Shown in pieces: positions 1 to 43,684 of a stretch of DNA of 43,684 nucleotides (positions within the stretch are counted from its first letter, which is position 1; the number at the start of each line of letters is the position of its first letter). This DNA comes from a virus. Lineage: Duplodnaviria > Caudoviricetes. The notes under the pieces were generated by a model that did no database searches, had not been told where the DNA came from, and saw only the letters and a program-made list of their open reading frames with translations. The DNA lies in the IMG/VR virus record IMGVR_UViG_3300042868_009174, positions 1 through 43,684 of that record; one strand, 5' to 3'. Position numbers and translations under genes: made by a program.

Positions 1-341
1 CCTGTCTTAATTGTACAACTTGTAATTGCTGCTGCTTCAATAAATGCAATTGCATCTGCATCTGTTATTACACAACTAGTTGATGTAGACGTAGATGTAG
101 AAGAAGACGATGTAGAAGAAGACGTACTTGTAGATGTAGAGGAAGAAGACGTACTACTTGATGTAGAAGAAGAGGACGTGGAAGAAGATGTGCTAGTGGT
201 TGTACTAGATGTAGGACCTCCTCCGGGAAGATTACTCAACTTCACTTTCTTATAACATCCTGTTCCATCATCCACAAGAACATACCAATTTCCATTAGGA
301 GATGTACTCTCTGGATAATCGTTTATTGTTTTATTAGCCAT
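1..341 (-). CDS. Partial Ser/Thr-rich putative virion protein (runs off the left edge; not in the ORF track)
   Basis: ATG at 341 reads MANKTINDYPESTSPNGNWYVLVDDGTGCYKKVKLSNLPGGGP, then about 45 S/T residues, then CVITDADAIAFIEAAAITSCTIKT. No stop before the window edge. Confidence 0.85.
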   Translation of the reverse strand, partial: MANKTINDYPESTSPNGNWYVLVDDGTGCYKKVKLSNLPGGGPTSSTTTSTSSSTSSSSTSSSTSSSSTSTSTSSSTSSSSTSTSTSTSCVITDADAIAFIEAAAITSCTIKT

Positions 342-391
342 GTTGCGCTATTTTATATAGAAATGTCACGTTATTAGTATAACAGATGGTT

Positions 392-445
392 TAAAGATAT
401 GTAATAAGTTTGTAACTTATTAAGTTACTATAACTCAACAGATTA
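392..445 (-). promoter_or_regulatory. Putative promoter (variant -7 element TATCTTTA) with upstream palindromes and the shared 20-bp motif
   Basis: Minus-strand TATCTTTA at 392-399. Palindrome GTAACTTA-T-TAAGTTAC at 412-428. Shared motif at 426-445. Confidence 0.5.
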
Positions 446-562
446 TCCTTGTCCTCTATACTTAGAGATGTGTTTATCTTTTGGTCCTTTGCGTTTAGCA
501 GCTTTACCTTTGCGTCTTACACCAAACGTAATTTTCTTAAGCTCACTTGTTGATTTTGCCAT
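443..562 (-). CDS. 39-aa Lys/Arg-rich small protein (below the ORF-track cutoff)
   Basis: MAKSTSELKKITFGVRRKGKAAKRKGPKDKHISKYRGQG*. Its ATG overlaps the amidase stop (TAATG). Confidence 0.8.
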   Translation of the reverse strand: MAKSTSELKKITFGVRRKGKAAKRKGPKDKHISKYRGQG

Positions 563-1104
563 TATGGTTTGTTTAAATGTTCTCTAATAATGTATGCTAG
601 CTTTTTAGCTAGTAGTTGTTTACTTCTCTGATAAAGAAGCATGTCTTGAGCATTGCTGATGAAACACACCTCAATAAGAATGTTCTCAGCAGAGGGTCTC
701 ATTATTGCAAGTTTTTTTCTTGCAGTGTCAGTTTCAGGCTTTACACCCCTGTTCTTAAATCCAATACTTGCAATTGTAGAAGCAAGAGCTTCAGCAAATG
801 ATCTCTCATATTGAGAAAACATTTCAGGAATAATCACTTCTGTACCATTAGCAGTAGGATTGGAAGAAGCATTCCAATGTATATCTATAATGACATCTTT
901 AGCGGTGAACTTGCCCTTCAACCAACTTAGCGTTTGTGCCAAATAGTTCTCATTGGCATCCATATTAGGGATGATGTTCAGCTTTCTAAGTTCATTATTA
1001 ACAAGGAAACGAAGCTCAATAGCCAAGTCTCTCTCAATATAAGAGCCACTTACAGCACCGGGGTCTTTGCCCCCATGACCAGCTATTAAAAAAAGTTTTC
1101 TCAT
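562..1104 (-). CDS. N-acetylmuramoyl-L-alanine amidase (Amidase_3 family) endolysin
   Basis: Zn-amidase motifs AGHGGKDPGA, ERDL, IHWNA, GTEV and ILIEVCFISN. Confidence 0.95.
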   Translation of the reverse strand: MRKLFLIAGHGGKDPGAVSGSYIERDLAIELRFLVNNELRKLNIIPNMDANENYLAQTLSWLKGKFTAKDVIIDIHWNASSNPTANGTEVIIPEMFSQYERSFAEALASTIASIGFKNRGVKPETDTARKKLAIMRPSAENILIEVCFISNAQDMLLYQRSKQLLAKKLAYIIREHLNKP

Positions 1105-1709
1105 CTTCCTATTCTTGAGTAGTAGGACACCCCATAAGTGATTCCTATGGGGTGTGTATATCCTATGTTTATACCAAACATTCTTTGTTTCTTATCTTTC
1201 AGTATGCCTCCAAAGTATATACCACTCAAGGAGGTTGTAGAACCTCCTGTCAGTCCTCCTCCCAAATAGAACTCATTCATGGGAGGAAGTGTTTTCTCTA
1301 TTGTTATTGTCCTTTCAGGTATATCCAAGAATGTTTGTATTCCTGTACCTGCAAGTCTGTTTGCTTTGATGGTATCATTAATAATTACATGCCCATAATC
1401 CGCAACATCAAATTTACTTTGGAAATAGTTTGTAGCAAACAATTGATTACCAAGGGCTTCGTATTGTCTAAGAAGTCCTTTATAGGTGCTATCTGGGACA
1501 TATATAATGCTTTCCTTCCACATTGTGTCTCTTGTAGAAGCAATGAAAAGAGTTTCAGAGGGGCCTCTTTGTTCTCTAATCTCTATAATCTTCAACACTG
1601 TATCCTTTGTCACCACTATTTCTTTCTGTGGAGTGACACATTGTTTCCACTGAAGAGCAATCACTGCCAATAGAATTCCTATAATTATATAAGGAAATCC
1701 TTGTTTCAT
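1101..1709 (-). CDS. Membrane-anchored lysis-cassette protein, possibly spanin-like
   Basis: N-terminal hydrophobic helix followed by Cys24. C-terminal Gly/aromatic amphipathic beta-strands. Lies between the holin-like gene and the endolysin with ATGA overlaps. Confidence 0.55.
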   Translation of the reverse strand: MKQGFPYIIIGILLAVIALQWKQCVTPQKEIVVTKDTVLKIIEIREQRGPSETLFIASTRDTMWKESIIYVPDSTYKGLLRQYEALGNQLFATNYFQSKFDVADYGHVIINDTIKANRLAGTGIQTFLDIPERTITIEKTLPPMNEFYLGGGLTGGSTTSLSGIYFGGILKDKKQRMFGINIGYTHPIGITYGVSYYSRIGR

Positions 1710-2017
1710 TTACTGGCTATGTTATATAGCTTTGCAAAGTATTGAATAATAGCACCAAGTGCTACAATAATGCTAATTGTCCAAATAAGCTTCTTCTTAA
1801 ACTCCTCAAACTTCTCCTGCCTTTTCTCCATAGCATCAATTCTCTTTTCCATAGCTTCGATGTTATGAATAAAGCCACCTGTCTTGGTAAGGGGATTACC
1901 AAGAATAGCATCAACCACCTGCGTGAGTTTGGTGTCAATAGAGGTCATTTTGCCCTCCATTTCGGTAAGCCTGTCATCCATTTGCTTCAGTTCTTCTTTG
2001 ATGTCTTTGTCTTCCAT
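1706..2017 (-). CDS. Holin-like protein (coiled coil plus a single C-terminal TM helix)
   Basis: Heptad coiled coil, then KKKLIWTISIIVALGAIIQYF. First gene of the lysis cassette. Confidence 0.6.
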   Translation of the reverse strand: MEDKDIKEELKQMDDRLTEMEGKMTSIDTKLTQVVDAILGNPLTKTGGFIHNIEAMEKRIDAMEKRQEKFEEFKKKLIWTISIIVALGAIIQYFAKLYNIASK

Positions 2018-2038
2018 TGGAGGAGCTGATTTAACAGA

Positions 2039-2073
2039 AATAGCACACCCATGTATATACAGGATGTGCTATT
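2039..2073 (-). promoter_or_regulatory. Stable hairpin between the putative lysis promoter and the holin-like start (leader hairpin or weak terminator)
   Basis: Minus strand AATAGCACATCC-TGTATATACAT-GGGTGTGCTATT gives a 12-bp stem with one GU pair and only a poor U-tract. Confidence 0.6.
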
Positions 2074-2084
2074 GAGTTTAGATA

Positions 2085-2115
2085 CAAATTTAATTTGCTA
2101 ATCAAGAATTACAAT
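2085..2115 (-). promoter_or_regulatory. Bacteroidota housekeeping-sigma promoter for the lysis cassette
   Basis: Perfect -7 element TAAATTTG (2085-2092), with ATTG 19 nt upstream. Consensus is TTTG-N19-21-TAnnTTTG. Confidence 0.65.
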
Positions 2116-2158
2116 GTCATTGATATATTTTTTGTGGATAATATAGCAATATACAGAA

Positions 2159-5100
2159 TTATTGTCCAAATGGTTTTGCTTCTGTACTTGTTCTAATTCC
2201 AAGATCTTTTGCAAGCTCAGGATAGAACATTGGGAGGAATGTAACTCCTTGATAGATGATAGGGAAGGATTTCATGACATATTTTGTGACATGTGTTTTA
2301 TCTTCTAGTTCTTCATTATCAACATTAATAGCGTACAGTTCTGTCATGCTATTTTTAAATAGCTTCATGAAATTTGTAAGGTAGTTAAGAGATGGGAATA
2401 TTCCATTGCTTATCAAACCAAATATACTTTCAGGATTGTAGAAATACAGAAGTTCATCTCTTAGCTTATCCATTGCTCTTATCAAGAACTTGTAACTATT
2501 AATTACTCTTTTGTCTTCATCATCGTCAGGAGCAAATGCTTTTAAACCCATTACAAGAGCAGTGAGTGTCAATAAAATAGCCAATTCCATAATCTGATTC
2601 CTTAGATTAGATCTAACCAAATCCATGAACTCAGATTCTGTCATGTTAAGTTCTTTTCCTGTGTCTTCTTGATACTCTTGTCTTTTCTGTTCCCACAATT
2701 TTCTCATGTATTCTACACCTTCTTCATTTGCTTCAAGAGCATTCTTCATGTTTGTCATACTCTTCCAAAGCTTCCAAGAAAGCATTTTGTATACCATTCT
2801 CATTCTTCCCCACTCATAAGCATCACTTCCTGCATTGTATTTCAGATTACCCAATCTCACATCTACAGGTCTTGGTATCCAGTTTTTGAATACCATGAAT
2901 GATTTTCCAAAAATGTTAAGATTTATGAGTCTTAAATCATCTTCAGAAAGATTACCAAGAGCATCTTTTGTAATTGCTTGCACCTTTCTTCTAAGCTTAA
3001 TTACACTGTCTGACTTTCTATCTACTCCCGGTATATTGAATGTACCATCATCGTTAAGAGTTGCAAGTTTCATTACACCTTTTTCATCTATGAGCTTTTT
3101 TACATCCTCTTCAAACTTTTGTTTTTTGTTAGCTCTGTCAGCAGTTGTTCCTGCATACATGTTTTCATACTCAGGTTGACTTCTCAAATACTCTCTAGCA
3201 TTTACCACTTCTCCATTCTCTATAATTGAGTTATTCAGGAATGCAAAAAAGTTAGCACTTTGTACAGCCCAATCACCATTTCTCATAAGCATCATAGAAA
3301 ACTCTTGAATACTTTGTTGACTTAACTTGCTAAGAGACAATGTTTTAGCAAGTTCTCTATTATAGTTTTCTGTAAGAGGTAGGAAGTATTCAAGAGCTGC
3401 TAGATATTTCTCAGGAACTCTGTTGGTCATTTTGTCAACAGTGACCCACATCACTTCTTTTTCAAATTCTGTTTTTGTATAATATTTTCCAGCATTAATT
3501 GCAGATTGGAATGAACCACCTAAATAGTTAGAGAGAGCAGAGAAAGGGTTAAATCCTAACACAGTGAATTGAAACTGATTGTTCAACTGATCCAATACTC
3601 TGTTAACACTGATTTGTCTACCTTCAAGATTCTCAGGAAATATTTCCATTCCAAGCTTCTCATTTATAAGCTTTCCAAACCCTCCTACCTTTGTTAATAA
3701 TTGATCAAATCCTTCATCATTAATATACTTCTGCTGATAAATAATAGCTTTCATCATGCTTTGGTATATCTTAGAATTCTCATCATTTTTAGGATTGAAT
3801 TTCAATACACCATTCTCATATACTGTTTTTCCATAATAAGAAGTTGCAATAGATTTCTTTTTCTTTTCTACACTAAAAAGAGCTCTTGCTTGATATTCTA
3901 TTTGAGAAAGGTATTTAAACTTAATAGCAAGTTCATTATATAGAGACATTGTTGAGAACAAGTCCTCACTCACCTCTCCATCTATTTCTTTTGTAAGATA
4001 TACAGGGATGGAATCTTTCACTTCTCCAGTCTGTGGATCTACATCTCCATATCCAATGTCTCCTTCATCTATTGATATGGCTCTTAAGAAGTCTTCTCCC
4101 AATCTAATTTTTCCTCCCATTGCTATCTTTTCCATCAAACTCTTTCTCACAAAAGGAAGGAACACTCTTGCTTCAGCTTTACTAATATATCCTATTGATT
4201 GGAAATATTCATTTCTTTCTTTTATGTAATTGTAAAAATCAAGAGCTGGCTTATTTATATATTCTCCTTTACTATCTACTGCGTTAAGCTCTTTCCATTC
4301 TTTAGTCTCCCACGTTTCTCTTTTAGGAGCTTTTTTAACAACATCATATATAAGCCATCCTACAGTGGTGGTAGTGTCAATGTTATATAATTCTCTTGCT
4401 TTCTTGATTTCAGCAGCTTTTTTCTTCTCATCTTCTTCTGTAATAACAGGTCTATTTTCAATACTTTCAATCTCTTCTTTAAGTCGCTCTTTCATTAATT
4501 CTTTAAGGGTCTCTCTATCTGTATTCTTGATTATCCAAGAATAGTCTTTTCTTTCCTGAGCTTTTTTTAGTTCTGAATAGAACTCTCTATCTATCTCGTC
4601 AATTAATTGATTTTTGTCTTTTTTCTTTATAAGCTCATAACGGTTTTTACTTGACAATCCTTTTTTTCTTGCCCATTCATCATACGCTACCCTAAGCTTC
4701 TGTATTTTTCTTGTCTCATCTACGGCTTCCATTGCAGCATATCCAAGCACCCTGTTTGCTTTCTTGAAAAGAGTTTGTACAGCTCTAAGTTGCATTACAG
4801 AAGTGGTGGATAACCATCTTGTCAATCCTTTCACCACCTTTTCAGGAGACATTATATCTTCTGTTTCTTCTCTAGCTGCTACATATCTTTCTACATAATC
4901 TGTTTCTATCTCATCAAGTTTCTTAACAAGTTTTCTAGTTTCATGTGTAGTGGCATTCAATTCTTTGAGCATCTCTTTATCTTCATCAGACAATTCTTTT
5001 CCTTCAAATAAAAAGTCCAAATCTACATCTAGTGAAGAATATGTTCTACTAGCGGAGAGCTGAAGAATTTCCAGTTCTTCATACATCTGACTAATAGCAT

Positions 5101-7570
5101 CGTCTGTTTTATCAGCCACATTTCCGGTTTTCCAATTCTCATTATAATTCTTTACAAGGTTTTGTATAAGTTTGTTGAGAAGTTGGGATTGTTTAATCAA
5201 AGGTTTAACAGACTTCTTCATTTGAAGCTGTCTTATTGCAGAGAACAATGCATTTAATTGACTTGCTTTTTCTCTTTTAGCTTTTTCAGAAGTGGCTTTT
5301 TGTTCTGAAAGCTTTGAGTACAATCCATTGAGCTTAACAAGTAATTCATCAATCTCTTTGCTTCCTGTGGTTTCTTCTTCAAGTCCTACAGGAATTAAAT
5401 AATCTTTGTCAATCAATTCCACTTTAACACCACCTATCTCAATACTTTCTAATGTAGGAAGAATCTTTTCTTTGTAATTAGGTTCTGTATAATATGCTTT
5501 AATAGGAATCATTCTTGTTTGTTCAAAGTTGTTGGCTTTTACACCATATGCTTTTTCAAGAATGAGTTTATATTGTTGCATCTGTTGTCTCCAAGCATTT
5601 ATCTTGTACCAAGGAACATCTTCATACTTGTCTACATTCAGGTCCATGAACTTCCAGTCAAGGATGTTCACCTTTCCATCTTTAGTGATAGCAAGGAAAT
5701 CTATTGTACCTGCAATACCACCTCCTTGTCTTTTCTCATCATATACAATTGCTTCAGACAAGAACCTTGTTCCTTCAGGAAAAGAATTAAGCCTTTCTCT
5801 AAGATTGTCTCTCAGTGTTTCATACATTGTTCTGTCTTCAGGATTTAGAACAGATGTATAGTCATCGTCACTTAGTGGTTCATCTCTCAAGAATCCATTC
5901 TCATCTACAAACAGTTTAAAGGCATTCTCCATATCCTTGTGACCAGATGTTCCCTTTTCTGCTTTCAAATCATTCAAAGCTTTTTGAAAGTCATCATCAG
6001 TGAGCTGCTTTTCTTTAAATCTTCTTGAGTACCAATCACTTACAATATCTGTAACTCTTTTAGAAATCTTTACACCGTTAATGTAATATCCTCTTTTACT
6101 TTCATCAGGGTTATCTTCATCCTTTGATATTTTGTTTCTTATTTCAATAAGCTTATTGTACAGGATGTCTCTTGGAGAATCACTAAGATAGATTTCATCT
6201 TGTGTAGCACGAATGTCTTCTGCACTACCTACGTCTTCTCCAGATATAACTTTTAAAGCAGCTTCATCAAATGCAGATGATGTAATACGTTTTCTAAACC
6301 AATCAAGAATTGCTTCCCACCAACTTAATGTTGTAGCAAGGAGCTCAGGTTTTTCTGTAGTACCTTCTTGTTTCTGAATAATGGTTTCAGCCAACACTTT
6401 TCCTATTGCTTCTTTCTTCAGCTTTAGTACATCAGGCTTTCCATCTTTTTGATAATAAGGATTGTTAGAGTATTCTTTGAATACAGTTTTTAGAATATCG
6501 TATTTGTTTATCTCTTTTAATAATCTATTAAACAATTGAGGATTTGTCTGCTGTATGATTTCAACAAAGAAGTGCATTGCTTCTTCAGGGAGGGTGGTGT
6601 CAGATTTACCTTGAGCCACCTGAATCATCTTCTGTGTAATCAAAGCAACAGCATTGGCATCAAGTTTTTTACCATTTACAACAATGCCTGTCACCTCATT
6701 ATAATCAACACCAATCCTTTTCAAAAACTCCTTGACAAGCTTTATTGTCTTTGGAGAAGCTTTTGAACTCTCTGTTGCTCCTTCTAATTGGAACATTCTT
6801 GCTCCATCTTGTGCATTTGGAGCTATCTTATTCAATGCATCTATAGACGCTCTTGCTTCAATAGCAATCTTGTCATCTGTCAATAAGTCTTTTCCATTTA
6901 TCCAATATACATCCCTGTCATTATTATCAATATGACTTTGTTCATGTAATACTAAAAAAGCATTTACTAAATCACGAGTGGTTAGTGTAGACTTTATTCT
7001 TTCAATAGGCCAGCCCATTTTAGAAAGAGCTCCTAAAACTTTTTGTTTTTGGATAGATGTAGATCCACCTTCTTTACCTTCAAAATAGTCAAAAAATTCT
7101 TGTAAGTTAGTGACAGGATTTATTACAATCTTTTTACCATCTGTACTAGCATATCTTTTTGAACCATCTTTATTCCTTAAGTCTTTATTTGTAGTGTGCT
7201 CAGGAAGATTGAGTTTGGTTTGATCACCTCTATCTTTGGGATCCGTCTTTTCACTTTCTGGAAGTTTTTGATATTCATGTTCAATGTAAGAAGGTTTTAC
7301 ATTCAACATAACTATGACAGGATCATATGGAGAATACTGAATAACATCTCCAACGATTGCATTCTTGAAAGATGATACTACATCTATCAGTTTTTGTTCA
7401 GCAATTTTTTTTGCTTGAGAAAGTGACGTTGCTTTAGATTTAGAATCATCTGCAAGACTGTTTATTCTTATAGTATCGTCTGTAAGACGAGTGAATGTGT
7501 ATCTGCCATCAAACATTTCATCAAATGCTTGATCAAGTATTGCTTTTTTTACATCTAGTCTACAAGCCAT
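2159..7570 (-). CDS. Large virion cargo/ejection protein with a PD-(D/E)XK (RecB-type) nuclease and zincin-like domains
   Basis: GTSGH...GTIDFLAITKDGKVNILDWKF...QQMQQY nuclease motifs. HEQSH...EARA intact metallopeptidase motif. Degenerate EEAMH motif. Hydrophobic C-terminal helices. Coupled to the vRNAP gene. Confidence 0.8.
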   Translation of the reverse strand: MACRLDVKKAILDQAFDEMFDGRYTFTRLTDDTIRINSLADDSKSKATSLSQAKKIAEQKLIDVVSSFKNAIVGDVIQYSPYDPVIVMLNVKPSYIEHEYQKLPESEKTDPKDRGDQTKLNLPEHTTNKDLRNKDGSKRYASTDGKKIVINPVTNLQEFFDYFEGKEGGSTSIQKQKVLGALSKMGWPIERIKSTLTTRDLVNAFLVLHEQSHIDNNDRDVYWINGKDLLTDDKIAIEARASIDALNKIAPNAQDGARMFQLEGATESSKASPKTIKLVKEFLKRIGVDYNEVTGIVVNGKKLDANAVALITQKMIQVAQGKSDTTLPEEAMHFFVEIIQQTNPQLFNRLLKEINKYDILKTVFKEYSNNPYYQKDGKPDVLKLKKEAIGKVLAETIIQKQEGTTEKPELLATTLSWWEAILDWFRKRITSSAFDEAALKVISGEDVGSAEDIRATQDEIYLSDSPRDILYNKLIEIRNKISKDEDNPDESKRGYYINGVKISKRVTDIVSDWYSRRFKEKQLTDDDFQKALNDLKAEKGTSGHKDMENAFKLFVDENGFLRDEPLSDDDYTSVLNPEDRTMYETLRDNLRERLNSFPEGTRFLSEAIVYDEKRQGGGIAGTIDFLAITKDGKVNILDWKFMDLNVDKYEDVPWYKINAWRQQMQQYKLILEKAYGVKANNFEQTRMIPIKAYYTEPNYKEKILPTLESIEIGGVKVELIDKDYLIPVGLEEETTGSKEIDELLVKLNGLYSKLSEQKATSEKAKREKASQLNALFSAIRQLQMKKSVKPLIKQSQLLNKLIQNLVKNYNENWKTGNVADKTDDAISQMYEELEILQLSASRTYSSLDVDLDFLFEGKELSDEDKEMLKELNATTHETRKLVKKLDEIETDYVERYVAAREETEDIMSPEKVVKGLTRWLSTTSVMQLRAVQTLFKKANRVLGYAAMEAVDETRKIQKLRVAYDEWARKKGLSSKNRYELIKKKDKNQLIDEIDREFYSELKKAQERKDYSWIIKNTDRETLKELMKERLKEEIESIENRPVITEEDEKKKAAEIKKARELYNIDTTTTVGWLIYDVVKKAPKRETWETKEWKELNAVDSKGEYINKPALDFYNYIKERNEYFQSIGYISKAEARVFLPFVRKSLMEKIAMGGKIRLGEDFLRAISIDEGDIGYGDVDPQTGEVKDSIPVYLTKEIDGEVSEDLFSTMSLYNELAIKFKYLSQIEYQARALFSVEKKKKSIATSYYGKTVYENGVLKFNPKNDENSKIYQSMMKAIIYQQKYINDEGFDQLLTKVGGFGKLINEKLGMEIFPENLEGRQISVNRVLDQLNNQFQFTVLGFNPFSALSNYLGGSFQSAINAGKYYTKTEFEKEVMWVTVDKMTNRVPEKYLAALEYFLPLTENYNRELAKTLSLSKLSQQSIQEFSMMLMRNGDWAVQSANFFAFLNNSIIENGEVVNAREYLRSQPEYENMYAGTTADRANKKQKFEEDVKKLIDEKGVMKLATLNDDGTFNIPGVDRKSDSVIKLRRKVQAITKDALGNLSEDDLRLINLNIFGKSFMVFKNWIPRPVDVRLGNLKYNAGSDAYEWGRMRMVYKMLSWKLWKSMTNMKNALEANEEGVEYMRKLWEQKRQEYQEDTGKELNMTESEFMDLVRSNLRNQIMELAILLTLTALVMGLKAFAPDDDEDKRVINSYKFLIRAMDKLRDELLYFYNPESIFGLISNGIFPSLNYLTNFMKLFKNSMTELYAINVDNEELEDKTHVTKYVMKSFPIIYQGVTFLPMFYPELAKDLGIRTSTEAKPFGQ

Positions 7571-10500
7571 TATTTACATTTTTTGTCTTGAATGTTAAGT
7601 TGTTTGTCAGGAAATTCCTGTTGCACATCTGCAGATGACTCATCAAAAGAACTAACGTTCAATTTACTATTCATCTCTATGCTACTAATTGGAACATTAT
7701 TACCGGAGTTAAGAACGATTACATCTTTAGAACTTCTGGTAATTGCTGTGTAATACCATCTAGCACCATTCCATGAAGGAGCTACATAGTTTTGATTTAC
7801 AAACACTTTGCTCCATTGAGAACCTTGAGATTTGTGTGCTGTTACAGAATATCCGTAAGTGGCAATCACTAAAGAAGGAGAAACTTTAAATCCTTTTTTT
7901 GTTTGAATAATCAATCCTTTACTTTCAAGAAAATTCATAAACTCAGGATTAGTCTTTGCATATTGCAACAACTGTCCATGATAGAAACTAGGTTTATCCA
8001 GCAAAGGAATGTGTAACATTGTTACAGGTTTGTTATCCTTAGTTTTCACATCTATGAAAAAGGCATCGTATTTGCTAATTTTTCCATCTCTACTTTCAAG
8101 AGAGATTTCTTTTTTCACAGGAGTGCCCACTTCACTGATTTCAAATATTTCTGAATTAGGATATGCTGTTGAGTTAGCTACAGAAATCATTACATCTCCT
8201 TCATTAAGAAGAGTTTTCTGTGCTCCAAACTTCTCTTGTCTGGCAATATTATTCATTGCCACTCTTTCATTGTTTGTAGCTACAATCATTACAACATCTT
8301 CTCCATTTTTAATTGCAGATTTGAAATCATTTACAAACTCGTTTCTAGAACTAGTTACTTTAAAGTCCTGAATAGATGTTTCAGGAATGTAGGGTTTTCC
8401 ATCCACTCTGGTTATTGTGGCAACTTTAAGAACATTGCTGTCCAAAGATTGCCTTTTCACTTCTGTTAATTCTGTTTGATTATTTTTTACTTCTTCAATC
8501 TTTCCTTTAAATAATCCACTATCTTCTCCTACAGGTTCAAGTTGGAAACTGTCTCCCATGAAGATTAGTATATTGTTTCTATTAGTAGCATTCAGAAGAT
8601 CAGTCATCAACTCTTTAGAAATCATAGAAGACTCATCAATAATGATTACAGAATTTTTTATGTCTGCTCCTATAACCCATTCTCCTGTTATAGGATCAGG
8701 TTCTCCATATATTGACTTATGTATTGTTGAGGCTTCTGAGGCTACACCAGCAGCTTTTAGTTTGTCATTTAACACCTTTGCAGCTTTGTTTGTAGGAGCA
8801 AGCACTTTTGCAGGTCTTCCTTGTGTTGCAGCATACCTAGCAATGTTTTCAGCAATAGTAGTTTTACCTGTTCCTGCATATCCGGCTAAAAGATAATACC
8901 CTTGTTTGTTTGCATTAATTAAGTTCTGTACATCAGATAAAGCTTTTCTTTGACCAGTGGTGTAGTCTATTTGAACATTTCTAGTTTCAAATATTGTAGG
9001 CAGGGTTGATTCTTCTTCAGTGAAAGGTAGTTCAGAAACTTCTTGAGAAAGAGCCGTGTATTTAGAAGCTACATTTTTAGGATTCATTGCTTGCCAATCC
9101 TTTCCTCCTTGTTTGAATTCACCACTGACAACATTTCCATTTTCTAATGTAAATCTGTATTGAGTTCCAAATTGTTCAAATGTTTTTGTTTCAATGTTTT
9201 TAGGAGTTTCTTCAGGAGTGAATGTCACTTGACTAGTTCCTGTAACAGGTTCTTCGTTAGGCTTAATTATTTCTTTGGATGTGAAATGTCTTATCAAATC
9301 ATCAGTGTTTGCTTCTTTTTCAACCTTTGATGTACCATTATTCAACACAGACTTTTTGAAGTCTTTGTAATATTCTGATACATATCCAGCATCACCATAA
9401 AGATTTATACGTTTGTAAATATACGTCTTATTTCCATCTTTGTCATATTTCAAGACAGGAGAACCATCAGGGTATTTCACCTTTTCAAATCCAAGAATTT
9501 CTTTAGGAACAGTCTCTCCTTTTGCAAGCATTGTTCTATATTGCCTATTAGAATATGTCCTTCCTGTAAGAAGGTCTTTCACTGACATCTCATCTTCTGT
9601 TTCATATTCAGGATTAATAATAAACCTATCCATCTTAAGATAATCAGAAGATACATGTCTCATGTGATACTTCTCATTCAGCGTAAGTACACTTCTAGAG
9701 AACATTGTAATTCCTAATGGCTTAATTGTTGGAAAGTTATTATCTGCATAGTTGTAGTTGAGATTCACTTTCTTGAATATGTCATCATTTTTCCATTGGT
9801 TCCTGTAGAACATTCCACGCTTGAATACATCCATTTCAGGAGTGTATCTGAGATTTCTCATTGAATCTCCTATTTGTTTTTCATAGTCTTCAGCAGGGAC
9901 AATGTTCTTAATGGACATTGCTGACTGTTGGCTACCCTGAAGAATCGAAATCTTTACAAGAGCTTTATAAAGATTGGTGGTTAGTTCTTGTGTTTCAGGA
10001 TCACCATTGTCTCTCAATTCACGCATCTTACCTATGAAATAGTTTTCATCATACCCAGAAGCTTTTGCGTTTCCTTTGAGCTTGATTGTCCAAGGACCTC
10101 CTGTTCTAGCTTGTCTAGGTTCAAGAAGCTGAATCAAATCATCGTTAGGGAACTTTTCTTTTGCTTTCATGAGCAGTCCTACAGCAGATGTGCTGCTATC
10201 AGATGTCAATTCTGCTATTTCAGAATTCAATCCAGTTTTAGTTTGAATAATGAAATCAAGCAAAGAGGTTGCCACCTTTGTTCCTATTGCTTCATACTTG
10301 TCATCACTGAGATAACTATCTTCTGCATAAGGTCTAAGGATGTCATCTGTAATGTTTTGTCTTATATCCTCCTTGTCTAGTTGCAAATACTCTCCTACTG
10401 CTTGTACAGCCAAGTCAAGGAAATATGCTTGTTCTCCAAGATGTGTGTTTTTTAACACTTCATCTACAGATGAGAATATATTTGACTCACTTGCAACATC

Positions 10501-13500
10501 TGTTCTTGTTTGCTTTTTAAACAGAGAGTTACCACTTCTAAATCTAGTGGTGTCATAGTTTGATGCTTGTGTAAGCTTGAAGCTGTACTCAGCCATCTTT
10601 GCATACTTAAGAAACTCTGTGAGCATCTTTTGCTGCATTGCATTGTAAGCATCATCAGTTTTGTTTTCTCTGTATAATTCAATATTGTCTTTAAGAGACT
10701 TGAGAGAAACATCTAATTGAGTTTCATTAATGAGTTCTTCTGTAGTAGGGAACTCTGATCTAATGTAAGCAATCTGATCATTGTTAAATAATGATCTAAA
10801 GTTAGACTCATCCAGTTGTTCCAAATAAGCTCTAATGATAGGTTGGTTCATGAAGAATGGCACTGTTTCACCTGCACCTATTCTTTCAAGGAACATGAAT
10901 GTACCTACAGCAAGTTCACTTTTAATAATCTTCATGATATAAGGATCTTTTGCTACATCCACAAATGTGGTGGCATATCCTGAGAGCCTTGAAGAGATAT
11001 AAAAGCCTTTACCATCAGCTGTAAGTTTTCCTGACATGGAAGTATATGTTCTATTACCTACTGTCACAGTGTTGTGAGGAAGGGCAATAGATCCATTTCC
11101 TAGAATCTCTTTATCTTTTTTGGAAAGATTTGAAAATCTATTAGTGTCAAGATAGAGCTTTGACTTTTGAGCATTTGAATGTCCAGTGAGGTTTACAGCA
11201 GCTATACCCACCCAACGCTTGGCAGTGATGAATGAATGCCTAAGCTTGGACATATAGCTTGCATTGAGAAGTCTGTTTTTAACATTCTCTCCCACATCAC
11301 CTGTAAGATAGTCAAGCTCTTCAGCAACCTTCTTAAATCCTGCATCATCTACAGGAGCAATATTCCTTTCATAGTTTACAGGAGATGTAATAAGCTTCTC
11401 CAGAGAATCATAGTATTCATTTTCCAATGCACGTTTGTACATTTTCTTAATGTACTTTTCTTTTACATCATCATTCAACATCTTTTGTGTAAGCTTTTCT
11501 TTCTTACCACCAAGTTTATTGATTTGATCAAGGATGTATTCTCTGGGAGAAAGTCTTTCTTCTCCTGCTTGTTCCATCATTTCATTAAGAAGTACAGCAT
11601 GATCTGTGTAGAACTCAAAGTCTTCATCAGACAATAGTTCAAGATTCTCTAATGTAATCTCATCAAACTGTTCAACTTTTTCAAATACATCTAATATCTT
11701 ATCTCTAAATTCATCAAACTTTGTTATTTTGTCAATCTGTTTTTGAATAGTTTCTTCGTATACGTTCTTATAATACTGTTTGGTTTCTTCTTCACTTTCA
11801 TTTATAAGAGAAACAATTCTAATGTTATCATTTGCATCCAAATAGTATGACTTGAGATAGATGAACATCTTATCAATGTCAAAGTCAGATCCAGCCATTG
11901 TGGTGATTTCTGAAGGAACTATCACTGTATGCCCCATGTATTGAGGAAGGAATCCTTTCACCCTCAATGCTGCCATTGAAGACAATGCCTGTGTAGGAAT
12001 ACGGAAACCAAATGCATTTAACAGCTTTCTTCCATCTTCTGTGTTGTTTAAATGACGAAGAAGTTCATCATCTGAATATCCTTTATATTTCTTTGGAAGC
12101 TTCTCTCTGAACCAATGAGGAAGCATCACTTCCATATATGGATCATCAGGAGTGGGCATCTTCAGAGTATCGTCTGTCAGATAGACATTCTTTTGTTCAT
12201 CACTAGACAGCTCTGCATATTTCTCTTTAGTGATTTTAGTGTATGTGAACTTGCCATCTTCACCTTTCTTCTTTATTACAAGACTTCTTGATGAGCCAAG
12301 TTTCTCAAACATTGTTACAGGACTCTGTACATATGCAGCTCCATGCATTTTAGGAGAGTTGACAGACTTATCCACCATTGAGAAGATGATATCTCTTATC
12401 TGTATGTATGCATTGGAAGATTCAAACGGTACTCTGAATTGACCATTCTCATCAAGCTCAAGAACATATTTAACATTATCAGATGCTTCTCTTCTAAGGA
12501 GTTCATGTTTCAGAGACTCAGACAAAGCAACAGGGTCTACAATATTAAACTTACCATCTCCCAAATGCTCCAGTCCAAGCTTATTGAAAAGTTCCTCCAC
12601 TCCATTTTTGTGGTAAGCATTAAGTGTTCTTACATATCTTTTATACTCTTCAGCAATTTTTTCATTTACAGCTTCACCATTTTCAAACAAATCAATTGTA
12701 CTAATCTTTGTTGTTTGAGAACCTCTTGTCAAATCTTCATGAAAATCTTCATATGTGGTTTCCACTTGCACACCAAGAATTTTCCAAGGCACTTGTATGA
12801 TATTATCAAAAGGTGCTGTGTTAAGCTCACCATTTTTCTTATATACATCATAGAGTGATTCAGCTCCCACCTTTCTACCACTACCATATACAGCATATCC
12901 TATTTTCTCCTTGTACATCTTAATGTACATGTCTTCAAGATTAGTTCCTTCCACCATGCTGTAATACAAAGGCATCTGAGAGAACTTATCAAGAACATTA
13001 TCAAAATAGGTTCTATTTGCTTTATTACCTGAAACAATTGTCTTCAGCACTTCTATCATGTGCTTAGGAGCAGGCTTGGAAATCATTTTCTCATCCTGAG
13101 CTTTCAGTTTTTCATTTGTGTAAGTGTACTGCCCTTTCTTTGCAAGCTTGTTTCTTGTATAAGCCATTTGCCATTGATGCCAAGGTTCTGCCTTTTCATC
13201 AATCCATTGACCATTCTTTATTTTCAACTCTCTGTAGACATTATCCATCATGAAGGAGAAACCATCAGTTTCTGTAGTGATGGTGTCAAATTTAGAATAG
13301 ATTATTCCTGCTACATCTACATCACTAAGAGTGACAGTGTTAATGTTTGGTGAGAATAAATGATAACCGGGGTCAGTTGGTTCAAGAGGAATGTCTTCTG
13401 CATTATTCCTATCCTGATTAAGAGCTGTATTCAGTTGAGGGAAATCAACAGTGGTTCTTCTGGGAGACAGGAATGATTTAGTACGTTTAGTCTCATCAAG

Positions 13501-16500
13501 TTGATTATTCTTTATTTTGAATTGATAAGGGTCTCCAAAAATCACCTTATGCATTTCAATATTGTTAATGACATAATTAATGTTTCTAAACATCATAATG
13601 TCATTAAACTCTTTCTCACTTAGGTCTCTCTTATTGACATCAGCTGCTTTTGCAAAATCACCATCCAAGTTTGGAAAATTGAAAGTGTCATTCTCATTCT
13701 GATACACTCTCTTAAACTTAATCAAATCATTCACCATGTCTTGGTTAGAAGATTCAATGAATGATTTTACAGATGAGTTTACATCACTGATTCTATCATC
13801 TATGTATTTGTTAATGTCATCTTTATTAGCATCTTCTTTTATAAGACTATGTATTTTTTCAACCATGTCTTTAGGAAGAATCTCTTTGAAGAACCTAAGC
13901 TCTTTTGCTCTTGGAGCTGTGTTATCCAAATAACTCCTATCAGACATTGCAAGCTCCACCTCATCATTAAGATAGTTACGGAAGATGGTGTATATTTTAT
14001 CCCAAGCTCTTCCACCCACAACATCATTGTATGAGATGTTGTTACCAAGATTGATCATCCATTCTGTAGAGCTATCTGCAGGAACGAGAATATAATAGTC
14101 ACCATTGAGATTCTGGTTAAATTGCAATACAGCAGCATCACCACGACTAAGTCTTGATATCTTTACATCCTTTCCACCATCAATGTCTTTGTTTCCTTCA
14201 ATATATTTAATTTTAAACTTCTTTATCTGATTACCGTCTTCATCATAGAAGAGTCCTCCTTTCTTGAGAACAATAGAAGATTTTGAGAAAACATCATTCA
14301 ATTCAGGTCTCTTTACATAAACCTCATCCAATGTTGGAGACTCATTCATCTCATTCTCAAACACAGAAGTGTGATTGTTTTCTGCAAACTCATTCACTCT
14401 TTCTCCTTCAATGTTAAACCTTGTGGTTTCATGAGGAGGATTTTCCACTCTTATGTAAAGCTCTGCAAGCTTTTTGATAGCACTATCTATCTTCAATGCA
14501 TCTCCGGTAACAGATGCAATATCGCTATCTTTGGAAATATATTTTTGTATGCTGGATACAGCATCGTCAAACTTTGCTTGCTCAGATCTTTCACCCACTT
14601 CTTTCTTTACACTGAGTCTAAGATATGTGCTCAGAGGAAAGTTTATACCAAGTTTCTTAAGAAACTCTACTTTCTCTTCAGGTGTGGATGTAGGAATCTT
14701 GCTAATATCACCCACTTGATATCTCTTAGTGTCAGGATTGTAGGTTATAAGTGAGTCTCTCTCCTTTGCCAACAGTTTCATGTTAGACAACCAATCACTC
14801 TTAACTTCTTCTGCAGCTGTGAACAGATTTGCAGGAGATGTATACACATTGTCTCCTGAAGAATATTGTACAAGAGCAATAGGTTTCTGTTTTGTAAATG
14901 TCTGATAGAATTGAATAAACAGTCTCCAATCATGATTTTCAAAACTACTAAAGTCCACATCCATCACTCCATCAACAATTCTGATTGCTTTGATAAGCTT
15001 AAGTCTTCCAAGAAGTCTGTAATAGTCTGTATTCAAGGAAGCAAGATTGACAAGCTTTTCAACAACCCTCTTAACACTTGATGTGTTATGGAGTTTATCC
15101 ATCACTGTTGCAAATGCTTTGCTAAAGTTGAGAAGTTGGAAACCATTTAATTCAGACCAATCTGATTGTGGTGTAGAAAGATTGTTAGCATCTAAGTTTC
15201 CACTTGGTTTTGTCTTTGTCAATGTTCCCAAGAGCAGCTTGATAGGATAGCCAGAATGCTTTTTCCAATCTGTTGCAAATGGTTCAGGAGCATAGCTTCT
15301 ATTGTCAGACTCATTATTGTTTACATCTACAACTAATGAATCATCAAACTCAATCTTGAATTGACGAAGGAACTCTTTTGTTCTAGAGAACAATTCACCA
15401 AATTGTTTGGTGCTCAGGAAGTCAGGGTCTGTATCATCTATCTTTTCTGAATCTTGATATTTCTGCAATACATGATTGTACAAATCTTTGTCAGTGAGTT
15501 TTTGTATATCATACAAAGATTTATTTGATCCAAACAGATATTGGAAAATGATAGCAGTCATGTCTTCTACATACAAACGTGTGTCTGTTTGTGTAAGACC
15601 TTCCACTACACTATATTCAGGAATATCAGATTTAGCACTTTCAGGAACTACATAGCTCTTGAATCTACCTTTCTCAATATCATCAAACAACCTGTCCACT
15701 TTTGTAGACTTGAAAACAAGATTCTTTACAAACTGAATAATGTTCTTAAAGAATCTTACAATCTTTTCACTAAGAGAACGTGCAGGAAGTTTACCAAGTC
15801 TATAGTCAGCAAAGTCATCAGCTATTCTTTCTTTAATCTGTTTGTCTGTAGCCTCATCCCATTTAATCTTCTTTCCTGTTTCTCTATCAGTGAATGATCC
15901 AGACTTAGCTTTGAGTTGTTCAAGAATAGCAGCTCTTTCTTCAGAAGTGAGAAATGCAGCCCATATACCTTCAAATATCTCATGGTATTCTGTGCCTCTG
16001 ATTGCTCCTTTGTAGAACTTGGCTATGCCATCTACAAACATTCCATATGCTCTTCTTCCATCATTGAGCATGAATATTTTTTCTGATATTTCATAAGGAA
16101 TACCGGGAGCCACTTCATTATGCCACTTCTTGAATATCTCAATATCAGCTTGGGATATCTTTTCTTTCTTTGAAGGTGTTGTTTCTACAAGTCTATATTC
16201 TCCACTATCATCATGTTTCTTTCCTCCTTTCTTTTTCTTAGGTGTGGGAGGAGGTGTTTCTACAACAGGAGGTGTAGGAGCTTCAGCAGATTTCTTGGTA
16301 GATTCTTTTTCTAATTCATATTTTTTCTCATACTTGGCTTTAATTTGTTCGTCAACTTCTTTGATTTTTCTTAAATGATTAGCTTCTAAATGTTTTTCAT
16401 AGAGTAATTTTTTCCCAACTTCAAATGCTTCTGTTCTTTCTTTTTGAGAATATGTAGAAGGCATTGTTAATGCAAAAATGACATTGCTTAATACAATACG

Positions 16501-19500
16501 GGTATCGGTTATACTAAACCCAGCCCATTCTTTAACTATTTTTTCAACTTCTTCTTTATCTTTTGCATTTCTAAGTTGTTCAGGATATTTTTCTAATTTT
16601 TTCTTCTGTTCTTGCAATTCTGCTATTTCTGTGTCAATTTTAGAAATAGGAGCAGAAACAGAAGGTGGTGTAGCTTCAGCAGGTTTAGCTCCTTCTAGAG
16701 CAGATAGTTCTGCATCATATTTAGCATTGATTTTATCTAATAGTTCATTCTTACTATTTGCTTCAATTATTTCAGTATCGTTATTACTATTATAATAAAA
16801 TGTATTCCATTCTCCTTGAGATTCATCAAATTCACTAATTGATAATTCTCTTCTTCTTTCTATATCAGCTTTAGCATCTGTAGAAACAGCAGGTTTTGAA
16901 TCATATAAAATAGTTCCATCAGGGTTTTCTACTTTTACAATAGTAGCTAAATCTACAGTAACTCCTTTATTACCAACACCTAATTCATTTCCAACTAATG
17001 ATATTCTTACAGATCCTTCTCTTGTACCATCAACTAATGTTACAAAAAACTGTCCTCCTTCTCCTTGTCCTGCTTTTTTTATAGCAGCTTTAACTTCTTT
17101 ACGTTTGTCTTCTATAGAAGTAAGAGTTGAGGGAGTAACTGAGGGAGTTGGTGAGGGAGTTTCTGCTTTAGGAGCACTCTCTTCTATTTTTTGTTTCAGT
17201 AACCCAAGAATCTTGAAAGATGCATATGTAACTATTTTCTCTTCTGCAGAAGCACTTGGATTATAGTTTTCTTTTTGAGCAATCTTTAAAGTTTCATCAA
17301 CTATTTTCATTGCATCCGGATTGGATATCAATTGTGAAAGATAGTTTGAACTTTGATTATCAAGATCCACTTTTACTTTCAATATTTCTTTATCAGAAGG
17401 AGAAACTGTAAATTGCACAGGAGCTTTAAATGCATCTGTAGAAGTGTAAACAGTTTTACCATCAAGGATAAATTCAGTGTCTCCAATCTTTATAGTAACT
17501 GGCTTTGCAGTAACTGGAGGAGCTTCTGGTTTAGGAGCTTCTTCAGATTTTTTCTCACTCAGTGTTTTATCAATGTTTCCTCGTATAGATTCTTTTATAA
17601 AGAATGCAACAGAAAACTCAATGTCATCTTCATTGAATTTCTTACCAAGTCTTTTTCTAATTTCACCTAATATCGGACTTTCTTCTCCAGTGGTTTTATC
17701 AACCTCTGAAATAGCAAATATTGATTTCTGCGTTGCATCATCAGGTACAATCTCTATATCAGATGTGTTATCTGTTGCAAGCTTTGCATTAAATGTAATA
17801 GGACCAATTGATTTAAAATCTGTATATGTGTTTTTAACATATTCAGTTTTCCCTACATTGTATTTACCAGCTTTTACAACATCTCCGGGTGTAGGTGTAG
17901 AAGAGGGAGGAGGAGTTTCAGACTTAGGAGCAGGTGTACTTTTAACAGGAAGAGCAGGGAATTCTGTCTCACTGAGAATAGCATATTTCTGTTTGAAGTT
18001 ATATGGAACAAGGTCTGTAGGCTTTGCTACAAACGTTGTTACAGGAGTGTCATTTGCACTTCTTGCATTACCATCAGGATATTTTGCAGAAAGCAAATAG
18101 GTTTGATAGTTAGTCCACTCTCTTTCTTTGAGTTCTCCATTCTCTACATAAAACTCTACAAACTTTTCATGAAACTTGTTAATACCAGCTTCTTCTGTAG
18201 ATGTAAGAGATTTATTGTTTATTGTATGATAGGCATCTAACAGTTGGTCTATTATTTGCTTCTTTGAATCTTCAAGCTTTGTAATATCGTATTTCTTATC
18301 ACCAAGTATGAGGTTCATTTTTGAATCAATGAACATCTGATTAGCTCCACCTTTAGCACCTGCTGCTTTCTTCCAATAAAGAAGATTGCTCAAATATCTT
18401 GTATAGATGGGATTGAACTTAACCTTCTTACCACTGTTTGATTGTTTCTGTATATCTGCAGCAAGTAGTCTGAGCACTTCATATATAGACTCTGCTTGAT
18501 TCCTGTTAAACTTATGGTTTACAGCAGGAACAAAAACATCTTCATATTGAATCATTGATCTGCCCTCACGAATCTTATATGATTGTCCATTGTGAGAGAG
18601 TGTACCTTTTGTTGATACAACAATAAGACCTTCTTGACTTTTTATTTTACTTTCTTCAATCAGTGTACCACCTATGTGGTTTCTTTCCTTTATGTCATTT
18701 ATAATTGGAATACCATTTGACACTCTAAAAGAATATATTTCAGGCTTGTCAGAAGCAATTTCAAAAAGCTGTTTGCGTTTCAATGCCCACCTTTGAGACA
18801 TTTCTTCTGCTTGAGCTTTCTCATCAATTCTAAACCTTTCAGCATTCTTTCCTCCCTCATCCCAATACAAAGAAGTGTTAGGCATTGTAGAGAACACCAC
18901 TTGGTTTAAATCCACTTGGTCTCCCACCTTACCTATTCTCTTTCCGTCTTTATCAACAAAGTAATAATTAGATCCTTGTTGTTCTACATATACAGCAGCA
19001 ATGAGTGCATTGTCAGTGTTGTCTATGATTACATTTCCAGAAGCATCTCTTTTTACATCTTCTCCCATAGAGAGCTTGTGAAGTCCTGTCAGTCCCAAAG
19101 CATCTTCTTGCTTTGAAGTGACAACCATCACTCTCATGTTAGCTTTGTTTGCAAACTTTCTAAAGTTGTTATGAAATGCAATTGATCTCTGTGCATGAGG
19201 TTTTTTGGAATCAGCATCTCTATCTTCAGAAGCAGATGTAGTTGACCAAAACAACCATGACCAAAACTTTCTTTTATCTTCAGGATTGCCTTTATATTTA
19301 TCGTCTGTAAAAGGTACACTATCAATTGTACCAGAGTCACTAAGTTCTAATTCTTTCTGTTGTTGTTCTACATCATCTTTTACTTTCTCAAGCTTCTCTT
19401 GTTCAGTTTTTAGTCTTTGATAACCTTCAAACTTACTAGCAGGAACATCATATATGTCACCATTTGAATCTTGAATTTTAACAGTGCCATTTTTGTTAAA

Positions 19501-22041
19501 CTCTAACACTTTTACCTTTTCAAGACCTTTAGATTGTTTATTAACTTTATCAGCAGCAGCCTCTGCAGCTTCTTTAGTTGAATAAACAAAACTAGTTCCA
19601 TCTGGAGATATCACTTCATATTTATCCTCACCAAGTTTATCAATAGTTGCCTCTTTAAACGGTGCTATAGAATACTCTCTTTCAAGTTCAAGAGGAGATT
19701 CTGCACCTTCAGCATTTTTATATTTAGGAGCTTCTGGTTCAGTAGTTGTTTCTGGTCCTTGTGTCTTTTTTTCTCTTGTTTCAAATTCTTTATACTTTTC
19801 AGGAAATTCTTTGATTTCATTATAATCATCAATGAATTTCTTTCTTCTTAATGCAAGTTCTCCTAAGTCTCTTAAATTTTCAATATTGTCATTTATATCA
19901 TCAGCTGTACCACCAATCTTTTTTATTCTGTCAATAATTGGATCTATTACATCTTTAGTAACTTCTCCTTTTTCAACAATTTGATCAACAAAAGCTTGTG
20001 TAGGAATGCCAGCTAAAGTAAGTTGTGCATTAAGCAAAGGTATTCTATCATCATAGTTTTTAACCTTTGCTGCAGAATAAACAAGTTTGTCTATAACGTC
20101 ATCAGAGTATTTTCTTTTATTTTCTTCATCAAACACTCCTTCATATCTATCTTTTATAGAGTCATAGAGCCTATTTACATCTTTTGCAGTTTGTCTTAAA
20201 GTTTGTATTCTCTGAAGAAATTGTTCTCTTGTTTCTTCTTTATTTACAATACCTGCATTTTTCAGTTCTGAAAATCCTTGTTCTGTAGCTGCTTGACTTT
20301 CATAATGCTTGAGTTCAGTGTATACAGAATCTATTTTTCCATATTTAGCTCTTGGCATCAAATATGAAAACGTATAATCTGCCTCAAAATCTTTTTCAGA
20401 AAGCTTATCGTTATCAGCAATAGATTGTTGTCTTAATTGTTGAGACCCCATACCTATTCCAAAAAACTTTGCTCCATCAGACAAAACTTGAGAAACCTTA
20501 GTTTTGTTTAATGCTTTTACAGCAACTTCGGTATTTTTAAGTCTTTCACCAGTGAACCCTAATAAACCTTGTTCAGCAATCGTACCAGACTTACCTATAC
20601 CAAATTTTGTCTTTCCTGTATTTTCATCTACATAAGTACCTACTACTCCTGATTGCTGAAGAGCCCCTGATATACCACCAATAAGAATATTTTCTAATCC
20701 TTCTTTTGTAGAAAATGTTTCAGAAATACCTTGGTTCATTACAGAACTGAGAGCAGAAAAGAAACCATTTACATTCTCCTTGTTTTGATATGCTCTTTCA
20801 AAATAATTATTCACTCCTATTTGAATGGAGTATTGCATACCTTCTTCAAATGCTTCAGAAGGAGAAAACAATAAATTGGATGCTCCTCTCACTCCATCTA
20901 TAAGTTTGCCAAATTTTGTTGTGGCAGTTCTTCTGATAAAATCTTCCCCAACTCCTTCTTGAGCAATTTTATCAATCATTGCTTTATCAGCTCTTTTTGA
21001 AGAACCTAATATTTTAGGAAGCTGAACATAGTTTGTAAGAGAAAGAAGAATGCTGTTGAATCCCCAAGTGTACATTCCTATTTTCTCAGCAGAATCTTTT
21101 ATATCATCTAGATCTTTTCCAGTGGGAGTCTTTCCATAAAGATTTTTATATTCTTCAATTGCTTTATCTTTAAACTCATTCATATTTTGTAACCCTTCAA
21201 TAGAAGCCTCGCCAAAGGTTCCCATTGTAGATGTTAATATCCTATCAGAGTTTTTAAGAATTGCAGCTGCTGGAGTTTTTATATATTTTTGTGAAAGAGA
21301 TGTTAGAGCTCCTTCAATTGCACTATACTTTTGTAAGTTTGGAGATGCTGTCATTGCTCCTTCAATCGCAGTGGCAGCTTCCATTCCTACACCCATTTGT
21401 ACCAACTTATTAGTTAGTCCGATGCTTCTAAATAAAGAAGACCAAGCAACACCGCCACCTAATGCACCAATTGAAAAACCAATATTTTTAATTATTTTAT
21501 CAGACCAAAAATTTGCAGTGAGAATGTTGTCTGTAGAATACCATTCTGCATTTTGCTCTGCCTTTGTATAATAATTTGGAAGAGCATCTTCCATTCGTTT
21601 GGAAGCCTCATCCATCTGTCTTGTTACATCGTTATCAATAAGTGATGCAAGTCGTTGTTCTAGTATAGATGCTCCTATTCCATACAAAAGCCCTACAGTA
21701 CCAGATGCAAAAGAATTGGTAGCTGTGCCAGCCATTTTTATAATACCGTTTCCTAATTTATCTAAAGCAGACTGTTGCTGACCAGCCATTTCTTCATAGT
21801 CAGTTCCCGGTCTTGTTTCAGGATATCTATCACCAATGTAAAATGAAGACAAAGGAATATTTTCTACTCCTGTAGGTTTGGCTGCTGCAAGCTTTGCAGA
21901 AAAATAATCATTTACAGACATTCCTGCAGAAGCGGCATTATCTGAATATCCTTGAGAAGGAAAGAAAGGTACAATTGGAGTTTTAGGTAATCCTTCTGCT
22001 ATTGCTGGTCTGTTTATCAGATTTTCGTTATTTTCTGGCAT
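7570..22041 (-). CDS. Virion-packaged DNA-dependent RNA polymerase polyprotein (~4,823 aa) with a C-terminal SF1B helicase
   Basis: FRIPTQ...GSDFDIDKMF catalytic motif (11869-11886). Zincin-like YHEIFE. Helicase motifs GYAGTGKTT, LAPTNKAA, IIDESSM, GDSFQL, TAHKSQGSQW, YTAITRS. ATG at 22041 preferred over the TTG at 22053. Confidence 0.93.
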   Translation of the reverse strand: MPENNENLINRPAIAEGLPKTPIVPFFPSQGYSDNAASAGMSVNDYFSAKLAAAKPTGVENIPLSSFYIGDRYPETRPGTDYEEMAGQQQSALDKLGNGIIKMAGTATNSFASGTVGLLYGIGASILEQRLASLIDNDVTRQMDEASKRMEDALPNYYTKAEQNAEWYSTDNILTANFWSDKIIKNIGFSIGALGGGVAWSSLFRSIGLTNKLVQMGVGMEAATAIEGAMTASPNLQKYSAIEGALTSLSQKYIKTPAAAILKNSDRILTSTMGTFGEASIEGLQNMNEFKDKAIEEYKNLYGKTPTGKDLDDIKDSAEKIGMYTWGFNSILLSLTNYVQLPKILGSSKRADKAMIDKIAQEGVGEDFIRRTATTKFGKLIDGVRGASNLLFSPSEAFEEGMQYSIQIGVNNYFERAYQNKENVNGFFSALSSVMNQGISETFSTKEGLENILIGGISGALQQSGVVGTYVDENTGKTKFGIGKSGTIAEQGLLGFTGERLKNTEVAVKALNKTKVSQVLSDGAKFFGIGMGSQQLRQQSIADNDKLSEKDFEADYTFSYLMPRAKYGKIDSVYTELKHYESQAATEQGFSELKNAGIVNKEETREQFLQRIQTLRQTAKDVNRLYDSIKDRYEGVFDEENKRKYSDDVIDKLVYSAAKVKNYDDRIPLLNAQLTLAGIPTQAFVDQIVEKGEVTKDVIDPIIDRIKKIGGTADDINDNIENLRDLGELALRRKKFIDDYNEIKEFPEKYKEFETREKKTQGPETTTEPEAPKYKNAEGAESPLELEREYSIAPFKEATIDKLGEDKYEVISPDGTSFVYSTKEAAEAAADKVNKQSKGLEKVKVLEFNKNGTVKIQDSNGDIYDVPASKFEGYQRLKTEQEKLEKVKDDVEQQQKELELSDSGTIDSVPFTDDKYKGNPEDKRKFWSWLFWSTTSASEDRDADSKKPHAQRSIAFHNNFRKFANKANMRVMVVTSKQEDALGLTGLHKLSMGEDVKRDASGNVIIDNTDNALIAAVYVEQQGSNYYFVDKDGKRIGKVGDQVDLNQVVFSTMPNTSLYWDEGGKNAERFRIDEKAQAEEMSQRWALKRKQLFEIASDKPEIYSFRVSNGIPIINDIKERNHIGGTLIEESKIKSQEGLIVVSTKGTLSHNGQSYKIREGRSMIQYEDVFVPAVNHKFNRNQAESIYEVLRLLAADIQKQSNSGKKVKFNPIYTRYLSNLLYWKKAAGAKGGANQMFIDSKMNLILGDKKYDITKLEDSKKQIIDQLLDAYHTINNKSLTSTEEAGINKFHEKFVEFYVENGELKEREWTNYQTYLLSAKYPDGNARSANDTPVTTFVAKPTDLVPYNFKQKYAILSETEFPALPVKSTPAPKSETPPPSSTPTPGDVVKAGKYNVGKTEYVKNTYTDFKSIGPITFNAKLATDNTSDIEIVPDDATQKSIFAISEVDKTTGEESPILGEIRKRLGKKFNEDDIEFSVAFFIKESIRGNIDKTLSEKKSEEAPKPEAPPVTAKPVTIKIGDTEFILDGKTVYTSTDAFKAPVQFTVSPSDKEILKVKVDLDNQSSNYLSQLISNPDAMKIVDETLKIAQKENYNPSASAEEKIVTYASFKILGLLKQKIEESAPKAETPSPTPSVTPSTLTSIEDKRKEVKAAIKKAGQGEGGQFFVTLVDGTREGSVRISLVGNELGVGNKGVTVDLATIVKVENPDGTILYDSKPAVSTDAKADIERRRELSISEFDESQGEWNTFYYNSNNDTEIIEANSKNELLDKINAKYDAELSALEGAKPAEATPPSVSAPISKIDTEIAELQEQKKKLEKYPEQLRNAKDKEEVEKIVKEWAGFSITDTRIVLSNVIFALTMPSTYSQKERTEAFEVGKKLLYEKHLEANHLRKIKEVDEQIKAKYEKKYELEKESTKKSAEAPTPPVVETPPPTPKKKKGGKKHDDSGEYRLVETTPSKKEKISQADIEIFKKWHNEVAPGIPYEISEKIFMLNDGRRAYGMFVDGIAKFYKGAIRGTEYHEIFEGIWAAFLTSEERAAILEQLKAKSGSFTDRETGKKIKWDEATDKQIKERIADDFADYRLGKLPARSLSEKIVRFFKNIIQFVKNLVFKSTKVDRLFDDIEKGRFKSYVVPESAKSDIPEYSVVEGLTQTDTRLYVEDMTAIIFQYLFGSNKSLYDIQKLTDKDLYNHVLQKYQDSEKIDDTDPDFLSTKQFGELFSRTKEFLRQFKIEFDDSLVVDVNNNESDNRSYAPEPFATDWKKHSGYPIKLLLGTLTKTKPSGNLDANNLSTPQSDWSELNGFQLLNFSKAFATVMDKLHNTSSVKRVVEKLVNLASLNTDYYRLLGRLKLIKAIRIVDGVMDVDFSSFENHDWRLFIQFYQTFTKQKPIALVQYSSGDNVYTSPANLFTAAEEVKSDWLSNMKLLAKERDSLITYNPDTKRYQVGDISKIPTSTPEEKVEFLKKLGINFPLSTYLRLSVKKEVGERSEQAKFDDAVSSIQKYISKDSDIASVTGDALKIDSAIKKLAELYIRVENPPHETTRFNIEGERVNEFAENNHTSVFENEMNESPTLDEVYVKRPELNDVFSKSSIVLKKGGLFYDEDGNQIKKFKIKYIEGNKDIDGGKDVKISRLSRGDAAVLQFNQNLNGDYYILVPADSSTEWMINLGNNISYNDVVGGRAWDKIYTIFRNYLNDEVELAMSDRSYLDNTAPRAKELRFFKEILPKDMVEKIHSLIKEDANKDDINKYIDDRISDVNSSVKSFIESSNQDMVNDLIKFKRVYQNENDTFNFPNLDGDFAKAADVNKRDLSEKEFNDIMMFRNINYVINNIEMHKVIFGDPYQFKIKNNQLDETKRTKSFLSPRRTTVDFPQLNTALNQDRNNAEDIPLEPTDPGYHLFSPNINTVTLSDVDVAGIIYSKFDTITTETDGFSFMMDNVYRELKIKNGQWIDEKAEPWHQWQMAYTRNKLAKKGQYTYTNEKLKAQDEKMISKPAPKHMIEVLKTIVSGNKANRTYFDNVLDKFSQMPLYYSMVEGTNLEDMYIKMYKEKIGYAVYGSGRKVGAESLYDVYKKNGELNTAPFDNIIQVPWKILGVQVETTYEDFHEDLTRGSQTTKISTIDLFENGEAVNEKIAEEYKRYVRTLNAYHKNGVEELFNKLGLEHLGDGKFNIVDPVALSESLKHELLRREASDNVKYVLELDENGQFRVPFESSNAYIQIRDIIFSMVDKSVNSPKMHGAAYVQSPVTMFEKLGSSRSLVIKKKGEDGKFTYTKITKEKYAELSSDEQKNVYLTDDTLKMPTPDDPYMEVMLPHWFREKLPKKYKGYSDDELLRHLNNTEDGRKLLNAFGFRIPTQALSSMAALRVKGFLPQYMGHTVIVPSEITTMAGSDFDIDKMFIYLKSYYLDANDNIRIVSLINESEEETKQYYKNVYEETIQKQIDKITKFDEFRDKILDVFEKVEQFDEITLENLELLSDEDFEFYTDHAVLLNEMMEQAGEERLSPREYILDQINKLGGKKEKLTQKMLNDDVKEKYIKKMYKRALENEYYDSLEKLITSPVNYERNIAPVDDAGFKKVAEELDYLTGDVGENVKNRLLNASYMSKLRHSFITAKRWVGIAAVNLTGHSNAQKSKLYLDTNRFSNLSKKDKEILGNGSIALPHNTVTVGNRTYTSMSGKLTADGKGFYISSRLSGYATTFVDVAKDPYIMKIIKSELAVGTFMFLERIGAGETVPFFMNQPIIRAYLEQLDESNFRSLFNNDQIAYIRSEFPTTEELINETQLDVSLKSLKDNIELYRENKTDDAYNAMQQKMLTEFLKYAKMAEYSFKLTQASNYDTTRFRSGNSLFKKQTRTDVASESNIFSSVDEVLKNTHLGEQAYFLDLAVQAVGEYLQLDKEDIRQNITDDILRPYAEDSYLSDDKYEAIGTKVATSLLDFIIQTKTGLNSEIAELTSDSSTSAVGLLMKAKEKFPNDDLIQLLEPRQARTGGPWTIKLKGNAKASGYDENYFIGKMRELRDNGDPETQELTTNLYKALVKISILQGSQQSAMSIKNIVPAEDYEKQIGDSMRNLRYTPEMDVFKRGMFYRNQWKNDDIFKKVNLNYNYADNNFPTIKPLGITMFSRSVLTLNEKYHMRHVSSDYLKMDRFIINPEYETEDEMSVKDLLTGRTYSNRQYRTMLAKGETVPKEILGFEKVKYPDGSPVLKYDKDGNKTYIYKRINLYGDAGYVSEYYKDFKKSVLNNGTSKVEKEANTDDLIRHFTSKEIIKPNEEPVTGTSQVTFTPEETPKNIETKTFEQFGTQYRFTLENGNVVSGEFKQGGKDWQAMNPKNVASKYTALSQEVSELPFTEEESTLPTIFETRNVQIDYTTGQRKALSDVQNLINANKQGYYLLAGYAGTGKTTIAENIARYAATQGRPAKVLAPTNKAAKVLNDKLKAAGVASEASTIHKSIYGEPDPITGEWVIGADIKNSVIIIDESSMISKELMTDLLNATNRNNILIFMGDSFQLEPVGEDSGLFKGKIEEVKNNQTELTEVKRQSLDSNVLKVATITRVDGKPYIPETSIQDFKVTSSRNEFVNDFKSAIKNGEDVVMIVATNNERVAMNNIARQEKFGAQKTLLNEGDVMISVANSTAYPNSEIFEISEVGTPVKKEISLESRDGKISKYDAFFIDVKTKDNKPVTMLHIPLLDKPSFYHGQLLQYAKTNPEFMNFLESKGLIIQTKKGFKVSPSLVIATYGYSVTAHKSQGSQWSKVFVNQNYVAPSWNGARWYYTAITRSSKDVIVLNSGNNVPISSIEMNSKLNVSSFDESSADVQQEFPDKQLNIQDKKCK

Positions 22042-22042
22042 G

Positions 22043-24889
22043 TCATTTTTCAATTAAAATGCTTTTAACAAACATGGGACTCACTTGTGTTAAGGCAGAT
22101 GTTGCTGCTCCTAAACTTGGACTTCCGGGAAGATTTCTAACTTTTTCAACTTGTCCATCAGTAACATAAATATATGGAAAATATAAACCATTTTGTAGCA
22201 CTATATTTCCTTTTGCAGAAAAGCCAGAGTTTTTAAGTTGAGTAAAATCATTATCATCAAACCAAGAATCTCCTTGTATATATGTAGAAGTTTCTGAAGG
22301 ATTTCCATTAGACGATTTTCCTCCATTATACTTTATAGTATTTCTAAGTATTGACAGTTCTTTTGATTCATACAATGTATTTATGTCTATTCCCATTGTC
22401 TTTGCTTCATCAGGTTGAACAATCATTCCTCCAATTCTTTTATCACCATCATAAGCTACAACTTCTACTTTTACTTGTCCATCTGTACCTATTGTTGGTT
22501 GAACATTAAGAGCCAAGTTAGAAGGATCACTTTTTGCATTAACTGCTTTTGCAAATTCTTTAAAATCTCCTGATTCATTTATTCTTCCACCACTAGCTGT
22601 ACTATATCCACCAACCATTCCTTTCACACCATACAAAAGTTCTTTATCAGTATCACTATCTCCTGTAAATAAAGGAGCTTTAAGATTTGGTTGAATATTA
22701 TAATTTCTTCTAATTACCTCAGCTCTTCCTTTTATAGCTCCTGCAAAATTTTCATTATCAATTACATTAAATACTTTTTCGACTTGTTGAAAAGGATTCA
22801 TTGTATCATTACCATATCTGAATTGCCTATATACATCTTTTACACCTGCAAGACCTCTGACTACATCATAAACAAAAGTAATGGGACCTCCTTTATATGC
22901 TCTTTTATCAATATTTTCATCAAGTATACCTGTTAACAATTCTTCTTTTCCTCTTAGTTTTAATCTTGCAGCAGCAGAATTAGCAGCTCTTCTTACTCCT
23001 TCATCTGTAGCTCCTGCCATTGTACCTAATACGCTAAGATTGCCTTTTAGATATACAGCAAGATCGTATACATCATCTTTTGATAGTTCGTACTCTTTTC
23101 CTCTAAATGTTATTTTTTGATCTTTTATATCTACAAGAGCTGTTTGTCTAGAAACATCTTTTCCAAAAAGAGCTTCTTGTTGGTCATCGATTTGTTTTCT
23201 AATAACTCTTTGTCCTTCAAAGTTTCTTAAAGATTGTTTAAAATTTTTATACTGGGTTTCTAGTATAGGATTCTTTTGTTTTTGTTCAGGAGTTAGATTG
23301 TTATATGTTGTTATTACTTTATTATTATACTGAGTTAAAAATTCCTCAAGAGGAATTTTTCTTTTATCAGCAAGTTGTTTAAGTATTGTATATTTTGCTT
23401 CTTCAGGACTTTTTCCACTCTTTACTAAATTATCAAATATTTTTTTGTTTCCCGGAATATCTTGAAATCCTGCATTCCAAACTAAGTCTACAGAATTTCT
23501 GTTGTAATCTTCAGCAGCATTTCGATAATCTCTGTCTTCTAAATATATTACGTCGGTGTCAGAAAATTGATTTCCTTGAGTAAAATCAAAAAGGTCTTCG
23601 GGAGTACCAAGTCCATTATTACCTTTTCCTCTTTTACCTCCTCTAGTGGAAGCATTTAGAATAGCTATGTCCCAAGCTTGAGAAAGTGCTTTCTTTTTAT
23701 AATCCATGTCATCTCTAAACTCTTGTCTTTCTCTTGCTTCAGTTTGAGCCCATCTACTTTGTGCATTTGCTTCCTTCTGAACTTCAAACTCAGCTCGCCA
23801 AGCAGGGTTTTCAAGAATTTGTTGTTTACTTACAACTTTTCCAAACATTGTTGAATATCTAGAAAAGACATCATCTTCATAAAGTTTCCCTCTTACTGTA
23901 TCTGGATTTTCATTTGCAAGTTTTGCATATGCATTATAATTCTCATTTATAGTTGTCATTCTTTGTGAAATAGCATCTATTTGATCTTGTATTGCTTTTT
24001 TTCCTTCGGCACTTGTCACTGAGTTTTTTTCTATATTCAGGTCGGCAAGTTTCTCTTCATATGTTTCTAAAAGAGATTCTTTTTGACTATTAACTTTTTC
24101 TGCAAGCATTCTCTCATCATAGTTTCTGTAATTGTATTCTCCAGTAATGCCAAGTTGACGACTCACTCTAGGATCTGAAAATATTTGAGATATTGTCTCT
24201 TGAACCTTTTTTGGAAACCTTCCTTCTTTTTCTAATCTTGTCATTGTTGTAGAATAGACAAGAACTTTTTCTTTCTTTCCATTTTTACCTACAACTTCTC
24301 TAGTAATAGGTTTTCCGTCTGCTCCCATTTGATAAATTTGATCAAAAGAATATCCATCTGGCAACACTTCGTCAAATGTTTCCTTTGCAAATTTAAATAT
24401 GTCAAAGAAAGGGATGTAAGAGTCAGAAAACTTTTTTCCAAGTTCCGTTGAAGACATCCAGTTATTAGCTTGTTTTTGAAACTTGAATATGTTATCAGGA
24501 CTAGACTTTCCTTCTTCTATTTCTTTTTGTATCTTTTCTGTCTGTTTTCTATACCAGTTGGTAGAAGATACAGCATTTTGAACATAGGGATCTTTGGCTA
24601 TTTGTGTAGCCATACCTCCAACAGAATTGACAAGTTGGTAGTTGGAGAAGTCTCCTGCAGCTACACTTTTCAACTTTGATCCAAGTTCATTAACTTTTCC
24701 TTGGAGATATGCTTTGTCAATATCTCTTACAATATCCAATCCGGCTATGCTATCAATATAGCCTTGGATTTTTTGCACACCTTCGTCATACTTCTGCTGT
24801 TTATACATGCCCACTTGGGTCATTGCTTCAACAGGAAGTTGCTGAATGTAAGGATTAAATTGTGATATGCTGTCTGCAAAAGATGCCAT
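22043..24889 (-). CDS. Putative virion cargo/ejection protein (948 aa)
   Basis: Helical/coiled-coil protein directly upstream of the vRNAP, the cargo-gene position in crAss-like phages. No catalytic motif recognised. Confidence 0.65.
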   Translation of the reverse strand: MASFADSISQFNPYIQQLPVEAMTQVGMYKQQKYDEGVQKIQGYIDSIAGLDIVRDIDKAYLQGKVNELGSKLKSVAAGDFSNYQLVNSVGGMATQIAKDPYVQNAVSSTNWYRKQTEKIQKEIEEGKSSPDNIFKFQKQANNWMSSTELGKKFSDSYIPFFDIFKFAKETFDEVLPDGYSFDQIYQMGADGKPITREVVGKNGKKEKVLVYSTTMTRLEKEGRFPKKVQETISQIFSDPRVSRQLGITGEYNYRNYDERMLAEKVNSQKESLLETYEEKLADLNIEKNSVTSAEGKKAIQDQIDAISQRMTTINENYNAYAKLANENPDTVRGKLYEDDVFSRYSTMFGKVVSKQQILENPAWRAEFEVQKEANAQSRWAQTEARERQEFRDDMDYKKKALSQAWDIAILNASTRGGKRGKGNNGLGTPEDLFDFTQGNQFSDTDVIYLEDRDYRNAAEDYNRNSVDLVWNAGFQDIPGNKKIFDNLVKSGKSPEEAKYTILKQLADKRKIPLEEFLTQYNNKVITTYNNLTPEQKQKNPILETQYKNFKQSLRNFEGQRVIRKQIDDQQEALFGKDVSRQTALVDIKDQKITFRGKEYELSKDDVYDLAVYLKGNLSVLGTMAGATDEGVRRAANSAAARLKLRGKEELLTGILDENIDKRAYKGGPITFVYDVVRGLAGVKDVYRQFRYGNDTMNPFQQVEKVFNVIDNENFAGAIKGRAEVIRRNYNIQPNLKAPLFTGDSDTDKELLYGVKGMVGGYSTASGGRINESGDFKEFAKAVNAKSDPSNLALNVQPTIGTDGQVKVEVVAYDGDKRIGGMIVQPDEAKTMGIDINTLYESKELSILRNTIKYNGGKSSNGNPSETSTYIQGDSWFDDNDFTQLKNSGFSAKGNIVLQNGLYFPYIYVTDGQVEKVRNLPGSPSLGAATSALTQVSPMFVKSILIEK

Positions 24890-24903
24890 GATGATTGAAT
24901 TAG

Positions 24904-24978
24904 CAAATGTAATTTATAATATTAAATACACCAACACCTCTAACGATTTAGAGTAATTTACTGTAACCGAAAGGATTA
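24904..24978 (-). promoter_or_regulatory. Bacteroidota-type promoter for the cargo/vRNAP operon plus the shared upstream motif
   Basis: Perfect -7 element TACATTTG (24904-24911), with GTTG 20 nt upstream. Shared motif at 24959-24978. Confidence 0.7.
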
Positions 24979-27900
24979 CAAATTTTTAATGGCTTTTACA
25001 ATTGAACCATTTTTCTTAACAGGCTTCTTACCTGTCTTCTTTTCAATTGCTTTTGCTGACTCTTCATCAATCTCTCCCACTGTAGGAATGTTGAATTGAG
25101 CCAAAGGATTGTAATTGATGATTCTGCCTTGAGGACCAAATCTGTAATTGTACATATTCTGCATAACACCAGATTGGAAGTTCTCCAATTTGTTCTGTCC
25201 AATCTTAGAGGCAATTGAATTAAGGGCCACTTGAGCTTGTGTTTTCGTATTAGCTTTAGCTCCTGCTTGTCTTTGATATTGTGTATCTAGTATAGCAAGG
25301 TTTTTCAAGCTAGCATCATTAAGCATTGCAATGTTCCTATTGTTGGTAGCCATCTCTTGTTGAATATTTGTAGCTTCCACTTGTGCAATTGTTTGTCTAT
25401 CAGCAGCTTGTTTCTGTGCAGCAAGCATTGACAGAGCAGCAGGATTGTTTCCAATTTGTCTAGCAAGGGCATTGAAATCAGCTTGATTCTTATTTAATGC
25501 TTCTTGAGCAGACATTTTAGGAGCTCTTGTCTCAAGCATTGGTTTGAATGTTTGTGCTTGTACAGGTTCAAGAGTGTTTGTTGCTAGTGCCAATTGTTCT
25601 CCCATAAACTGAGAGGGATCAAGAGGAAGTTTGTTAGTGGGTCTGATGTAGGGTAAAAGTTCATTATATCCTGCTCCTATGTAATCTCCGTATTTATCTA
25701 AGAACCCTTGTTTTTTTTCTTTTTCCTCCTGATTAGGACTGTAAAAGTTAAATCTATTTTCATCGGGAACTGACAATGTACTTGGTGCATTTGCAATTGG
25801 AGAAAGAGCATCAAGATATGATGCATCATCTATAGTAGCCATTTCTCTTGTAGGAACAACAGATGCAGGACCACTCTTTTTAGATGTTGCCTGTTTACTA
25901 GAAGATGTTTGTTTATTAGTTTTGGGAGCAGAAGCAGGAACATTCTTTTTCTTACCTGTTACAACTACATCAGGAAGAGGAGCATATCTTCCAACTTGAT
26001 CTTCTTGAGATAATCTGTTATTTAGATTTGTAACAGTGGGAATATAAAGTGGTGGAGTTGCTGGTTTATTTTTCTGTGCTTCGATTACTTTCAGTTTATC
26101 AATTAAAGATTGAGCAGTGGGAGTATATATTCCTGATTGACCTTTAGGAATCTTAGCTCCTTTTTTAGCTTGCATGAATTTACCTCTTGCAAGAGCATCA
26201 GATTCTAATCCCATTTCTTCTGCTGTATCAAGAATTGCATTCTGTATACCTGCCAGTGTCTTTTTCTTGTTAGCTAATTCTTTAAGTTTCATATCTGCTC
26301 CTGTAAGCATAGCCATTCCTGCATTTAGTTTGAGTAGATCAAAAGGACTATCTGCATCTGTATCATCAATCAGTTTAGTGGCTTTGTCAACGAGTTTATT
26401 TTGCTTGGCTTCATTCTTTGACAAATCAGCAGCATAAGATTTGAACTTCCTACCCTTTGATTTATCATCACCAAGTTCAGAAACACCGTAAGAAGGAATC
26501 ATCATATTGCCAAACACTACAGCAGATGTATCACCAACTGCTCCTCCTTCTTGCATTTCAGCAACAGGTTCACCTCTTTCAGCTTCCACCATGTTTCCAC
26601 CATAGCTCATTCCTATGCCTGAATTACCTCTGCCATCAGTTTCTTCGTGAGACTGTCCTCTAAGCATTACAGTTTCACCACTTCCGGGTGAATAGGGATT
26701 GTAAGACATCACTTCACCCTTTCCACCCCAATGTGTTTGGAGATTGCCACCCATTGCCATCATAGAGAGACGTTCATCATCTCCCATATAATTAGCTCTC
26801 ATGTTTCTTACATTGCCTCCAGCTCTAAGCATTTCTGCATCATTAGGAGGACTGAGAAGTTGGTCCATTGAATGTTCACCAAACTTTGTAATCACTTGTG
26901 GTTGCCAATCATTGCTCACCCATCCACCATCTTTCATAAATGAACCAAATTGATTAGCCAAGGATTGATTATATGCTCCTTGTTGCATATTCTGCATTCC
27001 TTCTTCTGTCCATTTCTTAGTTTTTCTATTGATGATTGCTTCAGGAATAGCTCCTTGTAAACCTAATCCCAAGTCCATCACTTGCATTGCTGCTTGCATT
27101 TCCATTCCTGTTTGAGCATGAGGAAGTCTTCCTCCTTTCTTATATTGCTTCATTTGTGAATCTTCTAAAGGTTCATATCCAAGACCATCATAAAGAGTGC
27201 CCGGATTATACATATTCTGTATCTCCGTGAGATTACCTCCTATTTGCATCCCTTCTCTAGCCATTCCTAGAATATCATATCCTGTACCAAATGATTGAAA
27301 GCTAGATTGATCAGGAGAGAGAAGATTATCTTCAGGACGTACATACTTTCTTTTTGGCATATCAGGCTTAGATGTTGCAGCCTCTTTTACAATCTCACTA
27401 ACATTCTTGAACACCTTTGCTTTCTTTCTTTCTTCAAGAGCTTTTACTACTCTTTGCACATTTTGAACAGTTTTGGCAAGAGGACTACTTCCAAGTGATC
27501 CTGCATCAAATCCTTGTAGTGTATTTGTTGCATACGGAGAAGGAGAATATTGTTGAGGAACTTGATCTGAGAAAGATGGAGGCGTTGTGGGAAGTTTTTT
27601 AGGAGCTGTTGCCATTGCAGCATTCATTGACAAATCAAGTGTGGTGGGGGTTACAGAGGCAATTCCCATTTGTCCTTTCTTGATATTTCTTTTCTTTCCC
27701 ATATTTGTAAAATTTAACAAGTCATCTAATTTTTGAAGAGGAGCTTCATCAAGTTGATTAATGTTTCTTCCTGCTTGAGCAACAGGGTATTCTGTAACAG
27801 ACTCTCCATCAAATTCATAATCTTCTCCGGGATACATCATTTGTACATCCCCTGTATCAGAAATGCCAAGGAGAGGCTCATACACCCCTTCCATTGTTAT

Positions 27901-28785
27901 TTCATTGCTGTCTATTTCTACAGGCTTTCCCCAGTTCTCTGGATTCCAATAGCCATCGTTGTCCTTCTTTATTTTAGTTCCTTTCTTACTAATAGTCTTA
28001 GGCTCAAAGTCAAGTCCTGCTTGATAGTAGGACATCATTTTTCCACCATTCTTATAATAGGGAGTTTTTTTATATTCATCCTTTGTAGCATCGTAAGAAT
28101 ATGTAAAACTATCTTCAGGAATGGGTTTACCACTAGTAGTGGTAGCTTGTTTTGACAAATTAACAGGAAGAGTGGCAAATCTCCATCCATAATTCAAATT
28201 CTCCAATTCACCTTGTCCTTCTTTTCCTCCATAGAGAGTTTCTCTCATAGGAGTGCCTATTTCTGATTCATAATCTCTTAGTCCACGAATAGCTCCTATG
28301 TAGTCTTCATAAAATCCTTCTCTTTGTTTAGAGAGAGCAGTTTTAACTTCTTGAGGAGATAGATAGATGCTGATGGGATTTTGTTCCATGTATTCTCTCA
28401 TGGCAGGCATTCCTTTTTCACGAAGAGCTGCCACCCTACCTTTAGTCCATGCATCATATTTAGCAGGATCTTTTGCTCTCAGTAGAGGATTGAGAATATC
28501 TTTAGCACTTGCTATTGTTGCACTGAGTTTATATTTCCTATCAGGATCTGTGGGATCAGGAAGGATTTCCATTCCTTCTTCTGCACTAGCTTTTGTCTTC
28601 TTTGCGTATTTCCCATTACTAGGAGCTCCATTTCTACTGTACATATTTCCTGTGTTTCCGGGAAGCATTCCTCCCATTTGCATTGTTCCTCCCCATGCTC
28701 CATTATAATTGAAGCCTTTGTCTGTAAGTCCTCCCATGTAAGATTCTACAGAACCTCCTTGTTGCTTCTTTTTATTCTTTGCCAT
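24976..28785 (-). CDS. Putative cargo protein (1,269 aa), low complexity, with repeated xxGG-type motifs
   Basis: Met/Gly/Gln-rich and largely disordered. Recurring QQGG, QMGG, KNGG, KKGG, KDGG, AQxG motifs. Directly after the muzzle locus. Confidence 0.65.
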   Translation of the reverse strand: MAKNKKKQQGGSVESYMGGLTDKGFNYNGAWGGTMQMGGMLPGNTGNMYSRNGAPSNGKYAKKTKASAEEGMEILPDPTDPDRKYKLSATIASAKDILNPLLRAKDPAKYDAWTKGRVAALREKGMPAMREYMEQNPISIYLSPQEVKTALSKQREGFYEDYIGAIRGLRDYESEIGTPMRETLYGGKEGQGELENLNYGWRFATLPVNLSKQATTTSGKPIPEDSFTYSYDATKDEYKKTPYYKNGGKMMSYYQAGLDFEPKTISKKGTKIKKDNDGYWNPENWGKPVEIDSNEITMEGVYEPLLGISDTGDVQMMYPGEDYEFDGESVTEYPVAQAGRNINQLDEAPLQKLDDLLNFTNMGKKRNIKKGQMGIASVTPTTLDLSMNAAMATAPKKLPTTPPSFSDQVPQQYSPSPYATNTLQGFDAGSLGSSPLAKTVQNVQRVVKALEERKKAKVFKNVSEIVKEAATSKPDMPKRKYVRPEDNLLSPDQSSFQSFGTGYDILGMAREGMQIGGNLTEIQNMYNPGTLYDGLGYEPLEDSQMKQYKKGGRLPHAQTGMEMQAAMQVMDLGLGLQGAIPEAIINRKTKKWTEEGMQNMQQGAYNQSLANQFGSFMKDGGWVSNDWQPQVITKFGEHSMDQLLSPPNDAEMLRAGGNVRNMRANYMGDDERLSMMAMGGNLQTHWGGKGEVMSYNPYSPGSGETVMLRGQSHEETDGRGNSGIGMSYGGNMVEAERGEPVAEMQEGGAVGDTSAVVFGNMMIPSYGVSELGDDKSKGRKFKSYAADLSKNEAKQNKLVDKATKLIDDTDADSPFDLLKLNAGMAMLTGADMKLKELANKKKTLAGIQNAILDTAEEMGLESDALARGKFMQAKKGAKIPKGQSGIYTPTAQSLIDKLKVIEAQKNKPATPPLYIPTVTNLNNRLSQEDQVGRYAPLPDVVVTGKKKNVPASAPKTNKQTSSSKQATSKKSGPASVVPTREMATIDDASYLDALSPIANAPSTLSVPDENRFNFYSPNQEEKEKKQGFLDKYGDYIGAGYNELLPYIRPTNKLPLDPSQFMGEQLALATNTLEPVQAQTFKPMLETRAPKMSAQEALNKNQADFNALARQIGNNPAALSMLAAQKQAADRQTIAQVEATNIQQEMATNNRNIAMLNDASLKNLAILDTQYQRQAGAKANTKTQAQVALNSIASKIGQNKLENFQSGVMQNMYNYRFGPQGRIINYNPLAQFNIPTVGEIDEESAKAIEKKTGKKPVKKNGSIVKAIKNL

Positions 28786-29651
28786 TATTTGTAAGATATT
28801 TGAGCAGGTGCGTAAATAAATTGTGATGTGAGATGGATGTCAGAGCGATTGTCAAGAATATGTCTCACCTTTAATTCTTTGGCTCTGAGAGGTTCTTTCT
28901 TAAATGATCTCTTGGAATAGTCCATATTAACTTGATTGACAATCTTGTCTATGGACATTGATTCACATGTGGTTGTGAAAAGAGGAATTGATTTGTTCTT
29001 TATAAGAGACCAGAAAGTGTTGTATTGATAGAAATTGTCTGACTTGGTGAAAGTTATTGTTTTGCTGTCATTCTCGTATATAGGATATTTCATGTAGTCT
29101 TGCAGATTCCTTTTTGGTTTAGGAGCAAGCTTGAGAACACCTGAGCTTTGTTGTCCATTATACAAAACAGCTTTGTTGAAATAGTATTCATCTGTTTCCA
29201 CTTTCCTGCTGTCATCAAATACACCAAGTACACTAGGAAGGTATTGATACACTTTCGTGTAGTCTTTTACATTCTGAAGAATTTCATCATGATATTGATA
29301 TGCAAAAGGATATTCAATGATGTAAGGATTGACACATCCGTAGAAGTTGTTATAGATGGTGGGGTTTGTAAGATGTCTCCAAATAGACCCTGTATTATGA
29401 AACTTGAACTGAATACTTGCAAGTTGTTGCATTGTCAGTTGCTCTATGGGAAACATCCATGACTTACCACAACACTTAGTTCCAGTGGAAGTGACAATAA
29501 TAACATTGACAGCATCACTCACACTGAATGATAGTCCATCAATCAATTGTTGTCTTGTTACATCAGAAGCAAGTGTATTCCCCAAATCGTCTGATATGGA
29601 GAACACACTTGTTCTATTTCCTGCCTTCTTAAGTTTTAATGTGATAGTCAT
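28785..29651 (-). CDS. C-terminal part of the split muzzle/tail-stabilisation protein, capped by a small beta-domain
   Basis: IWRHLTN...YNNFYG...PYIIEY and FNKAVLYNGQQSSG resemble what normally follows the WISFHSY motif in crAss muzzle proteins (from recall). The first ~70 aa are paralogous to the N-terminus of ORF 29662-30201. Confidence 0.7.
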   Translation of the reverse strand: MTITLKLKKAGNRTSVFSISDDLGNTLASDVTRQQLIDGLSFSVSDAVNVIIVTSTGTKCCGKSWMFPIEQLTMQQLASIQFKFHNTGSIWRHLTNPTIYNNFYGCVNPYIIEYPFAYQYHDEILQNVKDYTKVYQYLPSVLGVFDDSRKVETDEYYFNKAVLYNGQQSSGVLKLAPKPKRNLQDYMKYPIYENDSKTITFTKSDNFYQYNTFWSLIKNKSIPLFTTTCESMSIDKIVNQVNMDYSKRSFKKEPLRAKELKVRHILDNRSDIHLTSQFIYAPAQISYK

Positions 29652-29661
29652 TTCTTATTCA

Positions 29662-30201
29662 TTAAGGACATGTACAACTTGCAGCACTATAAGTGATTTC
29701 AGATATTACAGCACCAGATTCACCCGGAGCTGCAATTAATGAATTAAGAATAAGACATGTATCAATTGATTGATATCCTATTTCCACTCCAAGCTCCACC
29801 AAAGTTCCTCCACAACAAGCTGTATATCTTACAATACCAGCTTGTGTTACATTAAAGAATACTTGTTGAACACACGCAAGCCTTGATGTAGTAGATGTAG
29901 AAGATGTAGAAGATGTGCTACTAGAGCTTGTACTACTTGTACTACTACTACTTGTTGTAGATGTTGTGGCAGATGTACCTACAATAGGAAGTGTTATAGA
30001 ATTTGTACATGTTCCCTTTGATACTATCTTTATCAATGTTGCAGCATTAGGAACAGCATATGATGTATATCCTGCTGTCAATGCAGCTTTTGAAATGTTA
30101 ATTGCAAAAGGAGATGTATATCCATCAGCATCAGAATACAGATCAAAAGGACCTGTATCTGTTCCTGCTATTGTTAATGTTATCAATACTGTTTGTGCCA
30201 T
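29662..30201 (-). CDS. Small modular virion protein: beta-domain, S/T linker, Cys-rich module
   Basis: MAQTVLITLTIAGTDTGPFDLYSD domain, an S/T tract of about 30 residues, then a YTACCGG...C module. Confidence 0.8.
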   Translation of the reverse strand: MAQTVLITLTIAGTDTGPFDLYSDADGYTSPFAINISKAALTAGYTSYAVPNAATLIKIVSKGTCTNSITLPIVGTSATTSTTSSSSTSSTSSSSTSSTSSTSTTSRLACVQQVFFNVTQAGIVRYTACCGGTLVELGVEIGYQSIDTCLILNSLIAAPGESGAVISEITYSAASCTCP

Positions 30202-30204
30202 TTA

Positions 30205-33200
30205 TTATGGTATTGTTGTTGTTGTAGATGTTGTTGGAATACATTCTGTGCAGTTATTGTTATCATTACAATTTGTTCCACAAGAACTAACTGTAACATT
30301 ACTTCCCGGAATAGGAGGATAAGAAGAATTAGAACACACATATGCAATCTCTGTTTCATTGAATAGATATGCAACGTAGTCAATTGATCCACATGGTACA
30401 TACAAGAACTCACTTCCTCCTCCCGGATTCTCAAGTTTATAACACACACAACCCGGATTTAGTGTAGTTGATGTACTACTTGTTGATGTACTACTTGATG
30501 TACTAGAGGATGTAGATGTAGTGGTGGTGGGTAGGCAAGATGTACATGTACCACTTGATGTACAAGGCACTCCACAATTATAAACATTCACCCCTGCTAC
30601 AAATATGTAAGGAGATGTAGCATTCAAACAAGCATTATACACTTCACCTGCGCCAATATCATATGCAGTGTAGAAGCTGTCACCACAATATCTCAGAGAT
30701 ATTGATATTGGTGATGCTGTAGTGTTTTCAAATGTGAAGCACTTACAATCCAAGACAGTGGTTGTGGTGGACGTTGTGGAACTACTTGTAGATGTACTTG
30801 TTGACGTAGAAGATGTTGTGCTTGTAGAAGTGGAAGATGTAGATGTAGAGCTAGTGGAAGATGTTGATGTGGAAGATGTTGATGTGGAAGATGTTGAAGA
30901 AGATGTAGATGTGGTTGTTGAAGGCGTATAACAAGAGCATATCTCTGTAGGACCTTCATCACTAATTCTTGTATGCGGTTTGTTTACATCAAAACATATT
31001 ACATTACCAAGAGAACCACTTCCTGTTACAAATGTTCCATCACACTCATAGTAGCTATATGTACCAGTGGATGCAATTGTTCCTATGTGACATTCACATG
31101 GTAGAGCAAGTGTAGTGGTAGTGGATGTAGTTGAGCTTGATGTAGAAGATGTGCTTGTTGAGCTTGTACTAGATGTTGATGTACTGCTTGTAGATGAAGA
31201 AGACGTAGAGGAAGTTGTAGACGTAGTGGTAGAAGGAACATATATTGCAGAACCACCAAGAGAACAATTTGCTGCTCTTGCTTGACCACCAAGCAGACAA
31301 TTAGGAATATAGATGGTTGTTGTAGACGTTGATGTAATAGGAGGTTGTTTAGCCACCACCAAATCAATATCACAACTTTCATTAATACCAGAATAGAAGA
31401 AATTGTTTTCTCCTATGTACCAATTAGGAATATAGCTATGGAAACTTATCCAACTCTTTGTGTTGAAGTTGAATGAAATTGTCCAAGACTTGTTACAGAA
31501 ATAATCAAGGTCTGTGAGATTTACAATCTTTCTCAAAGAGCCATTCTGAATATAGAACTCTTCAGAGCTAGCATCATATTTTATATCTTTTGACAGAGGA
31601 ATGTAATCAAGTTTTGTGATTATGATTCTGTCATATTTGCTGTCAAATACACCATGTAGTCCTACACCGTTAAAGTGATTGTCTACATTTACATCAGGGA
31701 AATACCTGAGGATTTCAAATGCTAAGTGGTCTGTCATAAACCTGTTGACACCACTTCCAAATCCTGTAAGTTCTTCAATAGCTGTACCTGATATCAAGAA
31801 TATCTGACCCCTCTTAGCATCAATTGTCACTTGTCCTTGAGGTATCTTCAGAAGCATTTTGTGTTGACTTCCTACATATCCCAAATCAGTTTCTGCAAAA
31901 TCAACAGGAGGACTGCTTCTGAATAATGTATCATTACCAAGGTAGGCAGCTTGAGGATTGCTTGTTTCAACAGTGAGAAGAGTGTTGTACAGCAAAGACT
32001 TGTTTTCAAATCTCGCAAGAATAGCTCTGTTTTGAATACCATCAAGAGATGTCAGCTTTCCATAGTTCTGAGGGAAATCAAAGAAACTAATTGGTCTATA
32101 TATCAACCAACTATTAATCCTGTTATCAGAGAAACTTTGTTGTCTGTCAGAATAAATAGCTCTAAAAGGAAAATTAGTGTAGCACAATTGCTCCACCCAA
32201 TCTACAGGGAGATGGGAGAAGAATGTTTCCTCATTCTGTTTAGAGAATCCTACATTGTAATAATAAGTGTTATCAAGAGCAATGGGAACATTCGATTGTT
32301 GTAACCAATCATCAGGTACACCTGAGCTCACGCGAGGCCAAAAGTCTCCTTCTCTATTATTAAATGCTTGTCTAAGGTCAACATTTACCGTAGACTCACA
32401 ATAGAAATAAGGAATACCATAAGCATACAGATACATTTTTCCATCATAGAAAGTCCTTCCCGGATTAGGTTCTGATGCTGTAGAAGGAGGAAACTGACTA
32501 TTAGGACAATCAAAGTTGTGAGCTTTGATGGATATAATATTCCTTAACTCATTAAGACCAACAGTTGTTGGATTAAAATCATAAAGAATTGATCTTGAAG
32601 AAAACCAATATTTAGGATAGGCAATATTTCCTATTTCATCATAGAATACATCACTATCATCAGGAGCTCCCACCCTATCATCAATGAAGAAAGGGAGCTT
32701 TGTCTTAAATGCAAACTTATTAATAAATGTGTCCCCACCAAATATTGTAGTGGAAGAAGTATTGTTTAAATTAACTTGATATCCAGTGTCAATTGTCTGG
32801 TAGGAGTACATTTGCCCCCACTGATTAGGAAATATTGATTTTATAGATGCATAGTATGAAACTGTCTTAATGTCACTAAGTTGCTCAGGTGTAGAACATA
32901 ATGACCTGTCAGACAATGTATATCTTGATTCATCACTAATTATAGGAGATGTACCAAATAAAAGATTGGGAGTTTGAGAAGGAGCAGGAAGAAATGTCTT
33001 GTTTACATCTGTTCTCAGATATACAGAAGACTCTCTGCTAAAGTTATTTATATCATGAGTGTCTCTTACATTCTGTACACCGGGGAACAGATATTGAGCA
33101 ATGTCAAGAGACCTTTGCTTTATACCAAGATCGTTGTCTACATTTGCATAGTAGTCATAGCTTGCAATTGTATTAAAGGAATAGGCATAGTTTCTTCTTG

Positions 33201-35742
33201 TTATTCCATTAATAAATGTTGTAAGATAGGCTTGATATGCAGTGAACATTGCTGTAGGGTCTCCACCACTAACATCTTCACTTGATATCAAAGCATCATA
33301 TTGTGCTTCGTAAGAAAGAAGTTTATAAAGAGCATGTTCTCTCACCTGTACATGATGACCTCTTCCTGCACCAAATACTACATTCTCAATCTTCAAAATA
33401 TCTCCAAGGAAAGGGGAACCAAATGATGTATCAGGAGAATTAAATACATTTCTGTATTTATAGTCATCGTCTTTGAAAGCATTAAGTTGAGGAGGAAGAC
33501 AGAAATTATTTCCTCCTACAGTACCGTCAGAAAGTTGTCTTATTGTATATCCTCCAATATGAAATCCTACAGAAGGGACAGTGCCAAGTTGTACTTGAAG
33601 AGTTCTATTCTGTCTTGTACCAAGTGTAAAAGATTGTACAGTTCCATTTATATCTGTATATGAGAAAGTAGCAATGATGCCATCACATGATACATAATAT
33701 GTGTCATATTTAACAGGAATGGGAGCAGATGAGAATGTTCCTTCAAGAGCTGTAGGCTTTGTAATAGAACACACTTCATAAGTGACACCTGTAAGCATTT
33801 GAGCACTCGCTGTTTCTCCAGTGAAACAATCTGTGTATTCATATAAGCCTGATGTTCCACATATAAATCTAAATGTAAGACATTCTAAATTGAAAGCATT
33901 GCTCTTTTCAAGAAGGAATGGGTCTTCTCTCAAGTCATTGTAAGGATAGTTGGGGAAGAAATATTCTGTTCCTTCTCTCTCATATTTTCCTACATTTCTG
34001 AGAATACCTTTAGCAATAACAGACTTATTTGTAGACCTGTCACCTCTCACTATCTTGAATCCTGCAATATTGTTCTTCTCTTGAGAAGTGAGGTCTGATG
34101 TACCAATTAGTGAAAGCACTTGACTTACATCAATCTTTACACCTATTGGGAACACACTTCTGTCTTGCATTACAACAGAAATGTTTGGAGCAATTGTATA
34201 TGACCCACTCTCAAATATAGGACTCACTCTTACATCAGGAAACTTATGGTGTCTGATAGGAGTGTTTGCAAGTTCTCCCCACACATCTTCATTACAAGGA
34301 TAGAGGTCAGTAGATTCCCAATATGCAAACTCTCCATATTCATGAGGAGTGGCACTATTGATATTGGGTCCTGAAGCTGCTCCTGTTACAGAAGCAGTGT
34401 TATATATCTTCCAATAAGGAGCAAATCCTACACCACCTGATGTATAATCAGGAGTGCCAATAAAGTCAGGGTTGGTGTCAGGAACATCAGGTTTTGTATA
34501 TTCGTTAGAATTCTTTGCTCTACTGGGGATGTGAAATCCATCTGTTTGTTTACCATTCTTGAGAAGGAATACAATTTCAAAAGCATACACCTCATCTCTC
34601 ATATACCCTCTCAGATTTGTGGCATTCAGTTCATCTGAATAATCCTCATCAGCAGGGAGTTTATATGTTTGCCAGTTTAGGTCAATTTGATTGGCAATCT
34701 TTTGATAATTGATTCTATCAATAGATGTAAGGTTGTCCCATACAAGAACATCTTGCACAGCTGTAAGGTCTTGTGCAATCTCATAATAAGGAAACCTTTC
34801 AAATATATCGTTGAGGGTGAGATTAATTTGTGCTTGATTCTGCCCTGTATATGTAATAGACCTTGTACTGTCATCAATGAAATATGTTCCTACAAGCTGT
34901 ACAGAAGTTTCATTGTTAATAGTCTTGATTACAGCAAGGTTGAAATACTGAAAATACCCTGTAATGTCTATGTCATTAATGTCTAAAATGATGGCTCTTC
35001 CTACAGGATAGTTGAGATCAGGAGTGACAATATCAGGATTTGCAATAGGTGTAGGATTGGTTACAGAGTAGTAGGAAGTGTACCCATTACCTGAAGCATC
35101 ACAATACTGAATTGTAAACTGATAGGTTCCTGCAATCAGGTTTCCTATATTTGTCACCTCTCTTACATTCAAAGAAGGAATTGCAAAGTCAGGCTGTACG
35201 TTGAGCTTGTTACAATCAATCTCATCTATTGTCTCATTATCACAAACATTTGTCCCCGGTCTAATCTTCTTAACACTTGACAAATCATCTATGTCAAGAT
35301 ATCTACGAGGATTGAGTCCATCTGTCCAATATATCTCTGTTGTACAATTGGTTATCTTGTGTACACTCTTGTGTATAGGATGATTGATGTTGAAATTAAG
35401 ACATTCTGCATTTATGTATGTTTTGTAAATGCAGTCATTATTATCCATATACCCAATCTCACTTTCTCCTGTTTCAGGATGAATGAGAAAGAATATGTGT
35501 TTGTTCTTTTCATTTATGAAATGCGTACCTATCAGAATAAATCCATCAGGGAAATTGACACAAAGCTCATTAGCAGGTTCATTCTGATAATTAACACCAT
35601 TAGCATCGAAATTCTCAACCGCTGCATTAAGGGCATAAGTGAGCTGTCCCTTCTTAACCTGATTAAGGGTTTGGTCCATATTAAGACCAGAAACAGCAGC
35701 GTTATTTTCCTGCCTTATGTTTGATTGTTGTTCGTCAGCCAT
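30205..35742 (-). CDS. Muzzle/tail-stabilisation protein, N-terminal major part, with inserted and C-terminal Cys-rich and Ser/Thr-rich modules
   Basis: GLNMD start, IYWTDGLNPRRY, GYMRDEVYAF, IRHHKFP, FGGDTFI and SWISFHSY motifs. Position after the ring gene. The last ~380 aa are S/T tracts and Cys modules. Confidence 0.85.
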   Translation of the reverse strand: MADEQQSNIRQENNAAVSGLNMDQTLNQVKKGQLTYALNAAVENFDANGVNYQNEPANELCVNFPDGFILIGTHFINEKNKHIFFLIHPETGESEIGYMDNNDCIYKTYINAECLNFNINHPIHKSVHKITNCTTEIYWTDGLNPRRYLDIDDLSSVKKIRPGTNVCDNETIDEIDCNKLNVQPDFAIPSLNVREVTNIGNLIAGTYQFTIQYCDASGNGYTSYYSVTNPTPIANPDIVTPDLNYPVGRAIILDINDIDITGYFQYFNLAVIKTINNETSVQLVGTYFIDDSTRSITYTGQNQAQINLTLNDIFERFPYYEIAQDLTAVQDVLVWDNLTSIDRINYQKIANQIDLNWQTYKLPADEDYSDELNATNLRGYMRDEVYAFEIVFLLKNGKQTDGFHIPSRAKNSNEYTKPDVPDTNPDFIGTPDYTSGGVGFAPYWKIYNTASVTGAASGPNINSATPHEYGEFAYWESTDLYPCNEDVWGELANTPIRHHKFPDVRVSPIFESGSYTIAPNISVVMQDRSVFPIGVKIDVSQVLSLIGTSDLTSQEKNNIAGFKIVRGDRSTNKSVIAKGILRNVGKYEREGTEYFFPNYPYNDLREDPFLLEKSNAFNLECLTFRFICGTSGLYEYTDCFTGETASAQMLTGVTYEVCSITKPTALEGTFSSAPIPVKYDTYYVSCDGIIATFSYTDINGTVQSFTLGTRQNRTLQVQLGTVPSVGFHIGGYTIRQLSDGTVGGNNFCLPPQLNAFKDDDYKYRNVFNSPDTSFGSPFLGDILKIENVVFGAGRGHHVQVREHALYKLLSYEAQYDALISSEDVSGGDPTAMFTAYQAYLTTFINGITRRNYAYSFNTIASYDYYANVDNDLGIKQRSLDIAQYLFPGVQNVRDTHDINNFSRESSVYLRTDVNKTFLPAPSQTPNLLFGTSPIISDESRYTLSDRSLCSTPEQLSDIKTVSYYASIKSIFPNQWGQMYSYQTIDTGYQVNLNNTSSTTIFGGDTFINKFAFKTKLPFFIDDRVGAPDDSDVFYDEIGNIAYPKYWFSSRSILYDFNPTTVGLNELRNIISIKAHNFDCPNSQFPPSTASEPNPGRTFYDGKMYLYAYGIPYFYCESTVNVDLRQAFNNREGDFWPRVSSGVPDDWLQQSNVPIALDNTYYYNVGFSKQNEETFFSHLPVDWVEQLCYTNFPFRAIYSDRQQSFSDNRINSWLIYRPISFFDFPQNYGKLTSLDGIQNRAILARFENKSLLYNTLLTVETSNPQAAYLGNDTLFRSSPPVDFAETDLGYVGSQHKMLLKIPQGQVTIDAKRGQIFLISGTAIEELTGFGSGVNRFMTDHLAFEILRYFPDVNVDNHFNGVGLHGVFDSKYDRIIITKLDYIPLSKDIKYDASSEEFYIQNGSLRKIVNLTDLDYFCNKSWTISFNFNTKSWISFHSYIPNWYIGENNFFYSGINESCDIDLVVAKQPPITSTSTTTIYIPNCLLGGQARAANCSLGGSAIYVPSTTTSTTSSTSSSSTSSTSTSSTSSTSTSSTSSSTTSTTTTLALPCECHIGTIASTGTYSYYECDGTFVTGSGSLGNVICFDVNKPHTRISDEGPTEICSCYTPSTTTSTSSSTSSTSTSSTSTSSTSSTSTSSTSTSTTSSTSTSTSTSSSTTSTTTTVLDCKCFTFENTTASPISISLRYCGDSFYTAYDIGAGEVYNACLNATSPYIFVAGVNVYNCGVPCTSSGTCTSCLPTTTTSTSSSTSSSTSTSSTSTTLNPGCVCYKLENPGGGSEFLYVPCGSIDYVAYLFNETEIAYVCSNSSYPPIPGSNVTVSSCGTNCNDNNNCTECIPTTSTTTTIP
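30211..31336 (-). repeat. Array of Ser/Thr-coding low-complexity tracts
   Basis: Degenerate gatgta/gaagat/gtagtg repeats on the + strand at about 30211-30236, 30462-30531, 30757-30923, 31110-31233 and 31316-31336. Similar tracts at about 78-213, 29884-29969 and 41490-41547. Confidence 0.9.
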
Positions 35743-35744
35743 TG

Positions 35745-36707
35745 TTAGTTATTTCTACGCCAATTTCTAGAAACTCTGTTAGGAAGTTCGTACATGTTAA
35801 ACCTGTTGAGGTCTTGTTTGATTCTTCTCTGTTTAGCCCAAACATCTTGCTTCTTAATCTCAATATCAGCCATGATGAATGCCTCTTCAGAAAGCTGCTT
35901 GTAATATCCAAGCTTCTTCTGAAGTTGGTCAAAGGTTTCATCATTTATCTGATTAGCAAGTGTTTCAAACACTTTGTATTTGATGAATGCTTCAATGTAT
36001 TCTCTTATACGGAAGTTGTCAGGAACCATTTGATTACCACTTCCATCAAACTCATAAGCATAGAAAATAAGATGTACAATTCCATTTCTGAAATTGGTTA
36101 CAAACTTATTGTCTCTAATGTCAAAGCTATCATATCCTGCACTTCCGGGGGTAAATTCATGTAATAGAGGATTTGTAGGTGTGAATCTCCATGCATCTGT
36201 ATAATCCACATCACACTTATTCCTTGCAGAAATGTTTCCCGGCTTAAGCAAATATGACTTCTTATATGATCTTGTCATTTGATGATTGGTCTTATATACA
36301 GCCTGAATTAAATCAGGCATACATGTACAATTATCAGGAGGACAATTAGATGTACAAGGAACGCCATTTGAAATGACAGGACTCACCTGAATGGTGTTCT
36401 CTGTTGCTGCTTGAGAATAGAATGAGTTAGCTGTCTGATAGGGATATTGAGGAATCTCTGTACACATCCATGCTTCTCTTACAGCATAAAAGTTATCAGG
36501 AAGCCTTGCCTCAAAGTCTTGAATCTCAAGAGGTGTTTCAGAGATGACATAAGTGGTTCTTCCCAACTTTCTCAGACATTTGTCAAGATAGGTGGGGAAC
36601 ATTAAATCATCAACAGCTCCTGTGTCAAAGTAGCTTTTAAGCTCTTCCTTGACAGTGGAATACACCATCTCAGGACTGATGAAATCATATTTAAAATAGT
36701 ATGACAT
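35745..36707 (-). CDS. Tail tubular/ring protein
   Basis: Immediately upstream of the muzzle gene. Motifs ARLPDNF and MVPDN..IREYIEAFIKYK fit crAss tail tubular proteins (recall plus synteny). Confidence 0.7.
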   Translation of the reverse strand: MSYYFKYDFISPEMVYSTVKEELKSYFDTGAVDDLMFPTYLDKCLRKLGRTTYVISETPLEIQDFEARLPDNFYAVREAWMCTEIPQYPYQTANSFYSQAATENTIQVSPVISNGVPCTSNCPPDNCTCMPDLIQAVYKTNHQMTRSYKKSYLLKPGNISARNKCDVDYTDAWRFTPTNPLLHEFTPGSAGYDSFDIRDNKFVTNFRNGIVHLIFYAYEFDGSGNQMVPDNFRIREYIEAFIKYKVFETLANQINDETFDQLQKKLGYYKQLSEEAFIMADIEIKKQDVWAKQRRIKQDLNRFNMYELPNRVSRNWRRNN

Positions 36708-36710
36708 GTT

Positions 36711-37187
36711 TTAGATTTTCCAAGTGCGATAAATGTGTTGGTATTTATCGTTGGTTTGGATGTAATGAGCTAAGAGTCTTGATGTCACTCTTGTAGGCTT
36801 GAAATACCAAAGGTCACTATGCTTGAATCTGGTTGATTCTTTAAACCACACCCAACCAAAGAAATAGCCCTCTGTATGATAGTTGAAGTTGTAAATGATC
36901 TTCCCTTTCTCTTTGGTCTTTTTCCAATCAACAGCAAGATTGATGAATTCGTCATTAGGACCTTTCATCTTTCTTCTCTTCTTTTTGTTGATGGTAAACT
37001 CTCCAAGTCCGTAGGGAAGCTTTGCTCTTTCTCCAGTTTCAAGTATGTAGTTTCTGAAACTGTCGTTAAATGAGTAGAGAATGTTTCTCCACTCGTCAAA
37101 TGTAAGAGATATAGAAGGATGTTTCTTACAAAAGTCGTTATAGTTCTCTCTGCTTGCTGTTCTAAATTCTATCGCTCTCCTCGGCAT
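36711..37187 (-). CDS. IHF/HU-like DNA-binding protein of the crAss structural module
   Basis: Basic protein with ILETGERAKLPYGLGEFTINKKK, resembling the HU beta-arm entry, followed by VDWKKTKE. ATG at 37187 preferred. Confidence 0.7.
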   Translation of the reverse strand: MPRRAIEFRTASRENYNDFCKKHPSISLTFDEWRNILYSFNDSFRNYILETGERAKLPYGLGEFTINKKKRRKMKGPNDEFINLAVDWKKTKEKGKIIYNFNYHTEGYFFGWVWFKESTRFKHSDLWYFKPTRVTSRLLAHYIQTNDKYQHIYRTWKI

Positions 37188-37189
37188 AA

Positions 37190-37918
37190 TCAACTTCCAT
37201 TAGGTGCATTTGCAGCCTGACCATCTAGATTATTTTGTGTCATATCTTCCTTCACTCTGAAGTAGGTGTTAAGAAGCTTCTGTGATACAAGCTCCAACAC
37301 CTGCTTCTCCAAATATCCCGGACATGCATATTCTTTATCAAGAGGGTTTTTACACTTCTCTGTAACATCAACATTTTGAGAGCAGCTGCAATTCTCAGGA
37401 TAGAGAATTTCATTGGGCACATCCTGCTCAAAGTATGCAGCAATCCTTATAGCTCTCAGCAGAGGATTAGTTACATACAAATACCCATTCATTATCCAGT
37501 AATAGGTTTCGTTCTTGATTACAGGAAGTTTAAGGAGATTGACATATCTATTCACTGTAATCTCCTTGAGTTTCTTTCCTGTTCCACCCATTGCATTAAT
37601 TGAATAAACTCCCTGAATTAGATATTGGTAATTACCTTCTGCTATTCTAGGGAGTTTGAATTTTGTTCTTGCAATTCTACATTCATCTACATACTCACAG
37701 CATTCAGAAATAGGCACTTCTTCAAGCTCTAAACAAGGAATAGTGGTGAAGATGGTGGACGTAGCCCAAAGCTTTCTCAGATTGGTTTCCCTCTTGACAA
37801 GCAAGAGAGTGCTGTTCTTAATCTCAGAAGCAATAGTTCTGTCTGTGATTAAGCTATCAGTAGAGAGAAGCTTGTGCATGCTTCTCACATCACTTACCAA
37901 TTTTCTGAGCGTAGCCAT
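37190..37918 (-). CDS. Tail ring protein
   Basis: Size (242 aa), synteny, and the YYWIMNGYLYV / AYFE / C-terminal EDxTQN pattern. Confidence 0.6.
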   Translation of the reverse strand: MATLRKLVSDVRSMHKLLSTDSLITDRTIASEIKNSTLLLVKRETNLRKLWATSTIFTTIPCLELEEVPISECCEYVDECRIARTKFKLPRIAEGNYQYLIQGVYSINAMGGTGKKLKEITVNRYVNLLKLPVIKNETYYWIMNGYLYVTNPLLRAIRIAAYFEQDVPNEILYPENCSCSQNVDVTEKCKNPLDKEYACPGYLEKQVLELVSQKLLNTYFRVKEDMTQNNLDGQAANAPNGS

Positions 37919-39171
37919 TATAAATACTGTTTGTATATGTTTGTCATTCCATCTATTTCATCAATAAGGAATGCTGTCACTTCACCTTTCACACATGTAT
38001 ATCCTTTTCTGCTGTCCCAACTGCTCTTTGCATTTGAGAATGCAGGAATTTGATAAAACTTAATACCGTTAATTGACTGTGTAACCTCATGATGTCTGTC
38101 TCCTGTGAATACATAGAAATATTCATGGTCTGACCATTCATCTTTATATTCCATTGGAAACACTGTTGCCAATGTTTGAGCTTTCATTACATCCCCATGA
38201 TTGAACATCATTGCTGTATTTCCATAGCTTACATACTTTCTGTAAGCAGGAGATGTATCAAACATCACTCTTGGCTCATCTCTGTAATATGCCTCAAGCC
38301 AACTTATCAAATGCCATCCTACATATTCATCATGGTTTCCGGGAATATAAATCACATCCACCACTTGAGACATTTCTAACAGCTTGTCAATCATCCATGT
38401 TTCATGATGACATATCAATTCAAATGATTGATGATATGTCAGAATGTTATCTTGAGGAGTGCCTTTAGTAGTGGTGTTTGTAAACTCACTATTAAACTCA
38501 TCAGATCCTATGATGTAAATAGACTTTGCTAAATATCCTGCAATTGCAGCTTGGTTAATGATTGTGGTAAGTTTTAAATCCACTCTCCTAAATCTATCAG
38601 CAATTGAATTGTCGCCATCTACGTCAAACTTATTGTAATGAGCATCTTGTTTGTTGATTACAAGACATACATCATTTTCAAAGAATTCTCTTCTAATAGG
38701 AGCTTGTACAGAAGGTTTGTTAGGAGTGTAATTCTTGAGAAAGTCGATGAATGATTCTTGGTAAATGTTTTCTTCTGTTTTCTTTGTCAACCAAGCTTTC
38801 ACTTGCCAATGAGGACTGCTGCTGTTTCCCCAGTAGTTCTGAACATATTTAGCAATCTCCCATTTAGAAGTGTCTATTTTACATTTCTCAATCAGCTCAT
38901 CAAGTGTTCTGATTTCATTATTGCATTTGAGAACCACTTCTCCTGTACCTTTCTTCAAGTCTTCTTCAAACTTCAGAATGACATCTTCAAGTTCTCCTAC
39001 ATATGCAGCAACTTCTGCGTCTTTTCTTATGTCTTCGCTTTCTTGTAATTGCTTCATTAGTCTTTTAATCTCCTTCTCAGAGATGCCGAGTTTATCAGCA
39101 TAAAATGATTTTGACTTCTTCCAGCCCATCATTTTTCTGAGACTTTCTAAAAGATGTTGATTATCAGACAT
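37918..39171 (-). CDS. N-terminal HTH plus calcineurin-like metallophosphoesterase
   Basis: DAH, GSD, GNHD, NHGD and GDRHH metal-binding motifs. HTH-like KSFYADKLGISEKEIKRLM. Confidence 0.85.
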   Translation of the reverse strand: MSDNQHLLESLRKMMGWKKSKSFYADKLGISEKEIKRLMKQLQESEDIRKDAEVAAYVGELEDVILKFEEDLKKGTGEVVLKCNNEIRTLDELIEKCKIDTSKWEIAKYVQNYWGNSSSPHWQVKAWLTKKTEENIYQESFIDFLKNYTPNKPSVQAPIRREFFENDVCLVINKQDAHYNKFDVDGDNSIADRFRRVDLKLTTIINQAAIAGYLAKSIYIIGSDEFNSEFTNTTTKGTPQDNILTYHQSFELICHHETWMIDKLLEMSQVVDVIYIPGNHDEYVGWHLISWLEAYYRDEPRVMFDTSPAYRKYVSYGNTAMMFNHGDVMKAQTLATVFPMEYKDEWSDHEYFYVFTGDRHHEVTQSINGIKFYQIPAFSNAKSSWDSRKGYTCVKGEVTAFLIDEIDGMTNIYKQYL

Positions 39172-39200
39172 TTAGAAGTTTTTAAAAAATAAAATTGGCG

Positions 39201-39275
39201 TGAAGATATAAAACGTTTTCCATATAACCAAATTAATTTAACTAACTTTATTATATACTATAATCTACATAATTA
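39201..39275 (-). promoter_or_regulatory. Bacteroidota-type promoter with 18-bp periodic upstream boxes
   Basis: TTTG (39229-39232), 20-nt spacer, TATCTTCA (39201-39208). TAAY on the + strand at 39225, 39243 and 39261. Shared motif at 39256-39275. Confidence 0.6.
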
Positions 39276-39303
39276 AAAACCCCCAGTATAGAAATACCGG
39301 GGG
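39275..39303 (-). terminator. Rho-independent terminator after the fibre gene
   Basis: Minus strand CCCCCGGTAT-TTCT-ATACTGGGGG followed by TTTTT. Confidence 0.85.
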
Positions 39304-39350
39304 AAAACTTTTACAAAACCAACAAAAGTAAAAGCTTTTTCATATTGTGT

Positions 39351-40466
39351 TTAAGGGATGTACATAATGTAGTAAGCACCCATCATTGGTTGATTATTAC
39401 TGTGAGGCTGTCCTCCTCCTGTGTCAGAAATAGTGTGAGTGTGTGTAGGGTCAGTAAGAGTGACAGTAAGACCACTGGGATTGGTAAATGCAGTGCCTAG
39501 TCCTTGTGTAGAGTTGAATGTAGGATATACAGGTGAACCATTAGGAGCTTCTGATTGAGAAGATGTACCAGTGATTGTTCTTGTAATCCCTGTAGCAGAA
39601 TTTGCAGCACTATGATTGTGAGCAGGAATTTGAGCAGTGGTGAGACTGATGGAATTGGTTCCTTGCTTTGTTCCTAAAGAATAACTAGGATTAAATGCAG
39701 AAGGAATAACATTAGTGTCCATTGTGGGACCACCCATTGTACCATCAGTTGTACCCACTGTAGACCTACCACGAAGATCAGGAGTGAAGTTCAATCCATT
39801 ACACAAGTAGATTTTTTCCCAATATCCTATACCTGCACCTGTGAGACTAAGAGCATCTCCTGTAGCAGGATAGTTGCTCAATTGTCCAAAATAAGGCATT
39901 GCTACATAAGGAACCATTTTGGTGTAAGCCTTGTTAGCAGGAGCAAGTGTTGCAAGATAGGCAGCAATGTAGGAATTAATGTCAGCTATCTTTACATAAT
40001 TAGTGTTTACATTGAGAATCAGTGCTGTAAGACCTGTGTCAAGAGAACAAAGCTTTGTAATAATAGCTTGTACAATCTGATGGGTATCAGAAGATGCAGT
40101 GACACCTGTAAGACATCCAATTGTATAATCAGCATTAAGAGCTGTAATGTCAGCCTTAATAGCTGTCACTTGTGTCTGAAGGTCACAAATAGCCTTAATC
40201 AGTGTAATGATGAGTTCATCAAGCTGATAACTAGGACATGTAGGAAGATGTTTCTTAATAAGATCACATATTACACTCTGTGGTACATCAATTACAATTC
40301 CAGTGCCATCAAGTGTAGAAATAATAAACTTTGCCAATTGCTCTTCTACATGCAGAAGAGTGTCTCCATATGATATACCAAGTGCAGGAATATCTGCTCC
40401 TGTGTATTTCACACATTTGTCAGATGTTATCTCTGCACAGCCATTGAAGCAGTTTGAGCAGGACAT
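39351..40466 (-). CDS. Tail fibre/collar-domain protein
   Basis: Cys-rich N-terminus and coiled coil. C-terminal tail-collar-like motifs LCNGLNFTPDLRGR, LTTAQIPAHNH, HTHTI and TGGGQPHSNNQP. Confidence 0.75.
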   Translation of the reverse strand: MSCSNCFNGCAEITSDKCVKYTGADIPALGISYGDTLLHVEEQLAKFIISTLDGTGIVIDVPQSVICDLIKKHLPTCPSYQLDELIITLIKAICDLQTQVTAIKADITALNADYTIGCLTGVTASSDTHQIVQAIITKLCSLDTGLTALILNVNTNYVKIADINSYIAAYLATLAPANKAYTKMVPYVAMPYFGQLSNYPATGDALSLTGAGIGYWEKIYLCNGLNFTPDLRGRSTVGTTDGTMGGPTMDTNVIPSAFNPSYSLGTKQGTNSISLTTAQIPAHNHSAANSATGITRTITGTSSQSEAPNGSPVYPTFNSTQGLGTAFTNPSGLTVTLTDPTHTHTISDTGGGQPHSNNQPMMGAYYIMYIP

Positions 40467-40473
40467 TTTACGA

Positions 40474-40740
40474 TTATTTATGAATTAACAATTTCACCTT
40501 GCTTGCAATCTGTTTTACTGTGAAACAAGATGCATAGTCAGGATTACAATACTTAAAAAGAAGGATGCGCTTGTAATTAAGCAAATCTTTAATAATGTCT
40601 CCCTTAATTGTCTTGTTTAGAGAGAATACGATATTGTTGAATTCTCGTTGAGCAAGCTCTCTGAGTTTACAGTCAATATCATTGAGAAGTGCAGGAATAC
40701 TAGCACACTCAACACAATTTGTAAGCCTTGGAGATAACAT
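40474..40740 (-). CDS. Small structural protein (tail-hub region)
   Basis: 88 aa, co-oriented, in the tail-hub syntenic position. Confidence 0.55.
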   Translation of the reverse strand: MLSPRLTNCVECASIPALLNDIDCKLRELAQREFNNIVFSLNKTIKGDIIKDLLNYKRILLFKYCNPDYASCFTVKQIASKVKLLIHK

Positions 40741-40852
40741 TTTTTATCCTGTTTGTTGTTTGTTTTATAGCAGCATTACAAGCAGAGCATAGTCCATTTA
40801 TAAGCTGACATCCACATCCTACACTAATGCCACATTTAGAACAACGTGCCAT
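40709..40852 (-). CDS. 47-aa Cys-rich peptide (CxxC...CxC...CxxC), possibly metal-binding
   Basis: MARCSKCGISVGCGCQLINGLCSACNAA... Its ATG lies 2 nt after the upstream stop. Confidence 0.7.
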   Translation of the reverse strand: MARCSKCGISVGCGCQLINGLCSACNAAIKQTTNRIKNVISKAYKLC

Positions 40853-40854
40853 AA

Positions 40855-41403
40855 TTAACAATTGTAATATGCAGTGATTGTATAATTGTTTCCTGTACAT
40901 CCACATCCATCAGAAGAGAAGTTTCTTAACATTCTTGCTGCCTGATCATACAACGTATTTGCTGTATCCACTGCACAGTTATTAGCTGCTGCAATGGATC
41001 CTTGGATGAAATAGTATATGCTGTCCAATGCAACCTTTTGTTGCTTCTTGATAGCCAAATCACATTCCATCATGTCAAGCTTCATAAAAGCATTGTCAAA
41101 TTTCTCCTGCAACTGATCCACTCTCATTATTGTCTTTGTAACAGATTCTGTAGATGTATTGTACGTTAGGGTGTATACACCATCAGGAATAGGTAAAGTG
41201 TCTACACCTACAGCTGTTAGTTCAAGATTTGTAGAATTAAAGAGATTGATCTGATTAGGAGAGAATACAATAGTGACAGGGTCAAATCCCGGAACTGTAA
41301 TATCTATCTCTGGACTAACAGGAGGAACAGAATATACAGAAGCATCCACCACAGCCATTGTGTATGTACTATATGTAGGAACCACTAATATATCTAAGCT
41401 CAT
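40855..41403 (-). CDS. Tail-hub-like structural protein
   Basis: IPDGVYTLTY motif. Position after the auxiliary capsid gene. ATG at 41403 preferred. Confidence 0.6.
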   Translation of the reverse strand: MSLDILVVPTYSTYTMAVVDASVYSVPPVSPEIDITVPGFDPVTIVFSPNQINLFNSTNLELTAVGVDTLPIPDGVYTLTYNTSTESVTKTIMRVDQLQEKFDNAFMKLDMMECDLAIKKQQKVALDSIYYFIQGSIAAANNCAVDTANTLYDQAARMLRNFSSDGCGCTGNNYTITAYYNC

Positions 41404-41414
41404 GTTATTCAATT

Positions 41415-41459
41415 AAAAAAGCCAGAGGATTTGAGAAGTCCTCTCTTACCCTCTGGCTT
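41415..41459 (-). terminator. Rho-independent terminator after the auxiliary capsid gene
   Basis: AAGCCAGAGG...CCTCTGGCTT stem followed by a T-run on the minus strand. Confidence 0.8.
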
Positions 41460-41479
41460 AGGTTAATGTTATGACTGTC

Positions 41480-42643
41480 TTACGGAATAAGCGTAGAAGT
41501 CGTTGAAGTAGTGGGCCATACAGTAGTCGTGGTAGACGTAGTGGTGAGACAAGCGTTGTCAGCATCTACAGTACCAAGAGCTGCTTCAAGAACTGCTTCA
41601 ATACCTGCGGTGAGAGCAGTGGGAGTAGCAATGATCACCATGCTATCTTCCTGAATGTAATCACCCCACTGATAAGCAGACCTGTCGTAGTCATTGAACT
41701 TGATGTAGAAAGTGTCATAAGTAACACCGTCACTCACCCAAGATTCAAAGTTAGCATTGTAACCTGCCATCCTGTAGAGATGCTTCAGATAACCTGCCTG
41801 ATAGCTGTAGTAGTTCTTCTCAAGCTGACGAATTTCATCAGGAGTACCTGCAACATAAGAAGCACGTTGGGTAACTTGAGCATTAGCTACAATATCACAA
41901 GCATCAGCTACGATGAAGTCAGCAGTGGTAGCCGGGCCTTTGTAAACAAAGGTGCGGAAATACATGCGGTCATACTCGTAGGGGAAAGCAGCAACATCGC
42001 AAGGCTGACCATATCTAGTAAGAGGTTTACCAGAGATGCGAAGAATAGCACTTGCATTGTTACCAATTCTTTGGAACTGATAGAAGTCATTGAAATTGAT
42101 ATTGTCAGGGTTGTTACCCGGAGCTGCTTGAGTGAGCTTTAGAATGAAAGCATCAATCAGAGCAGGAACATCAACATCAGTGCAAGTATCACCACCACAC
42201 TCGCAGCAAGGAGCTTGAACAGTCACTGAGCGAGTGAAGCCATTGAAATACAGAGTGTCCAGATAGGAAGAATGTGCACGGAGGGTGAGGGTTACTACCT
42301 CTCCACACTTAACACTCCAACCACTAACATCAGTCACCTGATTTACAGGTGTAGGGCAACCTGCCACTTTGTACCACTCAGTTACATTAGTGCGACAACC
42401 GGGGTTAGTACCTGAACAACCAGCAATCTTGTCAGACCTTTTAGAGCCTTGGAGATATGTGTTTGTCCTACCTTGAGCAATGTAGAAATAGGGCTTTCCA
42501 GTGATGTTACCTGCCGTAGCTACGGAGTAATCACTTCTGAAAATACCAAACTGTCCAGCAGCCAAATCCTGCGTAGAACCTGAGCTAGGTAGGCTGTTTC
42601 CTACAGGTACTACAAAGACAGTAGTTAAAGAAAAATCTGCCAT
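41480..42643 (-). CDS. Probable auxiliary capsid (decoration) protein with a Thr-rich C-terminal tail
   Basis: Synteny. Visibly higher GC with C-ending codons, plus its own terminator, suggests high expression. Ends CLTTTSTTTTVWPTTSTTSTLIP. Confidence 0.65.
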   Translation of the reverse strand: MADFSLTTVFVVPVGNSLPSSGSTQDLAAGQFGIFRSDYSVATAGNITGKPYFYIAQGRTNTYLQGSKRSDKIAGCSGTNPGCRTNVTEWYKVAGCPTPVNQVTDVSGWSVKCGEVVTLTLRAHSSYLDTLYFNGFTRSVTVQAPCCECGGDTCTDVDVPALIDAFILKLTQAAPGNNPDNINFNDFYQFQRIGNNASAILRISGKPLTRYGQPCDVAAFPYEYDRMYFRTFVYKGPATTADFIVADACDIVANAQVTQRASYVAGTPDEIRQLEKNYYSYQAGYLKHLYRMAGYNANFESWVSDGVTYDTFYIKFNDYDRSAYQWGDYIQEDSMVIIATPTALTAGIEAVLEAALGTVDADNACLTTTSTTTTVWPTTSTTSTLIP

Positions 42644-42671
42644 TTTGTTTTATTTTAAATTGTTAAAATGC

Positions 42672-43403
42672 TTATTCGTTTGTCTGTATTCTCATTGCTG
42701 AAGATTGTACAGCAGATTGGTTTTCGGTGTACATTGCAAGGTTTTGGACAGTGAGATCAAGAAGTTCATCTTCTAAATATTCCTCAAGTTCGCAGTCTTG
42801 ATTGATGGAATCACTACCATCAAACTTTACATATCCTTCTTTGTCAATGTAAATAGGATAGCGCATGTAGGCTATATACACTTCTTTTGGAACAAATGTA
42901 CCATCTGTAAACACACTCATTTCATCAGAAGAGATGTAATTAAATGTCTCTTGATATTCAAATGAGGGTTTGTAATGATCATTATTCAAAAGCAAGCTTG
43001 TGTCACCATGTTTTGCAAGCTCCTTATTTATCCATATCACCCTGTTCTTACATTCTCCTTTGTCAGCTAACATGTAGCTGTCAATATAGAACATATATTT
43101 AGGAGATAGTTCGTCTAAATATACCACCCATTGATTAAGATGTTTGTCCCTTATTGTAGGAACAAGATATTGATTTGAATAGCTTTGAATAAGTTTCTGC
43201 AAATCTTCATATCTCTTTTTGAAGGAATCAAGTCCCATACCACTTATGGTACTAAAACCATCAACCTTCTGCTTAATTAACTTCAACTGAGCTTCATTCA
43301 AAGCAAGGATTTTATCCTCCAATTGAATCTCTTGATGATCATTGGTCGATAGTTTATTTAGTCTTTGATCAATCTTGTACAATAAACTATCTACTGAAAT
43401 CAT
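42672..43403 (-). CDS. Tail ring protein
   Basis: LNKLST...LNEAQLKLIKQK...KRYEDLQKLI...YMRYP...DCEL pattern, plus synteny. Confidence 0.7.
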   Translation of the reverse strand: MISVDSLLYKIDQRLNKLSTNDHQEIQLEDKILALNEAQLKLIKQKVDGFSTISGMGLDSFKKRYEDLQKLIQSYSNQYLVPTIRDKHLNQWVVYLDELSPKYMFYIDSYMLADKGECKNRVIWINKELAKHGDTSLLLNNDHYKPSFEYQETFNYISSDEMSVFTDGTFVPKEVYIAYMRYPIYIDKEGYVKFDGSDSINQDCELEEYLEDELLDLTVQNLAMYTENQSAVQSSAMRIQTNE

Positions 43404-43684
43404 ACAGCTGCCAGTTTTTTAGCTTTTAATTTTTGTTCAAGGGTGATGAGATCATCTTGATGTTCATCGTCAGCCAAGTATTTAATCAAGGCTTCTTCAT
43501 CTACAGCAACCTCATATTCACCCTCGTATATTCTACCACTATTTCTCACTCTGTATATAGAATGTTGAATAGCTTGTTTCACTACGTCTTTAATGTGCAA
43601 AAGGTTCTCTTTCATGTCTGCAAACCTCTCAAACACTTCAACAGTAGAAAGTCCTTGATACTTACCACTCTTGAATTCTGTTTG
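43400..43684 (-). CDS. Conserved crAss-like hypothetical protein, C-terminal part (frame open to the right edge)
   Basis: Frame reads QTEFKSGKYQGLSTVEVFERF... from base 43684 without a stop. The stop overlaps the next ATG. Confidence 0.8.
   Translation of the reverse strand, partial: QTEFKSGKYQGLSTVEVFERFADMKENLLHIKDVVKQAIQHSIYRVRNSGRIYEGEYEVAVDEEALIKYLADDEHQDDLITLEQKLKAKKLAAV

Follow-up and report, generated by a model that had tools for sequence, protein, structure and literature searches.

The gene considered here raises the question of how a crAss-type virion RNA polymerase (vRNAP) obtains its template in the cell, and what a helicase carried on the same polypeptide might contribute. The source of the template is at issue because such polymerases are nearly inactive on duplex DNA in vitro: according to parts of the Drobysheva preprint, gp66 uses single-stranded DNA efficiently as a template and duplex DNA only poorly, and N4 vRNAP likewise favours single-stranded over duplex DNA in passages of PMC13434306. 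The window, i.e., the whole stretch of 43,684 bases that was analysed, is a viral record about 38% complete, whose sequence is present in lake and freshwater metagenomes. Most of its long genes lie on the minus strand, crassvirus muzzle and ring genes among them. The initial annotation had proposed that a complete RecD/Dda-type SF1B helicase is fused to the C terminus of the vRNAP encoded in this DNA. The relevant features are collected in Table 1.

Table 1. Features of the cargo genes in the window, with the evidence for each
Feature	Position	Strand	Evidence or remark
Giant cargo polyprotein gene	7570..22053	-	4827 codons, no internal stop
gp67/gp47-like N-terminal region, aa 5-760	19774..22041	-	profile hits (see text)
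Zincin-like domain, HExxE variant, aa 1964-2138	15640..16164	-	profile hit to crAss001 gp47
Virion RNA polymerase module, ~aa 2140-4262	9268..15636	-	tblastn, profile, fold
Pro/Glu/Thr-rich linker, swap point at aa 4283 (base 9206)	9193..9270	-	relative P0122, run X10 contig
~50-aa module, beside fused helicases only	9040..9192	-	13/13 matches carry helicase
Dda-type SF1B helicase domain, aa 4351-4795, cysteine-free	7669..9003	-	motifs, profiles, model
32-aa C-terminal tail ending in Cys4826	7573..7668	-	sole cysteine of polyprotein
Next cargo gene, 1803 aa, gp65/gp49 position	2159..7570	-	sole cysteine is residue 3
Upstream pair of ORFs without cysteine, 948 and 1269 aa	22043..28785	-	crassvirus cargo 1/2 by position

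The polyprotein consists, in order, of a gp67-like part, a gp66-like part (the vRNAP), a payload slot and a terminal cysteine tag. Residues are numbered from a TTG codon; the ATG at 22041 yields a product of 4823 aa, which is database record P0002. The N-terminal region gave profile hits to phi14:2 gp67 (E 9e-9) and crAss001 gp47 (E 2e-36), and judged by these homologies the polyprotein is a gp67-gp66 fusion. The zincin profile hit falls on the HEAFH region of crAss001 gp47 (E 1e-14); across 170 homologs the motif is HExxE in 130 and HExxH in 40, the window protein having HExxE. Around the polymerase, gp67 homology and the muzzle and ring genes are present; the 1803-aa downstream gene resembles gp65 by position and Cys3 only, and the 948- and 1269-aa ORFs, which come after the muzzle and ring genes, are assigned to cargo 1/2 by position. 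A second variable region (16170-17950, aa ~1370-1960) is composed of small modules between Pro-rich linkers; those at aa 1650-1730 are 73-96% identical to modules of distant relatives, and the others are unique. Elsewhere in the window, a DNA-repair-exonuclease-like gene (37918-39171) lies amid the tail genes, and an amidase endolysin and a holin-like gene (562-2017) come after the cargo block.

The polymerase module matches phi14:2 g066/gp66 both by tblastn (E 9e-14) and by profile (E 5e-57). Its predicted model (aa 2748-3808, pLDDT 87.6) has the two-barrel fold of gp66 and QDE-1, with 6VR4 as the best Foldseek match (E 3.2e-28), followed by QDE-1; a phmmer search of the whole protein against the PDB did not recover 6VR4, whereas the profile and fold searches did. 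The catalytic motif GSDFDID is located at aa 3388 (11892-11872), with Ile at the fourth position of DFDxD, where Ile or Val is given in parts of the Drobysheva preprint as a mark of the crAss-type polymerase. The window protein thus resembles the phi14:2 gp67-gp66-gp65 (gp66 being 6VR4) and crAss001 gp47/gp50/gp49 proteins in its two-barrel fold, DFDID motif and gp67/gp47-like N terminus, as well as in its place after the muzzle and ring genes and in the confinement of cysteines almost entirely to facing termini. Unlike in those phages, the gp67 and gp66 parts form one chain. In another set of loci (L151-L170), the polymerase genes are split into short ORFs under code 11, for which introns or recoded stops are the likely reason.

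The helicase is read in the same frame as DFDID, its motifs lying about 1000 residues C-terminal of GSDFDID. All of the motifs originally named are present in that frame, namely the Q motif TTGQRKAL at aa 4365 (8961-8938), GYAGTGKTT at 4391, LAPTNKAA at 4418, TIH at 4443, IIDESSM at 4471, GDSFQL at 4500, VKRQ at 4532, TAHKSQGSQW at 4738 and YTAITRS at 4768 (7752-7732), with SF1 motifs Q, I, Ia, Ib, II, III, IV, V and VI all intact. The domain is real, but the interval first proposed for it (7710..8975) misses its beginning at about aa 4351 (base 9003), which coincides with the first residues of standalone homologs. It lies downstream of the polymerase as described, but it is not the C terminus itself, since the 32-aa tail with the sole cysteine follows; the Pro/Glu/Thr-rich linker is also present, but contains a conserved module of 50 residues.

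Profile searches identified PHROG 325 Dda-like helicase (E 6e-65), Pfam AAA_30 (E 6e-27) and UvrD_C_2. The AlphaFold model suggested as a check, built from a 60-row alignment, has a Dda-like fold (pLDDT 93.3) with two RecA-like domains, a 1B pin and a beta-rich 2B domain; its top fold matches are 3upu, 8jx6, 8s9i and RecD2, T4 Dda (3upu) being the best solved match (E 1.1e-22). The likeness to T4 Dda (3UPU) and RecD2 extends over the fold (TM 0.66-0.69), the motifs, the pin aromatic and the 2B beta domain. The pin hairpin (8671-8706), whose loop is modelled less confidently (block pLDDT 75), carries Trp4459, which aligns with the pin Phe of Dda; the position is W, F or Y in 118 of 125 fused domains. 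The catalytic residues (Walker A K, Walker B DE, motif III Q and motif IV/VI R) are kept in all 125, a set gathered by homology and thereby biased toward intact copies. Assignment as a RecD or RecD2 equivalog was rejected, the scores of 90 and 126 bits covering the core only and standing against cut-offs of 310 for TIGR01447 and 500 for TIGR01448; since these curated NCBIfam cut-offs were failed, Dda-type is the right name. T4 Dda itself is a standalone protein of the cytoplasm that assists replication and recombination, and it moves 5'-to-3' on single-stranded DNA. In comparison, the window helicase is 21% identical, cysteine-free and fused into virion cargo; single-strand-dependent ATPase and 5'-3' unwinding activities would be expected of it from its family. 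The GC content gives the cassette no distinction (0.342 versus 0.356), and the three scorable strain differences in the helicase (one silent, two conservative) are too few for a test of selection.

The vRNAP-SF1B helicase fusion is real. Four runs were compared over 6500-13500, none of them marked as a possible source of the record, although two (X4 and X5) possibly belong to one campaign; coverage gaps in runs of low depth were given no weight. The junction, for which a check of sequence support had been advised, is bridged by contigs of other runs: one X4 contig covers 8852-11361, from Walker A through the polymerase DVAK motif, with 0 differences, and others span 8861-9686 (X5) and 8651-9166 (X6). 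A helicase search limited to giant proteins gave 198 matches among 1299 scored candidates, and nearly all of the best 120 of the 198 contain the polymerase motif. An assembly chimera, a missed stop or a decaying passenger is thus already refuted for the window by independent contigs across the junction, by an architecture common to 198 giant homologs and by invariant motifs, and we give it a negligible probability overall, even though several short database proteins on long contigs (P0228, P0230 and P0231) contain only helicase and tail and the L124 helicase is truncated, so that split or broken forms, or else sequencing errors, do occur.

The cysteine content of the domain bears on whether it leaves the virion. 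Suppression of cysteine is reported in parts of PMC11445570 as a mark of ejected Schitoviridae (N4-like) proteins. The fused helicases contain 3 cysteines in 54,919 residues compared to 382 in 41,997 for standalone homologs, and 122 of 125 fused domains are cysteine-free versus 1 of 99 standalone ones; for every other residue the fused-to-standalone ratio stays at or above 0.56. The individual sequences are kin rather than independent, and clusters at 50% identity (28 fused, 16 standalone) show the same contrast with near-complete separation. Columns prone to Cys in the standalone helicases are occupied by Ser, Ala, Val or Thr in the fused ones. The polyprotein as a whole has 1 Cys in 4827 aa, and the four cargo-position proteins of the window together have 2 in 8847 residues, while the tail proteins hold many. 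The loss of cysteine is indirect evidence that the helicase domain itself is ejected, which lends indirect support to the earlier notion of an injected RNAP-helicase and would represent a whole enzyme being adapted for ejection. Packaging and ejection of the polyprotein are presumed by analogy with phi14:2 and crAss001.

The few cysteines that are retained follow a pattern. The Cys4826 codon (7576-7578) faces the Cys3 codon of the next gene (7562-7564) across the junction. At 46 junctions between a polymerase end and the next start, Cys is found on both sides in 42, on neither in 4 and on one only in none; at 34 junctions between the previous end and the polymerase start, the corresponding numbers are 22, 11 and 1. 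Among control junctions, the count is 2 of 63. An N-terminal Cys occurs in none of the 145 proteins beginning with the gp67-like domain and in 25 of the 52 others, and phi14:2 and crAss001 also obey the rule of facing terminal cysteines. These pairs suggest a head-to-tail disulfide chain of cargo proteins. A precedent for the predicted Cys4826/Cys3 pair is described in parts of PMC12002296, where gp27 and gp26 of cyanopodophage A4 are joined C-terminal to N-terminal by a disulfide (Cys1715-Cys5) seen by cryo-EM; A4 belongs to a different phage group, and those parts mention neither polymerase nor helicase.

The initial annotation had considered the helicase a possible lineage-specific module. 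On the contrary, the fusion turns up repeatedly in crAss-like phages that are distant from one another, involves several clades of helicase and several positions in the chain, and is optional, neither lineage-specific nor required. The helicase is present in 20 of the best 120 of 1891 polymerase-core relatives, the window protein counted. The nearest polymerase relative lacks it, and the next one carries a different helicase type, its polymerase being 68% identical and its helicase only 25%; conversely, identity to P0006 is 74% over helicase and tail and 23% over the polymerase. A more diverse set of 80 viral loci yielded 58 distinct polymerase ORFs with a 3' end, six of them short split ORFs; 10 of the 58 bear the helicase, which is truncated in one of the 10 (L124). 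None of 16 polymerase loci in genome bins has the helicase and, since these are mostly binned phage contigs, they point to no host or culturable source. Scanned against viral contigs as a single sequence, the helicase gave no relatives.

A polymerase tree of 157 rows, enriched for helicase carriers, shows 23 changes in the presence of the helicase, 20 of them forced by well-supported branches, and the rows nearest to the window are a non-carrier and a carrier of the other helicase type. This tree implies at least 20 events of gain, loss or exchange of the fusion. The helicase tree, with 234 rows, has 9 changes of the fused or standalone label, of which 5 are forced and one of these 5 arises from P0232, a fragment of a fused protein that is labelled standalone in the tree and was left out of the cysteine count; because the root of this tree is not fixed, captures and escapes look alike. 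The helicase gene likely derives from the capture of an entire standalone Dda-like gene, which recombination in linkers would then have passed from one polyprotein to another. Two groups of standalone-sized helicases (P0236-P0240 and P0248-P0252) are nested among the fused ones and have only 1-3 cysteines; they may be escapees from polyproteins, and P0236 and P0237 bear a DnaJ-like Pfam label.

The polymerase catalytic motif is contained in 122 of 125 giant helicase proteins, a proportion biased by a search restricted to proteins of 2654-8448 aa. The helicase follows the motif in 95 and precedes it in 27 (in one of these, P0042, it sits inside the polymerase region), the other 3 being motif-free, and this variable position argues against a fixed docking geometry. 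Forty whole records, 36 from the 80 loci plus 4 others, were picked to include carriers and long contigs; 12 of them have a full-length Dda-like match, in all 12 inside the polymerase ORF, these 12 having been chosen with knowledge of the fusion. In the 40 records, neither a separate gene in the gp67 or gp65 position with a helicase nor a standalone full-length copy was found. Of 25 genomes that were near-complete or served as references, 19, phi14:2 and crAss001 included, gave no Dda-like helicase of any kind, and in this respect those two phages differ from the window.

The exchange can be placed precisely in the window. The relative with the closest polymerase, P0122, shares 91% identity over aa 1947-4283, beyond which its sequence becomes an unrelated tail of 195 residues. 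A 7781-base contig of run X10 (depth 20.9) shares 94% identity with 9206-10200 and departs at base 9206, where P0122 diverges as well, and the same run, the only one of four examined for this to show both tails, also contains the helicase tail at a depth of 3-4.5. Helicase-bearing and helicase-less alleles in one sample therefore share the swap point at base 9206. After this point come the 50-residue module, the helicase and the 32-residue tail. Two of the 13 matches to the 50-residue module are the window protein itself, and both unrelated helicase types are represented; the type of tail is common to the helicase-less relatives P0193 and P0167. The slot of the polyprotein tolerates a folded enzyme of 440 residues, and its contents vary: domain coordinates determined in five relatives place AlkB, NADAR, DUF7831 and RNase H in the same slot and an ART domain (ART-PolyVal) C-terminal of the helicase. 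Precomputed Pfam labels, counted by eye and checked by coordinates in those 5 proteins, give AlkB in 13, NADAR in 10 and DUF7831 in 10 of the best 120 of 1891 relatives.

The best explanation of the module, which we hold tentatively and at somewhat less than an even chance, is that of an optional helper that would unwind or clear incoming DNA for the polymerase. The helicase would be packaged and ejected together with the polymerase, and would unwind and clear the entering phage DNA to provide the polymerase with a single-stranded template; on the non-template strand, a 5'-3' helicase would travel in the same direction as transcription. A role in template opening is favoured because gp66 needs single strands and because the 5'-3' polarity fits the direction of transcription. 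The invariant catalytic residues of the fused domains, their loss of cysteine and the location of the helicase always in the polymerase ORF (12/12 records) likewise argue for this reading. Dda-type enzymes require a single-stranded loading site, so the predicted helicase may extend a bubble rather than start one. Against this reading stand the 100 of the best 120 of 1891 relatives, the nearest included, that lack the helicase. Since most relatives do without a Dda-like helicase, template opening has another, general solution, to which this optional module is not the answer, and promoter opening, DNA pulling and protein stripping by such an enzyme, all envisaged in the initial annotation, are not essential steps.

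A bolder form of the same idea, possible although doubtful, is a self-contained injected machine, in which the tethered 5'-3' helicase would open the duplex ahead of the single-strand-dependent polymerase and draw the genome in, the helicase having been recruited several times independently from standalone Dda genes and purged of cysteine each time for a disulfide-linked chain. If this were true, natural pairs with and without the helicase would show how the polymerases related most closely to eukaryotic RNAi polymerases obtain their template.

The lability of the fusion and the company in the slot support a counter-defence payload nearly as well as template opening, although we consider such a payload rather unlikely. 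The polymerase would then be merely the delivery vehicle, and the ejected helicase would strip host proteins, such as restriction enzymes, CRISPR R-loops and nucleoid proteins, from the DNA, or feed single strands to repair domains. Rapid gain, loss and swapping (20 forced changes of 23 on the 157 rows) and two tails in one sample are consistent with such a role, and AlkB, NADAR, ART and RNase H in the slot point to counter-defence cargo, DUF7831 being housed there as well. Titles cited in PMC11551737 indicate that Dda displaces DNA-bound proteins. The polyvalent proteins of Iyer et al. 2017 (PMC5512222, consulted in part) follow the same logic of delivery: they too are large injected chains with a zincin and variable enzyme modules, among which N4-type polymerase fusions and SNF2 or UvrD helicases are listed, and the window protein shares their several unrelated enzyme domains, a zincin (HExxE) and the context of late virion genes. 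The terms RecD, SF1 and Cellulophaga are absent from the main text of that paper. However, no separate gene in the gp67 or gp65 position carries the helicase in the 40 records, the domain is conserved to a degree well beyond that usual for arms-race effectors, and the helicase is not enriched with AlkB, co-occurring in 3 of 13 AlkB-labelled proteins versus 20 of all 120 (best 120 of 1891 relatives).

Improbable, in our estimate, is a DNA-entry motor anchored in the membrane through the gp67-like N terminus, where the helicase would pull one strand in before transcription. Parts of PMC11445570 and PMC13434306 do propose N4-like vRNAPs as genome-ejection motors, 27 of 125 proteins have the helicase toward the N terminus, and two Gly-rich helices of weak hydrophobicity (aa 113-131 and 190-208) occur in the N-terminal region. 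The hydrophobicity of these helices is marginal (1.1), however, most relatives internalise their DNA without the helicase, and many carriers hold it on a gp66-type chain, with gp67 as a separate chain.

A relocated Dda acting late as a replication or recombination helper, priming replication from R-loops or clearing polymerases from forks and perhaps released by the zincin, has an equally slim or slightly slimmer chance. Standalone Dda-like genes are found in some gut crassviruses (cr11_1, cr110_1), the carriers G004 and cr118_1 have no second Dda-like copy in their genomes, and a title cited in PMC11551737 states that T4 Dda aids forks past RNA polymerase. A late cytoplasmic role would nevertheless leave the loss of cysteine unexplained, release by the zincin is putative, the motif here being HExxE, and the helicase is not a relocated replication gene, because the non-carriers among the records searched do not possess a standalone copy either.

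As a crAss-type virion polymerase polyprotein, the window protein is of a known kind; its helicase-bearing form appears to be new. Fusion of the three crAss cargo proteins is described in the literature. Passages of the Drobysheva preprint and of Yutin 2021 (PMC7886860) do not mention a fused helicase; nor do passages of PMC9503650, PMC11054128 and PMC11551737 or, by a term search covering part of them, the supplementary files of Yutin 2021. The word helicase is absent from Bayfield 2023 and from the Crassvirales review PMC10136315. A full-text literature search found no description, in running text, of a crAss-type polymerase-helicase fusion. The reservation that it might be already common and described is borne out in its first half, the fusion being common in uncultured relatives and present in one RefSeq crassvirus. 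In that phage, cr118_1 (NC_055872.1, Suoliviridae), YP_010110531 (4946 aa) has GSDFDID at 3207 and a Dda-like domain at 4437-4912, and shares the near-terminal Cys and a next gene with Cys3; its helicase is distant from that of the window (33-40% over partial stretches). The protein is labelled only 'exonuclease V' or 'DNA helicase', and the filing of such genes as 'exonuclease V' or ATP-binding proteins is a misannotation. To this the window adds the exact position of the swap, with both alleles present in a single sample, together with the 50-residue module that accompanies the helicase and the difference in cysteine content between fused and standalone helicases. The tethered helicase and the 91%-identical relative that naturally lacks it offer a direct side-by-side comparison.

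A few giant helicase proteins have more divergent partners. A class of 'helicase without polymerase', to which 31 giant proteins had been assigned, was dropped for all but 3. In the P0092/P0107 family, the alignment shows a GDxDGD motif following an RSP motif, and the polymerase call is made on these motifs; a polymerase-core search of five records gave a match in 1, a profile-profile comparison between the family and the polymerase core of the window protein did not reach significance, and no named match came from the Atlas. Three phages of about 50-57 kb (L084:3178-14942, L023:4205-15781 and L010:6695-19582) encode a cargo protein of 2700-3000 aa with a gp67-like start, a Dda-like helicase, a zincin, RSP...GDxDGD and the same terminal cysteine pairing; the RSP...GDxDGD region is likely a very divergent two-barrel virion polymerase. 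In P0090 (4071 aa), which starts with Cys3, the helicase is accompanied by tRNA-nucleotidyltransferase, HD and AAA_33 domains and the polymerase motif was not found; it may be a cargo protein of the last position that delivers an RNA-repair payload.
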